A stretch of 48,325 nucleotides of DNA, taken from a virus. Lineage: Duplodnaviria; Heunggongvirae; Uroviricota; Caudoviricetes. The stretch is from the IMG/VR virus record IMGVR_UViG_2728369182_000007; one strand, written 5' to 3'. The translations under genes were made by a program, and so were the position numbers. Positions within the stretch are counted from its first letter, which is position 1, and every line of letters starts with the position of its first letter. The notes beneath the pieces were generated by a model, which had not been told where the DNA came from, searched no databases, and saw only the letters and a list, made by a program, of their open reading frames with translations. Positions 1 to 48,325 of this stretch are shown here, piece after piece.

Positions 1-91
1 CACAACATCCGAGGACAGCAACACCCGATACTTTTTCCTGGCTTCCAGCAACGGGGTTTCTTCCTCCGTTGCATATACAGCTCACCTTTTT

Positions 92-385
92 TCACCCACG
101 ATTAACCAACAGCCAGACCAGCAGACACGCCACCACCGGCACAGCAAAATCCATCAGGCTTGCCACATCCCAAGCTCGCGGATCAAAACCGCCCCACCAC
201 GGCATATTCATTCGCTTGCCATGCCCGAACATTTCAATCCAGCGATATTCTGCCTGGGTATGTTCACGCGCAATGAAGAACGTACAACCGGCTATCGCTC
301 CGTAAGCCCAGTTTCCGGTAAAAAGACCAACCAGTATCTGCGCAGCCACAGCACAAAGCGCATGAAGTAAGGGGCTTATATCCAT
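92..385 (-). CDS. hypothetical small membrane protein (97 aa), last gene of tail-fibre operon
   Basis: ORF with AGGAGG 7 nt upstream of ATG at 383-385; hydrophobic N- and C-terminal segments; no family recognised. Confidence 0.45.
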   Translation of the reverse strand: MDISPLLHALCAVAAQILVGLFTGNWAYGAIAGCTFFIAREHTQAEYRWIEMFGHGKRMNMPWWGGFDPRAWDVASLMDFAVPVVACLLVWLLVNRG

Positions 386-397
386 TATTTCCTCCTT

Positions 398-676
398 TCA
401 GCTCCATTCCCGAAGCGGTGTTTCCAGCTCCACGACATAATCAGAGAATACAGAAACATCAAACAAGTCATCAAGAATGCGAATGTTGACAAAATAACCG
501 TCATTCCGGACACAGACAGGTTCTCCCTCTTCTGTTACCCCTGTTTCTGTGTAGGTGAAACCAATTTCATCGACTAACAGTTTATTCTGGAGGTCTTCAT
601 CCTCCTCCCAGTCAAGAGATGACAGGAAGGCCTTAAACTGCAGTTTGTCATGAAACTTCAAAGTTAAATCTTTCAT
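398..676 (-). CDS. hypothetical acidic protein (92 aa) immediately downstream of tail fibre; possible fibre chaperone
   Basis: ORF whose ATG overlaps the tail-fibre stop (ATGA), AAGAGG RBS; position equals tfa slot but shorter than known Tfa. Confidence 0.4.
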   Translation of the reverse strand: MKDLTLKFHDKLQFKAFLSSLDWEEDEDLQNKLLVDEIGFTYTETGVTEEGEPVCVRNDGYFVNIRILDDLFDVSVFSDYVVELETPLREWS

Positions 677-2739
677 ACGACCTCTTTTAATTGCCTGTCA
701 TTTAATTCTTTATGCCATATGCGGAAATTGCGAATATGGCCAAACAGATGTCGTTCTCCAGTATTCGTCTGCCCTCCAAATCGGATATTTTTATCAGCGG
801 TCACACCATTATATTCACAATAAACTTCATTAACCGCTTTACCATTTGTCACCACATGAAAGTGACCATCAGCTTTTGCAATACATCCAAATGTGGTTTT
901 CTCTGCAAATACATCTGTCGCTGCGCTATTAACATACAAGCCTGAAGGGTTTGACAGACTCATATATAACTTACCACTACCTCTGTTGATTGCTGCAATT
1001 GCTGATTGCCCGGTATTGGCTGCTGCTATATCCCACACGCGGGGTGCGGCGTTTGGTGCAATATCCCAGTTTTTATGAATCTCAAGTAAAAAAGTAAATG
1101 GTAACTTATAAAGATTATTTCTGGTGGGGATACTAACCAAATCACTGGCTCTTGTCGTTGCGCTGCCTCCTGAAATAATAAATGATGATACACACGGCCC
1201 ATTCTCTACTTGTGGGGTGGCAAGATAAATATAGTCACCAGATACTGTTGCCCCACCCCGCTCAGGAGAATACTGTATCTGAGAGCCTATTTTTAACTCA
1301 CCATCAATTGCCTGAATCGTTGCCTCTGCAAAAATCCAGCCTGTGGTCTTATCCTTCCTGACTCGTGCCGTAATTCTGCCGGCAGCCCCACCTGTCATAT
1401 TAATTTCAAGCGTTTGCGTATCAATGTACGCATCGCCAAGAAAAGTTGTTGCACTACCATCATACTTATCAAACCGTATACGTAACCTTACCTGTCGTTC
1501 TGTTTTAAAACGGCATGAGGTTGTCACGTACTTGTTATCGCCTGAGACATCAACTGACTTTGTTGCAGCAATTGATGCCATATTAATAGCCGAAGTTTGC
1601 CCAACCAGAGAATCGTTGCAGACAAACTTTCCATAAGTAAAACCAAAACTATCTGTCCCGGTTTCGGGCACATCCATGTTTGATGACTTCCCCCAGCTGG
1701 CTGGACTTTCCGAATTGAGCATGTAGTTCGTTCTTTGTCCCTCAATAAGCAGGCCATCACACTCAAATCGCGGCTCATTAATTTCCGCCGTTTTCAGTTC
1801 GCCAGATTTGTTGATATATGTTGCCGTTGATGCGCGACTGAAATTAACCTGTTTATCACTGGCGACCTGAACCACATCGTCACCAATAGCTATTTTTTTA
1901 TAGCCCGGAGAAAAACCCGCAATCATATCCAGTGAATCGTTAAACGGTATCCACACATCAGGCAGCGGCGGCACTATATTCGCATAGGGCTCTGCAGTCA
2001 CTTCCGCTGCGACTTCTGCGCGGTCTGCCGCCTTTTCAGCCCGTGTCGCTGCCGACAGAGCCTCATCCTTTTTCTGCCCGGCCTTTGTTGCGTCTGCTGC
2101 GGCCTCCCGCGCTTTTGTGGTGGCGACTCCGGCATTTTCAGCGGCTGACTCTGCATTACGGCGGGAAGCCTCTTCACTGTCTGCGGAGGCTTCTTCTGAC
2201 GCACGGGCATTTGTCTCTGAACGTTCTGCCGCTGTTGCTGCGTTTTGTGCGGCTGTTTTTGAAGAAGCTGCCGCTTTCGCGCTGTTACCTGCATTCGTCT
2301 CTGATGTTTTCGCCGCATTCCTGGACGATGCCGCTGCTGTTTCTGATTTCTTTGCTGCCGCTGCGCTCTGAGAGGCGGCTTCAGCGTTGCGTGCCACCTC
2401 TTCCACCATCTTTTCAAAACGATACAGTGCCTCCGGACGAACATCATCTTCTGTTGCAGCGCCCAGAAAATCATTCAATGTCCCCGGCTTAGAATCCTCA
2501 TACACGGTGATGGCCCCGGCATGTGAAGGCGGAAAACCTTCAACCAGCAGGATAACGCTGTACTGGCCATACTCGACATCCATGCTGTAACGTCCGGCTT
2601 CATCCGGATTTTCTGAGGCCACCGTGTTCACCACAACCGTGGTGCTGTTACGTTTTGCTTTGAGCTGAATGGTGCAGTTCTGTATCGGTTTTCCTGCACC
2701 GTCTTTCAGCACGCCTGAAATCTGTACTGCCATATTCAC
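673..2739 (-). CDS. stf: side tail fibre protein (Stf-like), 688 aa
   Basis: N-terminus MAVQISGVLKDGAGKPIQNCTIQLKA... closely resembles lambda Stf N-terminus as recalled; Ala/Ser-rich collagen-like repeat segment; divergent C-terminal receptor-binding part. Confidence 0.85.
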   Translation of the reverse strand: MNMAVQISGVLKDGAGKPIQNCTIQLKAKRNSTTVVVNTVASENPDEAGRYSMDVEYGQYSVILLVEGFPPSHAGAITVYEDSKPGTLNDFLGAATEDDVRPEALYRFEKMVEEVARNAEAASQSAAAAKKSETAAASSRNAAKTSETNAGNSAKAAASSKTAAQNAATAAERSETNARASEEASADSEEASRRNAESAAENAGVATTKAREAAADATKAGQKKDEALSAATRAEKAADRAEVAAEVTAEPYANIVPPLPDVWIPFNDSLDMIAGFSPGYKKIAIGDDVVQVASDKQVNFSRASTATYINKSGELKTAEINEPRFECDGLLIEGQRTNYMLNSESPASWGKSSNMDVPETGTDSFGFTYGKFVCNDSLVGQTSAINMASIAATKSVDVSGDNKYVTTSCRFKTERQVRLRIRFDKYDGSATTFLGDAYIDTQTLEINMTGGAAGRITARVRKDKTTGWIFAEATIQAIDGELKIGSQIQYSPERGGATVSGDYIYLATPQVENGPCVSSFIISGGSATTRASDLVSIPTRNNLYKLPFTFLLEIHKNWDIAPNAAPRVWDIAAANTGQSAIAAINRGSGKLYMSLSNPSGLYVNSAATDVFAEKTTFGCIAKADGHFHVVTNGKAVNEVYCEYNGVTADKNIRFGGQTNTGERHLFGHIRNFRIWHKELNDRQLKEVV

Positions 2740-2745
2740 TCCACA

Positions 2746-2772
2746 AATAAAAAAGGCGCCATTTCTGGCGCC
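2746..2772 (-). terminator. rho-independent terminator-like hairpin between J and stf
   Basis: GGCGCC-ATTTCT-GGCGCC stem-loop followed by U-tract on minus strand. Confidence 0.5.
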
Positions 2773-2791
2773 CGTATCTGGGTTATAAAAT

Positions 2792-4388
2792 TCAACTGAT
2801 ACTGATACCGGCTGTAGATTTCTTCATCACAACAACAAGAAGGTCGCTGATACTGGTCGTTGGCGTCCAGTTATTAGCACCATATGAAGAAACATTGAAA
2901 GTCAGGGTGACATGGCCGTGTCCGGCAGGCATATCAATGACTGATGAAAATACCCTGCTGACATCCGTCGCGGGTTGCTGAAAGATTTCCTGTCCGTTCT
3001 TCAGTACCTGCAGCTTACAGGTTGAATACCAGTATGACTGTTGGTTGTTGCTGTTGAAGTTTTCATGCTTACCCCCACGAAACAGAACGGGGGGGACTAC
3101 TATCTGACGGTCAAAAGCCTGGTCATCGTACACAGTGACCGTTATTGTACCGCTGGCATAACTGCCATTTCTCGGAAAGGCTTTTCCCACCGTTTTGACA
3201 ATATCACCTTCAATCTGGTTAGCTGACAGTTTTCCCAGAATCCGACAGTTCTGATTAATCGTGACGTTGTTGAGCGTCCCGGAGTTCGCGTTCACGTTAC
3301 CGCTGATATCCGCATTTTTCGCAGAAAGTCGACCATCAGGTGTCAGTGAAAACGTTGGGGGATTGCCACCGCTGGTAATGGTGGGAGCCGTCAGATATTT
3401 CAGGAACACTTCGTTCATGAATATCTGATCGCCCTGCCCAACAAACATCGGCTTTGTGTTGCCATTCGCAGGATTAATCATCGCAATCCTGTCCGCCGCC
3501 AGCAGCACCTGACTCTGCATACCGTCAGGAGTATTCTCAACACCGGCACCAATACCCGCGATATAAAGGCGTCCGTCCTGCATCTGCTGCAGCTTCACAG
3601 CCCACATGCTGTTCAGGTTATTATTTGTATCAACCTGAACCTTCTGTATCTGCTGGATCGCTGCACTCTGGTCTTCCAGTTTCTTATTGACGGTCTGCGT
3701 GATTTCATTGCTGACACCCGTAATGGACGTCCTGATTTCAGCCAGGTCAGGCGCAAGCTGACCGTTATCAATCTGCGTCCACAACTCCTGAGCCAGATGG
3801 GTTTTCCCTATCTCTCCTTTGAAAAAATTCAGATAGCCGGATGCATCATCACTCGGCTGGCCAACAGCCTCCACAAATGCCGATTTGCCAACGGTGTTCA
3901 CACTGCGGATGTAAAAATAATAATCATGGCCCGGTTTGATATTGATACTGGCGGCTATCCAGTACAGCGCCGTGCCAAGATAGCGTGCTGTGGTTTCAAC
4001 CTGCCTGATATCCGCAATCCGCTTTTCCGAGAACCAGAACTCAAACTGTACCGTCGGATCATAAACCGCAAGATGCGGCGTGGCGGTTATCTGAAAATAC
4101 CCCGGTGTCAGCTCAATCTGCGACGGCGCTGCCGGTGCGGCAATCCGGAACGATACCGATGCCGGATCGCCCTGCTGCCCCCACGCATTTACCGCCCGGA
4201 CTGTCAGCCTGTAGTTCCCCAGCGCCAGTTGCCTGAAGCGGTATGTGGTTTCCGTCGTCCGGGCCGTGCTGACCAGCCGCTCACTGCCGTCATCCGCTGC
4301 CACGGTCAGGCGAAGCATAAAGCTCACCCCCTTCACCACCTTCGGCGTGTCCCAGCGCGCCAGCACCTGATATTCCCCGCTGTCTGCG
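2792..4388 (-). CDS. J: host specificity protein J, C-terminal portion (runs into gap)
   Basis: Translation matches lambda J C-terminal region as recalled; 5' part lost in N run 4389-4466. Confidence 0.8.
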
Positions 4389-4466
4389 NNNNNNNNNNNN
4401 NNNNNNNNNNNNNNNNNNNNNNNNNNNNNNNNNNNNNNNNNNNNNNNNNNNNNNNNNNNNNNNNNN
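4389..4466. other. assembly gap (78 N)
   Basis: run of N. Confidence 1.
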
Positions 4467-5994
4467 CCCGTTATCCACGATGGCCTCTTTTTCCGGTACA
4501 TGCTGCACGGCAGTGATGGCATACGTGCCGTCATCGTTCTCACGGATACTCACACAGCGGAACAGGCGCTGGCGCAACGTTGGCAACTTCAGCCCCCACA
4601 CGCTGTATTCTGCAACGCCGTCAGGAACACGGCTCACTTTTACCTTCACGCCGTCGGTGACGGACTGGACCTCCACGCTGACCGGATTCCCCTGTCCGTC
4701 AGCCAGGCTTATCAGCGTGGTGCCGGAGGATGGCAGCGTGATTTCACGGTCGAGCGTCAGTGTCCGCGTCTGGTTGTTCACCGCCAGCACGCGCCCGCCG
4801 ATGCTGATCCCCGCATAGTCATCATCACAGATTTCAATGACATCGCCCGGTACATGGCGAAGCCCTTCTGCACCCACGCTGAAGTCCACGGTCTGCGTTT
4901 CCAGCAGCTCCGTTTTAATCAGCCACAGCCCGGCGCGGTGTGCCTGCCCCCGGCTGGTACAGCCAAAGGCATCCATCTTCGTGACGTTACGACCGTAACG
5001 GGCAATGGCCTGCGTGTCCTCCACAAGCTCTGTCGCCGTCTCCCAGCCGTTATCCGGGTCAATCCAGTTCACCTCAACGGCATTATGGCGGTCTTTCAGG
5101 GCGCTGAAGCTGTAGCGGAACGGCGCGCCATCATCCGGCATCACCACATTACTGCGGTTATAGGTCCACACCTTATCCGACGGTCGGTCCTGCACGAATG
5201 TCAGCGTCTGCCCGTTCCATACCGGCATACAGCGCATCGCCGAGCAAAAATCACTGAGCACATCCCACGCCTTGCGCTGTGTGGTCAGGTACGCATTACA
5301 GGTGATGCGCGGCTCCGTGCCGCCAAAGCCGTCCGGCACTGACTGGTCGCAATTCTGGCCGATGACATACAGCGCCCATTTATCCACATCTGCCGCACCA
5401 AGACGTTTCCCCATGCCGTAGCGCGGATGGGTCAGCATATCCCACAGACACCAGGCCATGTTGTTGCTGTATGCTGGCTTAAACGTTCCGTCCCAGATAC
5501 CGCTGTATTGCCGCGTCTGCGGGTTATAGTTCGACGGCACCTGCAGAATGCGCCCGCGAAGATGATAATTACGGCTCACCTGCTGGCTGCCGAACTGCTC
5601 CGAGTCCACCTGTACGCCGACCAGTGCCGTGTTCGGGTAGCACTGTTTCACATCGATGATTTCGGTGTATGACGACCAGAGCGTTTTGTTCTGCAACTGG
5701 TCTGTGGTGCTGTCCGGCGTCATCCTGCGCATCCGGATATTAAACGGGCGCGGCGGCAGGTTATCCACCACCACCGAGGCCAGATACTGCGACGTGGTTT
5801 TGCCCTTAATGGTGATGTCTTTTTCCGTCACCCAGCCACCGTTACGTTGAATCTGAACCAGCAGGCGGACTTCCGATGGATTCCTGTCCCCCTTTGAGGT
5901 GGTTTCCACCAGTGCCTGCACGCCGAAAGTAAAACGCAGACGGTCAATGTTTGCCGACGTGATGGTCCGGGTGATCGGCGTGTCATATTTCACT
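4467..5994 (-). CDS. J: host specificity protein J, central fragment between two gaps
   Basis: Translation ...KYDTPITRTITSANIDRLRFTFGVQALVETT... near-identical to the J copy at 6005-8143. Confidence 0.8.
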
Positions 5995-6004
5995 NNNNNN
6001 NNNN
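5995..6004. other. assembly gap (10 N)
   Basis: run of N. Confidence 1.
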
Positions 6005-8143
6005 TGCGTTAATCCGGAACGATACCGACGCCGGATCGCCCTGCTGTCCCCGGGCATTTACCGCCCGGACCGTCAGCGTGTAACGCCCCAGCGCCAGCTG
6101 CCTGAAGCGGTAAGTGGTTTCCGCCGTCCGGGCCGTGCTGACCAGCCGCTCACTGCCGTCATCCGCTGTTACGGTCAGACGGAGCAGGAAGCTCACGCCC
6201 TTCACCACCTTCGGCGTGTCCCAGCGCGCCAGCACCTGATATTCCCCGCTGTCTGCGGTGACTTCGGCAGTCAGGTGCTGCACCGCTGGCGGCGTGACAC
6301 CATTCACCGTGCCGCTCTGGTCGCCGTCAAAGTGCGCTCCGTTATCCACGATGGCCTCTTTTTCCGGTACATGCTGCACGGCGGTGATGGCATACGCACC
6401 GTCATCGTTCTCCCGGATACTCACACAGCGGAACAGGCGCTGGCGCAGCGTCGGCAGCTTCAGCCCCCACACGCTGTATTCGGCAACGCCGTCAGGAATA
6501 CGGCTCACTTTCACCTTCACGCCGTCGGTGACGGACTGGACCTCCACGCTGACCGGATTCCCACTTCCGTCAACCAGGCTTATCAGCGTGGTGCCGGAGG
6601 ATGACAGCATGATTTCACGGTCGAGCGTCAGCGTCCGGGTCTGGCTGTTCACCGCCAGCACGCGACCACCGGTGCTGATACCGGCATAGTCATCATCACA
6701 GATTTCAATGACATCGCCCGGCACATGGCGAAGCCCTTCTGCGCCGACGCTGAAATCCACGGTCTGCGTTTCCAGCAGTTCTGTTTTAATCAGCCACAGC
6801 CCGGCGCGGTGTGCCTGCCCCCGACTGGTACAGCCAAAGGCATCCATCTTCGTGACGTTACGACCGTAACGGGCAATGGCCTGCGTGTCCTCCACAAGCT
6901 CTGTCGTCGTCTCCCAGCCGTTATCCGGGTCAATCCAGTTCACCTCAACGGCATTATGGCGGTCCTTCAGGGCGCTGAAGCTGTAGCGGAACGGCGCGCC
7001 ATCATCCGGCATCACCACATTACTGCGGTTATAGGTCCACACCTTATCCGACGGTCGGTCCTGCACGAACGTCAGCGTCTGCCCGTTCCATACCGGCATA
7101 CAGCGCATCGCCGAGCAGAAATCGCTGAGAACATCCCACGCCTTACGCTGTGTGGTCAGCCAGGCATTACAGGTGATGCGCGGCTCCGTGCCGCCAAAGC
7201 CGTCCGGCACTGACTGGTCGCAGTACTGGCCGATGACATACAGCGCCCATTTATCCACATCCGCCGCACCAAGACGTTTCCCCATGCCGTAGCGCGGATG
7301 GGTCAGCATATCCCACAGACACCAGGCCATGTTGTTGCTGTATGCTGGCTTAAACGTTCCGTCCCAGATACCGCTGTATTGCCGCGTCTGCGGGTTATAG
7401 TTCGACGGCACCTGCAGAATGCGCCCGCGCAGATGATAATTACGGCTCACCTGCTGGCTGCCGAACTGCTCCGAGTCCACCTGCACGCCGACCAGTGCCG
7501 TGTTCGGGTAGCACTGTTTCACATCGATAATTTCGGTGTATGACGACCAGAGCGTTTTGTTCTGCAGCTGGTCTGTGGTGCTGTCCGGCGTCATCCTGCG
7601 CATCCGGATATTAAACGGGCGCGGCGGCAGGTTATCCACCACCACCGAGGCCAGATACTGTGAAGTGGTTTTACCCTTAATGGTGATGTCTTTTTCCGTC
7701 ACCCAGCCACCGTTACGCTGTATCTGAACCAGCAGGCGGACTTCCGACGGATTCCGGTCACCCTTTGAGGTGGTTTCCACCAGTGCCTGCACACCGAAGG
7801 TAAAGCGCAGACGGTCAATGTTTGCCGACGTGATGGTCCGGGTGATCGGCGTGTCATATTTCACTTCTGTACCGAGCACCGTCTCGGAGCCGGAGGATTC
7901 AAATCCCTCCGGCGGTGTCTGCTCCTGCTCACCGGCCCGGAACACCACCGTGACGCCGAATATATTGGTATTCCCCTCACTGTCCAGCACCGGCGTACTG
8001 TTCAGCAGCACGCTTTTTAATCCATCCACCGGACCTTCAACCGGCCCTTCGCTGATGGCGTCTATCACGCTCAGCATCTGGGATGATTTCAGGTTGTCCT
8101 TCGCTTCGCGCGGGGTATGCCCCTTACTGCTGCCTTTACCCAT
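6005..8143 (-). CDS. J: host specificity protein J, N-terminal and central part (second copy), 3' end in gap
   Basis: N-terminus MGKGSSKGHTPREAKDNLKSSQMLSVIDAISEGPVEGPVDG... typical of lambda J; ends at N run. Confidence 0.85.
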
Positions 8144-8203
8144 TCCTCATGCTCCATAAACGATAAAACCGCCCGGAGGCGGTTTCACATAAAACATTTT
8201 GCA

Positions 8204-8898
8204 TCAGCGACCAATCACCACAACCTGACCACCATCNNNNNNNNNNNNNNNNNNNNNNNNNNNNNNNNNNNNNNNNNNNNNNNNNNNNNNNNNNNNNNNN
8301 ACCCCACGCGCATTTCACCGTACAGAACCGGCAGAACATTGCCCTGGGCAACCATGTTATCCAGTGAGGAGAAATAGGTGTTCTGTTTGCCGTTATCCGT
8401 TGTCTGTGTACGGGGAGTTCTGGCTTTCGGTGCCAGCATCTGCGCCACACCACCGAGCACCATACTGGCACCGAGAGAAAACAGGATGCCGGTCATACCA
8501 CCGGCCCCAATGGCTGCCCCCCATGCTGCAAGGGTGGCTCCGGCGGTAAAGAATGATCCGGCAATGGCGGCAGCCCCCAGGACAATCTGGAATACGCCAC
8601 CTGACTTGGCCCCGGCGACTCTGGGAACAATATGAATCACAGCGCCATCAGGCAGAGTCTCATGTAACTGCGCCGTTAACCCGGACGTGCTGACGTCCCG
8701 CCCGGCAATCCGTACCTGATACCAGCCGTCGCTCAGTTTCTGACGAAACACCGGGAGCTGTGTGGCCAGTGCGCGGATGGCTTCAGCCCCCGTTTTCACA
8801 CGAAGGTCGATGCGGCGGCCAAATCGTTGTAAATCCCCGTAAAGGCAGATGCGCGCCATGCCCGGTGACGCCAGAGGGAGTGTGTGCGTCGCTGCCAT
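8204..8898 (-). CDS. I: tail assembly protein I (contains 64-N gap)
   Basis: MAATHTLPLASPGMARICLYGDLQRFGRRIDLRVKTG... lambda I-like; Gly/Ala-rich membrane segment; stop TGA at 8204-8206 after gap. Confidence 0.8.
8237..8300. other. assembly gap (64 N)
   Basis: run of N. Confidence 1.
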
Positions 8899-9539
8899 TT
8901 GTCGGTATACCTCTCTCGTTTACTCAGTTGTTCAGGAATATGGTGCAGCAGCTCGCCGTCACCACAGTAAATAGCGGCATGATTCGGCACCGATGAACCA
9001 AAGCAGCACAGCAGCACATCGCCCGGCTGCGCCGCTGACAACGGCACCTGATACAGCCCTGTGGCCTCCAGATTATCAAGATAGAGATTCTGGCCGTTAC
9101 GCCACCAGTCATCCTCACGATGAAAGTCCGGCATCTCAGTCCCCGCCAGATGGTAAGCGTCCCGGAACAGCGTGTAACAGTCCGTCACCCCGTGCTCAAA
9201 GCGCCGCCCGGTGAGATGCGGCACACAGCGGAACTTATGAATCGCCCCCCGGCAGACCAGCCACCACGGCAAATCACTCTGCACCTGCAGCCGCCGGTCG
9301 GCCTCACTCAGCCAGGGCAGACCACCGGGATGACTGTGGACCAGCGCCACAATCTCACCCTGCATCTCTGCCTGCAGCCAGTCCTCCGGAGCCATCCGGA
9401 AATACGCCTCCGGCTCACCGGAGATATTCACGCAGGGAAAATATCTTTCCCCCTCCGGCGCTCTCACCACGAAGCCGCACGACTCCGCTGGCGCACATCG
9501 CCGGGCATGCGCCAGAATCGCTGATTCTGTCTCTGTCAT
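8796..9539 (-). CDS. K: tail assembly protein K (NlpC/P60 plus JAB/MPN-like)
   Basis: 247 aa with HSHP motif and conserved Cys/His; lambda K-like; overlaps I as in lambda. Confidence 0.85.
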   Translation of the reverse strand: MTETESAILAHARRCAPAESCGFVVRAPEGERYFPCVNISGEPEAYFRMAPEDWLQAEMQGEIVALVHSHPGGLPWLSEADRRLQVQSDLPWWLVCRGAIHKFRCVPHLTGRRFEHGVTDCYTLFRDAYHLAGTEMPDFHREDDWWRNGQNLYLDNLEATGLYQVPLSAAQPGDVLLCCFGSSVPNHAAIYCGDGELLHHIPEQLSKRERYTDKWQRRTHSLWRHRAWRASAFTGIYNDLAAASTFV

Positions 9540-9544
9540 GGGAT

Positions 9545-10251
9545 TTACTGCGAAAGTTTGTTAATGGAAAGGAAGCCGCCAAAGTTGCCGACGTTATTGN
9601 NNNNNNNNNAAACTTACAGCCGCTCAGGCATTTGCTGCATTTATCCTTCGTGATATCGGAAGTCGGCTGATCATATTCATCCGCGACCGCCGGACCGTGA
9701 TAACCGCACTCATCACCGCGATAGGTCCAGGTGCAGGTATTAGCCAGCATGATGCGCCCCGGAAAAACGGCACCATCCGTTTCCGTCGGTGTGGACAGTA
9801 CAAAGGAGGCACTGACCGCACTCAGTTCGCTGCACTGCTCGATGCGCCAGCGGCTGATCACCTCCTGCTCCGGATCGGCGTCGCTGTTTCCGTTGACGAA
9901 GTTCACCGCATCCAGAAAACGGGCGTAAACCTTACGCCTGACCACCGTTCCGCCGACCAGACTCTGCAGATCTTCCACCATCCCGGTGACCATACCGTAC
10001 AGGTTAGAAACCGTCAGCGTGGGGCGCGTACTGGTGCCTTTGCCATTCAGTTCAAAACTACTCCCCTGAATGGGATACGGCTGATACTGTCGCCCCTGCC
10101 AGGTGACCGGCTCACCTTTTTCGTTCTGCTCATTACAGAAAAAATAACGTTCTCCACCGACCTCTGTCAGATCGATTTCCCAGAGCACCACGCTGGCCGA
10201 CTGCTCCGCACGGGTGCATTCATTCAATGTTTCCTGCCGGATATCCTGCAT
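9545..10251 (-). CDS. L: minor tail protein L (contains 10-N gap)
   Basis: MQDIRQETLNECTRAEQSASVVLWEIDLTEVGG... lambda L-like; C-terminal CSKCLSGCKF Cys cluster precedes gap. Confidence 0.8.
9600..9609. other. assembly gap (10 N)
   Basis: run of N. Confidence 1.
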
Positions 10252-10580
10252 CAGTTCACCACCTGTTCAAACTCTGCGCTGAACTCAACACGCAGCATAC
10301 TGACCCGCGACGACCATTTTGCGCAGGTCACCTTTATCTGCCTGTAACCATAAGGCGGCGTCCACAGAAAGGCCTTCCAGCCCCCGTGCTCAGCCAGAAA
10401 CGACTCCAGCGCCGTGGCCTCCTCACGGGAGACAGACAGCGTCACGCTGTACGTTTTCAGGTCAGCGTTCAGCCCGGCAGGCGCACGCTGGGAATAGCCA
10501 TCACCAAAGCGCACCTCCCTGACGGAAGGAGCCGATGTCACATCCATCCCGGGTTTCACTTTCCAGCGGAAGGTTTTCAT
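10251..10580 (-). CDS. M: minor tail protein M
   Basis: 109 aa MKTFRWKVKPGMDVTSAPSVREVRFGDGYSQRAPAGLNADLKTYSVTL... lambda M-like. Confidence 0.85.
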   Translation of the reverse strand: MKTFRWKVKPGMDVTSAPSVREVRFGDGYSQRAPAGLNADLKTYSVTLSVSREEATALESFLAEHGGWKAFLWTPPYGYRQIKVTCAKWSSRVSMLRVEFSAEFEQVVN

Positions 10581-11300
10581 CGTCCACCTCCGGAGAACAG
10601 ACCACCATCGCGCATCTGTGCCTGGATTTCATCACGGGCACCCTTGCGGGCCATGTCATACACCGCCTTCATCATCTGTGGACCTGGCAGACCATTCGTA
10701 CCGTCGTTCTGAATCACCACGTTGTTGTTCTGCTCAAACCTGATACCCTCTGAACGCCGCATTTGCGCCGGACTTCCGGTGCCACCGACATAACCGCCGG
10801 TGGCATAGCCGCGCATCAGCCGGTAGAGATTTCCCACGCCAATCCGGCTGGTTGCCTCCTTCGTGAAGACAAATTCACCACGGTGAACAATCCCCGCTGG
10901 CTCATATTTGCCGCCGGTTCCCGTAAATCCTCCGGTTGCAAAATGGAGTTTCGCCGCAGCGGCCTGAATGGCTGTACCGCCTGACGCGGATGCGCCGCCA
11001 CCAACAGCCCCGCCAATAGCGCTGCCGATACTCCCGACAATCCCCACCATTGCCTGCTTAAGCAGAATTTCTGTCATCATGGACAGCACGGAACGGGTGA
11101 AGCTGCGCCAGTTCTGTTCACTGCCGGTCAGCATCGCCGCCATATTCTGCGCAATACCATCAAAGGTCTGCGTGGCAGCACTTTTAACCTGCGACATACT
11201 GTCCGTGGCACTCTCTTCCCACTCACTCCAGCCGGACTTCAGGCCTGCCATCCAGTTCCCGCGAAGCAGGTCTTCAGCCGCCCAGGTCTTTTTCTGCTCT
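10577..11300 (-). CDS. H: tail tape measure protein H, C-terminal fragment (5' end in gap)
   Basis: Gly-rich C-terminal region typical of lambda H C-terminus; upstream truncated by N run. Confidence 0.75.
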
Positions 11301-11310
11301 NNNNNNNNNN
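11301..11310. other. assembly gap (10 N)
   Basis: run of N. Confidence 1.
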
Positions 11311-11586
11311 CGTACCCAGCACCGTCTCGGAGCCGGAGGATTCAAATCCCTCCGGCGGTGACTGCTCCTGCTCACCTGCCCGGAACACCACCGTGACACC
11401 GGAGATATTGGTATTCCCCTCACTGTCCAGCACTGGCGTACTGTTCAGCAGCACACTTTTTAATCCGTCCACCGGACCTTCAACCGGCCCTTCACTGATG
11501 GCGTCTATCACGCTCAGTATCTGGGATGATTTCAGGTTGTCCTTCGCTTCGCGCGGGGTATGCCCCTTACTGCTGCCTTTACCCAT
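11311..11586 (-). CDS. J: host specificity protein J, N-terminal fragment (third copy)
   Basis: MGKGSSKGHTPREAKDNLKSSQILSVIDAISEGPVEG... then gap. Confidence 0.8.
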
Positions 11587-11646
11587 TCCTCACGCTCCAG
11601 AAACGACAAAACCGCCCGCAGGCGGTTTCACATAAAACATTTTGCA

Positions 11647-12318
11647 TCAGCGACCAATCACCACAACCTGACCACCATCCCCTTCGTCTGCCGTGCTGAT
11701 CTCCTGAGAAACCACACGTGACCCCACGCGCATTTCCCCGTACAGAACAGGCAGAACATTACCCTGGGCAACCATGTTATCCAGTGACGAGAAATACGTG
11801 TTCTGTTTGCCGTTATCTGTACTGGCTGCCGTGGGCGTCCTGGCTTTCGGTGCCAGCATCTGAGCCACACCGCCGAGCACCATACTGGCACCGAGAGAAA
11901 ACAGAATGCCGGTCATACCACCGGCACCAATGGCAGCCCCCCATGCTGCAAGGGTGGCTCCGGCGGTAAAGAATGATCCGGCAATGGCGGCTGCTCCCAG
12001 GACAATCTGGAATACACCACCTGACTTGGCCCCGGCGACTCTGGGAACAATATGAATCACAGCGCCGTCAGGCAGAGCCTCATGTAACTGCGCCGTTAAT
12101 CCGGACGTGCTGACATCCTGTCCGGCAATACGCACCTGATACCAGCCGTCGCTCAGTTTCTGACGAAACGCCGGGATCTGCATGGCCAGCGCCCGGATGG
12201 CTTCGGACCCCGTTTTCACTCGAAGGTCGATGCGGCGGCCAAATCGTTGTAAATCCCCGTAAAGGCAGATGCGTGCCATGCCCGGTGACGCCAGAGGGAG
12301 TGTGTGCGTCGCTGCCAT
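11647..12318 (-). CDS. I: tail assembly protein I (second copy)
   Basis: 223 aa, near-identical to copy at 8204-8898. Confidence 0.85.
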   Translation of the reverse strand: MAATHTLPLASPGMARICLYGDLQRFGRRIDLRVKTGSEAIRALAMQIPAFRQKLSDGWYQVRIAGQDVSTSGLTAQLHEALPDGAVIHIVPRVAGAKSGGVFQIVLGAAAIAGSFFTAGATLAAWGAAIGAGGMTGILFSLGASMVLGGVAQMLAPKARTPTAASTDNGKQNTYFSSLDNMVAQGNVLPVLYGEMRVGSRVVSQEISTADEGDGGQVVVIGR

Positions 12319-12959
12319 TTGTCGGTGTACCTCTCTCGTTTGCTCAGTTGTTCAGGAATATGGTGCAGCAGCTCGCTGTCACCACAGTAAATGGCGGCAT
12401 GATTCGGCACCGATGAACCAAAACAGCACAGCAGCACATCGCCCGGCTGTGCCGCTGACAACGGCACCTGATACAGCCCTGTGGCCTCCAGATTATCCAG
12501 ATAGAGATTCTGACCGTGACGCCACCAGTCATCCTCGCGATGAAAATCCGGCATCTCAATCCCCGCCAGATGGTAAGCATCCCGGAACAGCGTGTAACAG
12601 TCCGTCACCCCGTGCTCAAAGCGCCGCCCGGAAAGATGTGGCACACAGCGGAACTTGTGAATCGCCCCCCGGCAAACCAGCCACCACGGCAAATTACTCT
12701 GCACCTGCAGCCGCCGGTCAGCCTCACTCAGCCAGGGCAGACCACCGGGGTGGCTGTGGACCAGCGCCACAATCTCACCCTGCATCTCTGCCCGCAGCCA
12801 GTCCTCCGGTGCGATACGAAAATACGCCTCCGGCTCTGCGGAAATATTCACACAAGGGATATACCGCTCCCCCTCCGGCGTGCTTATCACGAAGCCGCAC
12901 GACTCCGCAGGCGCACACCGCCGGGCATGCGCCAGAATCGCTGATTCAGTCTGTGTCAT
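12216..12959 (-). CDS. K: tail assembly protein K (second copy)
   Basis: 247 aa, near-identical to 8796-9539. Confidence 0.85.
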   Translation of the reverse strand: MTQTESAILAHARRCAPAESCGFVISTPEGERYIPCVNISAEPEAYFRIAPEDWLRAEMQGEIVALVHSHPGGLPWLSEADRRLQVQSNLPWWLVCRGAIHKFRCVPHLSGRRFEHGVTDCYTLFRDAYHLAGIEMPDFHREDDWWRHGQNLYLDNLEATGLYQVPLSAAQPGDVLLCCFGSSVPNHAAIYCGDSELLHHIPEQLSKRERYTDKWQRRTHSLWRHRAWHASAFTGIYNDLAAASTFE

Positions 12960-13654
12960 AAANNNNNNNNNNNNNNNNNNNNNNNNNNNNNNNNNNNNNN
13001 NNNNNNNNNNNNGAACTTACAGCCACTCAGGCATTTGCTGCATTTATCCTTCGTGATATCGGACGTCGGCTGATCATATTCATCCGCGACCGCCGGACCG
13101 CTATAACCGCACTCATCGCCGCGATAGGTCCAGGTGCAGGTGTTGGCCAGCATGATACGTCCCGGAAAAACAGCGCCGTCCGTTTCCGTCGGCGTGGACA
13201 GTACAAAGGAGGCACTGACCGCGCTCAGTTCGCTGCACTGCTCGATGCGCCAGCGGCTGATCACCTCCTGCTCCGGATCGGCGTCACTGTTTCCGTTGAC
13301 GAAGTTCACCGCATCCAGAAAACGGGCGTAAACCTTACGCCGGACCACCGTTCCGCCGACCAGACTCTGCAGATCTTCCGCCATCCCGGTGACCATGCCG
13401 TACAGATTAGAGACTTTAAGCGTTGGCCTAGCACTGGCTCCTTTGCCGTTCATCTCAAATCCGCTTCCCTGAATGGGATAAGCCTGATACTGCCGCCCCT
13501 GCCAGGTGACTGGTTCACCTTTTTCGTTCTGCTCATTACAGAAGAAATAACGATCTCCGCCGACCTCTGTCAGATCAATTTCCCAGAGCACGACCAGCGC
13601 GGATTGCTCCGTTTTAGTGCACTCATTGAGTGTTTCCTGCTGTATATCCTGCAT
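12956..13654 (-). CDS. L: minor tail protein L (second copy, 3' end in 50-N gap)
   Basis: MQDIQQETLNECTKTEQSALVVLWEIDLTEVGG...; gap begins at same position of L as in copy 1. Confidence 0.8.
   Translation of the reverse strand: MQDIQQETLNECTKTEQSALVVLWEIDLTEVGGDRYFFCNEQNEKGEPVTWQGRQYQAYPIQGSGFEMNGKGASARPTLKVSNLYGMVTGMAEDLQSLVGGTVVRRKVYARFLDAVNFVNGNSDADPEQEVISRWRIEQCSELSAVSASFVLSTPTETDGAVFPGRIMLANTCTWTYRGDECGYSGPAVADEYDQPTSDITKDKCSKCLSGCKFXXXXXXXXXXXXXXXXXL
12963..13012. other. assembly gap (50 N)
   Basis: run of N. Confidence 1.
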
Positions 13655-13953
13655 CAGTGAGTGACCTCTTCAAAGGTACAGTTAAAATCGGTATACATGG
13701 CATTATCCGAAATGCTCCACTCCCTGCAGACAACCCGGACAGTCCTGTTGTGTTTTGGCGGACGCCACAAAAAAGCACGAATCCCGGCATGACGGGATAA
13801 AAAACTGTCCAGCGCGGCACGGGAATATTCATCTGTGACACGAAATACCGGTTTAAACGTTTTCAGATCCGCATTCAGACCACCAGCCCGTCTCTGTTCA
13901 TATCCGTCACCAAACTTTACCGTAATAACTGATGGCTTTCGTGTCGTCTCCAT
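13654..13953 (-). CDS. M: minor tail protein M homologue (divergent allele)
   Basis: Shares ...FGDGY.QR...GLNADLKT... core with M at 10251-10580 but otherwise divergent; start placed at METTRKPSV (ORF extends to 14040). Confidence 0.7.
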   Translation of the reverse strand: METTRKPSVITVKFGDGYEQRRAGGLNADLKTFKPVFRVTDEYSRAALDSFLSRHAGIRAFLWRPPKHNRTVRVVCREWSISDNAMYTDFNCTFEEVTH

Positions 13954-13987
13954 CCCCTCACGGGGGATCCAGTTAAAAACTTCAGGC

Positions 13988-16006
13988 TCAGGCACTGTAC
14001 AATCCTCCATCCCGACGCGATGACTGCATAATTGACACAACCCTGCTGTCGATCAGATCCACCAGTCCCCTGGCTGAGCGCGCATCTATCTCGCCATTGC
14101 TCCCTTGATTCTGAATGCTGATGTGATACACGGGAGAATAAACAACCCCCCCGCCACTATTCACATTGCCAATGGCTCTGACCCCAAGAGAGCCGTCCGC
14201 TGCCCGTGTCAGTGGCATGATAGCTTCAGGCCCGGCCTCGCCCATCAGCCCGGCACCTTTCGCAAAAGCAAAATACGTCGGTGTATCCACAATAGTGTTA
14301 CTGTAAGCACTCAGATTTGCCGATGTGTAAACACCACCTTTTGCGTTTGCCACCGCCCCCGAAATCCATCCGCCGACCGTACCAAGCCACCCTCCGGCAC
14401 CGGAGAGTGACTTCAGTCCGTTAACAATGGCCGCATTCATCAGAATTTTTGAAACTTCCTGGAGAATTGAACTCCCCCAGTTTCTCCAGTCCACAACATT
14501 TCCGGCCAGCGCATCGGAAATATTTGATACCAGCCCGTCCATAGTGGAAACGACAGCATCTGCCGCCTGCGAAGCATAATCGGTGGCACTGTCTGCCCAG
14601 TTGGTCAGCCCCTCCTGGAGTCCTGCATTCCAGTTATTACGTAAAGCATCGGCCTTTGCATAATAATCCTGCTGATCGCTGAGACGCTCTTCCAGATATT
14701 TTTTATTCAGTTCTTTCTCCTGTTTCCACAGGGCTTCTTCAATTTCTCCGGCCTGATACTGTCTCAGCAGCTCGTTATTTTTCTGCTCAAACTCATGCCG
14801 GATACTCCACATTTCCTGGAGTCGTTCACGCATCCGTGAGCCTTCACCATATCCCAGTAACTGCGCGTCGTTAGACGCCCGGGTACTGGCATTACTGTCC
14901 GCCAGGCTGCTTTCATACGCAGCAAGCTGCTCACGAATCTTTTTCTGGTCGATGAGTGCTGCATTCTGCAAAAGCGTTTTTTTCTGCGCTTCTGACAGGG
15001 TTGATAATTCGCCCTGACTGACCTGATATTTCATCTTAGCCAGTTCAGTATTCTGCCCTGCCAGTGCTATCTGTTCTTTTTGCTGTTTAATCAGCCGTTT
15101 ATAAATATCTTCTGTTTTTTCCGCTTCGGTCTTTTTATGCGCTTTGGGTTTATTTGCCTGGTTATTTCGCCAGGCATCCAGTGAGTTATTGATATAATTC
15201 TGTCTGGCTGTCTGATACGCCTCTCCCACAAAGCCGAGATCATCCGCAGCATAGCCCAGTCGGGCACGCTCACGCGCTTCCCCCTTAAGGCGGGACAGAG
15301 CCAGTTCGCGCTTGCTGTTATTCAGTGCGGTCTGCTGTTTATCATCCAGGGTTGCCTGTGGTAGCCGTAACGGTACATTCACCAGCCCCTGTCGCTGCTG
15401 AAGTAATTCATTACCAAGCCCAAGAAGGCGATTAAACTCGGTATGCTGCCCATTCATGATCAACAGGGACTGATACGCTTTGTTTTGTTCCGCCGCCTGT
15501 TGACGGATCAACGCAACCCGCCGCTCCTCCAGCCCGGCAAGCACATCCTGAATGGATTGCGCTTTGCCCTGCATTTGTGTGAGACGGGACTGTTCAACTG
15601 CCAGTTGATTTGTTGCTTCTGCAAGCCCTTCTGTGACTGTTTTTACCGACGTCATGTGGTTAATCATAAAACCGTTATCGGTTGTCCAGCCCGGGTTTGC
15701 CAGCACATACTGATAGCCAGCAATTTTTTCCTGTAAGGATTTAATCTTACTTTTCTGCTCGTCAATTAACCTGTTTTGCTCATCAAGTGCCTGCCGCGTC
15801 TTTTCCTCATTATCTGACGCTTCAGGAAGCGACATTGCCGACGTTTTCTGGCGAATTTCGTCGATTGTTGCGGCATACTGGCGTGCAGATTCTCTGGCCT
15901 GCTCCTGATTCTGATACATCGTGTACCAGGCCGCGGCCCCCAGCATGACAAGCCCCGGCACCCCACCAACCAGTCCCAGTGCTCCACTTAACAGACGACT
16001 TCCCAC
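13988..16006 (-). CDS. H: tail tape measure protein, C-terminal 672-codon segment (after in-frame TAG)
   Basis: Coiled-coil rich central region and Gly-rich C-terminus; same frame as 16031-17221 ORF; GTG start only if independent. Confidence 0.75.
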   Translation of the reverse strand: MGSRLLSGALGLVGGVPGLVMLGAAAWYTMYQNQEQARESARQYAATIDEIRQKTSAMSLPEASDNEEKTRQALDEQNRLIDEQKSKIKSLQEKIAGYQYVLANPGWTTDNGFMINHMTSVKTVTEGLAEATNQLAVEQSRLTQMQGKAQSIQDVLAGLEERRVALIRQQAAEQNKAYQSLLIMNGQHTEFNRLLGLGNELLQQRQGLVNVPLRLPQATLDDKQQTALNNSKRELALSRLKGEARERARLGYAADDLGFVGEAYQTARQNYINNSLDAWRNNQANKPKAHKKTEAEKTEDIYKRLIKQQKEQIALAGQNTELAKMKYQVSQGELSTLSEAQKKTLLQNAALIDQKKIREQLAAYESSLADSNASTRASNDAQLLGYGEGSRMRERLQEMWSIRHEFEQKNNELLRQYQAGEIEEALWKQEKELNKKYLEERLSDQQDYYAKADALRNNWNAGLQEGLTNWADSATDYASQAADAVVSTMDGLVSNISDALAGNVVDWRNWGSSILQEVSKILMNAAIVNGLKSLSGAGGWLGTVGGWISGAVANAKGGVYTSANLSAYSNTIVDTPTYFAFAKGAGLMGEAGPEAIMPLTRAADGSLGVRAIGNVNSGGGVVYSPVYHISIQNQGSNGEIDARSARGLVDLIDSRVVSIMQSSRRDGGLYSA

Positions 16007-16030
16007 TGACGTGACAGTATTCAGCGTTGT

Positions 16031-17221
16031 CTATGCTGCTGTTCTGGCCGCAATATTACGGGTAAGTGATGCCTGGGCAGCAGCCAGTTTCGCTTCTGCG
16101 GCTGCCTGCCTTTCGGTACCGCGAGCAGCAACAACCGCCTGTTGCGCACGATAAACCGCCGCACGCGCCCTGGCTGTTGCTATCTGTGTCCCCCGGAGCT
16201 GCGCTTCCGCAAGAGCCACTTCGTTTCTGGCTGCAGTAATTAATCCGGCAGTTGCAGATCCAGCAGAAGACGCCATATTGCCAAAATATCGGGCTACCCC
16301 GACGGCAACCAGAGCACCGGCAGCGGTTGCCACAGTGTCAATATTGCCTGCAATACCATTCAGCACACCGGAGAGCGTCTTCGTCACTCCGCTTGCCTCG
16401 TTCGCACCACCAACCCAGGCCATAAAGGCGTTTTCAACTTTGGTTGCAGAGGATGAAACCGTATCAGGCATTGCCGCATATTCATCACGTAATGCCCCAA
16501 GCTGACTAATCAGTGCAGGAACAACCTTATCGGCGGTCAACTTTCCGTTATCCGCCATGGCCTTCAGATCCTTACGGGCAACCCCCATTCCCGCAGCCAG
16601 CGCACGAATAACACGATCGCCGTTCTCATTCACCGAGTTAAACTCTTCACCGCGCAGCACTCCCTGCGCCAGTGCCTGACTGAACTGCGTGATCACCGAA
16701 CTGGCTTCTGCTGTACTGGCACCGGATAATTTCAGGCCCGTGGAGATCGCCTCGGTGACTTTCAGTACCTCCTCAGAACTGTAACCATACTCCCGCATGG
16801 AAGCTGCAGAACGGGCAAAAAGGCTGGCGTTATCAGAAAACGCCGTCCCCGTTCTCTGGCTGATCGCCATTAATTCACGCTGTGATGCCTGAAAATCATC
16901 ACTGGACTGTGAGGCCTGCTTCAGACGGGCATTTACTGAATTCCACTCATCGGCGAAAGAAATAAGATGACCGGTAGCAAAAGCCCCGGCAAATGCCCCC
17001 GCCATATTCAGTGCCGAAGATTTAGCTGTATTTATCTGATCCGTCACTTCTGCCAGTGCACGCCGCATTTCACGGGATGCAGCAGCGGACTGCCGGCCTC
17101 CGTTCTGCATGGTACGGTAGTAATCCTGCCCCATACGCGAAGCCCGGGAGATCTCTGACTGGAATGACCGGGAATTTGCCGAGATTTTAATAATCAGTTC
17201 ACGTAATGTCGCCACACTCAT
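16031..17221 (-). CDS. H: tail tape measure protein, N-terminal 396-codon segment ending at in-frame amber codon
   Basis: N-terminal domain typical of tape measure proteins (…SDNASLFARSAASMREYGYSSEEVLKVTEAISTGLKLSGAS…); TAG at 16031-16033 on minus strand. Confidence 0.75.
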   Translation of the reverse strand: MSVATLRELIIKISANSRSFQSEISRASRMGQDYYRTMQNGGRQSAAASREMRRALAEVTDQINTAKSSALNMAGAFAGAFATGHLISFADEWNSVNARLKQASQSSDDFQASQRELMAISQRTGTAFSDNASLFARSAASMREYGYSSEEVLKVTEAISTGLKLSGASTAEASSVITQFSQALAQGVLRGEEFNSVNENGDRVIRALAAGMGVARKDLKAMADNGKLTADKVVPALISQLGALRDEYAAMPDTVSSSATKVENAFMAWVGGANEASGVTKTLSGVLNGIAGNIDTVATAAGALVAVGVARYFGNMASSAGSATAGLITAARNEVALAEAQLRGTQIATARARAAVYRAQQAVVAARGTERQAAAEAKLAAAQASLTRNIAARTAA

Positions 17222-17231
17222 TCTCCGGACG

Positions 17232-17253
17232 AAAAAAAACCGCCGAAGCGGTT
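17232..17253 (-). terminator. hairpin plus U-tract between T and tape measure genes
   Basis: ACCGC-CGAA-GCGGT stem-loop followed by T8 on minus strand. Confidence 0.35.
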
Positions 17254-17261
17254 ATGTTGAC

Positions 17262-17552
17262 TCACTGAGACACTATTAAAAGCGCGTTTTCCAGTCCGGC
17301 AAATGGATCTGATACGCCTTCTGTCTGCTCCTTCTCCCACTGAAGAAGCGCATCATTCAGTGGCACTTTGACCCCCTGCGCACCGTAAACAGCTGAAACA
17401 ATCTGGGCAGCCCGGATATCAGCCCGTTCGTCCCCCAGCGGGCTGAACCTGTCAAATTCTGCCCACATCATGATTTCTGATGCGGACATTTCCCGGCGTA
17501 ACTCTGACAATGTGCGCCCCATCCTGAGCGCCAGCATCATCAGAAAACGCAT
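17262..17552 (-). CDS. T: tail assembly chaperone T-like frameshift extension (expressed as G-T fusion)
   Basis: ORF in -1 frame relative to G, directly downstream of slippery site; position between G and tape measure. Confidence 0.7.
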   Translation of the reverse strand: MRFLMMLALRMGRTLSELRREMSASEIMMWAEFDRFSPLGDERADIRAAQIVSAVYGAQGVKVPLNDALLQWEKEQTEGVSDPFAGLENALLIVSQ

Positions 17553-17563
17553 CCCCGGAAGCG

Positions 17564-17950
17564 CTACTTTTTTTTAACCTCGCCGGCATCACTGATCAGT
17601 TCCAGAGACTGCCGAAGAAGCCGCGCATGCACCGGGCCATACACGGCAATCACCTGTTCACGATCATCCTCTGAAAATACGGGTTGCAGTCCGGTATCAC
17701 ACAGAACATCAATGAACAGTTCAACATCTGCCTCCAGATTTCGGCGGGCGCGCTCCGCAACGGATAACGGTGTCTCATCATCTTTTGCTTTAACGATCTC
17801 CTGCCAGCGCAACCAGGCTTCTGCAGAAGGTTCCCGTAACACAACCGTTGCTCCCTCCCATTCAGGCACATCAACGGTTTTATGGCGAAACCCCGACATC
17901 GTTGCCAGTGCCAGATTACGGATATTTTTAGTCATCACATCCATCCTCAT
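17564..17950 (-). CDS. G: tail assembly chaperone G-like
   Basis: 128 aa acidic protein between major tail gene and tape measure, ending ...GEVKKK* at slippery run. Confidence 0.7.
   Translation of the reverse strand: MRMDVMTKNIRNLALATMSGFRHKTVDVPEWEGATVVLREPSAEAWLRWQEIVKAKDDETPLSVAERARRNLEADVELFIDVLCDTGLQPVFSEDDREQVIAVYGPVHARLLRQSLELISDAGEVKKK
17567..17575 (-). promoter_or_regulatory. programmed -1 ribosomal frameshift slippery site (A AAA AAG)
   Basis: mRNA reads GTT AAA AAA AAG TAG; -1 slip continues into T ORF (…KKVALPGMRFLMM…). Confidence 0.6.
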
Positions 17951-18654
17951 TAACTGACGGTTACAGTGCAGGAAGTGGAGGTCACTTTGTTAACCGGGCT
18001 TGCTGAATCAGAAATCTCGCAGGTATATGCACCCGCATCACCGGATACTGCCGATGCCTTACTGAACGTTGCCGCCGTCTGTCCGGAAACAGGAGAACCA
18101 CCTTTCTTCCAGACATAAGAATAAGGCGGCACACCACCCGCAGCCTCAACCGCCATTTCAAGTTTCGCTCCGGAAGCAACCCGCAGCGTGCTTTTTAAAT
18201 CGGCCTTCACTTTCAGCGGCTCTGTCGTCAGCACAGGTTTACCTTTCAGGCGCAAGGAAAACGTTGCAGCCACAACACCATTGGTTCCTGCAGACCAGGT
18301 ATGCTGACGCACCTCTGCCATAAAGGTAAATCCGTTGCCTGACGGAAAAATAACTTTAAAGCCATACGTGGTGTCATTGTCATAGGCACTGCGCAACGCG
18401 TTCTGGGCAGCATTCAGATAAAAGTTGCCTGACATGGAAATCTCTGAAGCAGCCCCAAGGCCGTTAATATTTTCCTGCTCAACAGAACACAGCGTGGTGA
18501 CATCAATATCCTGCTTTTGTCCTGCGGTAAACTGCACCTCTTTGATTGTACAGCTCAGGCCAAGATAGCTGGCAGAATCCAGGGTTTCTGCTGTTACCGG
18601 TGCAGACGAAATCATAATTTTCGTCAGTTGCGAACGCTCAAAATTAGAGGACAT
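17950..18654 (-). CDS. V: major tail protein V with C-terminal Ig-like domain
   Basis: 234 aa; position and size; C-terminal ~80 aa resembles Big_2 Ig-like decoration domain. Confidence 0.8.
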   Translation of the reverse strand: MSSNFERSQLTKIMISSAPVTAETLDSASYLGLSCTIKEVQFTAGQKQDIDVTTLCSVEQENINGLGAASEISMSGNFYLNAAQNALRSAYDNDTTYGFKVIFPSGNGFTFMAEVRQHTWSAGTNGVVAATFSLRLKGKPVLTTEPLKVKADLKSTLRVASGAKLEMAVEAAGGVPPYSYVWKKGGSPVSGQTAATFSKASAVSGDAGAYTCEISDSASPVNKVTSTSCTVTVS

Positions 18655-18666
18655 ACTCGTCTCCTG

Positions 18667-18694
18667 AAAATAAAAAAACCCGCCAGCGGCGGGT
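18667..18694 (-). terminator. hairpin plus U-tract upstream of major tail gene
   Basis: CCCGCC-AGC-GGCGGG stem followed by T-run on minus strand. Confidence 0.4.
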
Positions 18695-18714
18695 GGGTAA
18701 AATCATTAATGACC

Positions 18715-19059
18715 TCAGGCTATTACTTGGAATTCAAGCGTGGCTCTGCTCAGACGGGAGTCAGGATCATAACCCTGCGTTTTAGAAATAACGGAGGGTG
18801 CCAGTTTTCTTACCGCATCAAGCGCCTGCTCACGAATATTATCTGCGTCATCAGGTACTGTCGCCCAGACATCGATCTGCACGGTAATTCTGGATTCAGC
18901 CTGCCCATCAAGCACATCAGATGCCGTGTCAGACACCACAGAAAACACCAGCCACGGCGGAGATACCGCAGGCTTTCCCTCCGTCAGTGGGACCACATAA
19001 GGATAAACCTGTCCTCCGGCCAGCTGAGACAACAGGGAATACAGTGTGGCCTCTCTCAT
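18715..19059 (-). CDS. tail terminator / tail completion protein (U-like)
   Basis: 114 aa ORF immediately upstream of major tail gene; assignment by position. Confidence 0.5.
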   Translation of the reverse strand: MREATLYSLLSQLAGGQVYPYVVPLTEGKPAVSPPWLVFSVVSDTASDVLDGQAESRITVQIDVWATVPDDADNIREQALDAVRKLAPSVISKTQGYDPDSRLSRATLEFQVIA

Positions 19060-19505
19060 TTACTTAAGACCTCATCAATAGCCTGATTCATTCGCTGTAT
19101 GGCAATCCGTGCTGCCAGTTCCTCTGTCGTATCGAAAGCCGGGCGAATGAATGGATGCGCGGGCATGTTTATCGTTCCCAGCTCCACAAAGCGCCAGTAA
19201 AATGCATTTCGGGGATCGCTGGCTTTCATGCTGTTATCACTGTTTCCGGTTCGCAGGTTCCGTCCGCGAATGTGGACACCCGAGATAATTTCCCCCCGAC
19301 GCTTTGAACGCTGAGTGAGAACAACCACATTTTTCTTCAGTTTCCCGGTTCGCTCCGGCGCACGTTCAACAACTGCATCCCGCATAACTTCAGCACCGGC
19401 ACGGGTGGCATCGCGCAGAACCTTATTGTTTTCTGCCCTGCTGAGCGTCTCCAAATCCCGTGCAATATCCGCCAGGCCGGAAAAATCAAGACTGAAATCC
19501 ATCAC
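19056..19505 (-). CDS. HK97 gp10-like head-tail joining/tail component protein
   Basis: 149 aa ORF in conserved position; assignment by gene order and size. Confidence 0.5.
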   Translation of the reverse strand: MMDFSLDFSGLADIARDLETLSRAENNKVLRDATRAGAEVMRDAVVERAPERTGKLKKNVVVLTQRSKRRGEIISGVHIRGRNLRTGNSDNSMKASDPRNAFYWRFVELGTINMPAHPFIRPAFDTTEELAARIAIQRMNQAIDEVLSK

Positions 19506-19840
19506 ACATTCCCCTTCAGGCTGCAGAGTATTTCAAGCCGGGTAGCGCGTGCATCCGGTATTGGTGGACCTTCTATACCCAGAATGGCCCCTTTAAATGC
19601 ACCGGTCAGCACTTTCAGACGTGAAGTCGCTGTCACATCGCGCCGGAATCTCATCCAGACTCTGACCGTAGCCTGAGCGGTTTCTGCTCCGCCTGAGATT
19701 ATCTCCCTCCCGCTGATACCCTTAACTTCTGCCCATACGGTAGCTCCCTCCGTCACCGTCTCCACCGGATGCCCTGACGGAGAGCGGGCGGTGGTGACAT
19801 TCAGAATAATTACGCGATCACGTAATCTGCCCGCCTGCAT
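19502..19840 (-). CDS. head-tail adaptor (head closure) protein
   Basis: 112 aa ORF in HK97-like order between connector and gp10-like gene. Confidence 0.5.
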   Translation of the reverse strand: MQAGRLRDRVIILNVTTARSPSGHPVETVTEGATVWAEVKGISGREIISGGAETAQATVRVWMRFRRDVTATSRLKVLTGAFKGAILGIEGPPIPDARATRLEILCSLKGNV

Positions 19841-19848
19841 GTCTCCTC

Positions 19849-20166
19849 CTACAAAGGAATAAAACGATAAGGCTCCAGCAGAGAAGAAAAACCAAACGGG
19901 ACTGGTGCCTTGCTGACATCTGAGGAATTTTCCCGGTTTTCGTACCAGTGCCCGACCAGCAACATGAGCGCCAGCAAAACATCATCAGCTATAAGCACCC
20001 CTTCAGGATCACCTTCCGGCACCGTCTCCTCATAAAGCTTACGGTTGATAAAATTTTCTGCCTTGCGGCAGGCAGCCCGGAAATACAGCATCAGTAACTC
20101 ATCATCAGTTGCATCATCTGTATCAATACGGCACTGCGCCCTGAGTTTTTCCACTATTGCTGCCAT
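19849..20166 (-). CDS. head-tail connector (HK97 gp6-like)
   Basis: Start placed at MAAIVEKL with AGGAG RBS; longer ORF would run through the capsid terminator. Confidence 0.5.
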   Translation of the reverse strand: MAAIVEKLRAQCRIDTDDATDDELLMLYFRAACRKAENFINRKLYEETVPEGDPEGVLIADDVLLALMLLVGHWYENRENSSDVSKAPVPFGFSSLLEPYRFIPL

Positions 20167-20198
20167 CAGAAACTCCTGCCCGCAACACTGTGCGGGCA

Positions 20199-20221
20199 TA
20201 AAAAAACCGCGTCGGCGCGGT
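20199..20221 (-). terminator. rho-independent terminator downstream of major capsid gene
   Basis: ACCGCG-TCGG-CGCGGT hairpin with U-tract on minus strand, preceded by a second hairpin at 20178-20197. Confidence 0.55.
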
Positions 20222-20242
20222 CTGTAACTGAACAACGAGTGG

Positions 20243-21460
20243 TTATTTGCCAGTGAGCGCCTTGATGGCTGCCACATCTTCCAGCACACAGTCAAAACGA
20301 TGGAAAGCCAGAAATGCCACCTGATCAAACTCAGCATAACGCTCAACCAGACGTTTCAGTTCCATATAAGTAACGCGGCGAATGATAAAGCGGTTGAAAT
20401 CCCCCAGGAAAATGAATTTTTTTCCGGTACCAATCCCGTCAATAGCCTGATCAATAACATAAGGGATCCCCAGCACAGTAGCCGGCGTACCGCCTGCAAT
20501 ATCCGGCAGCCATAACGGGCGTTTCTGTCCATCCTCCATCTCTTCAATAGTCTGCAATGTGGCATCATTGAATGCCCAGCGGTATTTCGGCCCACCACGA
20601 TATGCCGGATCAATGGCATGTTTCAGGGCATTCATTTCTTTCCAGGTGAAAGCGGCAGAGGCTGCAGTCTGGATGATTCCCGTCACCGACGCTGCCAGCC
20701 CTTTTGGCTGTAACGGTGATCCCGTTCCGGTCCCCTGAACCAGATATTTCGCCTCTCCACGACCAATACGCTGGGCAATACGGTTTGCCAGATAAGATTC
20801 AATATCCACCCCACTGTCCTGGAGCAGCTCATTGGACACACGAATTATTTTTGATGACAGCTTTTTAGCCCCCAGAATAGCGGTCCCGAACGTCACATCC
20901 TGTTCCGTTGCGGCTGTATTTTCCGCCAGCAGTTCGCCCTCTTCAGTCGTGCCATCAGACGTTGACCAGGTGATATCCTGCCCGGTTGATGTGGTCAGAA
21001 GTTGCGCAACACTGGCAATCCCGCCATAAGCCTTCATGGTGTCAATGATTTTGTTACGCATCTGCGTGGGCACCGTATATCCGCCCTGAGAATCCGTTGT
21101 TACACTCTGAGCCCGCAGTTCACGCATCAGATTACGCTCTTCAGCATTCAGTTCTGCAAATCCGGCACGCAGAAAACGGTTAAATGCCGCAGCGCGCTTC
21201 TCTTCCACCGCCTTTTTCCCGTTCTCCGCCTCATTATTCTGGCGCTCTTCCGGCCCGGACTCATCCACATATGCCTGATCCTGACGGCGCAACTCTTCTT
21301 CACGGGCGATTTGCTCATCCAGCGCATCCAGCTCAGCTTTCGCCCTGTTCCACTCTGCCCGTTGCTCATCAGTCCATGCGTTATCACCAATTTTTTCATG
21401 CAGTGCACGCATATCCTTTGCAATGGTGTTTCGTTTTTGCTTCATCTCATGAAGTTTCAT
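20243..21460 (-). CDS. major capsid protein, HK97 family
   Basis: 405 aa, acidic coiled N-terminal delta-like region then capsid fold-sized domain; follows protease and portal. Confidence 0.85.
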   Translation of the reverse strand: MKLHEMKQKRNTIAKDMRALHEKIGDNAWTDEQRAEWNRAKAELDALDEQIAREEELRRQDQAYVDESGPEERQNNEAENGKKAVEEKRAAAFNRFLRAGFAELNAEERNLMRELRAQSVTTDSQGGYTVPTQMRNKIIDTMKAYGGIASVAQLLTTSTGQDITWSTSDGTTEEGELLAENTAATEQDVTFGTAILGAKKLSSKIIRVSNELLQDSGVDIESYLANRIAQRIGRGEAKYLVQGTGTGSPLQPKGLAASVTGIIQTAASAAFTWKEMNALKHAIDPAYRGGPKYRWAFNDATLQTIEEMEDGQKRPLWLPDIAGGTPATVLGIPYVIDQAIDGIGTGKKFIFLGDFNRFIIRRVTYMELKRLVERYAEFDQVAFLAFHRFDCVLEDVAAIKALTGK

Positions 21461-21474
21461 CGTCAGTAGTATCC

Positions 21475-22074
21475 TTATGCATTAAGAAGGGTCAAAAGAC
21501 GCTCACGCGCCATTCGTTCGTTAACAGCTTTCTTCAGCGCACCACTCGCCCGCGCTTCCTGCCAGGCTTTCATTGAGCGGACACCAGAGTCTGCGTCCTG
21601 ATAGGCCGGATATGTCACCGGGCTGACGTCATACAGACGAGAAATGCGCGTGATTTCCCGGATAACAATCCCCTCGTCGTCTTCATACCAGCTCTCTCCA
21701 TCACGAGCGACGCGAAACGCGAACGAGGACTGATTAATGTCACCACGCAACATTGGTGACAGCACCAGGTCACAAATCGTCGGCGTATCCGGTGCAACAA
21801 TGTCGTAACGCAAACCACGTTCATCCACTGATAATGACAACGTGCCGGCAGAACTTCGTCCGAGAATGAAATTAGGATCATGATTAAACAATCCACGTAC
21901 ATCATCATTCAGCACGTCGTCAAAAGCCCCCGGCTTGATGATTTCACGAAATCCCCACAGAGGTTCTGAACGACTGTTAAATACCGAGCCATACCCCAAA
22001 ATATGAGTCGGGGCATTATCATATTGTTCTGCCCGCACTTCCCCGCTGTAACAGCGCGTTTCACGGTCATTCAT
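21475..22074 (-). CDS. prohead protease (HK97 family)
   Basis: ~200 aa ORF between portal and capsid; start placed at MNDRETR overlapping portal stop. Confidence 0.75.
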   Translation of the reverse strand: MNDRETRCYSGEVRAEQYDNAPTHILGYGSVFNSRSEPLWGFREIIKPGAFDDVLNDDVRGLFNHDPNFILGRSSAGTLSLSVDERGLRYDIVAPDTPTICDLVLSPMLRGDINQSSFAFRVARDGESWYEDDEGIVIREITRISRLYDVSPVTYPAYQDADSGVRSMKAWQEARASGALKKAVNERMARERLLTLLNA

Positions 22075-23293
22075 CGTTCTTTTCCTCTTTGCCTTTCGTA
22101 TCTTTAAAATCATTCAACGGATTTGCTGCATTTACGCTGACCAGCATTTCATCCAGACCATCAACCGGGTTCATGTCCTCAAATGCCCTCGCTTCATTCC
22201 GGCTCATCCAGCCATCTGTAATGGCAAAGTGATAAAACTGCGCACGCTCCTGTGGAGTCCCGCGGAGCAATCCTGTAAGGTTGAAACGAACGTAATACCC
22301 GGCAGCCCGTTCTGTGCGGGTAAACAGGCGACGGTTAAGCTCCTGCTCCCAGTTCGCAACCCAGGGCATCATCGTGTAGCGAACAAACTGAATCGCCTGC
22401 TGTGTAATATTCGAAAATGTGGCTTTTTCCAGGTCATTAATCATGTGCGCCGGGACATTAAAAATTCCGGCAATCATCGACCGGTTCAGCTTGGTCATAT
22501 CAATGATCTGAGCATCCACCGGAGAAACTGTCAGGGCACGGTAATCCAGTTGCGCAGGCAGCAGCATGGTTTTATTTTCCTGACTGCGAAGCGCTGTCAC
22601 CGCCCGCTGCCACATATTCTTGAGCCTGCTCCAACTCTGTTCGTTCAGTTCATTTTTCACAGAAATAATCCCGGCAGGACGGGCATTACCGTTAAAAAAA
22701 GCACTGGTATACTGCTGACCACTCATTCCCATACCAATGGTTTCAGCATGCTGCATGATCGGACTCAGTCCCATTTTCTGATTGTTTCCCAGCGCCCTGA
22801 TATGGATCATGTCGTCCGGACTTACCGCAAATGCACCCTCTTCGTTATACACACCGTAGGTATGACGCCCTCCAGTGTTAAGTAACGTGGTTTCCCATGG
22901 CATACAGCATTCAAGACTGGTAACCTCGCCACGACGATTACGTTTCACCCACGTATAACCATTGCCCCACCCCAGCACATGACGCTGCTTCAGTTCCCGC
23001 CACTTATAGCTGGTCTGCCAGGCATTCGGTTCATCATGAACGAGCCAGAACAACGGGTGATCGCGTGCCGGCTGAACATGCTCATTCGTTTTTCGCATCA
23101 CATGCAGGGGCATCTGAGCCACACTGGATGAAATAACATAAATACAGGCATAGACAGCAGCCAGCCTCATGGACGTTTCCGGACTGACATACACATCCCG
23201 GGCAAAAATATTATCCGTCTCAGCGGCCTCTCCGGTTACCGGAACCGAGGGATTTTCCAGAGGCTCACTGCGAAACAGAGCATCAAGAAGCAT
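22067..23293 (-). CDS. portal protein (HK97 family)
   Basis: 408 aa ORF downstream of large terminase. Confidence 0.8.
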   Translation of the reverse strand: MLLDALFRSEPLENPSVPVTGEAAETDNIFARDVYVSPETSMRLAAVYACIYVISSSVAQMPLHVMRKTNEHVQPARDHPLFWLVHDEPNAWQTSYKWRELKQRHVLGWGNGYTWVKRNRRGEVTSLECCMPWETTLLNTGGRHTYGVYNEEGAFAVSPDDMIHIRALGNNQKMGLSPIMQHAETIGMGMSGQQYTSAFFNGNARPAGIISVKNELNEQSWSRLKNMWQRAVTALRSQENKTMLLPAQLDYRALTVSPVDAQIIDMTKLNRSMIAGIFNVPAHMINDLEKATFSNITQQAIQFVRYTMMPWVANWEQELNRRLFTRTERAAGYYVRFNLTGLLRGTPQERAQFYHFAITDGWMSRNEARAFEDMNPVDGLDEMLVSVNAANPLNDFKDTKGKEEKNDE

Positions 23294-23423
23294 GTTTTCT
23301 CCTCATGGACACCACCAGTGCATAAAGCAGCAACAAACAGCCAGACAGCATCAGAGACGCTGGCAGACCTGCATACAGATAAACGCCAGCAGTGAGCAGA
23401 CCGAAACCGATCAGCCCGGTCAT
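23283..23423 (-). CDS. possible small hydrophobic protein (46 aa) between terminase and portal
   Basis: ATG at 23421-23423, translation MTGLIGFGLLTAGVYLYAGLPASLMLSGCLLLLYALVVSMRRKHAS; below ORF-track cutoff, not verified. Confidence 0.25.
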   Translation of the reverse strand: MTGLIGFGLLTAGVYLYAGLPASLMLSGCLLLLYALVVSMRRKHAS

Positions 23424-23440
23424 ATCAGTAATAAGCTGTT

Positions 23441-25198
23441 TCACAGAATTAACAGGTCCTCATCAGGATCAAGCGTGGACAGAAAGTCATTCACGCCCCC
23501 GCCATTTACCAGAAAGCGGCTCATGGCTGTAAAAAGCGCAACAGGGCCGTCGATTTTGGCTTCCGGCGTGGATTTATTCGGGAAGATGTTGTCGTTTTTG
23601 TCCGGTTTTACAGTAACGTTAGACATCATCCAGTTCATGACCGGATGATTGCTGTGATGGAAACGCCCGGCATAAACCAGTGATTCCGTTTCCTTCATGG
23701 CCTCTGACAGATTGCGGACCGTCTGCGGAACCTCCACCAGCGGTATCCCTTCTTCAGCCAGTGCCAGACTGAACTGCATTGCGCTCCACGGGTCAAATCC
23801 CAGTTCCCTGAGGTTTTCACCGCCAATCCATTCCAGTAAGTCACTTTTTATCTGAGCATGATCGATAACATCACCATCCGTCAGGATGAGCTTATCCATC
23901 TCCGCCCACTTCCGGTAAAGTTCTGCCTGCTGCCGCGAGCATCGTTCCAGCCGTCCTTCCGGAAGCCAGAATTTAAAATCAGCATGAACATGTCCGTTAT
24001 CGGTTCGCCAGAGTTTTGCCGCCGCACAGATATCAATCTTATGAGCAAGGTCGACGCCGACCCACATGGGATATGTTTTCAGCTCATGTTGTGGAGCAAT
24101 GTATTCGCACTTCTCCCACTTAATCATATCCATCCAGGCAGATTCGGCAGTGACCCACACATTCATGTGTTTGGTAAAAAAATTCACCCGCGCAGAGACC
24201 TGCTCCTTCGCTTTTTTCGCCAGACGACGCAGATCATCCCAGCGTTTACAGATGCCCAGGCCAGGATTCGCTTTCTGCCAGACCGTTTCATCAAACGGAT
24301 CATCTCCCTCATCGAGCGTGTAAATGATCGCAAAGTAAGAGTCGTCTTTTACAGCGCCCTCCACGTCGCTGTTATAGCCTCGCAATACCTTGATGGCGTA
24401 ATCACGCTGCTCGTAACAAATCCCTTCCTTGTTAAAGCCAGCCGTGGTGATACCAAATAACAGGGACTGCAGACGGGCACCGGTTGCCGTTTCCAGAACG
24501 TCCCACACGTCGCGGGTTTTATGTGCATGCAGCTCATCAATAATGGCGCAGTGGATGTTCAGACCGTCCAGGTTGTTTGCATCCGAGGAAAGCGGTTCAA
24601 ATTTTGATGCGCTCTGCTCCTGGTAAATCGCCAGCTTGTTGAAATCAAACAACCGCCCGAGTGTCGACCGGGCTTTTCTGACCATATTTTTGGCGTCTTC
24701 AAACACGATTCTGGCCTGGTCACGCGTGGTTGCGGCTGAATACACCTCAGCTCCGCCTTCACTATCTGCCCCCGTCATATACAGGCCGATACCCGATGAC
24801 AGGGTTGATTTTGCGTTTTTACGGGCGACTTCGTTGTACGCCGTCCGGAACCGGCGCACCATCACCGGACGTCCGCTGCCATCGCTGCGCATGACAACTT
24901 CCCCGGTTTCTTCATTGACCAGCGGAATGACAAAACCAAAAATATTAATGAGGATAAATACATGCCAGTCCATCAACTCAATGGGCTGGCCTGCCAGTGC
25001 CCCTTTTACATGAGGCACAAATTTGTAGAAATTCAGGATGTGCTGCGCACGGGGTTCACTGAAATAAATCCCCCGCTTTTCGCCGTACTTCAGATCATCA
25101 AGAAAACGCTGGCAGGCCAGGCGGACAAATTCGCCAGCAACAATTTCTCCTGCAACAACACGTTCGGCGTAGCGGATCCCGTCAGCCACTTTTGCCAT
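23441..25198 (-). CDS. terminase large subunit
   Basis: 585 aa, ATPase N-terminal and nuclease C-terminal regions; directly downstream of small subunit. Confidence 0.9.
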   Translation of the reverse strand: MAKVADGIRYAERVVAGEIVAGEFVRLACQRFLDDLKYGEKRGIYFSEPRAQHILNFYKFVPHVKGALAGQPIELMDWHVFILINIFGFVIPLVNEETGEVVMRSDGSGRPVMVRRFRTAYNEVARKNAKSTLSSGIGLYMTGADSEGGAEVYSAATTRDQARIVFEDAKNMVRKARSTLGRLFDFNKLAIYQEQSASKFEPLSSDANNLDGLNIHCAIIDELHAHKTRDVWDVLETATGARLQSLLFGITTAGFNKEGICYEQRDYAIKVLRGYNSDVEGAVKDDSYFAIIYTLDEGDDPFDETVWQKANPGLGICKRWDDLRRLAKKAKEQVSARVNFFTKHMNVWVTAESAWMDMIKWEKCEYIAPQHELKTYPMWVGVDLAHKIDICAAAKLWRTDNGHVHADFKFWLPEGRLERCSRQQAELYRKWAEMDKLILTDGDVIDHAQIKSDLLEWIGGENLRELGFDPWSAMQFSLALAEEGIPLVEVPQTVRNLSEAMKETESLVYAGRFHHSNHPVMNWMMSNVTVKPDKNDNIFPNKSTPEAKIDGPVALFTAMSRFLVNGGGVNDFLSTLDPDEDLLIL

Positions 25199-25680
25199 CA
25201 GTCTCTCGCTTTTAAAAGCTCTGCCAGCGGATCAACATTATCCGGTCCGGCGGTATTTACTTTTGCCCGGCTTGCCGGTGACATACCAAATTCTGCAAGC
25301 ATCGCCCGGATCCGCTTCCAGGCATCCGCTTTCATCGCAGCAGCCGGGTGTGCCTTAATCAGCACATCACCGTTCTGCGTTTCCGAGCGGTAGGTGTACC
25401 CCTCAACATCGAGTGTTTCGCAGTGATGCCGGTATTCGGTATAGGCTTCCACCAGTAGCTCAAGCGCACGCGCATCAAGCTGAGAAATGATCCCTTCCGC
25501 ATTCAGCTCTTCCGCCATTCGCCTGAACCAGTACTTCCCCTGCGCCCCTAAATGTTGCGGAATTTTAGGGAGACCTTTTTCATCCTTTTTAGCGGTTTTT
25601 TTGAGGTCTTTAACTGGCCGCTTTGAGGGGTTGCCTCGTATCAAATGCAGGCGTGGCGGGGTTTTCGGGGGTCCAGACAT
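25198..25680 (-). CDS. terminase small subunit (P27-like)
   Basis: 160 aa basic N-terminus; immediately upstream of large terminase. Confidence 0.7.
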   Translation of the reverse strand: MSGPPKTPPRLHLIRGNPSKRPVKDLKKTAKKDEKGLPKIPQHLGAQGKYWFRRMAEELNAEGIISQLDARALELLVEAYTEYRHHCETLDVEGYTYRSETQNGDVLIKAHPAAAMKADAWKRIRAMLAEFGMSPASRAKVNTAGPDNVDPLAELLKARD

Positions 25681-25827
25681 AATCGGTTTTACCTATCAAT
25701 CATTTAATCACATTCCAAAAAAAAGTTTTCGAACCTGCGGCGATGCGAGGAAAGGTCAGGCGGCGGTACTGAGCAGCCAGGGTTGCAGAGATTTGACCCG
25801 CCCCTCCCCTACAGATGGGAACTGTTA
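25681..25827. other. candidate cos / packaging site region
   Basis: Non-coding interval between HNH endonuclease and small terminase, the canonical cos location in HK97-like phages; exact site not resolved. Confidence 0.3.
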
Positions 25828-26178
25828 TCAATTGATGCGTTCGCGCGCTGTTTTTGCTTTATGACAGGGCCAGCACAGACTCTGCAGGTTACTGTCTGCA
25901 TCCGTGCCACCATGAGCTTTCGGAATGATGTGGTCCACAGTTCTGGCTTCAACGGCTCTCCCATTGCGCAGGCAGTTCTGACACAGATGATTATCACGCT
26001 TCAGTATGCGCGCACGTATGGCATCCCATTTCGAGCCATAGCCACGCTGGTGGCGGCTCAGTCCGCGTTGATGCTGTACCCATCCTTCGCCACGATGTTT
26101 ATCGCAGTAACCAGAACTGTCTGTGGTTGTACCTACACATCCACGCTTACGGCAGGCGCGTGGGATTCGTGATGGCAT
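25828..26178 (-). CDS. HNH endonuclease
   Basis: 116 aa with Cys-rich N-terminus and ...VDHIIPKAHGGTDADSNLQSLCWPCH... HNH motif. Confidence 0.8.
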   Translation of the reverse strand: MPSRIPRACRKRGCVGTTTDSSGYCDKHRGEGWVQHQRGLSRHQRGYGSKWDAIRARILKRDNHLCQNCLRNGRAVEARTVDHIIPKAHGGTDADSNLQSLCWPCHKAKTARERIN

Positions 26179-26220
26179 AAATACCTCATACCCTGCGAAA
26201 TGTTTACCACGATAAAAAGG

Positions 26221-26700
26221 CTACTTAATGCACTGAGTGCGGATATACTCCTGTGCCCCTTCCAGTTGCATCTGCATCGTCATCAGCCGCTCTCTGAGGG
26301 TGAAATAATCCCGTTCAGCGGTGTCTGCCAGTCGGGGGCTGGTTGCATTATCCACGCCGGAGGCGGTGGTGGCTTCACGCACTGACTGACAGACTGCTTT
26401 GATGTGCAACCGACGACGACCAGCGGCAACATCAGCGCGCAGAGTTTCATTTTCAGCTTTCGCATTGGCTAATTCTCTCGAGTACTTTGCATCGAGCGCA
26501 GCAACATCACGCTGACGCTGCTGCATGTCAGCGATGGTGGCGATCGCCTGCTTCAGCTCACTGACTTTTTTATCACGCTGTTCTTTGTAGGCGATGGCGT
26601 TATCACGGTAATGATTGACCGCCCACGACAGGCAGACGATGATGCAAATAACCAGAGCATAAATAATCGCGGCGACTCTGCTCACTGATCTATCCCCCAA
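26221..26700 (-). CDS. Rz: i-spanin Rz
   Basis: 159 aa, N-terminal TM then coiled coil; contains embedded Rz1. Confidence 0.8.
26283..26465 (-). CDS. Rz1: o-spanin Rz1 (lipoprotein embedded in Rz)
   Basis: 60 aa, lipobox LVVVGC, proline-rich PPPPPAW. Confidence 0.75.
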
Positions 26701-27215
26701 CAGGCTAATGCGCTTTCCTGGTCACGACGAATAACCTGTCCATAGCAGTTATTTGAACGTATGCGGCAATCGCGCCCACCATCTTTTATCCACCAGCGAA
26801 TCGCCTCGCATGCGCCCTTACGATCACCGGCATTCAGCCGCTTATAAAACGTCGACGGAAAACACTTACCGGGGCCAATGTTATAGGGACAGAATGACGC
26901 GATACCCGCTTTTTGTGGTTCGGTCATTGGTACTTTAATATTGCGCTCCACCCATGCCAGCGCCTTATCACGCTCAATGGCGTTGACCTGGTCGCATTTT
27001 TCCTTCGACAGTTTCATACCGGGAAAAACGGGTTTTCCATCCACCATCGTGGCACCCCGACAGATGGTCCAGATGCCGGCCCCATCGCGGTATGCCGTTG
27101 TGTGGTTACCTTCTTTTTCATCCAGAAACTGGTCAAGTATTTGAGGAGCAGACGCACCTGCAGCAATCAGCGCCAGAACCGCAGCTGACAGGCCGTATTT
27201 GATTTTTGCGCTCAT
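26682..27215 (-). CDS. R: SAR-endolysin (lysozyme, phage 21 R-type)
   Basis: 177 aa with weakly hydrophobic Ala/Gly-rich N-terminal signal-anchor-release segment followed by lysozyme-like domain; paired with pinholin. Confidence 0.8.
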
Positions 27216-27270
27216 GGATATTTATCAGGATGCTACCAATGAAAGATACTGGAAAGCCAACTGCAAAAAG

Positions 27271-27585
27271 CTAACAACCTGTAATCGAGTTATCAGAACT
27301 GTTAATTTTTATGGTATACCGCGCCTCTGAACAGGGGCGCGTTTCTGGCAACAGCTCGTCCCCTTCACATAACCCGGCAGCAACATCCAGGAAGACCTGT
27401 CTGATGCTCCTTCTGGCTGCTGCCTCATAAAACTCCAGCGCTGCACCTTCAACACGGTCCAGCGAGATGTCCAGGTCAAAAATTTCACCGTCAAAGCGTT
27501 TTTTGTCCCGTAACGCTAAAGTTACCGTAACTTTATTCTCAAAATTGCGGATCCCTTTCACAATCAGTTCATAGTTTTGAGTCAT
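27271..27585 (-). CDS. hypothetical protein (104 aa) inserted between holin and endolysin
   Basis: ORF; N-terminal ~100 aa homologous to the 297-aa protein at 35900-36793. Confidence 0.55.
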   Translation of the reverse strand: MTQNYELIVKGIRNFENKVTVTLALRDKKRFDGEIFDLDISLDRVEGAALEFYEAAARRSIRQVFLDVAAGLCEGDELLPETRPCSEARYTIKINSSDNSITGC

Positions 27586-27589
27586 TGAA

Positions 27590-27805
27590 TTACTCTCCCC
27601 GTGCAGCCTTACGCTTGTCTTCTCTGATTTTGAAGTACAGATTTGTCAGATAAGTCAGGAAGCCCAGAACCAGACTCCCCAGAACACCAATCGCAGCCCA
27701 CTGTGACGGACTGACCTGATCAAGCCACTGTAAAAACCAGTAGCCAGCACTGCCTGCGGAGGTGCCGTAGGCAATGCCCGTTGAAATTTTGTCCATGGAT
27801 TTCAT
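27590..27805 (-). CDS. S: pinholin (S21-like), dual-start MKSM
   Basis: 71 aa [71 protein letters not shown], matches phage 21 pinholin as recalled. Confidence 0.85.
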
Positions 27806-27865
27806 AGCCTCACCTCCGCAAATAACGGATGGCGTAGTTTTACACTGAGAAATGAAAGGGATTTG

Positions 27866-27890
27866 AAAAGAAAAACCCGCAAAAGCGGGC
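27866..27890 (-). terminator. terminator-like hairpin upstream of holin
   Basis: CCCGC-AAAA-GCGGG stem followed by U-tract on minus strand. Confidence 0.4.
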
Positions 27891-28097
27891 GAAACGATAT
27901 ATACAGAAAGGAAAGCACTCTATCCAACAAACCACCCACAGTTGATCGGAATAAAAGCAGAGTGCTTATGAATGATCGCCTGCCCGAAGGTTAGTATTTC
28001 TGCACAGCAATTTTGCAAAAAAAGGCGATCATTCATAACTTAAACGTCTTTCAGTCACTCCGGGATTTCCCATCATCGCAGACTGAAAGACTCTGAC

Positions 28098-28172
<75 letters not shown>

Positions 28173-28175
28173 ATA

Positions 28176-28251
<76 letters not shown>

Positions 28252-28253
28252 AC

Positions 28254-28330
28254 TGGACCGCCACCGGGGACTCGAACCTCGCACTCTCAACTTAAAGGGT
28301 TGACGCTCTTTCCTGATGAGCTAGTGGCGG
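28254..28330 (-). tRNA. tRNA-like gene with anticodon loop CCUUUAA (apparent anticodon UUU, C33)
   Basis: Manual fold: acceptor CCGCCAC/GTGGCGG, D-arm, anticodon stem TCAAC/GTTGA, T-loop TTCGAGT, CCA; non-canonical C at position 33. Confidence 0.5.
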
Positions 28331-28331
28331 T

Positions 28332-28407
28332 TGGTGGCCCTTGCTGGATTTGAACCAGCGACCTGGCGATTATGAGTCGCTCGCTCTCACCACTGAGCTA
28401 AAGGGCC
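28332..28407 (-). tRNA. ileZ: tRNA-Ile2 (anticodon CAU, ileX/ileZ-like)
   Basis: Manual fold; sequence GGCCCTTTAGCTCAGTGGTGAGAGCGAGCGACTCATAATCGCCAGGTCGCTGGTTCAAATCCAGCAAGGGCCACCA closely resembles E. coli ileX as recalled. Confidence 0.75.
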
Positions 28408-28529
28408 ATATGCGGAATAATACTTATGCCAGTTTAGCTCTGCAATACCCTACCCTGATTAAATCCTGCATATTGGCCTACACATGATAAAAGAATCTGA
28501 GCGGTCAACAGAAAGTTACTCAGGCAATA

Positions 28530-29249
28530 TTAACGAACTCTGACTACATTAATTTCAAAGTCATCAATCTGCCCGCTATTAAGTATAACGAATGCAGAAC
28601 TCCCATTACTGTACGATTTCGATAAAACCAGACGATCATCATAGCGTGCAAGAACGTAATACCAAGTATTCTCATAGTGGATCGTCTGATATTCCCTCTT
28701 AAACTGGGGTTTATACCAACCGGCAATAAGAGAGAATGTCCAGAAATAAATCATGAATCCAGCCATAATAAACTCAATTCGGTGATGGCGAATAAAAGAC
28801 ACTTCCGAAAAACATTTGACTGAAATAAGTCTTCTTCCTGACCTGACAAAAAGCGTAATTGTAAAGGCAGCAATAACACAAAAAAACAGCACATCTGGCT
28901 CAACGTGCTGATGAATTACCGAAAACTCCAGAACAGGCGGAATAAAAAGCAGCAATATTGCCAGAAAAAGTCTGATAAAACTCAAATTCTGTATATTGTT
29001 TTTTTGTTTTATGCCTAAAAAGAAAACAATACCTACTCCCCATCCAGTAAGGAATATAACGATAACGCTCACAGCATAAAACAAACTTCGGGCCACATCA
29101 TCAACGCCAACCCCGACGATCCACCATGGAAAGCCATAGTAAAAGGAAGTCCCCCATCCATAGAAATAAGCGCTTCCCCATCCAAGACAGCCCATATAAG
29201 CAATAAAAAGTGAAGAGTTCCTCAGCAGAGTGCTGTCATCCATACCCAT
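28530..29249 (-). CDS. AT-rich polytopic membrane protein of unknown function (239 aa), cargo gene between tR' and tRNA cluster
   Basis: ORF with 4-5 predicted TM segments rich in W/Y/F/G; local GC visibly lower than flanks; no family recognised. Confidence 0.55.
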   Translation of the reverse strand: MGMDDSTLLRNSSLFIAYMGCLGWGSAYFYGWGTSFYYGFPWWIVGVGVDDVARSLFYAVSVIVIFLTGWGVGIVFFLGIKQKNNIQNLSFIRLFLAILLLFIPPVLEFSVIHQHVEPDVLFFCVIAAFTITLFVRSGRRLISVKCFSEVSFIRHHRIEFIMAGFMIYFWTFSLIAGWYKPQFKREYQTIHYENTWYYVLARYDDRLVLSKSYSNGSSAFVILNSGQIDDFEINVVRVR

Positions 29250-29382
29250 CTCTCTAACAATTTTAAAACATCAACTCATCTTACATAACAAAGGAGATTC
29301 CATGCAGTCAAGAGACTTCAGAGCAGGAGAAACTCATTGCGCAATCGCCATCACGTTTAACGTTATGCACCGCTTTCCAGAT

Positions 29383-29408
29383 ATAAAAAACCCGCTCGAT
29401 GGCGGGCT
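29383..29408 (-). terminator. late terminator tR' downstream of Q
   Basis: CCCGC-TCGAT-GGCGGG hairpin followed by T6 on minus strand, ~85 bp downstream of Q stop. Confidence 0.65.
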
Positions 29409-29439
29409 GTAAAAATCCTTCTAACGTCAGGCATAAAAC

Positions 29440-29480
29440 GCCCATCGTTAGAGCAAATTTACCACAGATTCGGGAAAAAT
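29440..29480 (-). promoter_or_regulatory. candidate late promoter pR' / qut region
   Basis: Minus-strand TTGATT ... 16 nt ... TAAATT between Q stop and tR'; would make a short 6S-like transcript. Confidence 0.3.
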
Positions 29481-29488
29481 CAACAACA

Positions 29489-30310
29489 CTATCGCGTTAC
29501 CCTCTTTAACTGCCGCTCCGCCCATGCCTCTTCAATGTCAAACCGAACCACCAACGTATCGTAAAAGCGTTTCACTGATTTTTTCCACGTATCAAGCGTG
29601 ATAGCACTCGTCACTTTGCGTATGGCATTAAATGCCTCCGTTGATGGTAGTCTTTCATAGCCCCGACCGCCACAACGCTGGCAGTTCCTGATTACAGGCA
29701 TACCCCGTTTTTCCGACTCTTCACGATGAATGGCAACACCACGCCCACGGCAGTCTTTACAGGCAGTGGAAATCTCCCCCTTCCCTTTACATTCAGGACA
29801 AGAAACTTTCACCACCTCCCGGATTTTTTTCCATTCTTCCCAGTAAGACGGATACACACCTTTCGTACACTTTGCCCATACTGGCGGCTTGCCATCCGGA
29901 TACTGAACCTTGTTTGTAAAAACTTCGCTTTCAATAAATTTTTCCCCTCGGCAACAGGGGCACTGCTTTTTACTCGCTGCGCTGCGGGCATAATCCTCAA
30001 AAGCATACGAAGCCATAATGCGCATCACTGCCGGTTTTATTTCTGCCGGAAGTTTTCTTAACGCCGCCACGCGATCGCACTGACTTAATGCATAATCTGC
30101 CAGTAATTCTGTTGCCCGCGCCCTGTCATTCATACTAATACCCATTTTCCCCAGGAACGCAGAAAATCCCATCTCAGCCCGGTTTTGTGTCATACCCTGC
30201 GCAGCCATCACATCAGTGATGCTCAGCGCATCTTTTGACGTCGAGACGGATGCATCAGTCAGGCCTGGCGATTTTGGGGAATAGTATTTCGGTAAATCTT
30301 CCAGTCTCAT
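29489..30310 (-). CDS. late antiterminator Q-like protein
   Basis: 273 aa with multiple CxxC zinc-binding pairs, directly upstream of pR'/tR' and downstream of rusA as in DLP12/Qin prophages. Confidence 0.75.
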   Translation of the reverse strand: MRLEDLPKYYSPKSPGLTDASVSTSKDALSITDVMAAQGMTQNRAEMGFSAFLGKMGISMNDRARATELLADYALSQCDRVAALRKLPAEIKPAVMRIMASYAFEDYARSAASKKQCPCCRGEKFIESEVFTNKVQYPDGKPPVWAKCTKGVYPSYWEEWKKIREVVKVSCPECKGKGEISTACKDCRGRGVAIHREESEKRGMPVIRNCQRCGGRGYERLPSTEAFNAIRKVTSAITLDTWKKSVKRFYDTLVVRFDIEEAWAERQLKRVTR

Positions 30311-30684
30311 TTTTGGACCTGCCCGTCATGCATTATTTCGTAAATCTTCACGCCCAACCGACCACCAGGAACGAGCTGACCGCGCACAATATTGATTTCA
30401 TCAAACTGCTCGTCGTCTATAAGTAGTCCGGCATGCGTCAGCGCATCCAGTGGTGCTTTCAGGATATTGTCCAGGTCACGACGGCGCTTATCCGGTGGCT
30501 CTGCAATCACCTTTATCGCCAGCCTTCCGGACAGGTTTGATTTTAACCGCTGCCGGCGAACAATTAGCGCCACATCACGGCGATAACGCTCACCGACTTT
30601 TGATACAAAATATGTGTTGCCACGACGTCGCCAGTAAGTATTCACCGTCGGCGGATAAGGCAAAACAAACTCAATACGCATCAA
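30307..30684 (-). CDS. rusA: Holliday junction resolvase RusA
   Basis: 125 aa, MMRIEFVLPYPPTVNTYWRRRG... with conserved acidic residues; classic nin-region position. Confidence 0.85.
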   Translation of the reverse strand: MMRIEFVLPYPPTVNTYWRRRGNTYFVSKVGERYRRDVALIVRRQRLKSNLSGRLAIKVIAEPPDKRRRDLDNILKAPLDALTHAGLLIDDEQFDEINIVRGQLVPGGRLGVKIYEIMHDGQVQK

Positions 30685-30693
30685 TAACCTCTT

Positions 30694-31743
30694 TTACCCA
30701 AGCACGCCGGTTGCAAAGGCGTGATCAAGAAAACGAAAAATTAAATCAACCTGGGAACCATGCTTTTCTTCGAACGCCAGCGGATCCGCATGAAGTTCGT
30801 TGTGATGTTCCCGGCACAACGGTAGCGTGAAAATATCGTGGGCCTTTGTTCCCATCCCTCCCTGACCGTGACCAATCAGGTGATGGGGATCGTCGGCTGG
30901 CTGACCACAACACGCACACGGCTGTGTCTTCACCCAGCGCGTATATTTCTCATTTACCCAACGGCGACGTTTAGGTCGCCTCATGAAAGATTCCGGAGAG
31001 TCCGGATCAACGGCAATGCTGACCACCGCCTTTTCCAGTGGTGGGTTCTGTTGCTGGTGGAAGTGAGGCAACGGCGCAAGATTTTTTGTGCGCTGCTTTA
31101 GTATGCTGGTGGCGGTCTGCTCTCCCGGTACGATGTCGCTTTCGCGGTACACCGCGCGGATTTTTTCCGCACGTAACCCCAGAGAACGACGTAATACTGC
31201 CTCCGGAAGCGCGTCCGCCACTTGATTGCAGACCGCCCACCAGGATAATTCAGCCAGCGATAACTCCCGCTCCTGCGTGCCATTCATTGCATGGCGTATG
31301 ACGTCAATCATCCATGCTGCCAGGTTTTGTTGAGCAAGTTGCTCAAGTGATTCGGATGTCTGGTCACGCAGCTGGTTATCGCAGTGCCAGCACAACACCA
31401 TCGCGCCGGTGCCGTAACGATGTATGACGGTTTCACTGTGATGATAGTCACCATGAGGCCACTGGCAGGATTTGACATGACGCAACAGCCAGTCAGACAG
31501 TGCACCAGCGCCGCCAGCAGCACGAATCACACGCTCATTGCTGAAAAACCGCAGTAATGATTTATCCTCCGCCAGCGGCTGGCGAACGGCAGGGACGATG
31601 CCGGACGGCAGACCACGCATGCTTTTCGGTTCCGGCTCCACCAGCACTCGAGGGTTATGGAATACCTGCATGGATTCACGGCCTGGTTTAAGGACCACCA
31701 GCCCAAGTTCCGGTACCGGAACAGGTCGAAGTAATACCCGCAC
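30694..31743 (-). CDS. YdfU-like DUF968 protein
   Basis: 349 aa, C-terminal ...CACCGQPADDPHHLIGHGQGGMGTKAHD...PLCREHHNELH... motif; size and position match Qin ydfU. Confidence 0.75.
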   Translation of the reverse strand: MRVLLRPVPVPELGLVVLKPGRESMQVFHNPRVLVEPEPKSMRGLPSGIVPAVRQPLAEDKSLLRFFSNERVIRAAGGAGALSDWLLRHVKSCQWPHGDYHHSETVIHRYGTGAMVLCWHCDNQLRDQTSESLEQLAQQNLAAWMIDVIRHAMNGTQERELSLAELSWWAVCNQVADALPEAVLRRSLGLRAEKIRAVYRESDIVPGEQTATSILKQRTKNLAPLPHFHQQQNPPLEKAVVSIAVDPDSPESFMRRPKRRRWVNEKYTRWVKTQPCACCGQPADDPHHLIGHGQGGMGTKAHDIFTLPLCREHHNELHADPLAFEEKHGSQVDLIFRFLDHAFATGVLG

Positions 31744-31744
31744 G

Positions 31745-32020
31745 TTACCTCCAGATGCGTTGCTGGAATGTGCGGGACGGACGCGGTGGGCGCTCGGAGT
31801 ACGGCAGCCTGACGTAGATTATCCAGTGACGATAATCGAGGCTGAGGGCTTTCTTAACCTCGTATCCACGCCTGCGGTAACACTGAATTATCCATTCAGC
31901 CTGCTCTTCAGTGCATGGAGGATGCTGGAACCAGTCTGATTTGAATGCGTGAAAACGCCGTCCGCACCTGCTGGCAAAGACGGCAGAATCATTAGAATTG
32001 TGTAATTTGGTATCGTGCGC
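31745..32020 (-). CDS. hypothetical small protein (Rem-like position)
   Basis: Start placed at MAHDTKLH so the upstream terminator hairpin is outside the CDS; the six-frame ORF extends to 32152. Confidence 0.5.
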   Translation of the reverse strand, partial: AHDTKLHNSNDSAVFASRCGRRFHAFKSDWFQHPPCTEEQAEWIIQCYRRRGYEVKKALSLDYRHWIIYVRLPYSERPPRPSRTFQQRIWR

Positions 32021-32093
32021 CATCGGTTGTCTCTGCTGGCGCAGCAGGTGCCAGTTGTTCAGGCTGGCGTGCGAATTGTAAACCAGAATGCCA

Positions 32094-32121
32094 GGAAAAA
32101 ACAAAACCCGCCGAAGCGGGT
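32094..32121 (-). terminator. rho-independent terminator downstream of hok
   Basis: CCCGC-CGAA-GCGGG hairpin followed by TTTTGTTTTTT on minus strand. Confidence 0.6.
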
Positions 32122-32190
32122 TAAGTGCGGGTGCGTTGAGGATGCCTGACACATCAGAGGTGGCGAGGGATTTCTCCCCCGCCTGGTCTC

Positions 32191-32346
32191 TTACTCCTCA
32201 GGTTCGTAAGCTGTGAAGACAGCGACCTCCGTCTGGCCGGTTCGGATTCGTACCTCGCAGAGGTCTTTCCTCGTTACCAGTGCCGTCACTATGACGGTTA
32301 AACAGATGACGATCAGGGCGATTAACATCGCCTTTTGCTGCTTCAT
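32191..32346 (-). CDS. hok: Hok/Gef family type I toxin (HokD/RelF-like), 51 aa
   Basis: MKQQKAMLIALIVICLTVIVTALVTRKDLCEVRIRTGQTEVAVFTAYEPEE, Hok family signature with single TM and conserved Cys. Confidence 0.85.
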   Translation of the reverse strand: MKQQKAMLIALIVICLTVIVTALVTRKDLCEVRIRTGQTEVAVFTAYEPEE

Positions 32347-32583
32347 AGCCTGCTTCTCCTTGCCTTTCGGCACGTAAGAGGCTAACCTACATGTGTTCAG
32401 CATGGATTGAGCCTCAGATTAATGTTAAGCGTCTTGCAGGACGCGTAATGTTAACTGGGGCTTTTCTCTATCTGCCTTTTGGTGTTCATGCCTGAGGCAG
32501 ATAGCCTCAAGCACCCGCAGCAATTCTACTTAACTCACGTCACCTCGCCAATATGAAATCAATCAGAAAGGTGATCCATAAAA

Positions 32584-33270
32584 TCACTCCTTCTCTTCTT
32601 TTCCGTAGTGGAGTTGGCCAATTTTGATAAGAGGGCGCCCCTGAGATTTGCGGTGTAGATTGGTATCGCGCAGAGAATACACACAGCCACAATATTCCTG
32701 CTGATAGAATTTTTCGCGCTTGCTGATTTCAATCATACGGGACGAGCCGCCCTGCTTGCGCCAGTTATAATCCCAGTACACCATACCCGGATAATGCGCA
32801 ACAGCTCGCCGCCCACACTCGTTAACCTGCTGCATATTTTTCCAGCGTGAAATGCCCAGTGAACTGCTGATCACACTGAAACCATTTTCAGCAGCGTACA
32901 ACGCTGTCCGCTCAAAACGCATGTCAAAACACATGGTACAACGGATCCCCCTCTCAGGCTCCCATTCCATTCCTTTGGCACGTTCAAACCAGTTGTCGGT
33001 GTCGTAATCAGCATCGATAAACGGCACGCCGTGTTGTTCAGCAAAGCGAATATTTTCATCCTTACGAATTAAATACTCTTTCTGAGGATGAATGTTCGGG
33101 TTGTAGAAAAAGATGGTGTAGTCGATTCCCGAGGCCTGAAGCGCCTCCATCACTTCACCGGAACATGGAGCACAGCAAGAGTGCAGTAGTAGTTTGTTTG
33201 CCCCGTTTGGGAGCTCCAATTTAGGCCGTTTGAAATCAGCAATAGTCATAAATATTTTTATTGGGGTCAT
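32584..33270 (-). CDS. DUF208 / QueH-like protein (putative epoxyqueuosine reductase)
   Basis: 228 aa with N-terminal [14 protein letters not shown] motif and further conserved Cys ([16 protein letters not shown]); family assignment from memory. Confidence 0.5.
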
Positions 33271-33423
33271 GAAAATAGCACAGAGTGTAGCATCAGAGCA
33301 GGGCTATCGGGAATATATGTCTAAATCTGGTAATATCTGGTTTTGACGCAAAGCGGACAACCACGCTGGCTCTACCCTGCGCCATGAAAATGTCAATTCA
33401 CATCTGAACTAATGCTCTTTAAT

Positions 33424-33849
33424 CTAGTAACGTCTAAAATACCTAACATTTCCTTGATAAAATGCCAGTACACGCTGCATAGCTTCGCTCTTCCGGCACT
33501 CGCGACAGATTATATTCAGGCGCCTGTCGTAGCGGCGTATTTCGCCGTCTGGTAACGACCAGATAAGGTCCGGATCAACCGCAGATGGTTTATTCAGCTT
33601 TGCCCTTGAGAGCTTTTTACGGGCATTTTGCCAGTCCTTACGCGCCTGTTCAGACGGGAATAACCCGTAACCAGAGTTGTATACATCGCCACTGGCAACC
33701 AGCTCTCTGGCCAGAACGCTCATCAGATATCTTGTTGCCCCAGTTTTAGCTTCCAGTTGTCGTAACGTCTCGCGCCCACTCTGGCGTACGAGTTCAAGAA
33801 CCTGCCCTTTAATTTTTTCCCGCTCTTCTTGTGTAAAAACTTTTGCCAC
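33424..33849 (-). CDS. hypothetical protein (141 aa), repeated at 46191-46613
   Basis: ORF conserved in both nin regions. Confidence 0.5.
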   Translation of the reverse strand: MAKVFTQEEREKIKGQVLELVRQSGRETLRQLEAKTGATRYLMSVLARELVASGDVYNSGYGLFPSEQARKDWQNARKKLSRAKLNKPSAVDPDLIWSLPDGEIRRYDRRLNIICRECRKSEAMQRVLAFYQGNVRYFRRY

Positions 33850-33889
33850 AAGCCCTCCTGAAAATTACCTCATGACCAGAAATTAACAC

Positions 33890-34274
33890 TTACCCCCTGA
33901 AGCCCGGCGGAATTTCGTTATCCGGTTCAGAAATATGATTCACACAACGCTGGTTGTTCGTGCCGCTTACCGGGAGCAGCCAGGGGTTTTCAAAATTCCG
34001 GTCCGGTCCAAAAAACGTCGTCGCTCGCTGAACAAATTCCGTTCCCGTTTTCCCGGTAGCCGCCAGGTATCTTGCGTAACGCCTCACACCATCCAGCATG
34101 GCCTCTGGTGGCACCCCCTCGCGTAATCTGGCCTTCCAGGCACTGAAAGCGGATTTCTTCGGGTTTGCCCCAGCACGCAACGGGTATTCCCGCCAGACCT
34201 GTTCGAACACATCCGGATAATCCACTCGTCCCACAGGCTGCCCGGTGTTTTCCGGGACTACCCGATCGGCTTCC
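33890..34274 (-). CDS. C-terminal fragment of putative replication protein (copy of 46654-47040), truncated by gap
   Basis: Near-identical to the C-terminus of the 333-aa protein at 46654-47655; upstream end in N run. Confidence 0.5.
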
Positions 34275-34284
34275 NNNNNNNNNN
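34275..34284. other. assembly gap (10 N) joining nin-region fragment to a lysis cassette
   Basis: run of N; gene content either side is not contiguous in a phage. Confidence 1.
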
Positions 34285-34374
34285 CCCCGCACACTCGCGC
34301 AGAGGAGTCTCCCTGTCGGGCTGCGGTCTCTGTTAATGAGGGAATATAGCGACGATACGGCGCATCAACAAAAC

Positions 34375-34848
34375 TTATTTCAGGCACTGAGTGCGGATAT
34401 AGTCCTGTGCCCCTTCCAGTTGCTTGTGCATCGTCATCAGCCGCTCTCTGAGGGTGAAATAATCCCGTGTAACGGTGTCTGCCAGTTGGGGGCCGGTTGC
34501 ATTATCCACGCCGGAGGTGGTGGGGGCTTCACGCACGGAGCCTGGACAGGTGGCGTTGATCCGCAGGCGCTTACGACCAGCGGCAACGTCAGCGCGAAGA
34601 GTTTCATTTTCAGCTCTCGCATCGGCTAATTCCCTCGAGTATTTTGCATCGAGCGCAGCAACATCGCGCTGGCGCACCTGCATATCAGTAATGGTTGCGT
34701 TCGCCAGCTTCAGTTCACTGGCTTTGTTATCGCGCTGCGCTTTGTAGGTAATCGCGTTATCACGGTAATGGTCTGTTGCCATCCACAGCGCACCACAGGC
34801 CACCAGCAGAATAACGATAAACGCGGAAAGCATTCGGTTTATGTTCAC
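34375..34848 (-). CDS. Rz: i-spanin Rz (second lysis cassette)
   Basis: 157 aa, homologous to 26221-26700. Confidence 0.8.
34437..34622 (-). CDS. Rz1: o-spanin Rz1 (second lysis cassette)
   Basis: 61 aa lipoprotein with PPPPPAW motif embedded in Rz. Confidence 0.75.
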
Positions 34849-34976
34849 CCCAGCAACCCCGACGAAGACAACATCATCCAGGCCATGGAAAGAAAAAGAG
34901 CAACCAGCATTAGTGAAAATGAAATGCCGACAATTACACAGAGGATCTTCGCCAGCGTTATGAGTTTGTCTGACAT
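34845..34976 (-). CDS. small hydrophobic peptide (43 aa) between endolysin and Rz
   Basis: ATG at 34974-34976 preceded by AGGGAGGA RBS; [43 protein letters not shown]; stop overlaps Rz start. Confidence 0.45.
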
Positions 34977-34990
34977 GCTTAATCCTCCCT

Positions 34991-35137
34991 TCACGATTTC
35001 AACGCAATGACCAGTTTTGCCAGCCCATACAGCATCGGGGACACAGCAACACCGACCGCCACCCACTTAATGGCAAAAGCCAGTGCTCTGCTGATGTCAT
35101 CAGTTACAGGCGCTTTCAGTTCAAGGCCATTTTTCAT
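34991..35137 (-). CDS. small protein with C-terminal TM (about 48 aa) between endolysin and Rz
   Basis: ATG at 35135-35137 with GAGG RBS; alternative ATG at 35173; [48 protein letters not shown]. Confidence 0.35.
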
Positions 35138-35329
35138 AGTCAACCTCAACAGAATTCGTTTACACTTCGCCATGTTCTCCCTTGCCTTACTCAAGGTCAG
35201 AAACACAAAACCTCGCTTGGTGCCAACAAACGGGGTTTTTACTTTTATTCACTTACGTTTCGCCAGTTCGCAGGATTTCGTGTTATCCGCCCGCGTGGCC
35301 ATTCCTCATTTTTCAGCAAAATATTCTGC

Positions 35330-35863
35330 TTATCTGTCGATACCCCAGCACGCCAGCGCGCTCTCCTGGTCACGACGGGATACCTGACCGTAACAGTTGT
35401 TTGAACGAATACGGCAGTCTCTGCCACCGTCCTTAATCCACCAGCGAATCGCTTCGCAGGCACCTTTTCGATCACCAGCATTAATTCGTCTGTAAAACGT
35501 CGACGGGAAACACTTACCGGGACCAATGTTGTACGGACAGAATGACGCGATCCCCGCTTTCTGGGGTTCGGTCAGCGGCACTCTGATGTTTTTCTCCACC
35601 CACGCCAGCGCTTTATCACGCTCAATGGCGTTAACCTGGTCGCATTTTTCCTTCGACAACTTCATGCCCGGAACGACAGGTTTGCCATCCACCATGATGG
35701 CACCACGGCAGATGGTCCAGATACCTGCACCATCACGGTATGCCGTGGTGTGGTTGCCTTCCTTTTCATCCAGAAACTGGTCGAGAATGTCAGGCGCAGG
35801 CGCACCAGCGGCAATCAGCGCCAGAACGGCAGCCGACAGGCCGTATTTGATTTTGGTGTTCAT
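35330..35863 (-). CDS. R: SAR-endolysin (second copy)
   Basis: 177 aa, homologous to 26682-27215. Confidence 0.8.
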   Translation of the reverse strand: MNTKIKYGLSAAVLALIAAGAPAPDILDQFLDEKEGNHTTAYRDGAGIWTICRGAIMVDGKPVVPGMKLSKEKCDQVNAIERDKALAWVEKNIRVPLTEPQKAGIASFCPYNIGPGKCFPSTFYRRINAGDRKGACEAIRWWIKDGGRDCRIRSNNCYGQVSRRDQESALACWGIDR

Positions 35864-35899
35864 GGATATATTAAATATTCAGCCGCTGTCCCTGGCCCA

Positions 35900-36793
35900 C
35901 TAAATACGCACTTTAAGATAAGTCAGCCCCGGATGAAGCCAGTAAGCCGGCACTTTTTTAAAGGGTGGAGTATTAAAATCACGAAGAAGAGCCTCCCGCA
36001 CAATTGCATCCTTATCAGCACCACTGGCCAGCGCTTCAATCTCAGCGGCTACCTGAAGATATCCCATGCAACGGCCAACGCGCTTCATCAGCCCCTGCTT
36101 TTTATTGTTCTTCAGGTAATCAATGGCAAATTCAATGAGCTCCTCACTGTGCTGGTGCGATGGAGGTGTTACTTTCCCATTTTCTGAGATGGTTATTTTC
36201 CCAGCATCACCGGATACAACAAAGGATGGCCGGTTACACTCCCATTCCGGGTCACTGAAATTATCATTATGAATACTGAAACACTCTGCGAGATTTCTGC
36301 TCATCACTTTCCGACAATAATCGTCAAACGCAGCAAACTGCTTTTCATCGCCAGAAGGCACCAATATCGACCATTTCTTATTCAGCTCAACGACGTAGCT
36401 CTCCAGTTTTTCAATACGTGATTCAACATCATCTTTTTCTGACCGCAGTGTTGACGGCGGCATCTTCAGAGAACAAGTAATTCTTCCCGGTAGCTTTCCT
36501 TTGTAGGTTATCAACACATCCTGCGCCTCTAAAATTACGGGGCGCTTTTCCGGCAACGGTTCGTTCCATTCACATAACCCGGCAGCAACATCCATGAAAA
36601 ACTGCTTCGCCTGCTTTTTCGCCTCAGCTTCGTAAAACTCCAGCGTGGCACCTTCAGTACGGTCAAGACTAATCGCCACATCTGGCAACAACAGCGACGC
36701 TTGCCCGTCACCTTCCGACTTCACAGTAACAGTAACCTTATCCCCGTAATTATTTATCCCCTTAACAACCAGTTCATATTTTTTATTCATCAC
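35900..36793 (-). CDS. hypothetical protein (297 aa) between holin and endolysin
   Basis: N-terminal ~100 aa homologous to the 104-aa ORF at 27271-27585, plus ~190 aa extra C-terminal region. Confidence 0.55.
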   Translation of the reverse strand: MMNKKYELVVKGINNYGDKVTVTVKSEGDGQASLLLPDVAISLDRTEGATLEFYEAEAKKQAKQFFMDVAAGLCEWNEPLPEKRPVILEAQDVLITYKGKLPGRITCSLKMPPSTLRSEKDDVESRIEKLESYVVELNKKWSILVPSGDEKQFAAFDDYCRKVMSRNLAECFSIHNDNFSDPEWECNRPSFVVSGDAGKITISENGKVTPPSHQHSEELIEFAIDYLKNNKKQGLMKRVGRCMGYLQVAAEIEALASGADKDAIVREALLRDFNTPPFKKVPAYWLHPGLTYLKVRI

Positions 36794-36794
36794 T

Positions 36795-37010
36795 TTACTC
36801 TCCCCGCGCCGCCTTACGCCGGTCCTCTTTGATTTTGAAATACAGGTTAGTCAGGTACGTCAGCAGCCCAAACAGCAGACTCCCCAGCACGCCTATTGCC
36901 GCCCACTGAGACGGGGAAACCCTGTCCAGCAACTGCAGGAACCAGTAGCCCGTTCCCACCGCTGACGTGGTGTATGACACACCTGTTGTGATTTTTTCCA
37001 TCTGGTACAT
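36795..37010 (-). CDS. S: pinholin (S21-like), dual-start MYQM
   Basis: Start placed at [10 protein letters not shown]... (71 aa) by analogy with copy 1; six-frame ORF extends to 37064. Confidence 0.75.
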
Positions 37011-37086
37011 ACCCCGTCTCCCGTTATCCGGAAGCTCACAACAATATAAAGACCACCGGCACACACCGATGGTCCCTTGCGCAGGC

Positions 37087-37332
37087 TTACATCATCATGT
37101 CGCTGTCAGGTGTGGGTTCACCGCCATCTGAAGCACTCCCGTCACCCGCGATACCTTCCGGCTCCGGAACCGCTGGTACGCCCAGCAGCTCATCCAGAAT
37201 GGCATCCACTTCTGCATCAAGACGCGACTCAAGGTTCTGGCGGAGTTTCTGTTTCAGTGCGCTCAGGACTTCTTCAGAGCGCAGGACTTCCTTCACTGCC
37301 TCAGCAGTGACCAGGGATGTGATTTCTGACAT
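37087..37332 (-). CDS. hypothetical acidic protein (82 aa)
   Basis: Start placed at [16 protein letters not shown]...; between nanS-p and holin. Confidence 0.4.
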
Positions 37333-37369
37333 GGGATTTTCTCGTTGAAAGGTGTTGTCAAGAAAGTGA

Positions 37370-37552
37370 CTACGGAATGAGCGGATCTTCGGGTTTGCTT
37401 CCGGCTGACTGACTGGCGCTGATTCTCTCAGCGGCCCTTTTATCAATCTGCCTGCGCCAGAAATCGCGCACTGCCCTGTACCCACCCGAAAGAAGATACA
37501 TAACACAGACTGCCATACAGAAGTACAGCATTACCTGATGAATAAATGTCAT
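37370..37552 (-). CDS. hypothetical small membrane protein (60 aa)
   Basis: ORF with one hydrophobic segment directly downstream of nanS-p. Confidence 0.35.
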   Translation of the reverse strand: MTFIHQVMLYFCMAVCVMYLLSGGYRAVRDFWRRQIDKRAAERISASQSAGSKPEDPLIP

Positions 37553-37688
37553 AATTTCTTACCGTTATGGTTGACAATGAGAACTGTTTTCATTTAGAAA
37601 TGATTGATGTCGAAAGCATCTTTTCTTTACATTCTCCATTGGGATTACCTCCGCCAGCTTCCATTCCTGCCGCTGGCGGCTTTTTTTA

Positions 37689-39665
37689 TCATGCCGCGAT
37701 GTCCGCGTTGTTCACTTCCACCTTCACACTGTCAATCAGCAGCGTATATGTCGCCGCCTTTGATATGCCTGTCAGTTGCAGTTTGTCCGCCGCCCCTGAT
37801 GCCGGAGATTTCACCAGTGTGAACGGCGTCCCCCGTTTCTCATCCAGTACCGGCGTCACCTGAATGCTGTTGTTTCCGGCAAACTCAAAAGCCAGTGTGT
37901 GCCATCCGTTATCAAAGACCCCGAACGTTTCCAGCTTCGCATTCGGCTTCTTGTGGTGCATCGCGTTCAGGTTCGTCGCATCCGTCTGCAGAAAGAAGGA
38001 CATCAGCATGTCGTTGCCTTCCTCTGCCAGCGTCACTCCCTCCGGCAGGGACGACAACTGCCAGTAAATGCCCAGGGCAAACTGATTCGGCACCAGTGAA
38101 CCCGGCAACTTAAACCGTACGCTCACACGTCCCCCCTTCTTCAGTAACTCCACTCCCTGTCCGGCTGCATCATGCTCCAGAAACCAGATGTGGTTTTCCG
38201 GTTTATTCAGTTGCAGGGCCTTACCTCCCGTAGCCCCCGCATCACTGACCACCGCTTCAGCAATGTTTTTGTTAACATTGTCTCCGCTCGCCGGTTTGTG
38301 ATAATAGCGCCAGCCCTGTGATGCCAGGTCTTCGCCGGACGCCAGCAGACTCATCAGGGTTCGGTTACTGACCGGGGCTTCCGGCTCTCTCTCCGTACCT
38401 TCACCGGAAGGTCCGGTGGGCTTCACCGTATCAGGCTGTTTTCCGGTAATGAATTCAGCGTTTCTCCCGGCATGCACAAGAATCGCCGTTGCCAGACGGT
38501 CGGAAATAATCCCACGACGTGCCCATGATCCAAAATGCGTTTTACGGTCAGCCGTCGTCCAGGTTTTGGCGTCCGTTCGACCACCGGCTCCGTAATACCC
38601 AATATCCGCAACATCCGGATCTTCTGACGGCTCGTTGGTACCCACATTTCGCCCGTTTTCATCCGTCATAAACGGCACAAAGAAGATTTTTTTTGCGGAT
38701 TTCGTCTTGTATGCACCATACACCGCATCGTATTGCGAAGAATAAGTCTGCTTCCAGTAGTAGGTCGTGTCGCCACAAATCCAGGGAACCGATGACGGAG
38801 AGCCCCCGAGACACTGACCTCCGAATTCCGACAGGTCAGAACGATATTTTTCCACCATGGAATCAAACAGCCCCGGCTGGGTGGCGTATGCACCCTGTTT
38901 CAAATCAAACTCGCCCTGCATCCAGACCACTGCAAGCAGAATATTTTTAGGGTTGGCCTTCAGTGCGGCCTGAGTACGGGTAAGCAGGTCCTTGTACAGT
39001 GGCTTATCTACACCCCAGCGTGCCGAGGTCTCGCTTGCGCCGGTGGATTCGCTGAAGGTACCTTCATCGCCCGCCAAAAATGCAGAACCACCACGGCAGC
39101 ACGGAACCAGAAGAATACCGGCATTCGCCGGAATAAACGGCAACAATTTCTTCGCGATATGTAATCCCTGCCCCACGCATCCATACTGAGCTGCACTGGC
39201 TTTCGGGTGTGAAAACTTACTCAAATCCTGAACATCATGCAGGCAGTGGTCCGCAGGAATAATGTCATTGTAGTTACAGAACGCACCACCCGGCGTGACA
39301 GTGCTGCGACGCGCCAGCTGTTTAATACGCGGGTCCGGACGGTCATATGTCTCCGGCAGCGGAAGCCCTTCACCATACGCCATACCGTTTGACTGCCCGG
39401 CCAGGGCAACAACAAAGTAATACTCCGGGTTGCTGGTGGTGCTGATAACTGCGCCTTCTCCATCCGACGGCTTCACCACCACAGGTGTGGTGACATCACC
39501 TTCCGCCGCAATGGCCTGCATCAGGGTATAAGGCGTGATGGCCACCGGACTGCCAAATGGCTGCCACCCCTCCTTCAGTTTTTGTGTCAGTCGTTTCGCA
39601 AGGTCTGACGGCGATGCCGCCCTGACAACATCATAGTGTTTAAATGCCATGGTTCTTTCCACCAT
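37689..39665 (-). CDS. nanS-p: prophage sialate O-acetylesterase NanS-p-like (DUF1737 plus SGNH esterase)
   Basis: 658 aa; N-terminal MAFKHYDVVRAASPSDLAKRL... region and GQSNM esterase motif (…VALAGQSNGMAYG…); canonical position of this gene in Stx phages. Confidence 0.75.
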   Translation of the reverse strand: MVERTMAFKHYDVVRAASPSDLAKRLTQKLKEGWQPFGSPVAITPYTLMQAIAAEGDVTTPVVVKPSDGEGAVISTTSNPEYYFVVALAGQSNGMAYGEGLPLPETYDRPDPRIKQLARRSTVTPGGAFCNYNDIIPADHCLHDVQDLSKFSHPKASAAQYGCVGQGLHIAKKLLPFIPANAGILLVPCCRGGSAFLAGDEGTFSESTGASETSARWGVDKPLYKDLLTRTQAALKANPKNILLAVVWMQGEFDLKQGAYATQPGLFDSMVEKYRSDLSEFGGQCLGGSPSSVPWICGDTTYYWKQTYSSQYDAVYGAYKTKSAKKIFFVPFMTDENGRNVGTNEPSEDPDVADIGYYGAGGRTDAKTWTTADRKTHFGSWARRGIISDRLATAILVHAGRNAEFITGKQPDTVKPTGPSGEGTEREPEAPVSNRTLMSLLASGEDLASQGWRYYHKPASGDNVNKNIAEAVVSDAGATGGKALQLNKPENHIWFLEHDAAGQGVELLKKGGRVSVRFKLPGSLVPNQFALGIYWQLSSLPEGVTLAEEGNDMLMSFFLQTDATNLNAMHHKKPNAKLETFGVFDNGWHTLAFEFAGNNSIQVTPVLDEKRGTPFTLVKSPASGAADKLQLTGISKAATYTLLIDSVKVEVNNADIAA

Positions 39666-39910
39666 CTGAAAAATAATTCTTTAAAATACCTGACATGTAA
39701 TACAGAAAAAACACAAAACCATACCTTAAATAAAAACCTCATCATCAAGCAGATATGCATGGATAAACTACAAGACGAGATATAAACCACCCTGCATTTA
39801 AATAAACAATAAACAACATCAGAAAAATAATTCTGCTCTATGGTTTACATTCAAAAATATCATTTATACTTTTCAGAACATCACCAGCAAGACATAAACA
39901 AGGAAACTAA

Positions 39911-40246
39911 ATGAAGTGGATTGTGATTGATACAGTTATCCAGCCATCATGCGGAATATCTTTTTCAGTCATATGGAGTAAAATAAAATTAATAATCTGG
40001 TATCAATCGGATGCTTTCTTACCTCCTGAAAGTATATTTACACTGACTCACACAGGTATCATGCTCAATAACAAAGTGCTACCTGTAACCATTTACAACG
40101 TAGCACCATTCAATAAAACATTCTGGAATTTAATCAAAAACAGCCAGGAATGTCCTACAAATACAGATAACGTATTGAATGAATGCTTTAATAACCGTTG
40201 CACTCTGCAAATATGTCCTTATGGACTAAAACAACAAAGTCCATAA
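39911..40246 (+). CDS. hypothetical Cys-containing protein (111 aa), only convincing plus-strand gene
   Basis: AAGGA RBS 7 nt upstream of ATG; AT-rich; convergent with surrounding minus-strand genes. Confidence 0.4.
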
Positions 40247-40272
40247 GGAGTTTACTCACATCTGACAAAATC

Positions 40273-40294
40273 AATATAAACAGCCCCTCCGGAG
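40273..40294 (-). terminator. rho-independent terminator (minus strand)
   Basis: CAGCCCCTC-CGGAG-AGGGGCTG hairpin followed by TTTATATTGATTTT on minus strand. Confidence 0.55.
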
Positions 40295-40693
40295 AGGGGC
40301 TGGAGAGTGGCGCTATGTGCCATTGCATGGTGCCGGGTGCCTCCCGGTGAATTCAGTACCAGCACCTGAATCCGCGATTATCCCATATACCTACTCGCTG
40401 ATTGCCCCTCCGCACAGGGGGATTCACCATGCCAGTTTCTTTTAACAAACTCCCCGCAAACCAGACAACAGTCAACCGCCTGAATTGTGAAGTATTTAAA
40501 AATTTCTCCCGCTAACTGATACCCGGCTAACAGTCTGGCGTTTTCTTTTTCAGCAACGGGAAAGCAACAACCACCACACCCGCCACCAGCACACCGTCAG
40601 CCAGCACTGACATTATCCGGCTGCTGCAATGCCACTCACAAAAACAGTAAGCAATCACTTTTTACCGTAACAAGTGATAATCCAGATATGTAT

Positions 40694-41047
40694 CTACCCC
40701 AGATGAGTAATCCGAAGTTCATCCATACCACAGGTACTGGCTATTCTGTTGTACTCCTGAACAAGAGCAAATAATTCTGAATTAGCAACCATGAACTCAT
40801 CGCAAACCCTCTGTATAGCATCACTATTCAGAATAATAACGTCTCTTCCCGAAAGACGATCAGGAGTACAGAACAAAACTGTCAAACGGCTGAAGGCCTT
40901 TGCTCGTCCTGCATTGACTATATCAATACGCTGCCTAAGGATGAAACACCCCGACGCCTCATCAATATTCACTCTACCCACACCATATGAATGATAAATA
41001 TTTAATGCTGAAAAAACCATTAGACCGTATAACAAACACTCAATCAA
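40694..41047 (-). CDS. hypothetical protein (117 aa) in stx-equivalent position
   Basis: AT-rich ORF directly downstream of tRNA-Arg; no similarity to Stx subunits by eye. Confidence 0.4.
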   Translation of the reverse strand: MIECLLYGLMVFSALNIYHSYGVGRVNIDEASGCFILRQRIDIVNAGRAKAFSRLTVLFCTPDRLSGRDVIILNSDAIQRVCDEFMVANSELFALVQEYNRIASTCGMDELRITHLG

Positions 41048-41160
41048 TACTTAACAGAACTTTTATTTTTGACAAACATAAAATATTTTCAACAATATCC
41101 TGAGCCAGGTATATTTCAGTATAAGGCTCTGCCGGAAGGAATCTGGAAGAATGAATATAG

Positions 41161-41234
41161 CGCGCTGTACTGGATTCGAACCAGTGACCGATTGCTTAGA
41201 AGGCAATTGCTCTGTCCGGCTGAGCTAACAACGC
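41161..41234 (-). tRNA. tRNA-Arg (anticodon UCU), CCA not encoded
   Basis: Manual fold: acceptor GCGTTGT/ACAGCGC, anticodon stem ATTGC/GCAAT, loop CUUCUAA, T-arm CACTGG-TTCGAAT-CCAGT. Confidence 0.7.
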
Positions 41235-41247
41235 TGAATACCGATAA

Positions 41248-41327
41248 TGGACCGCCATCGGGGACCCGCCCCCGCACCAACAACCCTGTTATCGTGTCGT
41301 CTGCTCTTCCTGATAAGCTAATGGCGG
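41248..41327 (-). pseudogene. degenerate tRNA-like sequence (homologue of tRNA at 28254-28330)
   Basis: Shares acceptor and D-arm with the copy-1 tRNA but no pairable anticodon stem or canonical T-loop found by manual folding. Confidence 0.4.
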
Positions 41328-41334
41328 TTTGTGA

Positions 41335-41410
41335 TGGTGGCCCTTGCTGGATTTGAACCAGCGACCTGGCGATTATGAGTCGCTCGCTCTCACCACTGAG
41401 CTAAAGGGCC
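41335..41410 (-). tRNA. ileZ: tRNA-Ile2 (anticodon CAU), second copy
   Basis: Identical or near-identical to 28332-28407. Confidence 0.75.
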
Positions 41411-41449
41411 GGGAGCAGAATAATAACGGTCCGTAATTAATTCCGCAAT

Positions 41450-41472
41450 AAAAAACCCGCTCGGCGGCGGGT
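41450..41472 (-). terminator. late terminator tR' downstream of second Q
   Basis: CCCGC-TCGGCG-GCGGG hairpin plus T6 on minus strand. Confidence 0.6.
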
Positions 41473-41553
41473 TGTAGAAACTCTTCTAACGTCAGGCATA
41501 AAAAGCCCATTATTATGACGAATTTACCACAGATTCCGGAAAAATCAACCTTG

Positions 41554-42375
41554 TTACCTAGTTACCTTTTTTAACTGCCGCTCAGCCCATGCTTCTTCAA
41601 TATCAAACCGGGTCACCAGCGCATCATAGAATTTCTTAACTGTTTTTTCCCATGACGCGCGTGTTATCTGGTTTGTCACCTCGCATATAGCATTAAATGC
41701 CTCCGTTGATGGTAGTCTTTCATAGCCACGACCACCACAACGCTGGCAGTCTCTGATAACAGGCATACCACGTTTTACCGACTCTTCACGATGAATGGCG
41801 ACACCACGCCCACGGCAATCCTTACAGGCGGTGGAAACCTCACCCTTTCCGCCACACTCCGGACAGGCAACTTTTACCACCTCCCTGACTTTTTTCCATT
41901 CTTCCCAGTAAGACGAATACACACCTTTCGTACACTTTGCCCATACCGGCGGCTTACCATCCGGATACTGGACCTTGTTTGTAAAAACTACGCTTTCAAT
42001 AAATTTTTCCCCATAGCAACAAGGGCACTGCTTTTTACTCGCTGCGCTGCGGGCATAATCCTCAAAAGCGTACGAAGCCATAATGCGCATCACTACCGGT
42101 TTTATTTCTGCCGGAAGTTTTCTCAACGCCGCCACACGATCGCACCGACTGAGTGCATAATCTGCCAGTAATTCTGTTGCCCGCGCCCTGTCATTCATAC
42201 TGATGCCCATTTTCCCCAGGAACGCAGAAAAACCCATCTCAGCCCGATTCTGTGTCATGCCCTGCGCGGCCATCACATCAGTGATACTCAGCGCATCTTT
42301 TGACGTTGAGGCCGATGCATCGGTCAGGCCAGGGGATTTTGGGGAGTAGTATTTCGGTAAATCTTCCAGTTTCAT
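41554..42375 (-). CDS. late antiterminator Q-like protein (second copy)
   Basis: 273 aa, ~95 percent identical to 29489-30310 by eye. Confidence 0.75.
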   Translation of the reverse strand: MKLEDLPKYYSPKSPGLTDASASTSKDALSITDVMAAQGMTQNRAEMGFSAFLGKMGISMNDRARATELLADYALSRCDRVAALRKLPAEIKPVVMRIMASYAFEDYARSAASKKQCPCCYGEKFIESVVFTNKVQYPDGKPPVWAKCTKGVYSSYWEEWKKVREVVKVACPECGGKGEVSTACKDCRGRGVAIHREESVKRGMPVIRDCQRCGGRGYERLPSTEAFNAICEVTNQITRASWEKTVKKFYDALVTRFDIEEAWAERQLKKVTR

Positions 42376-42389
42376 TTTTTGACCTGCTC

Positions 42390-42752
42390 TTAATGCATTA
42401 TGGGGTAAATCTTCACCCCCAGACGTCCACCAGATACTGGCTGACCACGAACGATATTGATTTCATCAAACTGCTCATCGTCCATTAACACTCCCGCATG
42501 CGTCAGCGCATCCAGCGGTGCTTTCAGGATATTGTCCAGGTCGCGACGACGCTTATCCGGTGGCTCTGCAATCACCTTTATCGCCAGCCTTCCGGACAGG
42601 TTTAATTTCAGCCGCTGCTGGCGAACAATTAGCGCCACATCACGGCGATAACGCTTTCCGGCCTCCGAGATGAAATACGTATTGCCATGACGTCGCCAGT
42701 AGGTATTCACCGTCGGCGGGTAAGGCAAAACAAATTCTATGCGTTCAGTCAT
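42390..42752 (-). CDS. rusA: Holliday junction resolvase RusA (second copy)
   Basis: 120 aa, homologous to 30307-30684. Confidence 0.85.
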   Translation of the reverse strand: MTERIEFVLPYPPTVNTYWRRHGNTYFISEAGKRYRRDVALIVRQQRLKLNLSGRLAIKVIAEPPDKRRRDLDNILKAPLDALTHAGVLMDDEQFDEINIVRGQPVSGGRLGVKIYPIMH

Positions 42753-43813
42753 TCATGCTTTCCACTTCAGGACACCCGAATTTCTCGCGTGCATTAAAAA
42801 ACGAATCAGCAACAACAGCTGGCTGCCGTGTTTTTCTTCAAAATCTTTTACCCCGGCGTGCAGTTCGTTATGACATTTACGGCACAGCGGAATAACAAAC
42901 AAATCATCAGCCTTTGTTCCCATACCTCCCAGGCCATGATCAATGATGTGATGCGGATCATCTGCCTGATTACCGCACGTCATGCATTTCTGCGTTTTTA
43001 CCCAGCGCGTGTATACAGGCATCTCTTCCCGTTGTGGTTTCTGGCGCTGGAGATACTGAGCCGGAGACTCCGGATCAACGGCGATGCTTACTAACGTCTT
43101 TTCCTGGAGTGGGGGCTGTTGCTGGTGGACGTGAAGTGGCAGCGCAATATTTTTTGTGCGCTGCTTCAGTATGCTGGTGGCAGTCTGTTCTCCCGGTACG
43201 ATGTCACTCTCACGGTATACGGAGCGGATTTTTTCCACCGGTAATCCCAGTGAACGACACAATACAGACTCCGGAAGCGCATCAGCCACCTGATTGCAGA
43301 CCGCCCACCAGGATAATTCGGCCAGCGATAACTCCCTCTCCTGCGTACCGCTGATTGCGTGACGGATGACGTCAATCATCCATGCTGACAAGTTTTGGTG
43401 AGCAAGTTGCTCAAGTGATTCTGAGGTCTGGTCACACAACTGGTTGTCGCAGTGCCAGCACAACACCATTGCGCCGGTACCATAACGGTGAATGACGGTT
43501 TCACTGTGGTGATAATCACCGTGTGGCCACTGGCAGGATTTAATATGGCGCAACAGCCAGTCAGACAGTGCACCAGCGCCGCCAGCAGCACGAATCACAC
43601 GCTCATTGNNNNNNNNNNTGGCAGTAATGATTTATCCTCCGCCAGCGGCTGGCGAACGGCAGGGACGACTCCGGATGGCAGGCCGCACATGCTTTTCGGT
43701 TCCGGCTCCACCAGCACTCGAGGATTATGAAATATCTGTATGGATTCACGGCCCGGCTTAAGGACCACCAGCCCAAGCTCAGGCACCAGAACAGGTCTAA
43801 GTAATACCCGCAC
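42753..43813 (-). CDS. YdfU-like DUF968 protein (second copy, contains 10-N gap)
   Basis: Homologous to 30694-31743 on both sides of the gap. Confidence 0.7.
43609..43618. other. assembly gap (10 N)
   Basis: run of N. Confidence 1.
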
Positions 43814-43814
43814 G

Positions 43815-44087
43815 TTACCTCCAGATCCGTTGCTGGAAAGTGCGGGACGGACGTGGTGGGCGTTCGGAATAAGGCAGCCTGACAGAGATTATCCAGTGCC
43901 GATAGTCGAGACTGAGAGCTTTCTTAACCTCGAACCCGCGCCTGCGGTAAGAATGAATCAGCCATTCGGCCTGTTCTTCAGTACATGGTGGGTGTTGGTA
44001 CCAGTCGGTTTTAAATGCGTGTGAACGCCGCTCATGCCGGATGGCAAGGTCGGTATCAGAATTGTGAAATTTGGTTTTGTGCGCCAT
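43815..44087 (-). CDS. hypothetical small protein (Rem-like position), second copy
   Basis: 90 aa, homologous to 31745-32020. Confidence 0.5.
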   Translation of the reverse strand: MAHKTKFHNSDTDLAIRHERRSHAFKTDWYQHPPCTEEQAEWLIHSYRRRGFEVKKALSLDYRHWIISVRLPYSERPPRPSRTFQQRIWR

Positions 44088-44160
44088 CTGTTTTCTCTGC
44101 TGGCGCAGCAGGTGTCAGGTGTTCAGGCTGACGTGCGAATTGTAAACCAGAATGCCAGGA

Positions 44161-44190
44161 AAAAACAAAACCCGCCGAAGCGGGTTAAGT
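44161..44190 (-). terminator. rho-independent terminator downstream of hok (second copy)
   Basis: Same hairpin and U-tract as 32094-32121. Confidence 0.6.
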
Positions 44191-44254
44191 GCGGGTGCGT
44201 TGAGGATGCCTGACACATCAGAGGTGGCGAGGGATTTCTCCCCCGCCTGGTCTC

Positions 44255-44410
44255 TTACTCCTCAGGTTCGTAAGCTGTGAAGACAGCGACCTCCGTCTGG
44301 CCGGTTCGGATTCGTACCTCGCAGAGGTCTTTCCTCGTTACCAGTGCCGTCACTATGACGGTTAAACAGATGACGATCAGGGCGATTAACATCGCCTTTT
44401 GCTGCTTCAT
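44255..44410 (-). CDS. hok: Hok/Gef family type I toxin (second copy)
   Basis: Nucleotide sequence identical to the hok CDS at 32191-32346 over the compared stretch; ATG at 44408-44410. Confidence 0.8.
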   Translation of the reverse strand: MKQQKAMLIALIVICLTVIVTALVTRKDLCEVRIRTGQTEVAVFTAYEPEE

Positions 44411-44668
44411 AGCCTGCTTCTCCTTGACCTTTCGGTCCGTAAGAGGCTAATCTCTATGTGTCGCATAGATATGGCCTCAGATTAATGTTAAGCGTCTTGC
44501 AGGACGCGTAATGTTAACTGGGGCTTTTCTCTATCTGCCTTTTGGTGTTCATGCCTGAGACAGATAGCCTCAAGCACCCGCAGTCATTCTACTTAACTAA
44601 GATTTCCCCGCAAACCGTTTTTGTCCGGCACAGTAAATATCCAACTAAACCAATGGCGTTCGCTGTAT

Positions 44669-44848
44669 TTACCGCCAGTATTCAATGCACATGACCGCCA
44701 TGAACACCCCTAAAAAAAGGGCATTTATATATCCAAATATTAATATCAAAACATCAACTTTTTCCATATACCTTGCTGTGAAGATGATGGGCATACATGA
44801 TACGAACAACCAGAACGCAACAAACAAAAACTGCAATGCGTTTTTCAT
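44669..44848 (-). CDS. small two-TM membrane protein (59 aa), AT-rich
   Basis: ATG at 44846-44848 preceded by AGGAGG; MKNALQFLFVAFWLFVSCMPIIFTARYMEKVDVLILIFGYINALFLGVFMAVMCIEYWR. Confidence 0.5.
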   Translation of the reverse strand: MKNALQFLFVAFWLFVSCMPIIFTARYMEKVDVLILIFGYINALFLGVFMAVMCIEYWR

Positions 44849-45077
44849 TATTCCTCCTACAATCAATGTGCAATTACATTTAAACACACCTCAGTTTGGC
44901 CGGACATATAAATATCTAAACCAGAAAAAATCACTTACATAGCGTTACAAACTCTTTAGTCTAAATATTCATCGTAAAACATTCCCCATACTTATCAGCC
45001 CGTTCTGCGCCAGGTAGCTCATTGCCTTATCTGGGAATCTGTAATCAGGTTTCCGGATGCTGGTGGATTTTCGCGTT

Positions 45078-45335
45078 TTAGTTGTTCATAAAAGTGCACA
45101 GCTTTAACCAGTTCTTCTGATGTAACCGGGACTGGCGAGGCAGTGAATAAGGCCTGAATTTCATAGTTCGGCCTGTCGTTACAATCCTCTTTTTTCGGTA
45201 CATATTTCCAGTCACCAGACCACTACTTCCCCTGAAAGTCCGTAACGCCTTTTTTTTCACGTAGCGATATCGCCATGCCACTGTTTTTGCTTGCCCCGCC
45301 GTTTCATGCCCTTCCTGATAATTAACCTCGCTCAT
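45078..45335 (-). CDS. hypothetical basic protein (85 aa)
   Basis: ORF only; weak support. Confidence 0.25.
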   Translation of the reverse strand: MSEVNYQEGHETAGQAKTVAWRYRYVKKKALRTFRGSSGLVTGNMYRKKRIVTTGRTMKFRPYSLPRQSRLHQKNWLKLCTFMNN

Positions 45336-45341
45336 TCATCG

Positions 45342-45508
45342 CCCCACTCATCACAATATGCTTCGACCGGAGTTTTTCCTGCTTCATAATCATCACGCCA
45401 TGCTTCAGCATCAGCAGCACTGCCACCACGTAACTCTGCATAGTCCATTAACAGTTCATGCCATTCTTCAAAACTGACGTTGTATTTAGTTGAACCAAAA
45501 TCAGCCAT
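45342..45508 (-). CDS. hypothetical small acidic protein (55 aa)
   Basis: ATG at 45506-45508 overlapping stop of upstream ORF; MADFGSTKYNVSFEEWHELLMDYAELRGG... Confidence 0.35.
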
Positions 45509-45683
45509 TTTGTTCTTCCTCTTTGTCTTTTATTTCGTGATATGAGTAATTGCAGTAGTTAAAGAAAATATCTTTTGCTTCGTCATGTATTTCATCAGGC
45601 GTCGCATCATCATCCACTTCGAATTCATCCTCGAAATCTCCACCGGCTATTCCCGTTTCAATAATTATTTTAAACTTTCGCAT
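45501..45683 (-). CDS. hypothetical small acidic protein (60 aa)
   Basis: ORF MRKFKIIIETGIAGGDFEDEFEVDDDATPDEIHDEAKDIFFNYCNYSYHEIKDKEEEQNG. Confidence 0.35.
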   Translation of the reverse strand: MRKFKIIIETGIAGGDFEDEFEVDDDATPDEIHDEAKDIFFNYCNYSYHEIKDKEEEQNG

Positions 45684-45776
45684 TTAACTACCGCCCTTTC
45701 GGGCGGCCTCCTGATGTTCTGAGGGTGCAGAAATCCCTCCGGTTAAGGATTAAATTTTTAACAGAGCTAAATTTAA

Positions 45777-46133
45777 TTATTCAGTTCTGGATTTTGTCGC
45801 CCTGCGTATCCGCGCTTTCGCGTTACGCTCAATCTGAATTAGCTTTTCTATATTTTTTCGCCTTTCCCGCTCCTCCTGACGCAAGAGCCTTACATCATCT
45901 GCCAGTCTGGTTTCTCTTTTCGCCACAGAGAGCATCCAGTCAAATGGCTCCACAACTGCACCGCAGATTTTACAGCGGACCTGACGCTCTTTTTCGTCAA
46001 CCCGGACAGAGGCGTGATGACAATATGGTCTTTCCGATGGCTCATAAAGAAAATTAACCTGATTACGAGGGTCATCCTCTTTTACCGGAAATAAAACGAT
46101 ATTGCTTAACTCATCCTCTGGTTTTATTTCCAT
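45777..46133 (-). CDS. hypothetical protein with Cys/His cluster (about 118 aa)
   Basis: Start placed at MEIKPEDELSN...; CHH...CKICG motif suggests a zinc ribbon. Confidence 0.4.
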   Translation of the reverse strand: MEIKPEDELSNIVLFPVKEDDPRNQVNFLYEPSERPYCHHASVRVDEKERQVRCKICGAVVEPFDWMLSVAKRETRLADDVRLLRQEERERRKNIEKLIQIERNAKARIRRATKSRTE

Positions 46134-46190
46134 GCTCCTCTCCTTTGATGCGAATGCCAGCGGTAATTGAAGCCTGATAGCTAATTTCAC

Positions 46191-46613
46191 TCACAGTACC
46201 GCCTCCTGAAAATTACCCTGATAGAAAGCCAGTACACGCTGCATAGCTTCACTCTTCCGGCACTCGCGACAGATTATGTTTAGGCGACTGTCGTAGCGAC
46301 GTATTTCTCCGTCAGGTAACGACCAGATAAGGTCCGGATCAACCACAACCGGTTTCTTCAGCTTTGCCCTCGATAATTTTTTGCGGGCATTTTGCCAGTC
46401 TTTACGAGCCTGTTCAGACGGGAATAACCCGTAGCCAGAATTGTATACATCGCCACTGGCAACCAGCTCTCTGGCCAGAACGCTCATCAGATATCTTGTT
46501 GCCCCAGTTTTAGCTTCCAGTTGTCGTAACGTCTCGCGCCCACTCTGGCGTACGAGTTCAAGAACCTGCCCTTTAATTTTTTCCCGCTCTTCTTGTGTAA
46601 AAACTTTTGCCAC
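46191..46613 (-). CDS. hypothetical protein (140 aa), copy of 33424-33849
   Basis: Near-identical ORF. Confidence 0.5.
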   Translation of the reverse strand: MAKVFTQEEREKIKGQVLELVRQSGRETLRQLEAKTGATRYLMSVLARELVASGDVYNSGYGLFPSEQARKDWQNARKKLSRAKLKKPVVVDPDLIWSLPDGEIRRYDSRLNIICRECRKSEAMQRVLAFYQGNFQEAVL

Positions 46614-46653
46614 AAGCCCTCCTGAAAATTACCTCATGACCAGAAATTAACAC

Positions 46654-47927
46654 TTACCCCCTGAAGCCCGGCGGAATTTCGTTATCCGGTTCAGAAATAT
46701 GATTCACACAACGCTGGTTGTTCGTGCCGCTTACCGGGAGCAGCCAGGGGTTTTCAAAATTCCGGTCCGGTCCAAAAAACGTCGTCGCTCGCTGAACAAA
46801 TTCCGTTCCCGTTTTCCCGGTAGCCGCAAGGTATCTTGCGTAACGCCTCACGCCATCCAGCATGGCCTCTGGTGGCACCCCCTCGCGTAATCTGGCTTTC
46901 CAGGCACTGAAAGCGGATTTCTTCGGGTTTGCCCCGGCACGCAACGGGTATTCCCGCCAGACCTGTTCGAACACATCAGGATAATCCACTCGTCCCACAG
47001 GCTGCCCGGTGTTTTCCGGGACTACCCGATCGGCTTCCCGCTGAATGGCGGAATCGGCTTCAGGCTGCTGAAGTTGGTGTGATTGCTCCTGCCTTGCGGT
47101 CATCACCTGCTGCACAGCGCCCGAATCGGCTTTCAGCGCATACGCTGAATCGGCTTCCGGTGTCGTGCCTGCTGGCTGACCAAGATTGACGGTCTGAACA
47201 TCCCCTGCCTGGTTCGTGGCGTTTTTTACGCCATGGACCATAGTGTNNNNNNNNNNGGGCTGGCCAGGAGTGACGGTCTGAACATCCCCTGCCTGGTTCG
47301 TGGCGTTTTTTACGCCATGGACCATAGTGTTTTGATCTTCTTGATCTGTATCTTTATCTGTATCTTTATCTGTCGTGACTCGTCGTGACATGTGCGTGAC
47401 ATTTCGTGACGCGCCGTGACAATCGCCATTTTGTTCCCGCTTTCTTTCCCTCTCTCGCTGCGCCCTCTTGCGCTCTGCAGGAGATTTTGCGGTTTGCGAA
47501 ATATTGCCGTTGTCCTCTTTAAGCACCTGGCGTTTTTCCCATCCAGTGATTAAATCACCATCAAGTACCCGCCCCTGCATCNNNNNNNNNNCGGAGATTT
47601 TGCGGTTTGCGAAATATTGCCGTTGTCCTCTTTCAGCACCTGGCGTTTTTCCCATCCAGTGATTAAATCACCATCAAGTACCCGCCCCTGCATCGTCTGC
47701 AAAATTGAATCAATTACCTCTTCTGTCACGTCGAGCGCACTTGCCAAATCTTCTGTCGTGACATCAATGTGACCTCGCGTGACATTTCGTGACGCGCTCA
47801 CCAGGAGGTGGATATACACTGCCATCACTGTTGCAATTGGCTGCCCTGACACCCTGGCAATTGTTCGCCACTTAGGGTCATTTGGCATGTCATGCCATAA
47901 TCTGAGCCAGGCGTTAGCCATACTCAC
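46654..47927 (-). CDS. putative phage replication initiator / replisome organiser (split by two 10-N gaps)
   Basis: N-terminal MSMANAWLRLWHDMPNDPKWRTIARVSG... region; internal iteron arrays; gaps at 47247-47256 and 47582-47591 are flanked by duplicated sequence. Confidence 0.4.
47247..47256. other. assembly gap (10 N) flanked by direct duplicate of about 50 bp
   Basis: run of N; ctgaacatcccctgcctggttcgtggcgttttttacgccatggaccatagtgt present on both sides. Confidence 1.
47373..47420. repeat. iteron-like array: five CGTGAC motifs phased at 10 bp
   Basis: tCGTGACtcgtCGTGACatgtgCGTGACatttCGTGACgcgcCGTGAC; preceded by tandem tctttatctgta repeat at 47345-47372. Confidence 0.6.
47582..47591. other. 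assembly gap (10 N) flanked by direct duplicate of about 110 bp
   Basis: 47468-47581 repeats 47592-47705 almost exactly. Confidence 1.
47756..47792. repeat. second iteron-like array: four (C)GTGAC motifs phased at 10 bp
   Basis: tCGTGACatcaatGTGACctcgCGTGACatttCGTGAC plus inverted GTCACG at 47726-47731. Confidence 0.55.
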
Positions 47928-47992
47928 CTCTTCTGATACCGAATCTTTTTACTCACGAGTTGCCGGAAGCGATTCGATATGGCTATTGTCAG

Positions 47993-48310
47993 TCAATGTA
48001 CTGCCACAGCATTTCCTGCCGGGCCACCACGGTTCATCTGATTGAAACCGGCGATTGCCACTGCGACAAAATCATCAGCGTCTCTCACCAGTCGCTCCCG
48101 CGTCTCCACCAGCTCCCGAAAATAAGCTGAACTGTGGCTGCGCATTCTGGCCACCAGCAAAGGTGGCATTGCCTTTTCGATCGCTGGTAACAACGCCTGA
48201 ATTTTTTCAACTGCATCAGGGGTGTCTTTCTCTACCCAGCGGAAAATTTTCTGGGTATTGCGAGCCAGGGCTTCCGGATGGCTGTCGTCATACAGTTCCG
48301 GGAACGTCAT
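47993..48310 (-). CDS. hypothetical protein (105 aa) upstream of replication gene
   Basis: ORF only. Confidence 0.35.
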   Translation of the reverse strand: MTFPELYDDSHPEALARNTQKIFRWVEKDTPDAVEKIQALLPAIEKAMPPLLVARMRSHSSAYFRELVETRERLVRDADDFVAVAIAGFNQMNRGGPAGNAVAVH

Positions 48311-48325
48311 TCCCAGCTCGAAATA

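Follow-up and report, generated by a model that had tools for sequence, protein, structure and literature searches.

A private amber codon interrupts the tail tape-measure gene of a lambdoid prophage in a draft scaffold and is probably a real nonsense substitution

Results

The interrupted tape-measure gene and its neighbourhood

The window, a stretch of 48,325 nucleotides of viral DNA (IMG/VR record IMGVR_UViG_2728369182_000007; Caudoviricetes), carries on its minus strand a gene for a tail tape-measure protein (TMP) whose reading frame is broken once by an amber codon. An earlier note on this DNA, made from the letters alone, had reported two open reading frames in a single frame that jointly encode about 1077 aa, and translation of the minus strand confirmed this. 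Its coordinates and arithmetic for the stop, a TAG at 16031-16033 followed by eight sense codons and a GTG with no frameshift needed, also proved right. The parts of the gene are as follows.

13988..17221, minus strand: tail tape-measure reading frame (TMP, lambda gpH / HK97 gp16 type), 1077 codons from ATG 17221, with one interruption
16034..17221, minus strand: N-terminal fragment, 396 codons with an ATG start, containing TMP_3
16031..16033, minus strand: amber codon TAG, in frame with the TMP
13988..16006, minus strand: C-terminal open reading frame, 672 codons from GTG 16006

The eight sense codons between the TAG and GTG 16006 are ACA ACG CTG AAT ACT GTC ACG TCA. RefSeq starts the protein two codons later than ATG 17221, at GTG 17215, and thus gives it 1075 aa; the stop is codon 395 in RefSeq numbering and codon 397 counted from ATG 17221.

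For the domain search we built a joined TMP with Gln at the stop position. Pfam recognised TMP_3 (residues 86-274, 1.5e-57), Phage_HK97_TLTM (residues 397-688, 5.4e-93) and Tape_meas_lam_C (residues 863-934, 8.8e-14) in this protein, and the two halves matched positions 1-414 and 427-1114 of the 1123-position PHROG profile phrog_339. Apart from the Gln that has become a stop, the joined protein is WP_001552446.1 of Escherichia coli IHE3034 and HM670 (1074 of 1075 residues identical). Because they are consecutive parts of phrog_339 and together identical to WP_001552446.1, the halves do not lie side by side by chance and are one gene. The tape-measure-like product proposed in the earlier note is thus borne out by Pfam, by phrog_339 and by WP_001552446.1, and the alignment of the joined translation to intact tape measure proteins, which the same note had suggested as a check, left Gln to stop as the sole difference from that protein.

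The neighbouring genes agree with the domains. A tblastn map placed V-G-T-H-M-L-K-I-J(1-92) at 18654..11311, and the same order is annotated in IHE3034 and HM670: the TMP is preceded by major tail protein V and chaperones G and T and followed by M, L, K, I and the start of J. Four features lie close to the gene.

17950/17935..17564, minus strand: tail assembly chaperone G, 100% amino acid identity to G of IHE3034
17573..17567, minus strand: slippery sequence A AAA AAG, just before the TAG stop of G
17552/17540..17262, minus strand: tail assembly chaperone T, 100% amino acid identity to T of IHE3034
13654..14010, minus strand: minor tail protein M homologue, 118 aa, intact, identical to that of HM670, overlapping the 3' end of the TMP

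G ends in GTT AAA AAA AAG TAG and T lies in the -1 frame. A G/GT programmed frameshift is the lambda/HK97 paradigm, and by analogy the layout seen here, with T in the expected -1 frame, is probably of that kind. Domains and synteny place the locus in the HK97/lambda tape-measure family. Where one uninterrupted open reading frame of about 1075 aa would be expected, it has an internal TAG at 16033..16031; it is a TMP gene with a premature stop, and a pseudogene if the base is real.

Close relatives of the gene abound. Of 5,426 complete E. coli genomes, 1,890 contain a match to it (1,896 records), and in 886 genomes the match covers at least 80% of its length. The best matches are B2 extraintestinal strains (IHE3034, PMV-1, UPEC 26-1 and HM670), all of which annotate an intact 1075-aa "phage tail tape measure protein", WP_001552446.1.

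The amber codon differs by one base from a conserved glutamine codon

Over the 3234 bp of the TMP region, the window and IHE3034 differ exactly once, at coding-strand position 1189, where there is a T here and a C there. On the plus strand this is an A at window position 16033, where relatives have a G and the codon accordingly reads CAG (Gln). A single C-to-T transition on the coding strand therefore turns CAG into TAG. Relatives keep the glutamine: CAG stands at the amber site in all 38 loci found in IMG/VR and metagenomes, and Gln occupies the aligned position in IHE3034, phi467, HK544 and an Stx1 phage, the last three with TMP nucleotide identities of 97%, 86% and 77%, respectively.

We searched complete E. 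coli genomes with a 61-mer centred on the stop codon. It matched 777 places in 739 complete genomes, all at 95-99% identity with a best of 98.4% (one mismatch), and the exact 61-mer with TAG occurred in none of these 739. A 49-mer around the site, in its amber form and in its CAG form as a control, gave the following counts.

TAG 49-mer: GTDB representatives 0, IMG/VR 0, metagenomes 0
CAG 49-mer (control): GTDB representatives 0, IMG/VR 28, metagenomes 10

The GTDB representatives are uninformative for the TAG form, since the CAG control also scored 0 there. The truncated N-terminal product, whether as 396 aa or as 394 aa from the RefSeq start, has no record in an index of 153 billion genes. 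On the sequences compared, the amber codon is to be read as private to this sequence and derived from CAG by one transition. The intact allele, otherwise 100% identical to this TMP gene, is present in at least 28 complete genomes.

A 394-aa database protein (P0018) with the same end residue was considered as a second case of the stop and rejected. It is a partial protein at a contig end; its contigs stop 2 nt before the codon in question and carry a different allele. A literature search for nonsense mutations in the TMP of E. coli prophages brought up nothing on this element in particular.

An otherwise pristine contig within a draft scaffold

The window is a scaffolded draft, interrupted by runs of N at ten places (4389-4466, 5995-6004, 8237-8300, 9600-9609, 11301-11310, 12963-13012, 34275-34284, 43609-43618, 47247-47256 and 47582-47591). 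The earlier note had passed over this scaffolding and its ten gaps. Integrase and attachment sites lie outside the window. The TMP gene stands on one gap-free piece.

13013..34274: gap-free contig of 21,262 bp with the TMP, spanning the prophage from the L gene to its replication region, with N-runs on either side

This contig aligns end to end and without indels to a prophage of E. coli HM670 (O2:H1). It differs from that prophage at two positions, the amber at 16033 and position 33979, where the change is a synonymous TTG-to-CTG; both private differences are transitions. The adjoining contig (11311-12962, 1,652 bp) is 100% identical to HM670. Leaving out two coding sequences that run off the contig ends, the 27 other coding sequences on the contig, which span M, the head genes, terminase, the lysis genes, Q, RusA, DUF968, hokD, QueH and DUF977, encode proteins identical to those of HM670. 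The TMP is the only damaged gene in an otherwise pristine 21 kb.

The left end of the window has a different character. Positions 1-13012 hold, in order, J residues 1-92; a second TMP C-terminus, M', L', K', I' and J' 1-713; then J 94-602; and then J from 630 to its end with the side tail fibre. We rejected the view that these truncations and duplications (of J, I, K, L, M and the TMP C-terminus) record a rearrangement of the prophage. The region consists of small contigs from at least two lambdoid prophages, chained by N-runs; none of the junctions examined in 1-13012 is present in any complete genome, and J, H' and J' look truncated because contigs break at N-runs, not through lesions.

Real substitution or consensus error

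The earlier note had offered three readings of the stop, namely a nonsense mutation, a sequencing error and a suppressible stop, and the first two both gain support from a codon that is private and one transition away from CAG. We think it probable that the amber is real, a recent nonsense substitution that has left this prophage without tails. The competing account holds that a wrong base was called, or entered the consensus, in a draft assembly and that the true genome has CAG and an intact TMP; we regard this as possible but rather unlikely. Put together, a real mutation seems to us about twice as probable as an error.

Several observations keep the error account alive. The sequence is a draft scaffold with interleaved small contigs between its gaps, and the TAG is a singleton, missing from all other public sequences searched, in a gene otherwise fully identical to the intact allele of those complete genomes. 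The 21-kb contig holds no other inactivating lesion and thus no independent sign of decay, and an error in one consensus base would look the same as a real singleton. Against it stands the accuracy of the surrounding sequence: over 22.9 kb compared with HM670 there are no indels and, besides the amber, there is one other difference, a synonymous transition, so that consensus quality looks high and the error rate appears low beside plausible strain divergence. In addition, none of the 777 matching places holds a paralogue with the T from which the consensus might have picked up the base. Strains of one lineage ordinarily lie about as far apart as two differences in 23 kb, and no spontaneous change is more frequent in E. 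coli than G:C to A:T. Comparable lesions in other copies of the gene, described below, likewise speak for a real mutation.

Two polypeptides, readthrough or recoding

The gene could also be taken to work as two polypeptides, the 396-aa N-terminal one and a 672-aa C-terminal one re-initiated at GTG 16006. Re-initiation is conceivable with a GTG just 8 codons past the stop, the Pfam HK97_TLTM match starts exactly at residue 397, and a second lineage with an amber 14 codons upstream (described below) keeps the same 672-aa open reading frame. Independent expression of the C-terminal part is nevertheless unlikely, because no Shine-Dalgarno-like sequence precedes GTG 16006 (GAATACTGTCACGTCA GTG). 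The TMP is a single open reading frame in each of the 16 intact full-length homologues found among the 38 loci and in those complete genomes that were inspected, and what looked like a third example, P0018, is the contig-end partial already set aside. The tape measure, in the form of lambda gpH, is also said, from work by Katsura in 1987, to set tail length as one continuous ruler. We give a two-polypeptide TMP next to no credence.

A functional stop, that is, a suppressible or leaky amber read by a suppressor tRNA or by recoding so as to make or tune full-length TMP, was the last of the earlier note's readings. A change from CAG to TAG is exactly what a supE-type tRNA-Gln(CUA), or misreading as Gln, would revert to the wild-type residue, and the base after the stop is A, not the readthrough-reducing U. 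E. coli without a suppressor misreads UAG as Gln at a low level (Nilsson and Ryden-Aulin 2003, cited in PMC8954436), and a U in the +4 position is described, in a passage of PMC5289835, as a context that lowers readthrough. With such misreading and an A after the stop, traces of TMP with the exact wild-type sequence are possible, but as leakiness rather than design.

As a designed feature, the suppressible stop is poorly supported. No relative conserves it, and among the six tRNA genes of the window (Gly-tcc, Thr-tgt, Lys-ttt, Met/Ile2-cat, Arg-tct and Met/Ile2-cat) none has a CUA anticodon. TAG is the true terminator of 6 of the 28 contig genes (G, the head-tail connector, Rz, YdfR, Q and DUF977), and the phage is therefore not recoded from TAG to Gln; amber recoding was rejected on stop-codon usage and tRNA content. 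With no suppressor tRNA in the window and six neighbouring genes ending in TAG, programmed readthrough or recoding is not supported. We know of no phage of this family that requires readthrough in its TMP. A functional stop is in our view very improbable.

Other disrupted copies of the gene

Three Logan contigs are recorded as carrying the 672-aa C-terminal open reading frame. The TMP on these contigs belongs to the same allele and keeps CAG where the window has its stop, but it has a CAG-to-TAG change of its own at codon 381. This amber (SRR33512672 and related contigs) lies 14 codons upstream of the window's stop and is independent of it; the 380-aa N-terminal product that it leaves is found in five contigs, one of them an NCBI entry. 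Beyond these, 1-nt indels inside the TMP gene, either true lesions or sequencing errors, occur in 5 of the 38 IMG/VR and metagenome loci. Given the codon 381 amber and these indels, disrupted copies of this TMP are common in public assemblies, and the present case is unremarkable.

Both ambers, Q381 in the SRR33512672 lineage and Q395 in the window, fall just upstream of the first hydrophobic segment of the protein. Two nearby independent ambers prompted us to consider recurrent selection in B2 E. coli lysogens, either for a prophage that is tail-less and yet competent for lysis and cargo, or for a stop whose leakiness returns Gln to the protein and keeps virion output low. We hold such selection to be highly doubtful.

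Discussion

We propose that a recent C-to-T change on the coding strand (G to A at 16033) would have converted Gln codon 397 from CAG to an amber codon. The lambdoid prophage concerned, from a B2-type E. coli, is otherwise identical to its intact relatives. If the base is real, translation would end after 396 residues, and the N-terminal fragment would be the sole product expected. The truncated product stops just before the first hydrophobic segment (LLSGALGLVGGVPGLVMLGAAAWY), and the C-terminal 680 residues are missing. It would thus be without the hydrophobic segment, the HK97_TLTM module and the lambda-type C-terminal domain.

The C-terminus of lambda gpH is part of the tail-tip initiator. 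A TMP truncated in this way would be expected neither to support a tail tube of set length nor to join that initiator. In phage TP901-1, the TMP cannot do without its first hydrophobic region and its C-terminal 60 residues, and no tails form when its C-terminus is deleted (PMC5099701). By analogy with known tape-measure proteins, the window's prophage would probably be tail-less: induction would lead to normal lysis and DNA-filled heads, with almost no infectious particles, and the exact wild-type protein would be regained only through rare misreading of UAG as Gln or in a supE-type host. Polarity on the downstream genes M to J is probably small, as Q-modified late transcription resists termination.

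The amber is most likely a real, private nonsense substitution of an ordinary sort, and the kind of event looks like one already known: genetically a classical amber mutant, ecologically a first step of prophage decay. If it is real, this prophage copy would be tail-less and unable to transmit either itself or the cargo genes of its relatives, which carry cdtABC. The TMP should then be annotated as a pseudogene, which has little import beyond annotation, and the locus would offer a small example of the first step of decay, with an intact and nearly identical relative for comparison. Should the base be an error, the case instead counsels caution in trusting single-base pseudogene calls in draft scaffolds.

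The locus can be placed beside several known systems. Relative to WP_001552446.1 of the CDT-I-type lambdoid prophage (IHE3034, HM670), it has the same operon position, V-G-T-H-M-L-K-I-J, and the same Pfam domains, and it differs in having TAG for CAG at codon 395, so that the window's copy would be annotated as a pseudogene. With amber-recoded phages (TAG as Gln, genetic code 15, some crAss-like and Lak phages) it shares a TAG where Gln belongs. Unlike those phages, it has a single such TAG, a window without a suppressor tRNA, and TAG as a real stop in those six contig genes.

Classical amber (sus) mutants of phage structural genes, such as those in lambda H, offer another parallel, since here too one CAG codon of the tape-measure gene has become TAG by a transition. 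On a sup0 host the classical mutants form no functional tails, and supE rescues them by inserting the original Gln. The present amber differs from them in that, if real, it arose in a natural lysogen rather than through laboratory mutagenesis or selection, and there is no sign of a suppressor host. Finally, as in prophage decay, the disrupting mutation is missing from close intact relatives, and the codon 381 amber and the indels at related loci are lesions of a like kind; the integrase of the HM670 relative is itself frameshifted. There is no second lesion in the 21 kb around the TMP, and if this prophage has begun to decay, it would be at the very first step.

Disrupted copies of the tape-measure gene

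Besides the amber, we found a single difference between the gap-free 21-kb contig that carries the tape-measure gene and the closest complete prophage, that of E. coli HM670: a synonymous TTG-to-CTG change (Leu) at window 33979, in a replication-region gene. No complete genome matched this contig with fewer than two mismatches. The HM670 prophage has two features in regions that lie outside the window, an integrase annotated as frameshifted (L005 43308-44358) and cdtABC beyond the tail fibres.

The stop falls at residue 397, and the Pfam Phage_HK97_TLTM match starts exactly there (window 16033-16035). On a Logan contig (SRR33512672; L044 8792-12019), codon 381 of the same tape-measure allele has independently changed from CAG to TAG, 14 codons further upstream than the stop in the window, and products of this codon-381 amber allele are found as 672-aa proteins on three contigs and 380-aa proteins on five. 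Single-nucleotide indels inside the gene, real or sequencing errors, occur in 5 of the 38 IMG/VR and metagenome loci that hold this tape-measure family (L011, L017, L019, L020 and L024).

In a sister allele, eight public contigs, L048 and L049 among them, end 2 nt ahead of the stop-site codon and give 394-aa 'partial' proteins. The site is probably the boundary of a mosaic module or of a repeat, or that clone has an insertion there, and its agreement with the window's stop looks like coincidence.

Draft structure of the window

The window is a scaffolded draft, because it contains ten N-runs of 10 to 78 bases each (4389-4466, 5995-6004, 8237-8300, 9600-9609, 11301-11310, 12963-13012, 34275-34284, 43609-43618, 47247-47256 and 47582-47591). 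The runs of 78, 64 and 50 bases are collinear with relatives, and several of the 10-N joins link non-adjacent pieces, as where J codon 92 sits beside the C-terminus of a different tape-measure protein. Window 1-13012 is a set of interleaved small contigs drawn from at least two lambdoid prophages, in which we recognize the following pieces:

J 1-92, I and K, at 100% identity to HM670
C-terminus of H', a second tape-measure protein, then M', L', K', I' and J' 1-713
J 94-602
J 630 to its end and the side tail fibre, at 99.9% identity to APEC O1

The truncated and duplicated tail genes that ORF lists of this part suggest are a false impression created by the interleaving.

To the right of the 21-kb contig lies a second prophage that is about 99.85% identical to, and collinear with, the draft scaffolds KI532270.1 and KI531845.1; its esterase is a 658-aa, SASA/NanS-p-like protein, and no stx-sized ORF was found between its tRNAs and the esterase. 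There are two prophage tRNA clusters in the window, each downstream of a Q gene, and the cat-anticodon tRNA of the first is annotated as tRNA-Ile in RefSeq relatives.

34285-48325, second lambdoid prophage: Rz, lysozyme, DUF1327, DUF826, esterase, Q, RusA, DUF968, DUF977
28098-28407, first tRNA cluster: Gly-tcc, Thr-tgt, Lys-ttt and one cat-anticodon tRNA
41160-41410, second tRNA cluster: Arg-tct and another cat-anticodon tRNA

Putative signals upstream of the tape-measure gene

Two putative signals precede the gene:

17567-17573, minus strand, A AAA AAG, a slippery sequence directly ahead of the TAG that ends chaperone gene G
17238-17253, minus strand, hairpin resembling a terminator (AACCGCTTCGGCGGTT, then a T-run), between T and the tape-measure start

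Chaperone gene T lies in the -1 frame relative to G, and the slippery sequence is the expected, predicted site of the G/GT programmed frameshift. At the place equivalent to the hairpin, phage HK544 has an annotated rho-independent terminator.

Follow-up and report, generated by a model that had tools for sequence, protein, structure and literature searches.

The AT-rich open reading frame (ORF) behind the late terminator of a lambdoid E. coli prophage in the IMG/VR record IMGVR_UViG_2728369182_000007 is very probably a genuine gene of the STM1630/PF27470 family that has been inserted there as cargo. Here we call the window the whole stretch of viral DNA that was analysed, 48,325 nucleotides in length. 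The reading that we prefer for the role of this gene, to which we give a probability of roughly 0.4, is that it encodes a lysogenic-conversion envelope factor carried as a moron of promoter and gene, rather than a protein serving phage assembly or lysis. The family is already catalogued, widespread and uncharacterised, and is not a new kind of element; the interest lies in the role of a very common Q-proximal gene that travels alongside toxin genes.

A complete lambdoid late region occupies the minus strand of the window, starting with RusA and then Q. These are followed on that strand by the tR' hairpin, the ORF, four tRNAs, a terminator-like hairpin and an S21-type holin, beyond which lie a DUF1327/YdfR protein, the endolysin, Rz/Rz1, an HNH endonuclease and the terminase. 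The features in and around the ORF, in window coordinates, are as follows.

29489..30310, minus strand: late antiterminator Q, 273 aa (Pfam PF03589, E=1.4e-50; phrog_127; RefSeq 'antitermination protein')
29456..29483, minus strand: probable late promoter pR', TTGATT-N16-TAAATT with a TG upstream of the -10, kept in both late regions of the window
29383..29408, minus strand: late terminator tR', a GC-rich hairpin with T6 (terminator scan)
28408..29382, minus strand: AT-rich cassette, very probably inserted, with its extent taken from the comparison with late region 2
29282..29311, minus strand: candidate sigma-70 promoter of the cassette, TTGACT, 18-nt spacer, extended -10 TGtTATGTA (conserved upstream blocks)
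28530..29243, minus strand: coding sequence of the STM1630-family/PF27470 protein, a predicted inner-membrane protein of 237 aa (the alternative start at 29249 gives 239 aa)
28098..28407, minus strand: tRNA cluster CAU, Lys-UUU, Thr-UGU, Gly-UCC (ARAGORN, Rfam RF00005, RefSeq)
27870..27890, minus strand: terminator-like hairpin just upstream of the holin gene (terminator scan)
27590..27805, minus strand: class II (S21-type) holin, the first lysis gene (PF04971, E=1.4e-35)

The segment at 29456..29483 is probably the late promoter; it falls below the threshold of the promoter scan, and we take it to resemble lambda pR'. Conservation of the tR' hairpin extends to late region 2, to further E. coli prophages and to phage 434. 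The CAU tRNA of the cluster is assigned to Met by ARAGORN and to Ile by PGAP, and the Rfam search returned no RNA besides the four tRNAs. The hairpin in front of the holin gene closes a 238-nt stretch with unusually strong folding (z = -5.9). The terminator scan also reports a hairpin at 28879-28910, inside the ORF and in a variable part of the protein, which is probably a chance occurrence.

ORF calling places a minus-strand frame of 239 aa at 28530-29249, counted from the first ATG and lying between tR' and the tRNA cluster, as an earlier sequence-only reading of this DNA had described it. The likely start is the second ATG, two codons later (29243, M3), where all homologues and the RefSeq PGAP annotation begin and which the spacing of the GAGAG Shine-Dalgarno sequence likewise fits, so that the protein would have 237 residues. 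The same reading had judged the ORF to be visibly richer in AT than its flanks, and a scan of the window confirms the impression: the ORF has a GC content of 39.4% (GC3 37.9%) against 51.4% for the whole window, with z = -2.5, inside the lowest 1.4% of all 720-bp windows. Since every family copy examined is AT-rich, with 32-41% GC, the low GC content is a property of the family and not a peculiarity of this one insertion. Compared with the other phage genes, the codons AUA and AGA/AGG are enriched about threefold and GGA about twofold in the ORF, at five to seven codons each; the match of this enrichment to the adjacent CAU (annotated Ile) and Gly-UCC tRNAs is suggestive at best. Full-length ORFs are maintained among homologues from 88% down to 16% identity, and for pairs with unsaturated dS the dN/dS ratio lies at 0.06-0.18. 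By these comparisons the gene is shown to be real and under purifying selection.

The window contains its own control for the insertion. A second late region carries Q2 at 41554-42375, tRNAs at 41160-41410, a SASA/DUF1737 esterase, DUF826, a DUF1327 protein and a lysozyme. Q1 and Q2 share 90% identity, and a good alignment with late region 1 extends over the approximately 118 nt past the Q2 stop, a stretch comprising the pR'-like promoter and the tR' hairpin. Between the two late regions, homology stops right after the T-run of tR'; the first tRNA follows after about 35 nt in late region 2, and after about 975 nt, including the ORF, in late region 1. The segment of about 975 bp is best explained as an insert, since late region 2 lacks it although its Q is 90% identical and its tR' the same. 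The proposal of the sequence-only reading that the ORF is horizontally acquired cargo thus gains support from both sides: the segment is compositionally foreign and is absent at the same position of the paralogous late region, and these are two of the features by which lambdoid morons are recognised. A terminator is what the cassette lacks. From the ORF stop (28530) to the first tRNA (28407) the scan finds no terminator-like site, and it reports the next at 27890, before the holin. The cassette is therefore not a textbook moron, as it has no terminator of its own.

The sequence-only reading recognised no family for the protein, and this has to be revised. The protein matches phrog_1521 ('unknown function') with E=6.5e-86, residues 19-239 aligning to profile positions 1-221 of 222, and the newest annotations give the name 'STM1630 family protein' to its identical RefSeq counterpart, WP_000342820.1. 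All 96 of 96 homologues retrieved in a search of 5.8 billion clusters carry PF27470, as do the 97%-identical cluster representatives; the gene tables label this family 'TfpB'. Pfam and NCBIfam scans of the protein gave no match, the releases used being older than the PF27470 model; the Pfam scan of 36 aligned members produced just scattered single matches, and the sequence-profile search of the PDB returned nothing below E=3.5. The Salmonella homologues adjoining SseJ, at the STM1630 locus, are 49-50% identical over residues 3-239, and the family motif NSSMLLAYLGGLGWG can be read in a primer published for the deletion of STM1630. The family is small: clustered at 50% identity, its members among 1.84 billion proteins reduce to 71 representatives, and many of its database entries are truncated. 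Within E. coli the gene is common: of 5426 complete genomes, 460 have a blastn match at a coverage of at least 80%, frequently with multiple copies that reside in different prophages, and identical DNA occurs in many ExPEC genomes, e.g. IHE3034 and UPEC 26-1. Pseudogenised or IS-disrupted copies also exist (UTI89; an IS1 insertion in KE51). Named members come only from Enterobacteriaceae, Pasteurellaceae and Neisseriaceae, the conserved motifs are common to all three families, and every named host is animal-associated.

What kind of protein does the gene encode? The sequence-only reading had counted four to five hydrophobic segments in a polytopic membrane protein and had proposed structure prediction as a check; hydropathy analysis and the AlphaFold2 model both bear it out. 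Four segments exceed a Kyte-Doolittle value of 1.4, to which an aromatic and glycine-rich first helix is to be added. AlphaFold2 reached a pLDDT of 60 on a shallow alignment and, once distant representatives had been added, a pLDDT of 84 with a pTM of 0.78. The model has helices at residues 12-38, 49-80, 91-113, 118-140 and 157-183, and behind the last of them a five-strand beta domain of about 55 aa at 186-237. Counts of Lys and Arg over 36 members place the N-terminus and the loops 81-90 and 141-156 on one side, taken as the cytoplasm, and the loop 39-48 and the C-terminal domain on the other. We infer five transmembrane helices with a cytoplasmic N-terminus and a small periplasmic C-terminal beta domain, an arrangement for which the three Lys/Arg residues directly after TM5 are awkward. 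Conservation peaks in TM1, in loop 1 (…AYxYGWGxSxYYGFPWW…), at the start of TM2 (ARSL), at the end of TM5 and in the first half of the beta domain; in the model the most conserved residues are aromatic or glycine and cluster at the predicted periplasmic face, with a conserved aromatic patch made up of Y28, Y30, W32, Y37, Y38, W42, Y197 and Y198. No catalytic-looking polar residue is conserved family-wide in the alignment. Foldseek searches returned a best E of 0.65 against the PDB, where hints of MscS and integrase-SH3 folds were insignificant, and of 0.14 against BFVD.

A conserved motif in front of the gene suggests how it might be expressed. The motif, TTGAC-N15-TTTGTTATG, consists of two invariant blocks with 15 variable nucleotides between them. 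Of 80 viral loci, 74 carry it, with 12 variants of the spacer and at a constant distance of 39-41 nt from the ATG, and it also precedes non-phage copies. Phage 434 and the ETEC plasmid share it in settings where everything further upstream differs. Such conservation suggests that the motif, at 29311-29282 in the window, is a sigma-70-type promoter belonging to the gene itself, which we regard as plausible. The candidate -10, TATGTA, does not end in the canonical T, and the site fails the criteria of the consensus scan, which missed it; the motif could also have a role other than that of a promoter. If transcripts independent of Q do start here, the terminator before the holin would keep them out of the lysis genes. 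An equally valid reading of its constant position as the first gene after Q is that the gene matters through late, Q-dependent expression.

That position is a regularity of the phage copies. One of three unrelated-looking Q types lies upstream in 70 of 80 IMG/VR contigs, with the family gene as the first after Q at a median distance of 257 bp, and a fourth Q type (DUF1133) precedes it in locus L079. What follows downstream is highly variable among the IMG/VR loci: tRNAs, a 65-aa ORF with a DNA methyltransferase, DUF3927, a SASA esterase, stx2, or the holin directly. The ORF of the window sits, as had been supposed, in the part of the late region where cargo varies, after Q and before the lysis genes. 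The more specific suggestion of the sequence-only reading, that this is the slot equivalent to stx, does not survive the comparison. The tRNAs precede stx in Stx phages but follow the family gene, and the two genes occur together. STEC719 has the order Q, family gene, 65-aa ORF, HTH protein, tRNA Ile/Arg/Arg and stx2k, and two IMG/VR loci carry the family gene and stx2A, with the tRNAs and stx2 further downstream. As the family gene stands directly after Q with stx2 further downstream, it co-exists with stx and is no substitute for it. Judging from these gene orders, it is a separate and recurrent first gene of the late transcript in lambdoid phages.

Outside phages the family appears in diverse settings. 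Salmonella homologues adjoin SseJ; a copy on an ETEC plasmid is divergent from eltAB; another lies among IS elements on a 294-kb invasion-type plasmid; the Citrobacter rodentium copy adjoins an LpxR remnant, and in UTI89 a pseudogene lies beside the iro island. A Klebsiella subfamily occurs in a mobile region with SRAP, umuDC, reverse transcriptase and resolvase genes. Isolated single genes amid unrelated housekeeping genes are found in H. ducreyi, Neisseria animaloris, Actinobacillus equuli, Avibacterium and Mannheimia, and further named members come from Pasteurella, Gallibacterium, Conchiformibius and Uruburuella. No conserved partner gene is present across the contexts examined, and for that reason the protein probably acts alone. 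The existence of homologues on chromosomes and virulence plasmids, outside of phages, argues against a role confined to the time of induction.

The Salmonella member has a literature of its own. STM1630 is bound by H-NS and is expressed in SPI-2-inducing medium and in macrophages (PMC6785131 S1 Text; PMC2639726). According to the STM1630 literature, binding by H-NS explains its apparent "essential" status in transposon screens, and the gene has been silenced in ST313 strains by two SNPs in the -10. Signature-tagged mutants were attenuated in calves and chicks (PMC6785131 S1 Text; PMC2639726); a deletion in strain 4/74 raised intramacrophage replication instead of lowering it, and the deletion mutant showed normal growth (PMC6785131 S1 Text). 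Hypermotility of the deletion mutant, reported in one screen, was not reproduced, STM1630 not being among the 7 of 24 mutants confirmed in the follow-up. On the whole, the Salmonella phenotypes are weak or inconsistent.

We propose that the segment at 28408-29382 would be a moron, that is, a compact foreign cassette of a promoter and one gene behind the tR' of a lambdoid prophage. The gene would be expressed by two routes. In the lysogen it would be transcribed from its own sigma-70-type promoter, probably kept low by H-NS as in Salmonella and switched on conditionally; after induction it would be reached by Q-antiterminated read-through from pR'. The protein would then act alone at the periplasmic face of the inner membrane, binding or altering a periplasmic or inner-membrane component of the envelope, in animal-associated bacteria. 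A bolder version of the proposal, which we consider speculative and on the whole unlikely, is that STM1630/PF27470 represents a new class of single-gene envelope factors of unprecedented fold, spread by lambdoid phages as the first gene after Q and repeatedly landing beside stx2, eltAB, sseJ/steB and invasion-plasmid DNA, with a conserved aromatic periplasmic surface that alters an envelope property relevant to animal colonisation and to the interplay of phage and host.

Could the protein serve the prophage against other phages instead? A single membrane protein might exclude superinfecting phages by blocking the entry of DNA, in the manner of P22 SieA, T4 Imm or HK97 gp15, or might abort infection or have some other anti-phage function. 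The type of gene would suit such a role, being a prophage-borne, AT-rich, single gene for a membrane protein in a variable cargo region, as would the probable promoter of its own, which would permit expression in the lysogen; the occurrence of several copies per genome in different prophages and the placement of the Klebsiella subfamily amid mobile-element genes, the reverse transcriptase included, point the same way. Yet no credible match was found among 5027 PADLOC models, isolated homologues reside in the chromosomes of Pasteurellaceae and Neisseriaceae, one homologue is co-regulated with SPI-2 in Salmonella, and the family is limited to animal-associated taxa, all of which makes an anti-phage function rather unlikely. 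The PADLOC search did return AbiC for 2 of 36 members, with a best E=0.0037 (14.8 bits), on a transmembrane stretch, and we dismissed this match as noise of transmembrane composition. Only a slim chance is left, in our estimate, for an accessory protein of the type IV pilus or a related envelope machine that tunes the assembly of pilins or pseudopilins like TfpY or FimB. The 'TfpB' label of PF27470 invites this interpretation, all host taxa possess type IVa pili, and TfpY-like proteins of about 235-245 aa are likewise membrane-anchored at the N-terminus with a periplasmic C-terminal domain. However, no pilin or pilus-machinery gene adjoins the family gene in the more than 10 genomic contexts examined, and five helices with a beta domain of about 55 aa contrast with the three helices and larger mixed beta-sheet domain of the TfpY/FimB-like proteins. 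As to the label itself, tfpB is an ORF of unknown function in the pilin-inversion region of Moraxella, and it is presumably this ORF to which the Pfam name refers. The Acinetobacter TfpB, a pilus-extension ATPase, was considered as the identity behind the name and is unrelated.

The location at the head of the late transcript raises the possibility of a late phage membrane protein, either a modulator of lysis with antiholin-like timing or a membrane toxin made only upon induction. The gene heads the Q-dependent late transcript immediately before the lysis cassette, a position maintained next to four types of Q, and no terminator of its own stands between it and the genes that follow. Against this, neither Pfam nor PHROG gives a holin, antiholin or spanin match, and the holin, endolysin and spanins are separately present nearby; related prophages do without the gene, as does late region 2; homologues with different upstream regions lie far from lysis genes in chromosomes and plasmids; and the Salmonella deletion mutant grows as usual. 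A role in lysis or an induction-only toxicity is for these reasons improbable. As for a chance or decaying ORF in AT-rich junk DNA, the disrupted copies in UTI89 and KE51 and the many truncated entries could be cited in its favour, but low dN/dS alongside saturated synonymous sites, the conservation of motifs across three bacterial families and a confident structure prediction contradict it, and the selection analysis in particular leaves the non-functional ORF effectively refuted. 

The gene is common, and in lambdoid and Stx phages it holds a privileged place as the leading gene of the late operon; its relatives adjoin the genes for Shiga toxin, heat-labile enterotoxin and an SPI-2 effector. 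If the upstream motif is a working promoter, it would be a lysogenic-conversion gene expressed in uninduced pathogens, and would offer a cheap and well-defined target for work on the contributions of prophages beyond toxins.

The gene can be compared with several known systems. STM1630 of S. Typhimurium shares full-length homology, a length of 237-238 aa, a high AT content, the same predicted architecture and the status of a single gene without a partner; it differs in occupying a chromosomal islet between steB and sseJ with another upstream region and promoter, whereas the copy of the window comes first after Q and has a different conserved motif. The TfpY/FimB-like pilin accessory proteins, with three N-terminal transmembrane helices and a larger mixed beta-sheet periplasmic domain in about 235-245 aa (PMC11841053), are similar in size, in the N-terminal membrane helices and beta-containing periplasmic C-terminal domain, and in having a poorly defined function. 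Compared by architecture only, they are set apart by three helices, a two-sheet domain and a location beside the pilin gene, the present family having five helices and a small beta domain and, in the contexts examined, never lying beside a pilin. The classical lambdoid morons (lambda bor and lom, HK97 gp15, stx) show the same deviant composition, absence from close relatives, insertion between modules and probably phage-independent expression, but Bor, Lom, gp15 and Stx have no sequence or fold relation to the protein, and the cassette differs from them in its missing terminator. Counterparts from other phages are the 'putative membrane protein' CPT_434_68 of phage 434 and WP_001302581.1 of E. 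coli O157 prophages. These differ in having a Q82-like Q, an annotated N-terminus 10 residues longer, and a downstream region with DUF3927, a small membrane protein and a SASA esterase in the place of tRNAs, but they are 57% identical to the protein of the window, occupy the same place after Q and the terminator, and are preceded by the same TTGAC...TTTGTTATG motif.

The window holds two lambdoid late regions, the second of which occupies 35330-42375 (-), and it therefore represents either tandem prophages or one prophage accompanied by a remnant. This second region comprises the following elements.

Features of late region 2 (window coordinates)
41554-42375 (-), Q2, 90% identity to Q1, the Q gene of late region 1
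41160-41410 (-), tRNA(CAU) and tRNA-Arg
40694-41047 (-), small ORF of the AT-rich stretch
39911-40246 (+), small ORF of the AT-rich stretch
37689-39665 (-), DUF1737/SASA/DUF6645 esterase, 658 aa
35330-35863 (-), lysozyme
within 35330-42375 (-), DUF826
within 35330-42375 (-), DUF1327 protein, 297 aa

The GC content of the window is lowest at about 39350-41100, between the tRNAs of this region and the esterase, where it falls to a minimum of 0.34 (720-bp window). The sole ORFs of this stretch are small and returned no Pfam match, and the stretch looks like a further piece of cargo.

The CAU-anticodon tRNAs (28332-28407 and 41335-41410, both -) are called tRNA-Met by ARAGORN, whereas the identical tRNA gene in RefSeq is labelled tRNA-Ile; the latter assignment implies a lysidine-modified tRNA that reads AUA. 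AUA accounts for 21 per 1000 codons in the adjoining AT-rich ORF (28530-29249, -), which encodes the PF27470-family inner-membrane protein; the corresponding figure for the remaining phage genes is 6.8 per 1000.

The gap from tRNA-Gly to the holin gene folds much more stably than shuffled sequence does (-84.4 kcal/mol, z = -5.9), and a further hairpin lies within the AT-rich ORF itself.

Structured elements in and near the AT-rich ORF (window coordinates)
28879-28910 (-), terminator-like hairpin within the ORF, 9-bp stem and T7 run
27860-28097 (-), structured stretch, 238 nt
28024-28036 / 27968-27980 (-), 13-bp inverted repeat inside this stretch
27890-27870 (-), intrinsic-terminator-like hairpin at its end

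The structured stretch, which has no match in Rfam, could be a barrier shielding the lysis genes from Q-independent transcripts, or else a structured RNA. The hairpin inside the ORF falls in a weakly conserved portion of the encoded protein and is probably a product of chance, while attenuation of Q-independent transcripts is a role it could have.

Two further genes lie in the early region on the upstream side of Q (window about 32500-33300; 9782-10840 in L001, the identical prophage of UPEC957C): the type I toxin gene hokD and a gene for a QueH epoxyqueuosine reductase, the latter being unusual as a metabolic gene in a lambdoid prophage. Distant-subfamily PF27470 members occur in three Klebsiella pneumoniae loci (L014-L016) in a conserved block with a SRAP (YedK-like) gene and umuDC, joined in one genome by a reverse transcriptase and a resolvase, with a SASA esterase close by. 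This block looks like a cargo region of a mobile element.

Copies of the family gene also neighbour toxin genes. On an ETEC plasmid (L010, NZ_CP122817.1, 3501-6228), a copy with 79% nucleotide identity, flanked by IS elements, lies 867 bp from the divergently transcribed heat-labile enterotoxin genes eltAB and retains the TTGAC...TTTGTTATG motif, a candidate promoter, on its 5' side; this could be a vestige of the LT locus having originated in a phage. In the Stx2k prophage of STEC719 (L027, NZ_CP041411.1, 1-4134) the homologue is situated between Q and the tRNA-stx2k block, and the order Q, homologue, tRNA-stx is found with stx2A in two IMG/VR contigs.

Follow-up and report, generated by a model that had tools for sequence, protein, structure and literature searches.

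QueH, a predicted cobalamin-independent epoxyqueuosine reductase encoded by nin-region cargo of an Escherichia coli lambdoid prophage

Introduction

The lambdoid prophage described here carries a cargo gene in its nin region, queH, whose product we consider, with a probability of roughly three in four, to be a functional, cobalamin-independent epoxyqueuosine reductase, as judged from sequence comparisons and a structural model. The window, i.e., the whole stretch of 48,325 nt that was analyzed (IMG/VR record IMGVR_UViG_2728369182_000007), belongs to E. coli and is a draft scaffold interrupted by ten runs of N. Its queH is a known enzyme in a new genomic setting, it already has a name in RefSeq and it does not constitute a new kind of system. 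What goes beyond annotation is an apparently self-promoted cassette that is common to prophages and plasmids, and the implied B12-independent synthesis of queuosine in about 18% of E. coli. The most likely role of the enzyme is to reduce the epoxyqueuosine of host tRNAs to queuosine, alongside the core gene queG.

Queuosine acceptors are the tRNAs with GUN anticodons, i.e., those for Asp, Asn, His, and Tyr. E. coli has no de novo synthesis of cobalamin. When grown without B12, it is reported by Frey et al. (J Bacteriol, 1988) to accumulate epoxyqueuosine. The original genetic validation of QueH reportedly goes back to Zallot in 2017, and the structural paper on QueH is said to be that of Li in 2021. 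Work on queuosine in E. coli presumes one cobalamin-dependent last step, catalyzed by QueG. This last step on the tRNA is catalyzed by both QueG and QueH (PMC5372724; PMC13443448), which use distinct cofactors for it (PMC13443448), and QueG is counted among the cobamide-dependent enzymes of E. coli (PMC11841063). The reaction predicted for the window QueH is that of QueG (YjeS), which is present in the same genomes, whereas QueG belongs to an unrelated protein family, depends on cobalamin and is encoded by a core chromosomal gene, while the window queH is mobile. In a search of the literature on QueH or epoxyqueuosine in connection with phages or prophages, no paper on a prophage QueH was found.

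The window gene encodes a full-length QueH

The longest open reading frame of queH spans 32584..33270 (-) and encodes 228 aa. Translation likely starts at the second ATG (33249, M8), which gives a CDS at 32584..33249 (-) encoding 221 aa (Pfam PF02677). This start, favored by comparison with related sequences, is the RefSeq start of the identical queH of strain IHE3034, the equivalent methionine begins the QueH homologues of other genera, and in one prophage allele (L085) an in-frame TAA is found three codons upstream of M8. A Shine-Dalgarno sequence is absent before both ATGs.

A sequence-only reading had assigned the 228-aa protein to the QueH/DUF208 family because of an N-terminal motif, which comprises residues 27-37 of the 228-aa frame, and of further conserved cysteines. 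A profile search bears this out over the full length, as positions 1-174 of the 175 positions of PF02677 are covered with 221.5 bits compared to a cut-off of 23.5, and alignments revealed that all cysteines serving as Fe-S ligands are present. The comparison with Thermotoga QueH that had been proposed agrees with this: T. maritima QueH (7lc5) was matched in a sequence search with an E-value of 8e-22. An alignment of 67 sequences was built from the window QueH, T. maritima QueH and 65 near-full-length representatives, the latter being selected from matches among 1.84 billion cluster representatives and 37-77% identical to the window QueH. In these 67 diverse sequences C32, C33, C111, C114, C194, and C196 (228-aa numbering) are invariant. 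Position 36, the residue following CCAP, is a cysteine in 63 of the 67 and an aspartate in four, including T. maritima, so CCAPC is the common form of the motif and no deviation. In a second alignment of 40 sequences, 16 columns are invariant and all of these residues are present in the window QueH, i.e., C25, C26, C29, N52, Y59, R62, E99, R103, C104, C107, R111, K137, Q184, C187, G188, and C189 (221-aa numbering).

The AlphaFold model of the window QueH, built on the 40-sequence alignment, has a pLDDT of 95.8. Its five best Foldseek matches in the PDB are all T. maritima QueH entries, with an rmsd of 1.2-2.0 Å and a target-normalized TM-score of 0.90-0.92, the top matches 9d86 and 7lc5 showing an rmsd of 1.2 Å and a TM-score of 0.92. 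T. maritima QueH (PDB 7LC5, 7LC7, 9DEU; PF02677/IPR003828/DUF208) is of the same family and of the same predicted fold (rmsd 1.2 Å over 179 columns), and it shares the six cysteines and the other invariant residues. The two proteins are about 31% identical; they differ in the residue after CCAP, which is an aspartate in T. maritima (D13, for which a D13N mutant structure is deposited) and a cysteine in the window QueH, and in about 20 additional C-terminal residues of the latter. Alignments and model together show that the window gene is intact and that its product is a full-length QueH in which no family-invariant residue is missing and the QueH fold is predicted.

The annotation of the family differs between databases. 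In complete E. coli genomes the RefSeq label of the queH copies is 'epoxyqueuosine reductase QueH', no NCBIfam model matched the window QueH at E <= 0.01, and the PHROGs entry of the family is listed as 'unknown function'. The PHROGs profile begins at residue 34, and the CCAPC motif is therefore missing from it.

queH is located in the nin region of a lambdoid prophage

The prophage location of queH that the sequence-only reading had proposed was confirmed, since a lambdoid prophage of IHE3034, a neonatal-meningitis strain, shows 99.8% identity to positions 13014..34274 of the window; it is integrated beside a tRNA-Ser gene and mtfA. In the direction of transcription this prophage encodes the repressor region, YdaT, a replication gene, DUF977, queH and hokD, followed by a small hypothetical protein, DUF968, RusA, the Q antiterminator, four tRNAs, and the lysis and structural genes. 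Judged by gene content and order, the setting of queH is the nin-type region of a Rac/Qin-like lambdoid prophage. Upstream of queH lies the DUF977/Ren-like gene (33424..33849, minus strand; Pfam DUF977 with 100.4 bits, PHROG phrog_142 'Ren-like exclusion protein'). Downstream of hok, the nin region continues on the minus strand with genes for a 92-aa hypothetical protein (31745..32023), DUF968/HNH (30694..31743), RusA (30307..30684) and the Q antiterminator (29489..30310), as assigned by Pfam, PHROGs and RefSeq of IHE3034. The spacing of about 180 nt between DUF977 and queH, with queH as the directly following gene, is found in 75 of the 80 best IMG/VR loci (out of 215 relatives), and in the other prophage copies examined queH is the first sizeable cargo gene past DUF977. 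In some prophage copies a methyltransferase fragment or a small ORF on the opposite strand is located between the two genes.

The same slot is occupied by other genes in related elements. A second lambdoid prophage fragment starts in the window after a 10-N gap (34275..34284); its slot from DUF977 to hok (44255..46613, minus strand) contains small ORFs for which PHROGs assigns no function, and queH is absent from it according to the ORF list and to a blastn synteny gap at the position of queH. As had been stated beforehand, queH sits where Qin-like prophages carry relBE upstream of hokD, and this is true of Qin of E. coli K-12, in which relB-relE is encoded and queH is lacking. The relBE-hokD segment of K-12 Qin corresponds in position and in the kind of prophage, with hokD followed by rem, ydfU (DUF968) and ydfT (Q), whereas its slot contains a type II toxin-antitoxin pair and that of the window prophage a tRNA-modification enzyme. 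The interval 3' of queH is a cargo hotspot in sister prophages, where Kiwa (KwaA and KwaB), two RosmerTA variants, restriction-modification of the Dcm/NgoMIV type, IS elements and lipoprotein genes were observed; this neighboring cargo includes matches to PADLOC defence models.

Directly downstream of queH a complete hok/sok type I toxin-antitoxin module is located (32191..32516, minus strand; RF01794, HOK_GEF, RefSeq HokD). The hok leader and sok region (32341..32516, minus strand) was detected by Rfam RF01794 with 120.5 bits compared to a gathering score of 59. The sequence-only reading had placed a hok toxin beside queH, and the adjoining module supports this, while the 70-aa ORF (32191..32403, minus strand), which overlaps hok, represents the mok frame, and Hok proper corresponds to the 51-aa ORF (32191..32346, minus strand; Pfam HOK_GEF with 81.6 bits, HokD WP_000813254.1 at the matching position of IHE3034). 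With the matches to PF02677 and HOK_GEF the initial observation is correct apart from two adjustments, i.e., the start of queH and the frame of hok. A promoter-like site for the hok mRNA, TTGGCG-17-TAGAAT (32523..32551, minus strand), was found by the promoter scan. Its -35 hexamer begins 32 nt past the queH stop codon and the sok/hok leader model begins just downstream of the site, at 32516. At the end of the hok transcript the scan found an intrinsic terminator-like hairpin (32105..32122, minus strand) with a 7-bp stem containing five GC pairs and a T run. hok/sok is a self-contained unit that is separate from queH, and in some sister prophages queH is found without hok or with other genes between queH and hok.

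queH forms a cassette with a putative promoter

In blastn comparisons of prophages with different flanks, the homology sets in at 33365 (L002, L084) or at 33298 (L085) and ends at 32578-32580, i.e., 4-6 nt past the queH stop codon, so the upstream part of the cassette extends over 33250..33365 (minus strand). The cassette has a length of about 0.8 kb, of which 50-116 nt precede the start codon, and these homology boundaries imply that the unit of exchange is queH together with its own upstream region. queH is present with varied neighbors in sister prophages. Like a moron, it is present or absent at a set position flanked by conserved phage genes, and it lacks a terminator of its own: the scan yielded nothing resembling a terminator in the stretch from the queH stop (32584) to the hok promoter (32551).

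An alignment of the 160 nt preceding the start was made for 13 prophage, plasmid and chromosomal copies. Besides the start codon, the sole invariant block of columns lies inside TGCTACA(C/A)T, the distance of which to the ATG is fixed; the remainder diverges beyond alignment. Across the 13 upstream regions the GCTAC core never varies, and TGCTACAMT as a whole is essentially conserved. In the window this corresponds to the extended -10 motif TGCTACACT (TGn followed by TACACT; 33284..33292, minus strand), which occurs once in the window and is located 34 nt upstream of the M8 ATG; in the other copies it is found at -42 to -44. Symbiopectobacterium, Acerihabitans and Arsenophonus have related TGnTAnnnT motifs, located at -37 to -45. 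The conservation suggests that TGCTACAMT is a putative extended -10 promoter of queH and that queH is a self-transcribed cargo gene. The consensus promoter and terminator scan gave no site upstream of queH on the minus strand, the extended -10 motif not being reported because the scan demands a -35 hexamer. An Rfam scan of 31500..34270 detected sok and two weak sub-threshold matches only, and no cobalamin or preQ1 riboswitch in the queH leader. Some B12-independent isozymes have such a cobalamin or preQ1 riboswitch in their leader; that of queH is without one.

Distribution and selection of queH

Of 5426 complete E. coli genomes, 995 encode queH, nearly always as a single chromosomal copy, and at least 80% of its length is present in 985 of these 995 carriers. 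The whole segment from the end of DUF977 through queH to hok is found in 741 of the complete genomes. On GenBank isolated phages a close copy is carried by HannyBb only, with 96.8% protein identity and annotated as 'hypothetical protein'. IMG/VR contains 215 relatives, the best 80 of which are without exception prophage copies from E. coli with 100% identity and thus say little about other phage lineages. PLSDB contains 302 plasmid records with a queH homologue; on IncF conjugative plasmids of Klebsiella and Salmonella queH stands alone and is 89-96% identical. The view that a phage-borne queH would be unusual does not hold, given its frequency in E. coli, its RefSeq name QueH and its occurrence on IncF plasmids as well.

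By sequence identity, the QueH family is unusually conserved, and ordinary queH genes of other Enterobacterales are closest to the window gene. Chromosomal QueH proteins are identical to the window protein by 92% in Scandinavium, 91% in Kluyvera and 88-90% in Enterobacter, by 79-86% in Erwinia, Photorhabdus, Providencia, and Serratia, and still by 75-80% in Sphingomonas, Stenotrophomonas, and Pseudomonas. Within the 80 top-ranking loci of species-representative genomes, the context DUF977-queH-hok is found beyond E. coli in E. albertii only, and in the remaining ones queH stands alone amid chromosomal genes. The chromosomal and plasmid copies in Enterobacterales (Scandinavium, Kluyvera, Enterobacter and the Klebsiella IncF plasmids, 88-92% identical protein) have the same upstream extended -10 motif, equally far from the start, and are stand-alone genes in each case, and they lie amid ordinary chromosomal or plasmid genes, in contrast to the window queH between DUF977 and hok. 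Estimated from the alleles in comparison with the window copy (dN/dS 0.04-0.05 at a dS of up to 0.45, no stops), prophage queH is shown to be under strong purifying selection.

Proposed role of the prophage QueH and alternative explanations

queG was detected with a 70-nt probe in 5402 of the 5426 E. coli genomes. Prophage QueH is therefore a second enzyme for the same step and not a replacement. In a lysogen, queH would be transcribed from its own putative promoter and, after induction, also by read-through of the early rightward transcript. QueH, with a [4Fe-4S] cluster and an adjacent iron as cofactors, would act on position 34 of the host tRNAs for Asp, Asn, His, and Tyr and convert the epoxyqueuosine there into queuosine by reduction. 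As QueG needs cobalamin, which E. coli cannot make, this would supply the lysogen with a vitamin-B12-independent route to mature queuosine; this benefit is deduced from what is established for QueG and QueH. The carriage on plasmids and the conserved putative promoter suggest that queH benefits the host cell, and a benefit at the level of the host fits the spread of the cassette on conjugative plasmids. A B12-independent back-up for queuosine maturation is the most economical reading of QueH. Going further, and only tentatively, a small, self-promoted mobile queH cassette might spread through the Enterobacteriaceae on lambdoid prophages and IncF plasmids for the reason that queuosine maturation no longer depends on the supply of cobalamin, which would make it a genuine trait of lysogenic conversion. 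More remote is the variant that the oQ/Q state alters the outcome of phage infection or the attack by anticodon nucleases.

If prophage QueH is active, queuosine synthesis would be independent of vitamin B12 in about 18% of the sequenced E. coli, among them ExPEC lineages (e.g., IHE3034) and certain O157:H7 strains. This would change how measurements of Q/oQ, queG mutants and experiments on B12 limitation in natural isolates are to be read, and it would provide a clear case of a tRNA-modification enzyme as cargo of prophages and plasmids. Under the reading as lysogenic conversion, tRNA modification and the decoding of NAU/NAC codons would be altered in about one fifth of E. coli strains in niches poor in B12, e.g., urine or blood.

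The prophage also encodes tRNAs of its own, and it had been proposed that QueH and these tRNAs form a translational-tuning module. The array at 28098..28407 (minus strand) consists, according to ARAGORN, of Ile2(CAU), Lys(UUU), Thr(UGU), and Gly(UCC), RefSeq also annotating the CAU tRNA as Ile, and the second prophage fragment contains Arg(UCU) and Ile2. None of the prophage tRNAs of both fragments has a GUN anticodon in the ARAGORN predictions, so only the host tRNA-Asp, -Asn, -His, and -Tyr can be substrates of QueH, and a coupling between QueH and the prophage tRNAs was rejected as none of these is a queuosine substrate. The prophage tRNAs match codons that the near-identical IHE3034 prophage uses 2-5 times more in its genes, and it is by such a match that phage tRNAs are usually explained.

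QueH might alternatively assist the lytic cycle, in that queH as a delayed-early gene raises the queuosine content of host tRNAs for a better translation of NAU-rich late phage genes. queH is co-oriented with the early rightward genes with no terminator upstream, the ratio NAU/(NAU+NAC) amounts to 0.647 in the late genes of the IHE3034 prophage (L001) compared to 0.511 in 29 IHE3034 chromosomal genes, and a preprint on Shewanella reports that expression of queG and the Q/oQ ratio increase upon phage infection (10.64898/2026.03.05.709803). However, the same cassette with its upstream motif is found on conjugative plasmids and on chromosomes, i.e., without a lytic cycle, the excess of NAU is not specific and tracks the lower G+C content of phage genes, oQ and Q are not known to differ in decoding, and the prophage's own tRNAs do not carry Q, all of which renders this explanation rather unlikely. 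It is very unlikely that queH is a neutral passenger without function in E. coli, acquired by illegitimate recombination and hitch-hiking on successful prophages. That E. coli already has queG and that the slot holds varied cargo, including IS elements, would be in line with such a passenger, but the low dN/dS across alleles with differences at as many as 45% of their synonymous sites, the intact queH frame in nearly all of the 995 genomes and the retention of all catalytic and ligand residues are not.

We consider it highly improbable that QueH is a factor of defence or counter-defence, or that it acts on 7-deazaguanine in DNA instead of tRNA. Complete Kiwa, RosmerTA and type II restriction-modification systems lie directly 3' of queH in sister prophages, and phages are known to modify DNA by means of the queuosine precursor pathway (PMC6884629). 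In the phage 7-deazaguanine clusters (FolE/QueD/QueE/QueC and DpdA; PMC6884629, PMC10516641), the genes of the queuosine pathway are phage-borne like queH, and preQ0-type bases are put into DNA by a transglycosylase, whereas the window prophage has a single gene of the late pathway, the product of which acts on a base already in tRNA, and no transglycosylase. The PADLOC search gave no family matching QueH at E <= 0.01, and the window QueH is 80-92% identical to ordinary chromosomal QueH. In the 99.8% identical IHE3034 prophage neither a DpdA/Tgt-like gene nor a gene for preQ0 synthesis is annotated, and a role in DNA modification is unlikely without a transglycosylase and preQ0 genes; we also know of no oQ-type DNA modification.

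Compared with a B12-independent back-up beside QueG, a non-orthologous replacement, in which lineages carrying queH are losing queG, is scarcely credible. It could be read from the IHE3034 queG, which is frameshifted according to RefSeq (TTT to TT at codon 89). This allele is found in only one of the 5402 genomes, namely the IHE3034 record itself, and the site is intact in the queH-positive strains EC9682, W224N, and FDAARGOS_1301, so a lineage-wide displacement of queG was rejected, as was a loss of queG from queH carriers in view of the probe results. Either a mutation specific to this strain or an error in sequencing may account for the IHE3034 frameshift.

Cargo interval of the queH prophage and its relatives

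The interval between the DUF977 gene and the DUF968 gene in these lambdoid prophages is a hotspot for defence and cargo genes, because complete defence systems are encoded directly 3' of queH in sister prophages. Immediately downstream of queH these carry a Kiwa system, two variants of RosmerTA and a type II restriction-modification system (sister prophage loci L086, 2153-3792; L119, 6225-7959; L163, 6226-7982; L087, 1806-3816). Within the window itself, a second lambdoid prophage fragment possesses its own copies of Q, RusA, DUF968, hok and DUF977 (41448-47246), which are 86-97% identical to those of the first prophage, and its slot from DUF977 to hok (44411-46190) contains five small ORFs of 137, 60, 58, 85 and 72 aa in place of queH. 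Three of these ORFs match PHROGs labelled as unknown function, and the remaining two have no match. The window is a scaffold with a run of ten N at 34275-34284 and nine further N runs. Upstream of DUF977, the run at 34275-34284 interrupts the replication gene, and it connects the queH prophage to the lysis genes of the second lambdoid prophage.

Rfam gives a weak match to IsrK, a Salmonella prophage sRNA, at 32101-32182 (minus strand), where it overlaps the terminator hairpin of hok; at 27.2 bits it stays below the gathering score (50). For a 239-aa protein encoded between the Q antiterminator and a tRNA array (28530-29249, minus strand), the sole matches are PHROGs of unknown function and, in PADLOC, a very weak one to AbiC (E 0.0037).

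QueH on plasmids, its annotation and the host queG

QueH is also encoded on plasmids: in Klebsiella and Salmonella, IncF plasmids carry it as a stand-alone gene (L169, 4946-5614; L170, 6001-6669; L171, 6001-6669) with identities of 89-96%; two of these three plasmids are conjugative and one is mobilizable. Overall, a QueH homologue is present in 302 plasmid records, including plasmids of Bacillus, Ligilactobacillus and Acinetobacter. In PHROGs, phrog_3217 ("unknown function") covers QueH only from the internal Met34 onward (residues 34-221; window 32584-33150), and therefore many phage annotations seem to have called a shortened queH ORF without the CCAPC metal-binding motif.

In E. coli strain IHE3034 the chromosomal queG has lost a single base, TTT becoming TT, and its annotation is that of a pseudogene (queG region L083, about position 7880; NC_017628.1, 4817852-4817921). 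This allele was seen in one out of 5402 genomes. If the deletion is real, queuosine in this queH carrier would depend on the prophage enzyme; the deletion may equally originate from a sequencing error.

Prophage tRNA arrays

Two tRNA arrays are encoded in the window, Ile2-Lys-Thr-Gly at 28098-28407 and Ile2-Arg(UCU) at 41160-41410. The codons that these arrays read (AUA, ACA/ACG, GGA/GGG and AGA/AGG) are two to five times more common in the genes of the near-identical IHE3034 prophage than in 29 host genes.

Follow-up and report, generated by a model that had tools for sequence, protein, structure and literature searches.

Two probable hok/mok/sok cassettes of the hokD/hokW type in lambdoid prophage DNA, with a variable tail in their Sok RNAs

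The best-described relatives of the locus considered here are a plasmid system and a prophage system. The hok/mok/sok (parB) locus of plasmid R1 is plasmid-borne and acts as a post-segregational killer, and R1 hok/sok also excludes phage T4. The hokW-sokW locus of Sakai prophage 5 (Sp5; Stx2 phage VT2-Sakai) functions as a toxin-antitoxin pair and promotes the release of phage when induced, with partial data on 3' processing, Sok instability and RNase III cleavage. SokW was seen by Northern analysis and is an antitoxin made from its own promoter (Takada et al. 2021, Toxins 13:796, PMC8621323), and the promoter-less sokW mutant of the same study carries the change TAACCTA to GAGCCGG. The defining fold-back features of hok mRNAs are taken here from Le Rhun et al. 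2022 (PMC9841398).

The window, the whole stretch of 48,325 nucleotides analysed here (IMG/VR record IMGVR_UViG_2728369182_000007; Caudoviricetes), contains two copies of such a locus, called copy A and copy B. We give a probability of roughly 0.9 to the reading that both copies are complete hok/mok/sok type I toxin-antitoxin cassettes of the hokD/hokW type, each a moron that a lambdoid prophage carries in its nin-equivalent region. What the analysis shows is that the sequence elements are there and conserved, that the expected pairings are predicted, and that there is identity to a locus validated by experiment.

Identification and anatomy of the two cassettes

Two 51-aa Hok-family open reading frames (ORFs), the same in nucleotide and in protein sequence, lie on the minus strand at the positions given by an earlier note on this DNA, which had left the strand unstated. 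Both match Pfam HOK_GEF (PF01848) over the full length of the profile (E=1.2e-23), and the Hok ORF matches PHROG 251, "MokW-like host killing" (2.8e-33).

32191-32346, minus strand: hok (HokD) ORF of copy A, 51 aa (HOK_GEF, PHROG 251, RefSeq hokD annotation)
44255-44410, minus strand: hok ORF of copy B, same as copy A (sequence comparison)

Rfam RF01794 (hok/sok-locus), which models the hok mRNA leader though the family is named "sok", matches on the hok strand over its full length (model 1-157) with 120.5 bits at copy A and 106.7 bits at copy B; since these scores exceed the gathering score of 59, the two-copy observation is far beyond chance. Over 651 bp around copy A, identity is 100% to the locus annotated "hokD: type I toxin-antitoxin system toxin HokD" beside QueH in IHE3034, UPEC 26-1 and many others. 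Copy A is matched in 4741 of 5426 complete E. coli genomes (median 2 and maximum 11 copies per genome), and its region matches 102 phage records, in which it goes under the names MokW, HokD or "gef homolog". For the leader of copy B, identity is 100% to hokD loci of other strains and at least 99% in 641 E. coli records. The identity of the cassette is already known and the element is ordinary; identification alone adds little, as the exact sequence carries the hokD annotation in hundreds of genomes. Genome annotation gives only the 51-aa coding sequence, and the full regulatory anatomy (promoters, tac, ucb, mok, Sok and fbi) is now placed on coordinates.

The Tyr47 codon of hok lies in a UACG motif (GCUUACGAA; 32205-32213 and 44269-44277, minus strand), which is the context of A-to-I editing by TadA. 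According to the literature, such sites in hokB, hokC, hokD and hokE undergo editing that turns the Tyr codon into one for Cys; no tRNA-like hairpin appeared in the local fold at this codon.

The transcription units of the two hok genes are delimited by the following elements.

32523-32551, minus strand: hok promoter of copy A, TTGGCG-17-TAGAAT (consensus scan; position homologous to the hokC and Sp5 hokW promoters)
44586-44614, minus strand: hok promoter of copy B, TTTGCG-17-TAGAAT, with a -35 box of the same type as Sp5 hokW (sequence comparison)
32099-32516, minus strand: full-length hok mRNA of copy A, about 418 nt, with an approximate 3' end past the terminator U-run (Rfam start and terminator)
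44163-44579, minus strand: full-length hok mRNA of copy B, about 417 nt, with tac at 44568-44579, ucb at 44520-44526 and fbi at 44193-44205 (Rfam 106.7 bits, fold)
32096-32122, minus strand: intrinsic terminator of copy A (scan for hairpin and T-run)
44160-44186, minus strand: intrinsic terminator of copy B (scan for hairpin and T-run)

The -10 box of the copy A hok promoter is 6 nt upstream of the 5' end of the RF01794 match, with the predicted +1 at G32516; the copy B hok promoter fell below the threshold of the generic sigma-70 consensus scan and was missed by it. From the predicted +1 (32516 and 44579) to the hok AUG, the transcribed leader measures 170 nt in copy A and 169 nt in copy B. 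The leader of 240-260 bp previously reported for this DNA thus corresponds to the intergenic distance (237 and 258 bp), of which only about 170 nt is transcribed leader, the remainder being hok promoter and spacer. The hok RBS, GGAG, is intact 9 nt before the hok AUG. The strong terminators that had been noticed after each hok were found in both copies as a GC-rich hairpin and T-run, about 70 nt past the stop: a 7-bp, 5-GC hairpin with a UUCG loop is followed by the T-run (32122-32105 and 44186-44169, minus strand).

For the elements within the mRNA, conservation was read from 80 viral-contig loci encoding the same Hok protein, which reduce to 58 distinct modules. Those of copy A are listed below, numbered from the predicted +1.

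32505-32516, minus strand: tac (translational activator element), GGGUGCUUGAGG, mRNA nt 1-12 (predicted folds; invariant in 58 modules)
32468-32504, minus strand: 5' stem-loop, mRNA nt 13-49 (predicted fold; compensatory change)
32457-32463, minus strand: ucb, or anti-SD box, AAGCCCC, nt 54-60 (predicted folds; entropy 0.04)
32412-32415, minus strand: mok Shine-Dalgarno (SD) sequence GAGG, nt 102-105, 8 nt before the mok AUG (invariant in 58 modules)
32129-32141, minus strand: fbi (fold-back inhibitory element), CCUCAACGCACCC, nt 376-388 (partner of tac in predicted folds, MFE and centroid)

In the predicted MFE and centroid structures of both copies, the full-length mRNA is closed by pairing of tac with fbi (nt 1-12 with nt 376-388). 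The full-length MFE is -175.9 kcal/mol for copy A (z=-8.0 against shuffles) and -172.8 kcal/mol for copy B (z=-8.2), the latter likewise with tac-fbi closed and the SD sequestered; in both copies the mok SD is held by ucb (GCCCC), with an unpaired probability of about 0. The earlier note had ascribed fold-back elements and Sok to a Hok/Gef type I toxin and had proposed folding of the leader. That description is supported by the family models, by homologous loci that are annotated or have been studied in experiments, and by the predicted structures, with fold-back elements predicted in both copies at z of about -8, and the inverted repeat that it singled out (ctatctgcc at 32468-32476 and ggcagatag at 32496-32504) is helix 13-22/40-49 of the hok mRNA.

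Shorter RNAs fold differently. At 75 nt, nascent RNA is predicted to pair tac with ucb, which is the Rfam consensus stem, and at 110 nt the copy A RNA forms a metastable hairpin in which tac pairs with nt 19-29. R1, run as a control in the same folding script, gave tac-fbi closure and SD sequestration alike. The MFE of 3'-truncated RNA remains closed, with no spontaneous open form; because the R1 positive control behaves in the same way, this result reflects a limit of the software and is uninformative. When the tac/ucb pairing is enforced, the open form lies 1.7 kcal/mol (copy A) and 2.6 kcal/mol (copy B) above the MFE, and the mok SD then pairs with dcb (the downstream CCUC box), as published. 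Helix 114-126/364-376 of the copy A MFE is not claimed, being 89% paired with many unpaired cells across relatives.

The two copies differ in mok, the AUGs of which (32403 in copy A, 44466 in copy B) were placed by transfer of the K-12 mokC coordinates.

32191-32403, minus strand: mok ORF of copy A, 70 codons, in frame with hok as in K-12 mokC (aligned to the annotated mokC start)
44407-44466, minus strand: mok ORF of copy B, 19 codons, with its UGA overlapping the hok AUG (AUGA) (ORF and alignment)

Relative to copy A, mok of copy B is frameshifted by indels of -2 and +1. Its type is found in 9 of 65 viral loci, and most relatives have the 70-codon in-frame mok of copy A. Since mok of R1 is in another frame and translation past the hok start is not required there, mok of copy B is compatible with coupling, and copy B, judged from its sequence, is probably functional.

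Opposite the mok start, both copies carry a putative antisense gene on the plus strand.

32360-32388, plus strand: Sok promoter of copy A, TTGCCT-17-TAACCT (contains the -10 box mutated in sokW; hexamers conserved in 58 modules)
44424-44453, plus strand: Sok promoter of copy B, TTGACC-18-TAATCT (sequence comparison)
32395-32471, plus strand: predicted Sok antisense RNA of copy A, about 77 nt, with a 16-nt single-stranded 5' tail, a long hairpin and a U-rich 3' end (K-12 SokC mapping)
44460-44534, plus strand: predicted Sok antisense RNA of copy B, about 75 nt, with a 14-nt 5' tail unlike that of copy A and an identical hairpin body (K-12 SokC mapping)

A search for a plus-strand promoter and a short antisense RNA had been suggested, and candidates for both were located in both copies through homology to SokC and sokW. 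The Sp5 leader is identical to copy A at this position; the mutated sokW -10 box maps exactly to 32383-32389, the wild-type primers YO-421/422 map to 32364-32415, and the sokW Northern probe YO-592 matches 32395-32424 exactly. From these matches we take TTGCCT-17-TAACCT as the Sok promoter of copy A. The generic sigma-70 consensus scan returned no plus-strand promoter at either copy. We rejected this missing match as proof that no Sok promoter exists: the hexamers score 7-8 of 12, and the -10 box of copy A is the one mutated in sokW. By our own count, the R1 sok promoter hexamers would also fail the scan threshold. Both Sok promoter hexamers are conserved in all 58 distinct modules, and the predicted fold of Sok is stable in both copies (copy A, -36.2 kcal/mol, z=-6.2; copy B, z=-5.6).

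Conservation of the fold-back elements and variation of the Sok tail

Among the 58 distinct modules, tac, ucb, both SD sequences and fbi are invariant, the tac/fbi pairing is intact in 58 of 58, and the tac/ucb helix is 100% paired, yet invariant. Compensatory change is visible in the 5' stem-loop, where pair 15/47 changes from A-U to G-C in four sequences, and in the Sok hairpin, with three compensated pairs. For tac/fbi and tac/ucb, within-family covariation is uninformative because the pairs never vary among these close relatives. Invariant pairs prove nothing, and diverged loci from species-representative genomes were therefore compared instead. There, tac GGGUGC..GAGG of Escherichia goes with fbi CCUC..GCACCC, GAGAC of Kluyvera with UCUC, and GGGCGC of Photorhabdus and Pantoea with GCGCCC. 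Between lineages, two tac/fbi positions (tac 4 and 12) are thus compensated, by U:A to C:G and G:C to A:U.

One short stretch behaves differently. Nucleotides 106-122 of the hok mRNA, 17 nt that surround the mok start codon and are targeted by the 5' tail of Sok, have a pi of 0.31, as against 0.010 at hok third-codon positions, 0.066 in the 3' UTR and 0 at tac and the mok SD. The hypervariable tail lies at 32395-32411 and 44460-44474 on the plus strand and is seen also in loci L005-L084; at least 10 versions of it occur on a conserved promoter and hairpin. Copies A and B differ at 15 module positions, 8 of which fall in nt 106-122 (17 of 420 columns; binomial P = 3.6e-8). The predicted energies of the tail-target duplexes are -27.8 and -22.9 kcal/mol for the cognate pairs and -12.0 and -6.7 kcal/mol for the non-cognate pairs. 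Co-resident intact copies differ in the tail in all five other multi-copy genomes, an underpowered comparison whose outcome, with some 10 tail types, chance alone would give about 20% of the time (a rough estimate).

Thisted et al. (1994, EMBO J) reportedly found that Sok recognises hok mRNA by its single-stranded 5' leader, which would make nt 106-122 a natural specificity determinant. We tentatively suggest, at somewhat less than even odds, that the Sok tail and its target form a fast-diversifying "address" that keeps the hok/sok cassettes of a polylysogen orthogonal, each Sok controlling only its own hok. If the variation reflects selection for orthogonality among co-resident prophages, it would (i) explain how E. 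coli tolerates up to 11 cassettes per genome and (ii) bear on antisense strategies meant to trigger Hok. Our literature search, with Steif & Meyer 2012 (hok mRNA family) outside its scope, found no description of Sok-tail diversity, and the newest Hok survey left Sok and mok unanalysed. The hypervariable Sok tail and target on a near-invariant cassette are possibly a new point.

Proposed mechanism, prophage context and alternative readings

Modelled on R1 hok/sok and Sp5 hokW-sokW, the cassettes may operate as follows. A weak constitutive promoter would yield a stable hok mRNA of about 418 nt, in which the 5' tac is kept in a metastable hairpin during synthesis; in the full-length mRNA, tac would pair with fbi while ucb masks the mok SD, allowing neither translation nor Sok binding. 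Slow 3' trimming would then take off fbi, so that tac pairs with ucb and the mok SD becomes free, and ribosomes on mok would arrive at the hok start and make the 51-aa membrane toxin. In the quiescent prophage, an abundant and unstable Sok (75-77 nt, plus strand) would pair by its 5' tail with the mok translation-initiation region, stopping translation of mok and hence of hok and marking the duplex for RNase III. Once Sok synthesis ends, whether because the prophage is induced, the element lost or host transcription shut off, Hok would be made and the inner membrane depolarised. The mRNA processing, the instability of Sok and the physiological trigger we infer for both cassettes from these models. 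Phage exclusion and prophage retention are possible further roles. Since hok shares its strand with the nin and Q genes around it, antiterminated early transcription would pass through hok in sense orientation, with possible interference at the Sok promoter; we infer this from gene orientation.

The borders of the cassette are sharp. Entropy is below 0.5 inside and above 1.3 beyond about -30 and about +420, and phage BLAST matches begin and end at the same places, which gives a cassette of about 450 bp from promoter to terminator (about 32098-32546 in the window) in varied neighbourhoods. Sharp borders and different neighbourhoods argue for a moron spread by recombination among lambdoid prophages. 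The earlier note's proposal that the module is mobile within nin regions therefore holds in the sense of a discrete promoter-to-terminator moron redistributed by recombination, and not in the sense of self-mobility, the cassette encoding no mobility function. The differing upstream neighbours on which that proposal was based are as described: QueH (Pfam 1.1e-65) at copy A and a 59-aa hydrophobic ORF at copy B.

32584-33270, minus strand: QueH epoxyqueuosine reductase, a moron directly upstream of copy A, a tRNA-modification enzyme in a tRNA-carrying phage
44669-44848, minus strand: 59-aa strongly hydrophobic ORF upstream of copy B, absent from the annotation of the matching RefSeq genome, in which some 600 bp bear no feature
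28101-28407, minus strand: cluster of four tRNA genes downstream of a Q antiterminator gene
41161-41410, minus strand: cluster of two tRNA genes downstream of a Q antiterminator gene
40272-40461, minus strand: Rfam STnc100 sRNA (132 bits, full length) between the tRNA/Q region and a SASA-family esterase gene of the second prophage

A PHROG search with the 59-aa ORF gave no match. The two tRNA clusters have a 91-nt stretch in common (95% identity). Elsewhere, at 4136-13302, several direct repeats of 250-300 nt with 92-95% identity (among them 7869-8168/11312-11611, 9600-9899/13003-13302 and 4468-4767/6339-6638) suggest duplicated blocks in a part of the first prophage that probably encodes structural/tail proteins. 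The replication-type gene of the second prophage has a 113-bp tandem duplication relative to IHE3034 (102-nt copies at 47480-47581 and 47593-47694, 99% identical); 113 bp cannot be divided by 3, and the gene seems to be broken into two ORFs, 46654-47655 and 47550-47927. It is probably a pseudogene, which suggests that this prophage is cryptic.

Whether the window holds two neighbouring copies in nature is a separate matter, and we consider the chances evenly divided that the two-copy picture is an artefact of assembly, either through one locus duplicated by mis-scaffolding or through two unrelated contigs joined. Positions 28050-34274 are 99.98% identical to IHE3034, the match ending at a run of 10 N (34276-34285), and from 34286 onwards it is lysis regions of other genomes that agree with the window, at 100% identity. 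The flanks of the run thus match different places at 99.98-100%, the join is spanned in 0 of 5426 complete E. coli genomes, and the prophage segments on either side may have been joined by scaffolding or masking. The 12-kb distance between the two copies, and with it their tandem arrangement, is for this reason provisional. Against an artefact stand the occurrence of both variants independently in many genomes, the common presence of two or more copies per genome (median 2, up to 11), the 15 module positions at which the copies differ and their different flanks. The last two points rule out copy B as an assembly duplicate of copy A, and only the adjacency of the two loci is in doubt, not their existence in the assembly.

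An inactive, decayed state of one copy or of both, comparable to that of the hok loci on the K-12 chromosome (sequence intact or nearly so, the capacity to kill or be regulated lost), is unlikely. Such decay has precedents: K-12 hokD keeps only SD, coding sequence and 3' UTR, similar truncated related loci exist (L090, L127), and the chromosomal hok loci tested by Pedersen & Gerdes gave no post-segregational killing, as cited in a preprint (bioRxiv 10.1101/2025.08.07.668861). Copy B moreover departs from the majority type in its frameshifted mok, 18-nt Sok promoter spacer and weaker hok -35 box, and its prophage may be cryptic given the 113-bp duplication. Against such decay, neither copy lacks a regulatory element and these elements do not vary; copy A corresponds to hokW-sokW, which is functional; the leader of copy B is conserved at 99% or more in 641 records; and Sp5 hokW, with the same -35 type as copy B, is transcribed. 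The relic outlined in the earlier note would have lacked any antisense promoter and had a disrupted hok RBS; in both copies the hok RBS is intact and an antisense promoter is present.

Still less probable is that copy A acts through a 70-aa in-frame Mok-Hok fusion ("MokW"), so that mok would serve as a second start site instead of coupling translation to hok: in copy A, as in most relatives, there is indeed an in-frame mok whose 70-aa protein contains the whole of Hok, phage records call this ORF MokW and K-12 mokC is likewise in frame, but a fusion cannot be required when R1 mok is in the +1 frame and copy B and eight other loci have a separate 19-codon mok, and Takada 2021 saw toxicity from the 51-aa hokW ORF alone (PMC8621323).

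Comparison with known systems

Read as complete hok/mok/sok cassettes, the two copies are closest to Sp5 hokW-sokW, which is of the same cassette type and likewise lies in a lambdoid prophage region upstream of Q, with a module identity to the window of about 96%. Sp5 and copy A have identical leaders over the Sok promoter, Sok tail and mok start, and copy B differs from Sp5 in its Sok tail and short mok; the Sp5 hok -35 region, on the other hand, resembles copy B. HokW ends in ...FVDYESEK, whereas the window copies end in ...FTAYEPEE, and Sp5 is without the GC-rich terminator hairpin after fbi, homology stopping directly past fbi.

The R1 locus has the same architecture, predicted folding pathway and Sok promoter position. 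Its Hok is 44% identical and its mok is in the +1 frame with 70 aa, and the tac/fbi pair reads GGCGC/GCGCC in R1 and GGGUGC/GCACCC in the window, a compensatory difference.

Alignment to the chromosomal hok loci of K-12, as the earlier note had advised, separates two cases. The leader of hokC/mokC/sokC (gef) is homologous to that of the window, with the same tac and ucb, an in-frame mok and an annotated SokC; the HokC protein is about 82% identical, the SokC hairpin is 18 nt shorter, and the 3' end of hokC, including fbi, is disrupted beside IS186 (L099). In contrast, hokD (relF) of the Qin prophage has the same Hok protein, hok SD, 3' UTR, fbi and terminator as the window, and is fused behind relBE with the whole leader (tac, ucb, mok and sok) lost. 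Since K-12 hokD shares only SD, coding sequence and 3' UTR with the window, and the window leader resembles that of hokC, the locus that K-12 has in truncated form is intact in the window.

Follow-up and report, generated by a model that had tools for sequence, protein, structure and literature searches.

Two small membrane-protein genes between the SAR endolysin and Rz genes of a phage 21-type lysis cassette, and their possible roles

A 481-bp insert separates the SAR endolysin gene from the Rz i-spanin gene in the second of two lysis cassettes of a Caudoviricetes virus record (IMGVR_UViG_2728369182_000007; the whole stretch of 48,325 nucleotides that was analysed is referred to as the window), and the two short open reading frames within it, ORF1 and ORF2, are real, conserved coding genes for tiny membrane proteins. 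The explanation that we favour, at slightly less than even confidence, is that both are genuine genes for small inner-membrane proteins, carried on the Q-dependent late transcript, whose products may serve as dispensable accessory lysis factors. A preliminary description of the locus had named three functions for such peptides, as lysis modulators, type I toxin-like peptides or exclusion factors; the computation could not separate the three, and lysis modulation is the best supported of them, through the operon structure and the repeated placement in lysis cassettes. The features of the cassette are as follows:

34375-34848, minus strand: Rz i-spanin gene (PF03245), whose GTG start overlaps the ORF1 stop (GTGA)
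34437-34622, minus strand: Rz1 lipoprotein gene, embedded in Rz
34845-34976, minus strand: ORF1, a single-pass membrane peptide of 43 aa; ATG at 34976, stop at 34845-34847
34849-35329, minus strand: insert between the endolysin stop and the Rz start, 481 bp
34984-34989, minus strand: Shine-Dalgarno sequence of ORF1, GGGAGG, 7 nt before the ATG and within the 14-nt spacer between ORF2 and ORF1
34991-35137, minus strand: ORF2, short form, 48 aa; ATG at 35137, stop at 34991-34993
35138-35173, minus strand: possible N-terminal extension of ORF2, MAKCKRILLRLT, which holds the GAGG of the internal ATG
35174-35206, minus strand: conserved leader, from the hairpin to ORF2, with a small hairpin CCUUG...CAAGG of varying loop
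35207-35240, minus strand: terminator-like hairpin, AAAAACCCCG...CGAGGTTTT, its stem flanked by an A-tract (5') and a T-tract (3'); 5' edge of the ORF2 unit
35241-35329, minus strand: spacer 3' of the endolysin stop, common to the R-ant-ORF1-Rz cassettes of Stx phages
35330-35863, minus strand: SAR endolysin gene, R21-type, 177 aa (Phage_lysozyme, PF00959), with a Gly/Ala-rich, SAR-like N-terminal segment
36795-37010, minus strand: S21-type class II holin gene, pinholin family PF04971 (Pfam E=1.5e-32)

The genes of cassette 2 follow one another on the minus strand in the order holin, DUF1327 ORF, SAR endolysin, insert and Rz/Rz1. The coordinates bear out the earlier observation that the endolysin and Rz genes overlap in cassette 1 (R, 26682-27215; Rz, 26221-26700) and lie about 480 bp apart in cassette 2, and the anatomy of a phage 21-type cassette carrying an insert that cassette 1 lacks was confirmed. 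In K-12 Qin, R and Rz adjoin with nothing in between; since cassette 1 and Qin both do without the insert, ORF1 and ORF2 appear to be dispensable. The G+C content of the insert is 0.47, compared with 0.55 in R and Rz. For the start of Rz itself, PGAP favours an ATG at 34833 over the GTG at 34848.

Coding status was assessed from homologous copies. In-frame pN/pS was 0.38 for ORF1 and 0.16 for ORF2, as against 0.87/1.67 and 0.90/5.4 in the other two frames; such frame-specific low values indicate purifying selection on both genes. Among the fetched loci, ORF1 measured 132 nt in 168 of 169 copies and 135 nt in the remaining one, and ORF2 measured 147 nt in all 106 copies; these copies were gathered via near-full-length protein matches, and some variants in the protein database are frameshifted or fused. 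The differences that separate ORF2 of E. coli from that of Salmonella fall at third codon positions, and RefSeq annotates both genes. The insert might have been a common untranslated spacer in related phages, as the preliminary description allowed; it is indeed common, but it bears coding signatures. That the two ORFs are functionless as peptides, being either chance frames in a recombination scar or frames whose translation only couples ribosomes to Rz after insertion of a moron, strikes us as very improbable. Both ORFs are tiny, ORF1 varies towards its C-terminus, and several unrelated small ORFs share an end at the same Rz start, some of them with a C-terminal RWW specified by the Rz ribosome-binding site GGTGGTGA; nevertheless, the purifying selection is specific to one frame, hundreds of copies keep their length, ORF2 is kept across E. 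coli, Salmonella and Lelliottia and in other contexts without Rz, and every family retains a hydrophobic helix.

ORF1 had been described as a 43-aa peptide with a single transmembrane segment and a strong ribosome-binding site, and this description stands: GGGAGG is found 7 nt before the ATG, and the hydropathy maximum reaches 2.89 (KD19; Kyte-Doolittle, 19 residues); two lysines, K4 and K10, lie towards the N-terminus, and the peptide ends in SSSGLLG. The protein is identical to RefSeq WP_001280932.1 and homologous to Sakai ECs_5707, and it gave a full-length profile match to phrog_4906 (E=2.1e-23), a PHROG family without an assigned function. All of its 129 homologues are from E. coli; the C-terminal third is variable and selection on the gene is only moderate. 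The 14-nt spacer that precedes ORF1 recurs in 89 of the 106 fetched ORF2 copies, and across all variants the ORF1 stop either overlaps a GTG of Rz or is followed by an ATG 9-12 nt later. Because this stop overlaps the Rz start or is no more than 12 nt away from it, translation of ORF1 is probably coupled to that of the i-spanin. A promoter scan revealed neither a promoter before ORF1 nor an antisense element.

For the second protein, earlier put at about 48 aa with a C-terminal transmembrane segment, the helix was upheld by a KD19 of 1.88 in the hydrophobic C-terminal half, which ends in ALKS, and by an AF2 model consisting of one helix over residues 3-47 (pLDDT 85); the true length, however, may be 60 aa rather than 48. 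PGAP annotates the long form (WP_001446668.1) from an in-frame ATG at 35173, and the internal start at 35137 is preceded, at 6 nt, by GAGG. ORF2 belongs to phrog_1115 (phrog_1115/4493/3246; E=1.7e-33, and 3.7e-42 for the 60-aa form), again a family without an assigned function. Conservation in this family resides in the N-terminal 24 residues, a hydrophilic head of the form MKNGLExxAPVTxEIS..A.AI[K/R] that is acidic in most variants, and the membrane helix is the variable part. The frame of the extension is open in all lineages; over 10 codons it displays weak coding periodicity and unusually low synonymous divergence (0.21 in the extension block vs 0.54 in the body of ORF2), which indicates constraint at the nucleotide level.

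Both genes are widespread. ORF1 is present in 1750 of 5426 complete E. coli genomes (about 32%), in up to 11 copies per genome, and ORF2 with its leader in 1044 complete E. coli genomes (coverage of at least 80%). ORF1 was also found in 276 phage records, including those of 933W, phi24B and Min27, where it is mostly unannotated, and in the lysis cassette of the Shiga-toxin phage Sakai Sp5. With one exception, ORF1 lies directly upstream of Rz at every fetched locus with an available flank, a linkage that is not an unbiased estimate because the loci were chosen for having ORF1 or ORF2. The architectures encountered were R-ORF2-ORF1-Rz, R-Ant-ORF1-Rz, a Salmonella SAR lysozyme-ORF2-Rz arrangement, and a GH108, M15 or GH19 endolysin followed by ORF2, sometimes by ORF1/ORF3, and then by a small lipoprotein. 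ORF2 travels as a unit composed of hairpin, leader and ORF, and occurs downstream of at least six endolysin types; it is also found in tail-gene regions, following tail-fibre genes at loci L087/L088 and L183/L184, and at locus L187 with the major tail protein on one side and the tail chaperones on the other. The module is partially tandem-duplicated at locus L053. In other prophages, different small hydrophobic ORFs fill the slot before Rz. No paralogues of ORF1 or ORF2 were found elsewhere in the window, and scanning genome contigs with an ORF2 alignment yielded no confirmed relatives; a contig scan with a distant ORF2 homologue (P0247) yielded one Lelliottia locus.

If the two peptides are accessory lysis factors, ORF1 and ORF2 would share the Q-dependent late transcript of the lysis genes. 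ORF1 would present a short basic N-terminus, predicted to be cytoplasmic, and one strongly hydrophobic helix, and ORF2 would be a tail-anchored peptide with a hydrophilic N-terminal head. Late in infection, both would then enter the inner membrane and adjust when, or how efficiently, the envelope is disrupted, possibly by helix-helix or head-group interactions with the pinholin, the tethered SAR endolysin or the membrane anchor of Rz.

Neither peptide is similar to characterised holin, antiholin, releasin or spanin families. Searches of Pfam and NCBIfam produced no significant match to either, the sole sub-threshold one being of ORF1 to DUF3930 (E=0.08), and a PDB sequence search returned only sub-threshold chance matches (best E=0.0094). 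Phage P2 reportedly encodes an accessory membrane protein, LysA, whose gene is flanked by the endolysin gene K and the Rz-like lysB; it is said to comprise about 141 aa with several membrane helices, and to be dispensable and presumed to tune lysis timing. ORF1 and ORF2 share with LysA the gene position from endolysin to i-spanin, the membrane nature, the dispensability and, presumably, a part in tuning lysis timing, but they are small in comparison with this many-helix protein, and we know of no sequence relation between them. Like antiholins and dual-start holins (S21 71/68, lambda S107/S105), they would be small inner-membrane proteins of the same operon, and ORF2 has two in-frame starts, the longer form adding basic residues; unlike the S21 holins, they have neither a PF04971 match (E<=0.1) nor a charged C-terminal tail. 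Prompted by a chimeric database protein, we considered whether the ORF2 helix is homologous to S21 TMD2, to which it is similar over 16 residues (BLASTP E=0.003); this was rejected, as it is the helix that varies within the family, and the resemblance is probably compositional. The Mu gp25 releasin (DUF2730) is a 99-aa protein of N-out/C-in topology with an N-terminal membrane helix and a 73-aa cytoplasmic domain, and a proposed target of its acidic soluble part is the basic N-terminus of the SAR endolysin (PMC9239132). It is likewise membrane-tethered and encoded near a SAR endolysin, and the ORF2 head is similarly acidic in most variants; however, ORF1 and ORF2 are shorter (43 and 48-60 aa), neither matches DUF2730 (Pfam, E<=0.1), and ORF2 also stands beside non-SAR endolysins. 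As for spanins, neither peptide has a periplasmic domain or a lipobox, and the cassette already contains Rz/Rz1.

Morons are known to insert frequently at the end of the lysis cassette, so that guilt by association with the lysis genes is weak, and the ORF2 units that lie away from lysis genes are easier to reconcile with a free-standing moron than with a gene dedicated to lysis. It is possible, though on balance rather unlikely, that ORF1 and ORF2 are lysogenic-conversion morons, made in the prophage state to the benefit of the lysogen, for which the lysis cassette is merely a tolerated site of insertion; they might, for example, block the entry of DNA from a superinfecting phage or modulate a host membrane protein. 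MgrB and AcrZ are host small proteins that bind and modulate membrane proteins. Lambdoid morons (bor, lom, the ant of Stx phages) are inserted between adjacent genes, have a lower G+C and carry a terminator at one edge, and the insert conforms to this pattern: it is extra DNA relative to cassette 1 and Qin, its G+C is below that of its neighbours, the ORF2 unit is sharply bounded from the terminator hairpin onwards and in tail-gene regions sometimes has a second terminator (at its 3' edge in L087 and L187), and the same slot between R and Rz holds the moron-like ant gene in Stx phages and a methyltransferase gene at locus L188. It departs from the pattern in that ORF1 is tightly coupled to Rz and closely packed against it rather than free-standing, and in that no promoter of its own was detected for either gene; the sense strand yielded no sigma-70-like promoter across 34300-35900, and every lineage scanned (the window and three other contexts) showed no sense promoter either from the hairpin to ORF2 or ahead of ORF1. 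The hairpin, moreover, would block readthrough into ORF2 in a lysogen, and neither peptide matched the PADLOC defence profiles at E<=1, a result that counts neither for nor against the exclusion factor suggested earlier.

The same hairpin bears on a further alternative, which concerns ORF2 only. With an A-tract before and a T-tract after its stem, it could terminate transcription in both directions; the two tracts are found in every lineage, even behind another operon-ending terminator (L087, L183/L184, L187), and elsewhere the stem is kept by different sequences (CCCCG/CGGGG, CGCCCG/CGGGCG, GGCCC/GGGCC). Two putative elements are placed on the opposite strand:

35137-35166, plus strand: candidate antisense sigma-70 promoter (TAGTCA, 18 nt, TACACT)
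35173-35252, plus strand: hypothetical cis-antisense RNA (about 75-80 nt) that could pair with the ORF2 leader and the upstream ATG

We regard it as doubtful that ORF2 is the toxin of a type I-like, antisense-guarded module of which ORF1 is not part; in such a module, a cis-antisense RNA of about 75-100 nt would start within the first codons of the long ORF2, pair with the leader and end at the hairpin, silencing leaky ORF2 in lysogens until overridden by the late transcript. The persistence of the hairpin tracts is consistent with this, as is the partial tandem duplication of the module in L053. The antisense site was the only promoter-like site flagged, or one of two, in three contexts (the homologous positions in L053, L084 and L087), but L053 and L084 are not independent matches, and the site of the window, which agrees at 8 of 12 positions, was not flagged, its -10 element (TACACT) being weaker than the TATACT or TATAAT of all 13 other lineages examined. 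Among distant homologues this -10 is preserved or improved, and the Tyr codon overlapping it is TAT, not TAC, in the 13 other lineages (TGT, Cys, in the window). The low synonymous divergence of the block also speaks for an RNA-level element, yet the block contains the Shine-Dalgarno sequence of the internal start and may be coding, which could explain its conservation. The hypothetical RNA folds as a 5' stem-loop plus a terminator ending at the U-tract (z = -2.06), an architecture present in 14 of 14 lineages, and the fold of the sense leader with ORF2 is unremarkable (z = -0.72); the G-U wobble pairs of the inner stem, on the other hand, mostly favour folding of the sense strand. The interval from the hairpin to ORF2 is too short for a toxin promoter, and a search of the insert against Rfam (E<=10) gave no antitoxin family, only a chance rimP-leader match on the hairpin (E=1.5). 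The prophage anti-sRNAs AsxR and AgvB and the Pas sRNAs were considered for the hairpin region and rejected, as those sit upstream of the holin near an esterase gene.

Compared with hok/sok, ibs/sib and symE/symR, both ORFs encode small hydrophobic peptides of a suitable size (43 aa and 48/60 aa, the type I limit being below about 60 aa), and the 5' region of ORF2 is overlapped by the candidate antisense promoter and the terminator; in contrast to those systems, the ORFs have no toxin Pfam match, no antitoxin Rfam match, and neither a toxin promoter nor a translation-limiting structured 5' UTR, and they sit inside an operon with exposed, canonical Shine-Dalgarno sites. The earlier suggestion of a type I-like toxin finds no support for ORF1, which is packed against Rz with a canonical Shine-Dalgarno sequence and has no promoter or antisense element, whereas for ORF2 the bidirectional terminator and the antisense promoter-like site are suggestive. 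A joint reading, which we consider unlikely, would make the R-Rz junction a dedicated slot for a so far overlooked class of mini membrane proteins regulating the final stages of lysis, and ORF2 a portable, self-silencing toxic cassette; its bidirectional terminator, cis-antisense RNA and toxic tail-anchored peptide would form a new type I-like module that hitchhikes in the lysis cassettes of Escherichia, Salmonella, Lelliottia and related genera.

ORF1 occurs in the lysis cassettes of medically important Shiga-toxin phages and in about one third of complete E. coli genomes. In a comparative survey of 279 Stx phages (PMC8136144), S, R and Rz/Rz1 are the only lysis-cassette genes described. No entry for the locus was found in supplements on ribosome profiling (Sakai), Hfq-CLIP (EHEC) and small proteins (the Salmonella census), and literature searches by accession and by peptide string found no mention or study of ORF1 or ORF2. 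Should the peptides tune lysis timing or spanin action, burst size and lysis-dependent toxin release would be affected, and the peptides would be an added component of the pinholin/SAR endolysin/spanin model of lysis; should ORF2 have its own antisense RNA, it would represent a new mobile toxin-like module; and should neither hold, both would be ordinary phage genes without an assigned function. As a separate observation, two bona fide hok/sok loci are present elsewhere in the window.

Cassette 2 is encoded on the minus strand of the window, with the following features.

36795-37010, minus strand: S21-type class II holin (PF04971)
35900-36793, minus strand: 297-aa ORF with DUF1327, between holin and endolysin
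35330-35863, minus strand: R21-type lysozyme (PF00959) with a SAR-like N-terminal segment rich in Gly/Ala
34991-35137, minus strand: ORF2, the 48-aa peptide gene, with GAGG 6 nt upstream
34845-34976, minus strand: ORF1, the 43-aa peptide gene, with GGGAGG 7 nt upstream
34375-34848, minus strand: Rz (PF03245)
34437-34622, minus strand: Rz1, embedded in Rz

The endolysin/Rz overlap that the preliminary description claimed for cassette 1 was recovered (endolysin, 26682-27215; Rz, 26221-26700), and rrrQ and rzpQ of K-12 Qin likewise overlap; in cassette 2, a minus-strand interval of 481 bp lies between the R21-type lysozyme and Rz and holds both small ORFs, as had been described. ORF2 and ORF1 are spaced by 14 nt, and the TGA of ORF1 overlaps a GTG of Rz (GGGGTGA). 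ORF1 opens with a short basic N-terminus, after which 33 residues are strongly hydrophobic and free of charge. In ORF2 the hydrophobicity is weaker and broken up by lysines, and the AF2 model of ORF2 is a single continuous helix.

The 35900-36793 ORF is intact, with an N-terminal DUF1327/YdfR domain and a full-length match to phrog_1085; PGAP annotated this region, on identical DNA, solely as a truncated YdfR pseudogene. A 165-aa ORF (33890-34387) containing a 10-N run (34276-34285) begins right at the end of Rz. Cassette 2 is followed by replication-type ORFs, not terminase genes, which suggests that the second prophage was cut short or recombined immediately beyond Rz.

Many E. coli chromosomes carry the insert with 100% DNA identity; PGAP annotates both ORFs in them as hypothetical proteins, ORF1 as WP_001280932.1 and ORF2, in its long form of 60 aa, as WP_001446668.1. 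PHROG families of unassigned function match both. Homologues numbered 129 for ORF1, all source-named matches being from E. coli, and 122 for ORF2, with E. coli, E. marmotae, Salmonella and one record labelled Pseudomonas aeruginosa as named sources. Across about 180 fetched loci, which were gathered via the ORF1 and ORF2 proteins themselves, while frameshifted and fused variants also exist in the protein database, ORF1 measured 132 nt in 168 of 169 copies (135 nt in the other) and ORF2 147 nt in 106 of 106. Pooled pN/pS was 0.16 in the annotated frame of ORF2, against 0.90 and 5.4 in the other two frames, and 0.38 for ORF1, against 0.87 and 1.67; between E. coli and Salmonella, ORF2 differs at third codon positions. 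The preliminary description had raised the alternative of a common untranslated spacer; the insert is indeed common but, from the low in-frame pN/pS and the third-position differences, is not an untranslated one.

The two ORFs differ in distribution. ORF1 was found in 1750 of 5426 complete E. coli genomes, at up to 11 copies per genome, and in 276 phage records, including 933W, phi24B, Min27, Stx2 phage 86, P27 and Shigella Stx phages, most of which leave it unannotated; the Sakai Sp5 copy is ECs_5707. In all loci with sufficient flank, the gene next downstream of ORF1 was Rz and the one before it ORF2 or the moron-like ant, the sole exception being a GH108-endolysin cassette in which it precedes a 60-aa lipoprotein. 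ORF2 with its leader was found in 1044 genomes at a coverage of at least 80%, but in only 12 phage records. The homology has the same exact starting point in every context, a hairpin (window 35207-35240), and extends across a ~70-nt leader into ORF2. The unit follows endolysins of R21 type, Salmonella SAR lysozymes, GH108, M15, lambda-R-type and GH19, and the next gene in these cassettes is Rz, one for a small lipoprotein or a further mini-ORF. Away from lysis genes, copies lie behind tail-fibre genes or separate the major tail protein gene from the tail chaperones. Only 18 relatives came out of a profile search against 1.84 billion representative proteins; they share a conserved N-terminal head and differ in the membrane tail.

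The best-supported reading, held tentatively, is that the lysis cassette includes ORF1 and ORF2 as small membrane proteins that are dispensable and transcribed late, ORF1 being partnered with the i-spanin gene and ORF2 forming a portable accessory unit; from operon structure and recurrent context we infer a putative role in lysis tuning. Neither was found to belong to the classes tested (holin, releasin, spanin, known type I toxins, defence proteins). It is unlikely that they are morons expressed in lysogens. No sigma-70-like promoter was found on either strand of window 34300-35900, and scans of three further ORF2 contexts gave none for the sense strand. That the peptides have no function is very improbable.

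ORF2 alone might be a type I-like toxin guarded by antisense RNA, which we consider doubtful, less probable than the moron reading. The hairpin is retained across lineages with compensatory stem differences, and appears bidirectional, since an A-tract always precedes the stem and a T-tract follows it. In three ORF2 contexts a separate terminator already closes the upstream operon. An antisense promoter-like site (TAGTCA-18-TATACT or TTGGCC-16-TATACT) was flagged at a homologous position in one E. coli locus and two Salmonella contexts; its -10 reads TACACT in the window but TATACT or TATAAT in all other lineages examined. RNA from this site would span 70-100 nt, complementary to the leader and upstream ATG, with a predicted 5' stem-loop and terminator, and synonymous divergence is 0.21 in the 30-nt block holding the -10 versus 0.54 in the ORF2 body. 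However, that block also carries the Shine-Dalgarno site of an internal start and may be coding, and the G-U pairs of the stem mostly favour sense-strand folding. The candidate matched no Rfam family or published sRNA; on sequence, a cis-antisense RNA at the ORF2 leader is suggestive only.

Both families already have database entries as hypothetical proteins, and no functional or descriptive literature on them was found; what makes them worth attention is chiefly how common ORF1 is in Stx phages, along with the candidate antisense element of ORF2.

Other E. coli prophages carry different hydrophobic mini-ORFs in the pre-Rz slot, as in three comparison loci.

L181 2642-2755: 37-aa ORF2 relative (WP_000675931.1)
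L182 ~2580-2718: unrelated 45-aa hydrophobic ORF, unannotated
L053 2426-2646: partial tandem ORF2 duplicate

The Rz ribosome-binding site GGTGGTGA codes for the RWW with which several pre-Rz mini-ORFs end. In a Salmonella-like cassette (L188 3125-4108), a putative 327-aa DNA methyltransferase ORF lies between the ORF2 homologue and Rz and begins at the same GGTGGTGAcATG junction. A spacer of about 90 nt after the endolysin stop (window 35241-35329) is common to ORF2-type and ant-type cassettes; in the latter (Stx2 phage 86, L003 1690-1720) the next element is another hairpin (GGCACC...GGTGCC and a T-run), which resembles a terminator on the sense strand alone. Five cassettes with GH108, M15 or GH19 endolysins and without a recognisable Rz (L171, L172, L174 and L175, ~2650-3000; L185, 3156-3335) carry ORF2, ORF1 or ORF3 (a further mini-ORF) peptides and then a lipobox lipoprotein of about 60 aa, which is phrog_7528 except for an unrelated one in L185 and may be an outer-membrane component of lysis that has so far gone unrecognised.

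Clusters of tRNA genes lie upstream of both lysis cassettes (five at 28101-28407 and two at 41161-41410, both minus strand), in the region downstream of Q that is the usual moron region. Two full-length Rfam matches to the sok antitoxin (32341-32516 and 44408-44579, minus strand; 120.5 and 106.7 bits) point to putative hok/sok type I toxin-antitoxin loci, one per prophage segment. A full-length match to the sRNA STnc100, tied to prophage PasD sRNAs in a 2026 preprint, lies at 40272-40461 (minus strand; 132 bits), upstream of a 658-aa esterase-like ORF.

Follow-up and report, generated by a model that had tools for sequence, protein, structure and literature searches.

A long YdfR-family (DUF1327) gene with a conserved orphan C-terminal domain in a lambdoid lysis cassette

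The two lysis cassettes and their ydfR-family genes

The DNA analysed here, referred to as the window, is a stretch of 48,325 nucleotides containing two lysis cassettes, both encoded on the minus strand. In cassette 2, the long ydfR-family gene is located at 35900..36790 and has 296 codons plus a stop codon. An open reading frame is present at 35900-36793, but its GTG start at 36793 was assigned mechanically and lies 3 nt 5' of the database ATG; the public proteins start from this ATG, at 36790 (MNKK..., 296 aa), 4 nt past the S stop codon and has GGAG upstream. The preceding gene, S (36795..37010; 71 aa; PF04971, E=1.5e-32), encodes a P21-type class II holin of the pinholin type and is labelled holin in NZ_CP023820.1. 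The gene is followed by R (35330..35863), identified from PF00959 and its sequence as a lysozyme with a SAR-like N-terminus, and by the spanin gene Rz (34375..34848), with Rz1 embedded at 34437-34622. Cassette 1 has the corresponding genes: S (27590..27805; 71 aa; PF04971, E=1.4e-35), a short ydfR-family gene (27271..27585; 104 aa, N-domain only), R (26682..27215; PF00959), and Rz (26221..26700; Rz1 at 26283-26465). Both R proteins have a hydrophobic N-terminus rich in Gly and Ala. A preliminary description of this DNA had reported an extra gene between S and R in both cassettes, and this arrangement was confirmed, with a PF04971 gene upstream and a PF00959 gene downstream in each case.

Each cassette belongs to a late operon headed by a gene for antiterminator Q on the minus strand, located at 41554..42375 for cassette 2 (PF03589, E=6e-55) and at 29489..30310 for cassette 1 (PF03589, E=1.4e-50). 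A simple scan for a promoter-like site belonging to the long ydfR-family gene itself found none. The location of the gene in a Q-dependent operon, tight behind S and with no such site of its own, agrees with the earlier proposal that it is co-expressed with the lysis genes.

The cassettes are contained in two near-duplicate blocks (26.2-32.5 kb and 34.4-44.6 kb) that are mutually 71-96% identical and have the same order: nin genes, Q, tRNAs, accessory genes, S, ydfR, R, and Rz. A run of 10 Ns at 34275-34284 joins the two blocks, and the window contains nine other N runs. Identity of 99.8% with a prophage of E. coli strain 7/2 ends precisely at the 10-N run. Given this run, and given that 26000-38000 was not contiguous in any complete E. 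coli genome, the two cassettes may stand next to each other through a scaffold join.

Other features of the blocks are as follows. A 71-aa ORF of the phrog_1115 type at 34991-35206 (minus strand), between R and Rz of cassette 2, has a hydrophobic C-terminal half; it has no counterpart in cassette 1, and the equivalent stretch of NZ_CP023820.1 is annotated with small hypothetical proteins. The S gene of phage 21 has a dual-start motif in which two Met codons have a Lys between them, and the phage 21 antiholin is thought to arise from the extra charge on the longer form of S. Cassette 1 S begins at 27805 with MKSMDK, which also has Lys between two Met codons; cassette 2 S begins at 37010 with MYQMEK and has no positive charge between them, so that its longer form would not have the extra charge of the phage 21-type antiholin. 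Upstream of cassette 2 S are ORFs with DUF826 (37087-37506) and DUF1378 (37370-37552) and a gene for a 658-aa NanS-p-like esterase (37689-39665; DUF1737 + SASA + DUF6645), all on the minus strand. This layout is the one found downstream of stx in Stx phages; there is no stx gene here. The tRNA genes between Q and the lysis genes are located at 28098-28407 and 41160-41410 (minus strand), with Gly-TCC, Thr-TGT, Lys-TTT, and Met-CAT in one block and Arg-TCT and Met-CAT in the other. In block 1, a hydrophobic-looking 239-aa ORF with no Pfam match (28530-29249) occupies the gap between Q and the tRNAs, and the nin region contains a homologue of QueH, epoxyqueuosine reductase (32584-33270, minus strand; PF02677, E=1e-65).

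The preliminary description noticed the extra gene but did not recognise its family, which is YdfR/DUF1327. With the gathering threshold of 25 bits as the criterion, Pfam DUF1327 (PF07041) matched the N-terminal ~90 residues of both copies, giving 137.9 bits (E=1.3e-40) for the long copy and 132.8 bits (E about 1e-40) for the short copy. Pairwise BLASTP of the long and short products gave 49/88 identities (56%; E=6e-30) over residues 1-85, which bears out the N-terminal homology of the two copies claimed earlier. Beyond the N-terminal part common to both, the long copy has ~195 residues by our count, close to the ~190 first given. PHROG 1085, annotated as 'unknown function', matched the long copy end to end (E=3.1e-190; residues 2-297 against profile positions 1-296). 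There is no NCBIfam model for the long copy.

The long-copy DNA was 100% identical in >400 complete E. coli genomes, where it is labelled 'YdfR family'. The full-length long copy was present in 496 of 5426 complete E. coli genomes, and the short-allele DNA was matched in 4249 of the same 5426 (~78%). Each exact protein, long or short, is found on at least 1000 public contigs under the name 'YdfR family protein' or 'DUF1327 domain-containing protein'. Sequenced phages with the gene include Stx1a, Stx2a, and Stx2c converting phages, BP-4795, and YYZ-2008; in many Stx-converting phages it is located in the late-operon lysis cassette a few kb downstream of stx. The Qin prophage of K-12 has the order essQ-ydfR-rrrQ, matching S-ydfR-R of both cassettes. 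The gene therefore belongs to an already catalogued family and is a very common E. coli prophage gene. It is dispensable and occupies a holin-adjacent slot in lambdoid late operons. In the literature, this gene is passed over in surveys of the lysis regions of Stx phages, and the sole paper found that names DUF1327 does so in passing.

Modules of the long product and the origin of the short copy

In an alignment of 38 homologues the long product showed three modules: an N-domain that is DUF1327, a variable middle with a coiled coil, and a C-domain of 116 residues, all encoded on the minus strand. The N-domain (residues 1-80; 36551..36790) was modelled by AF2 as three strands plus a long helix. 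The variable middle (residues 81-180; 36251..36550) had low AF2 confidence and has frequent indels among alleles. It consists of a linker (residues 81-119), a conserved heptad-like helix with the sequence DDVESRIEKLE..ELNKK (residues 120-150), and, after residue 150, a variable stretch with large indels. A coiled-coil helix was predicted for residues 116-143 (36362-36445), and it probably drives oligomerisation. The C-domain (residues 181-296; 35903..36250) is an orphan alpha/beta domain in which three strands are combined with four helices; its motifs are GRCMGxLQVAAEIE and NPPFK...W..PG..YLK. Invariant or near-invariant residues include H214, G239, R240, L245, Q246, A248, E250, P275, P276, K278, W284, P287, and Y291.

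The AF2 model of the full-length product was poor (pLDDT 52), with helices predicted for residues 116-170. The C-domain modelled alone, from an input alignment that took in the Salmonella relatives described below, gave a pLDDT of 89.8 and a pTM of 0.83. The long product has a mass of 33 kDa and a pI of 6.0; its N-domain is acidic (pI 4.7) and its C-domain is mildly basic (pI 8.7). Neither a transmembrane segment nor a signal peptide was found in it, the highest 19-residue Kyte-Doolittle mean being 0.75, and the protein is therefore presumably cytoplasmic. Apart from the relatives discussed below, the C-domain gave no fold match and no sequence match, and neither Pfam nor NCBIfam has a model for it. 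Profile searches with the C-domain and the N-domain against PDB sequences gave nothing below E=0.2, and no homology to a virion protein was found. An internal duplication, with the N- and C-domains each having three strands plus a helix, was considered and rejected (hhalign probability 0.3%). The alternative C-terminal modules of other alleles (P0057, P0051, and others) had no known Pfam domain, and domain fusions thus provided no functional clue.

In at least one RefSeq genome, NZ_CP023820.1, PGAP called this gene a pseudogene, 'YdfR family protein, incomplete, missing C-terminus' (L001:12004-12339). The call spans only the first 336 nt (112 codons) of the 296-aa gene; because it ends at codon 112, the conserved C-domain is unannotated in that genome, although identical proteins are called elsewhere. 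The pseudogene call and the lack of a Pfam or NCBIfam model would fit a non-functional extension resulting from accidental read-through or fusion, but the sequence comparisons argue strongly for the opposite. Nei-Gojobori dN/dS values for the C-domain against four alleles were 0.20, 0.17, 0.21, and 0.22, indicating purifying selection; those for the variable middle were 0.36-0.53. In alleles of 268-333 aa that are 55-78% identical, the frame is open from start to stop and indels never break it, and it is also open in the Salmonella relatives, whose C-domains are 35-45% identical to that of the window and retain the motifs without change. The confident prediction of the C-domain fold and the occurrence of stand-alone C-only genes in the same slot weigh in the same direction. 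A non-functional extension is effectively refuted by selection, fold, frame conservation, and the C-only genes, and we consider it extremely improbable. Having rejected the pseudogene or read-through reading on the basis of the C-domain dN/dS values, the open frames, and the Salmonella relatives, we concluded that the long form is a genuine protein of two domains and that its C-terminal extension is real coding sequence.

Allele P0022 (296 aa, 129 contigs) consists of the copy 1 N-domain joined to the remainder of copy 2. Its dS relative to copy 2 was 1.28 in residues 1-80 and at most 0.016 beyond, a step indicating a clean recombination breakpoint after the N-domain. A survey of 78 complete IMG/VR loci, all of them carrying the C-domain, contained 38 N+C genes (296 or 329 aa), 29 C-only genes, and 11 that were odd or frameshifted. 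The C-only genes of this survey have 185 aa and begin at the coiled coil; Stx2a phage 12E129_yecE has a 213-aa C-only gene in the same slot. The gene starts 3-4 nt past the S stop codon in 67 of the 78 loci and ends 36-42 nt before R in 77 of them. The commonest forms are N-only genes of 103-114 aa; K-12 ydfR, copy 1, and the gene of BP-4795 are examples. Because C-only alleles are common in the slot, the C-domain has a function independent of the N-domain.

A search with the C-terminal 186 residues against 1.84 billion representative proteins gave 27 matches only, and the distant ones were Salmonella enterica hypothetical proteins of 190-340 aa, together with a few from other assemblies, with the three-part layout. 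The Salmonella and DUF1327 N-domains were matched by hhalign with a probability of 91% (E=1.1e-6, 62 columns). One of these proteins, P0128, had a sub-threshold Pfam DUF1327 match (E=0.004) and matched PHROG 1085 over residues 2 to 266. At the DNA level, copy 1 and its flanks align with the 287-aa allele P0032 from S to about codon 102; ~590 nt of P0032 are then missing in copy 1, and homology returns just before R. The preliminary description had interpreted the extension as a domain gain in copy 2. Since the N+C layout is common to Salmonella and since ~590 nt are missing from copy 1, loss is likelier than gain. Judged from these alignments, the two-domain form is probably the older one, and copy 1 would be its derivative by truncation or recombination; because C-only forms are also found in the most divergent lineage, we infer the truncation rather than observe it.

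Neighbourhood of the gene outside E. coli

In all five Salmonella loci Q lies upstream of the gene, which often follows a hicAB pair, and the holin gene comes directly downstream. Two further divergent loci, one of them most similar to Klebsiella phages, likewise have the gene directly upstream of a holin gene. The adjoining holins fall into five Pfam families (PF16080, PF04971, PF05106, PF16931, and PF05449), and at least two families (PF00959 and GH19) are represented among the endolysins at these loci. Because the gene was upstream of the holin gene in seven of seven divergent loci, the conserved feature is a late-operon position next to the holin gene, and not a position between S and R. 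The range of the gene is narrow, comprising Escherichia/Shigella, Salmonella, and two other assemblies, one of which is Klebsiella-phage-like. A scan of one genome per species gave three loci only, all from Escherichia or Shigella, and therefore yielded no wider context. A terminator-like GC-rich hairpin with a T run was seen in Salmonella just 5' of the YdfR-like gene (L004 ~4850-4900 and L006 ~4930-4970); a hairpin 5' of S in the window (37048-37077, minus strand) resembles it.

Several divergent loci have a convergent ORF of ~100 aa located after the gene and overlapping its 3' end. One type, phrog_1853 (~105 aa), was found at L003:3645-3959, L006:5771-6091, and L100:6412-6735, on the minus strand, where it overlaps or abuts the 3' end of the C-domain gene; the overlap measures 18 nt in L100 and 4 nt in L006. 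It is common to an E. coli Stx2a phage, Salmonella, and the Klebsiella-like contig (pairwise E values of 6e-33, 3e-6, and 1e-7). The phrog_1853 ORF was absent from the window and from 80 loci with a C-domain 92-100% identical to that of the window. The C-domain gene and the phrog_1853 ORF may form a two-gene module. A second, weakly related type of convergent ORF was observed in L004, L015, and L098.

These analyses add to the preliminary description in three respects: they establish the C-terminal extension as an orphan domain that is conserved and structured, they indicate that the long form is probably ancestral, and they follow the holin-adjacent synteny across genera.

Candidate functions and comparison with known systems

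A functional lead comes from K-12 YdfR, which emerged from a two-hybrid library screen in which residues 1-72 were sufficient (PMC13232886, RNA Biol 2026). In two-hybrid assays K-12 YdfR interacted with Rne 1-597, the catalytic half of RNase E, and for the full-length fusion this interaction was the only one; in addition, Rne 1-598 co-eluted with Strep-YdfR, and DNase-resistant nucleic acid (RNA) co-purified with YdfR (PMC13232886). Because no nuclease treatment was included, bridging of Rne and YdfR by RNA is possible (PMC13232886). Overexpression of YdfR changed few transcripts and left growth unaffected (PMC13232886). Within residues 1-72, copy 1 is identical to K-12 YdfR at 59 of 72 positions. 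Copy 2 has 47% identity to K-12 YdfR over 78 residues, and at that level the RNase E property may not transfer.

The long copy is a full-length two-domain YdfR allele, and the short copy is an N-domain-only allele of the same locus, probably a truncated one. As the function of the long product we tentatively propose, by analogy with the K-12 protein, a late-expressed soluble adaptor acting on host RNA metabolism; this proposition is doubtful, but we prefer it to the other functional readings. In such an adaptor the N-domain would dock on the catalytic half of RNase E, on RNA, or on both, as is reported for residues 1-72 of K-12 YdfR; the coiled coil would oligomerise the protein; and the C-domain would bring a second partner or activity. 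The expected outcome would be altered RNA turnover in the last minutes before lysis and not breakage of the envelope. Several points weigh against this reading. The evidence on RNase E was obtained with the short K-12 protein, in a screening study; the acidity of the N-domain is unusual in a protein that binds RNA directly; and nothing ties to RNA the function that the C-domain has without the N-domain in the common C-only alleles. The location of relatives beside five holin families fits a lysis-related role at least equally.

The main rival of the RNA adaptor, which we regard as unlikely, is a soluble cytoplasmic regulator of lysis timing that is made with the holin and delays or sharpens its triggering, acting like P1 LydB or T4 RIII without kinship to either. 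The close spacing behind S in the window and in most of the surveyed E. coli loci, the holin-adjacent position in every divergent locus (five Salmonella and two others), and the precedent of P1 lydA-lydB, a holin followed by a soluble antagonist, all fit this reading. The K-12 ydfR deletion is among the hits of an envelope-leakiness screen (PMC3879167, supplement), which also points toward lysis; we suspect, however, a polar effect on the downstream lysozyme gene rrrQ. The five neighbouring holin families are unrelated, and this speaks against direct holin contact as a conserved property. Moreover, homology of the long copy to LydB was rejected (BLASTP E=2.9; hhalign probability 0.1%); N-only and C-only alleles both persist; and no lysis phenotype has been reported. 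Lambda, 21, and 933W, all of them characterised lambdoid phages, lyse although they are not known to carry such a gene, which also counts against a lysis-timing regulator. A holin or membrane antiholin was rejected because the product has no transmembrane segment and matched no holin Pfam family, and an endolysin or spanin because Pfam finds DUF1327 only and there is no hydrophobic segment. The suggestion of a lysis regulator in the preliminary description thus gained no positive evidence from the protein itself, nor from its position outside E. coli, upstream of holins from several unrelated families; that of a lysate-released factor found no support, since the product has no export signal.

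An arms-race accessory gene, serving counter-defence or inter-phage competition with modules that diversify by recombination and with no specific link to RNase E or lysis, seems to us less probable again. It would account for the extreme mosaicism, the presence or absence of modules, the synonymous saturation of N-domain alleles (dS >1), the narrow taxonomic range, and the dispensability of the gene, and the convergent ~105-aa phrog_1853 ORF of some phages, suggesting a two-gene module, fits it as well. However, the search of PADLOC-DB 2.0 gave no significant match: the best for the long copy was PbeC (E=0.018, 11 bits), and neither the short copy nor the Salmonella relatives had any match. 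With no promoter-like site before the gene, expression from a repressed prophage is not expected, and counter-defence genes are usually early and not late; both points count against an arms-race gene. It is similarly improbable, though conceivable, that the protein is a two-headed temperate-phage adaptor, with the N-domain on RNase E or RNA and the orphan C-domain on a second target, that reprogrammes RNA decay or gates the holin; in some phages the C-domain would then be kept alone and paired with the ~105-aa convergent gene. If true, such an adaptor would represent a soluble, non-envelope class of protein in lambdoid lysis cassettes, built around a new fold.

The C-domain is a new domain for annotators to define, and the natural N-only, C-only, and N+C alleles in one slot provide separable modules for experiments. 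If a role in RNA decay or in lysis timing is true, the protein could influence when toxin and phage are released and in what amount.

Among known systems, K-12 YdfR (b1555, P76160; Qin) is homologous in the N-domain, has 68% overall identity to copy 1, and occupies the same slot as the genes of the window, between essQ (S) and rrrQ (R). It is a 103-aa N-only form, however, without the coiled coil and C-domain of copy 2, and its stop codon overlaps the rrrQ start, unlike that of the long copy. The 296-aa public YdfR family protein of PHROG 1085 is the same protein as copy 2, with no difference. The Salmonella enterica prophage proteins (225-338 aa; P0155, P0170, and P0128) share with copy 2 the three-part architecture and a late-operon location beside the lysis genes. 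They differ from it in overall sequence (28-32% identity, with the C-domain better conserved), in being encoded upstream of the holin gene instead of between the holin and endolysin genes, and, for some, in having a small convergent ORF in between. P1 LydB, the soluble antagonist of the holin LydA, resembles the product of the window gene in the order of holin gene and then soluble-protein gene and in late expression, and is a possible functional analogue of long YdfR, although the two have no detectable sequence or profile similarity. T7 gp0.7, phiKZ Dip, and T4 Srd are modulators of RNase E from virulent phages and act earlier in infection. They target host RNA decay, as the RNase E lead implies for YdfR, whereas YdfR belongs to temperate phages and is expressed late.

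What the first reader, a model, noticed from the sequence alone, without database searches (positions are those of the whole stretch)
39666..41160. Stx-phage architecture without stx: two unknown AT-rich ORFs in the toxin slot of late region 2
Late region 2 runs Q, tR', tRNA-Ile2, tRNA remnant, tRNA-Arg(UCU), then nanS-p and the lysis genes, which is the Stx-prophage layout. Where stxAB would be there is instead a 117-aa minus-strand ORF (40694-41047) and a convergent 111-aa plus-strand ORF with a good RBS (39911-40246), separated by about 450 bp of non-coding DNA with hairpins. Neither resembles Stx subunits by eye, so this may be a replaced or novel cargo module.
Basis: partly seen in the sequence, partly recalled or inferred. 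Interest (0 to 1): 0.7.

Follow-up and report, generated by a model that had tools for sequence, protein, structure and literature searches.

The report
Known iraL prophage locus, not novel cargo
The stretch between the phage tRNAs and the sialate esterase gene is a common E. coli prophage accessory region holding the already-characterised stress regulator gene iraL, the known small RNA STnc100, a broken tciB gene and one real but uncharacterised 92-residue protein gene, so it is largely ordinary.

Summary
The content is mostly known. The 111-aa ORF is IraL, 110/111 identical to the experimentally characterised RssB anti-adaptor of E. coli CFT073, with its mapped transcription start conserved. 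The whole slot is 97.4% identical to the CFT073 potB prophage and occurs in 863 of 5426 complete E. coli genomes. The "non-coding 450 bp" holds a full-length STnc100 sRNA (Rfam 132 bits, gathering score 47) and a 43-aa DUF3927/TciB remnant beside a tciA deletion scar. Alignment with Stx2 phages shows that STnc100, an IraL-like gene and nanS-p are shared flanks also present beside stx2. Only window 40491-41149 is allelic to stx2AB. Within it, the 117-aa ORF is a real gene but shorter: 92 aa with a GTG start at 40972. Three allele classes give dN/dS 0.23-0.29. The gene belongs to phrog_2873, models as an alpha-helical hairpin, has unknown function, and is almost never annotated by PGAP. Verdict: an alternative cargo cassette in a known mosaic hot spot. 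It is already known apart from orf92, so interest is low.

The parts
41554..42375 (-). Late antiterminator Q (273 aa); start of late region 2
   Evidence: PF03589 Antiterm 183.7 bits and phrog_127. PGAP calls it 'antitermination protein' in identical genomes.
41454..41473 (-). Intrinsic-terminator-like hairpin downstream of Q (candidate tR')
   Evidence: AACCCGCCGCCGAGCGGGTT followed by TTTTATTG. Its role as tR' is inferred from position.
41335..41410 (-). tRNA with CAU anticodon (ileZ-type tRNA-Ile2; PGAP calls it tRNA-Ile)
   Evidence: ARAGORN, Rfam tRNA 72.5 bits. Identical to ileZ of CFT073 and the Stx2a phage. PGAP annotation.
41248..41327 (-). Degenerate argN tRNA remnant
   Evidence: Aligns to tRNA-Arg of CFT073 and the Stx2a phage, but the D and anticodon arms are scrambled. 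Not detected by ARAGORN or Rfam.
41160..41234 (-). tRNA-Arg(UCU), argO type; left boundary shared with Stx phages
   Evidence: ARAGORN, Rfam 68 bits. Window 41450-41150 aligns to the Stx2a phage tRNA block at 88%.
40973..41159 (-).
   Evidence: Promoter function is not shown.
   Evidence: phrog_2873 E 6.6e-70. Three allele classes all have 92 codons without indels; dN/dS 0.23-0.29, against about 0.8-1.2 in shifted frames. PGAP annotates the 92-aa form in strain EC556. The N-terminal extension is out of frame in strain 88-3493. AF2 pLDDT 75 with the first 16 residues disordered. Present in 1312 of 5426 genomes.
40659..40686 (-). Deletion scar: last ~25 nt of tciA (TerB-like gene) plus the tciA/tciB junction ACGGTAAAAA
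   Evidence: Alignment with phage JLK-2012 tciA-tciB. Intact orf95-tciA-tciB cassette in Citrobacter loci.
40527..40658 (-). Truncated tciB / DUF3927 ORF (43 aa): keeps only the second hydrophobic helix
   Evidence: PF13064 95.6 bits and phrog_1470. 28/29 identical to JLK-2012 TciB residues 23-51, with the first helix missing. PGAP WP_000562553.1.
40272..40461 (-). STnc100-family sRNA gene ending in an intrinsic terminator (hairpin 40281-40302); right boundary shared with Stx2 phages
   Evidence: Rfam RF02076, 132.4 bits against gathering 47, model 1-206/206. Terminator. Fold -74.6 kcal/mol, z -2.3. Same element 75 nt after stx2B in the Stx2a phage and in the literature (PMC12370729).
39844..39910 (+). 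iraL promoter and 33-nt 5' UTR: -35-like TTTACA 39844-39849, -10-like TATACT 39865-39870, transcription start 39878, SD AAGGAA 39901-39906
   Evidence: The published 5'-RACE end ACATCACCAGCAAGGCATAAACAAGGAAACCA (PMC4045071) matches window 39878-39909 with 2 mismatches. The upstream region is nearly identical to CFT073. The hexamer assignment is my reading, because the paper's figure could not be read.
39911..40246 (+). iraL: RssB anti-adaptor (111 aa), convergent with late transcription
   Evidence: NCBIfam NF007393 162.4 bits (cut-off 121). 110/111 identical to CFT073 IraL WP_000871291.1. Matches the IraM crystal chain 8TWD_A at E 2e-32. Function from PMC4045071.
37689..39665 (-). nanS-p-type sialate O-acetylesterase (658 aa), intact here
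   Evidence: DUF1737 + SASA + DUF6645. Aligns to yjhS/nanS-p of Stx2 phages at about 70-72%.

Best explanation
Window 39666-41160 is the variable accessory ('moron') region of a lambdoid prophage of the CFT073 phi-potB type. It lies between the Q-tRNA block and the nanS-p and lysis genes, and it holds four elements.

1. iraL has its own sigma-70 promoter and points against late transcription, so it can be expressed from the repressed prophage. Its product binds the N-terminal domain of the adaptor RssB, stops delivery of RpoS to ClpXP and so raises RpoS during exponential growth. This was shown experimentally for the 99%-identical CFT073 protein and is inferred here.

2. A STnc100-family small RNA runs in the same direction as late transcription and carries its own terminator. 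Its target is unknown.

3. A tciA deletion scar sits next to a truncated tciB (DUF3927). This is probably a decayed remnant.

4. orf92 is a constrained 92-residue cytoplasmic alpha-helical-hairpin protein placed exactly where stxA sits in Stx phages. It would be transcribed with the Q-antiterminated late operon on induction, and possibly also from a weak promoter of its own.

Only window 40491-41149 (orf92 plus the tciAB remnant) is allelic to stx2AB. The argO tRNA on one side and STnc100 on the other are conserved flanks, and cargo cassettes (stx2AB, tciAB, tolA-like genes, orf92) appear to be swapped between them by homologous recombination.

My best guess for orf92 is a small protein-binding accessory factor that originally worked with the TerB-like TciA and the membrane peptide TciB in envelope or phage-exclusion-type functions, and that keeps a function of its own. 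That last step is weakly supported inference.
For: - Identity of iraL: NCBIfam IraM above the curated cut-off; 110/111 aa identical and slot DNA 97.4% identical to CFT073; the published transcription start is conserved; the experimentally shown function is in PMC4045071; a solved IraM structure matches.
- STnc100: full-length Rfam hit at nearly three times the gathering score, ending at a predicted terminator, with the same element after stx2B, after tciB and in CFT073.
- Slot boundaries: blastn against two Stx2a phages.
- orf92 is real: dN/dS 0.23-0.29 across three allele classes with no indels; PGAP calls the 92-aa form in EC556; distant relatives of 91-95 aa exist.
- Cassette linkage: orf95-tciA-tciB upstream of the lysis genes in Citrobacter braakii; tciA-tciB in the same slot of phage JLK-2012; scar and truncation in the window.
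- Prevalence: 863 genomes hold at least 80% of the slot, and 1312 hold orf92.
- No stx remnants.
Against: - No expression data exist for this strain, so IraL activity is inferred from a one-residue-different orthologue.
- The function of STnc100 is unproven in the literature.
- orf92 has no Pfam, NCBIfam or PADLOC hit and no significant fold match, so its proposed role rests only on gene neighbourhood.
- orf92 persists without tciA in all three E. coli allele classes, which weakens the functional link to TciAB.
- The GTG start of orf92 has only a weak Shine-Dalgarno in the window.
- PGAP does not annotate orf92 in most genomes.
- Cassette exchange by recombination at argO and STnc100 is inferred from mosaic alignments and was not demonstrated.
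Confidence: 0.85

Rival explanations
1. One reading: the two ORFs form a novel or replaced cargo module (possibly a new toxin or virulence factor) sitting where stxAB would be.
For: The stxAB position is indeed filled by different intact DNA rather than a scar. orf92 is uncharacterised and as rich in rare AUA/AGA/AGG codons as stx2A.
Against: - The plus-strand ORF is published iraL and lies outside the segment allelic to stx.
- An IraL-like gene coexists with stx2 in 41 phage records.
- The module is in 16-24% of complete E. coli genomes from humans, animals, water and soil.
- orf92 has no signal peptide or transmembrane segment, is acidic, and models as a helical hairpin with no toxin-like fold.
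Confidence: 0.07
2. The minus-strand ORF is a chance open frame in AT-rich spacer DNA, as implied by its absence from PGAP annotation. On this view the slot holds only iraL, the sRNA and decayed remnants.
For: - PGAP leaves it unannotated in CFT073, MCJCHV-1 and nearly all of about 1186 genomes with at least 95% identity.
- It has a TTG or GTG start with a weak Shine-Dalgarno.
- Neighbouring argN and tciAB are visibly decayed.
- The close pair window versus CFT073 shows 3 non-synonymous and 1 synonymous change.
Against: - Three allele classes about 57-65% identical in protein keep exactly 92 codons.
- dN/dS is 0.23-0.29 and third-position changes are about twice those at the other positions. 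The same DNA read in the two shifted frames of the ORF's strand gives dN/dS of about 0.8-1.2 with 3-11 stops, and all three reverse-strand frames also contain stops.
- Relatives at 32-40% identity and of the same length occur in Citrobacter and metagenomes.
- The AF2 model is confident over the conserved core only.
Confidence: 0.05
3. The region is a simple deletion derivative of an Stx phage that lost stxAB, leaving a scar.
For: The flanks (tRNAs, STnc100, IraL-like gene, nanS-p) are collinear with Stx2 phages, and the preprint 10.64898/2026.05.13.724894 suggests repeated stx loss in related regions.
Against: - No protein- or DNA-level stx remnant exists in the window.
- The 659 bp between the flanks is unrelated DNA carrying an intact constrained gene and a remnant of a different cassette, tciAB.
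- The flanks are only 72-88% identical to Stx2 phages, so this is a different lineage and not a recent deletion.
Confidence: 0.03

Closest known systems
iraL locus of the phi-potB prophage ('potB genomic island') of uropathogenic E. coli CFT073 (Hryckowian et al., mBio 2014, PMC4045071)
   Same: Same gene order: Q, tRNAs, orf92, DUF3927, STnc100, iraL. DNA is 97.4% identical over 1855 bp, IraL is 110/111 identical, and the same promoter and transcription start are present.
   Different: CFT073 has an IS200 between Q and the tRNAs, an intact argN, and only a DUF1737 stub of nanS-p. The window has a degenerate argN and a full-length nanS-p. IraL differs by A65V.
stx2 locus of Stx2a/Stx2c-converting phages (e.g. 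Stx2_EH2201, WGPS2, 2851, 1717)
   Same: Same frame: ileZ-argN-argO, cargo, STnc100, antisense IraM-family gene, nanS-p, DUF1378, DUF826, holin.
   Different: The cargo is stx2AB (1368 bp) instead of orf92 plus the tciAB remnant (659 bp). The flanks are only 72-88% identical. The IraM-family protein is a distinct 107-aa class, 76% identical to IraL. A DNA methylase gene precedes the tRNAs in the stretch fetched, and Q was not located there.
IraM of E. coli K-12 (PhoP-induced RssB anti-adaptor; structure 8TWD)
   Same: Same protein family and same target RssB; 63% identity; conserved N-terminal 78 residues.
   Different: The promoter region is unrelated and the genomic context differs (next to e14 and ycgX). 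[quoted passage not shown]
STnc100 (Rfam RF02076) and the related PasD prophage sRNAs
   Same: Full-length match in sequence and structure, intrinsic terminator, and a position upstream of the sialate esterase gene in a Q-to-lysis region.
   Different: No validated target or seed is known for this copy. Here there is a single copy, whereas strain 88-3493 carries five.
tciA-tciB cassette of lambdoid phages (e.g. Escherichia phage JLK-2012; phrog_632 and phrog_1470)
   Same: Same slot between the tRNAs and STnc100. The window's DUF3927 ORF is 28/29 identical to the C-terminal half of JLK-2012 TciB.
   Different: tciA is deleted except for about 25 nt, tciB has lost its first hydrophobic helix, and orf92 is present upstream, as in the Citrobacter version.

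Membership tests
IraM/IraL/RssC anti-adaptor family (specifically IraL) | Sequence membership above the curated threshold | tested here: met
   NF007393 162.4 bits against cut-off 121, full length 1-110 of 114.
IraM/IraL/RssC anti-adaptor family (specifically IraL) | At least 95% identity to CFT073 iraL (the paper's criterion separating iraL from iraM) | tested here: met
   110/111 aa identical, with the locus 97.4% identical at DNA level. Only 63% identical to K-12 IraM. Criterion.
IraM/IraL/RssC anti-adaptor family (specifically IraL) | iraL-type sigma-70 promoter and mapped transcription start, not the PhoP-dependent iraM promoter | tested here: met
   30 of 32 nt match the 5'-RACE sequence. 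The upstream 200 bp is nearly identical to CFT073 and unrelated to the K-12 iraM upstream region.
IraM/IraL/RssC anti-adaptor family (specifically IraL) | Binds the RssB N-terminal domain and stabilises RpoS | not testable with these tools
   Shown for the CFT073 protein (PMC4045071) and inferred here.
STnc100 sRNA (RF02076) | Covariance-model score above the gathering threshold over the full model | tested here: met
   132.4 bits against 47, model positions 1-206 of 206.
STnc100 sRNA (RF02076) | Rho-independent terminator at the 3' end | tested here: met
   A 9-bp GC-rich stem at 40302..40281 followed by a T-rich tail; it matches the model's terminal hairpin.
STnc100 sRNA (RF02076) | Expressed as a discrete small RNA | not testable with these tools
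   Only RT-qPCR detection in STEC vesicles has been reported for homologous copies (PMC12370729). No convincing promoter was found directly upstream.
Stx-converting prophage late region | Q - ileZ/argN/argO tRNAs - cargo - nanS-p - holin order | tested here: met
Stx-converting prophage late region | Presence of stxA/stxB | tested here: not met
   No tblastn or blastn match better than E 0.3 anywhere in the window.
DUF3927 / TciB-like small membrane protein | Pfam match above the gathering score | tested here: met
   PF13064 95.6 bits against 25.
DUF3927 / TciB-like small membrane protein | Full-length two-helix architecture with an upstream tciA partner | tested here: not met
   The ORF is 43 aa against 50-54 aa in full-length members, the first hydrophobic helix is replaced by unrelated residues, and tciA is reduced to about 25 nt.
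phrog_2873 (orf92 family, unknown function) | Profile match and conserved length of about 92-95 aa | tested here: met
   E 6.6e-70. Relatives are 91-95 aa. Purifying selection shown.

The most novel reading that the evidence does not exclude
orf92 may be an overlooked, widely distributed late-operon cargo protein with a function of its own. It is in about a quarter of complete E. coli genomes, is almost never annotated there, and occupies the stxA position. The argO tRNA and the STnc100 element may together form a defined cassette-exchange site through which stx2AB, tciAB, tolA-like genes and orf92 replace one another. On that reading STnc100 would be a modular 3' boundary element (terminator plus recombination homology) as well as an sRNA.
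Probability: 0.2. Interest if true: 0.5.

Novelty: already known. Interest (0 to 1): 0.2.

Why it matters
For the finding as stated, little changes. The supposedly unknown cargo is a published lysogenic-conversion gene (iraL) sitting beside a catalogued sRNA in a very common prophage.

Three things of modest value came out of the check:

- The segment allelic to stx2AB is precisely delimited by argO and STnc100. This helps in reading mosaic Stx and non-Stx prophages.
- orf92 is a constrained gene that standard annotation skips in more than a thousand complete genomes.
- Stx2c/Stx2a phages carry a third IraM/IraL class directly beside stx2. The IraL study did not capture it, and it could bear on that paper's open question of why some STEC strains have high log-phase RpoS without iraL.

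Tried and rejected
- Pfam, NCBIfam and PADLOC scans of orf92 gave nothing.
- A profile search of orf92 against PDB sequences gave only noise, with E at least 0.36.
- Foldseek of the AF2 model against PDB and BFVD returned only generic helical hairpins, with best E about 0.2-0.5.
- A literature search for DUF3927 and TciB returned only unrelated papers, mostly on Trypanosoma genotypes. The 'Tci' function labels are therefore annotation text only.
- The search for related loci with the divergent family alignment failed for lack of a conserved stretch. The single-protein scan found only Citrobacter braakii.
- P0013 could not be located by exact look-up.
- I looked for a promoter directly upstream of STnc100 and for a tciA remnant by tblastn. 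Neither gave anything significant; the scar was visible only in the DNA alignment.
- The stx-deletion-scar idea is rejected.
- The idea that the PGAP pseudo-ORF 40317-40442(+) is a gene is rejected, because it lies antisense inside the sRNA.
Full report
**Observation**

Late region 2 lies on the minus strand. The elements, in order of late transcription, are:

- Q, 41554-42375 (PF03589).
- A terminator-like hairpin, 41454-41473.
- A CAU-anticodon tRNA of the ileZ type, 41335-41410.
- tRNA-Arg(UCU), 41160-41234.
- A 658-aa DUF1737-SASA-DUF6645 esterase (nanS-p type), 37689-39665.
- DUF1378, a P21-type holin, DUF1327 and a downstream ORF in the lysozyme position.

The 100 bp between the two tRNAs aligns with argN of CFT073 and of an Stx2a phage, but its D and anticodon arms are scrambled. 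The "tRNA remnant" is therefore real. No Stx-like sequence exists anywhere in the window.

**The plus-strand 111-aa ORF is iraL**

- It exceeds NCBIfam's curated IraM cut-off, at 162 bits against 121.
- The slot 39666-41160 is 100% identical in many complete E. coli genomes, where PGAP annotates [quoted passage not shown]. 863 of 5426 genomes hold at least 80% of it.
- Hryckowian et al. (mBio 2014, PMC4045071) characterised IraL of UPEC CFT073. [quoted passage not shown]
- I retrieved that island. It is a lambdoid prophage with the order Q, IS200, tRNA-Ile, tRNA-Arg, tRNA-Arg, gap, DUF3927, pseudo-ORF, IraM-family gene, DUF1737 stub, holin.
- The window is 97.4% identical to it over 1855 bp, and the protein is 110/111 identical, differing by A65V.
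- The published 5'-RACE end matches window 39878-39909 at 30 of 32 positions.
- The upstream 200 bp is nearly identical to CFT073 and unrelated to the K-12 iraM promoter region.
- The N-terminal 78 residues match the solved IraM chain 8TWD_A at E 2e-32.

This ORF is therefore a known, experimentally characterised lysogenic-conversion gene.

**The "non-coding 450 bp" is not empty**

Rfam gives a full-length match to the sRNA family STnc100 (RF02076) at 40272-40461 on the minus strand. The score is 132.4 bits against a gathering score of 47. The match ends in the GC-rich hairpin 40302..40281 followed by a T-rich tail.

The literature places STnc100 75 nt downstream of the stx2 operon in Stx2 phages (PMC12370729). 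It is also described as related to the prophage sRNA PasD, which lies upstream of the sialate esterase gene (Zhu, Shabalina and Storz, bioRxiv 10.64898/2026.05.13.724894). Its function remains unproven.

Upstream of the sRNA is a 43-aa DUF3927 ORF, 40527-40658 on the minus strand (PF13064 95.6 bits; phrog_1470 "TciB-like").

**Where the toxin slot really is**

I ran blastn of the window against Stx2a phages Stx2_EH2201 and WGPS2.

- Window 41450-41150 aligns to the tRNA block at 88%.
- Window 40490-38463 aligns at 72% to the phage segment that starts 46 nt after the stx2B stop.
- That phage segment runs through STnc100, an antisense 107-aa IraM-family ORF and nanS-p.
- My own Rfam scan puts STnc100 at L006 3198-3409, exactly 75 nt after stx2B.

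Only window 40491-41149 (659 bp) is therefore allelic to the 1368-bp stx2AB segment. iraL and STnc100 are shared flanks, not replacements for the toxin.

The same slot holds other cargo in other phages:

- tciA-tciB in phage JLK-2012.
- Other small ORFs in vB_EcoS-640R1.
- In strain 88-3493, a tolA-like gene plus an HTH gene, followed by orf92 itself.

STnc100 recurs at the 3' edge of these cargos. Strain 88-3493 carries four tandem copies after orf92 and a fifth after the tolA-like gene.

**The minus-strand ORF**

PGAP does not annotate this ORF in MCJCHV-1 or CFT073. It nevertheless matches phrog_2873 at E 6.6e-70 from its residue 10.

A homologue search found 23 clusters, all Escherichia or Shigella, including forms at 54-60% identity. 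These forms lie in the same Q-to-nanS-p interval.

The evidence that it is a real gene of 92 codons is as follows:

- A DNA alignment shows that conservation begins at the GTG at window 40972.
- In strain 88-3493 the upstream extension is out of frame with the conserved core.
- In strain EC556, PGAP annotates exactly the 92-aa GTG-started form, with an AGGAG Shine-Dalgarno.
- Three allele classes all keep 92 codons without indels.
- Pairwise dN/dS is 0.23-0.29 with a third-position excess (for example 19/19/40). The shifted frames give about 0.8-1.2 and contain many stops.

An exhaustive profile search of 1.84 billion representatives found only 21 hits, including distant members of 91-95 aa. 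One of them is from Citrobacter braakii.

AlphaFold2 on the family alignment gives pLDDT 75 and pTM 0.63. The model is two long helices joined by a short turn, with the non-conserved N-terminus disordered.

No function could be assigned. Foldseek gave no significant match. Pfam, NCBIfam, PADLOC and PDB-sequence searches found nothing. The protein is acidic (pI 5.2) and lacks a signal peptide or membrane segment. It uses AUA/AGA/AGG codons as heavily as stx2A, 7.6% against 7.2%.

Its DNA is present in 1312 of 5426 complete E. coli genomes and is almost always unannotated there. Among 50,697 phage records only one carries it, mEp460_ev081.

**A decayed neighbour**

In the Citrobacter loci the orf92 relative is followed by a 141-aa TerB-like gene (phrog_632; PF05099) and a 50-aa DUF3927 gene. 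Holins and an endolysin come next.

In the window, the last ~25 nt of tciA and the tciA/tciB junction (ACGGTAAAAA) survive between orf92's stop codon and the DUF3927 start. The DUF3927 ORF keeps only the second hydrophobic helix of TciB, 28/29 identical to JLK-2012, behind an unrelated N-terminus.

The slot therefore contains a tciA deletion scar and a truncated tciB. The functional labels attached to "Tci" are annotation text only, and I found no supporting literature.

**Mechanism**

Shown elsewhere and inferred here: iraL is transcribed from its own sigma-70 promoter in the lysogen. IraL sequesters RssB, RpoS escapes ClpXP, and stress resistance rises during growth.

Inferred from orientation: orf92, tciB' and STnc100 are co-directional with the pR' late transcript. 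Q-modified polymerase would express them on induction and would run antisense through iraL.

Inferred from mosaic alignments: argO and STnc100 provide the homology at which cargo cassettes are exchanged.

The role of orf92 is unknown. Neighbourhood suggests an accessory protein-binding factor once linked to TciAB, but its persistence without tciA argues for an independent function.

**Comparison and novelty**

The locus is essentially the published CFT073 iraL locus. It is collinear with the stx2 locus of Stx2 phages apart from the cargo cassette. It is not an stx deletion scar, not a new toxin module, and not new to the databases. I rate it already known and of low interest.

The residual open item is orf92. 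The most novel reading not excluded is that orf92 is a functional late-expressed cargo protein and that argO/STnc100 form a defined cassette-exchange site. I give that a probability of about 0.2.

Noticed in passing
L006 3420-3743 (Stx2a phage Stx2_EH2201); also 41 phage records: A third IraM/IraL class sits antisense between stx2B-STnc100 and nanS-p in Stx2c/Stx2a phages of O157:H7. It is 107 aa, 76% identical to IraL, and has an iraL-like upstream region with TTGCTT..TATAAT. It is mostly unannotated. The IraL paper saw only two sequence classes and noted that STEC strains with high log-phase RpoS lack iraL, so this gene is an untested candidate explanation.
   Followed up: partly
L014 2665-2877 and 4637-5616 (E. 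coli 88-3493); L002 5165-5358 and 5634-5822: STnc100 occurs as four tandem copies plus a fifth in one prophage, and twice in another phage, each time at the 3' edge of a cargo gene. This suggests a modular boundary or terminator element and not only a single-copy sRNA gene.
   Followed up: partly
window 40694-40972 (-) and 1312 E. coli genomes: orf92 is under clear purifying selection, yet PGAP leaves it unannotated in nearly all genomes that carry the common allele. This is a systematic annotation gap.
   Followed up: yes
window 40317-40445 (+): PGAP annotates a partial 'hypothetical protein' pseudogene here in identical genomes. It lies antisense inside the STnc100 gene and is probably spurious.
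   Followed up: partly
window 28098-33270 and 41160-44579: The window holds two successive hok/sok - DUF968 - Q - tRNA late segments. The sok genes are at 32341-32516 and 44408-44579, and the two 273-aa Q genes at 29489-30310 and 41554-42375. The first segment carries a different tRNA set (Met, Lys, Thr, Gly at 28098-28407). No complete E. coli genome holds 80% of 24000-48325 in one place. This points to tandem or composite prophages, or an assembly join.
   Followed up: partly
window 4389-4466, 5995-6004, 8237-8300, 9600-9609, 11301-11310, 12963-13012, 34275-34284, 43609-43618, 47247-47256, 47582-47591: There are ten runs of N (10-78 bases), several of them inside long ORFs such as the DUF968 gene at 42753-43598. 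These are masked or unresolved stretches that break gene calls.
   Followed up: no
window 32584-33270 (-): A QueH-like epoxyqueuosine reductase ORF (PF02677, 221 bits) sits in the early/nin region of the first prophage segment. It is a queuosine-pathway gene carried by a prophage.
   Followed up: no
window 35900-36793 (-): The ORF after the holin is 297 aa, but only its first ~100 residues match DUF1327/YdfR. The rest has no Pfam assignment. It may be a fusion or a read-through of a normally ~100-aa gene.
   Followed up: no
L012 4681-6108 (E. coli K-12): K-12 iraM lies just outside the annotated e14 boundary, next to ycgX (DUF1398, a family common in lambdoid prophages). This suggests that K-12 iraM also sits in a prophage remnant; the IraL paper places it 'on the e14 prophage'.
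   Followed up: no
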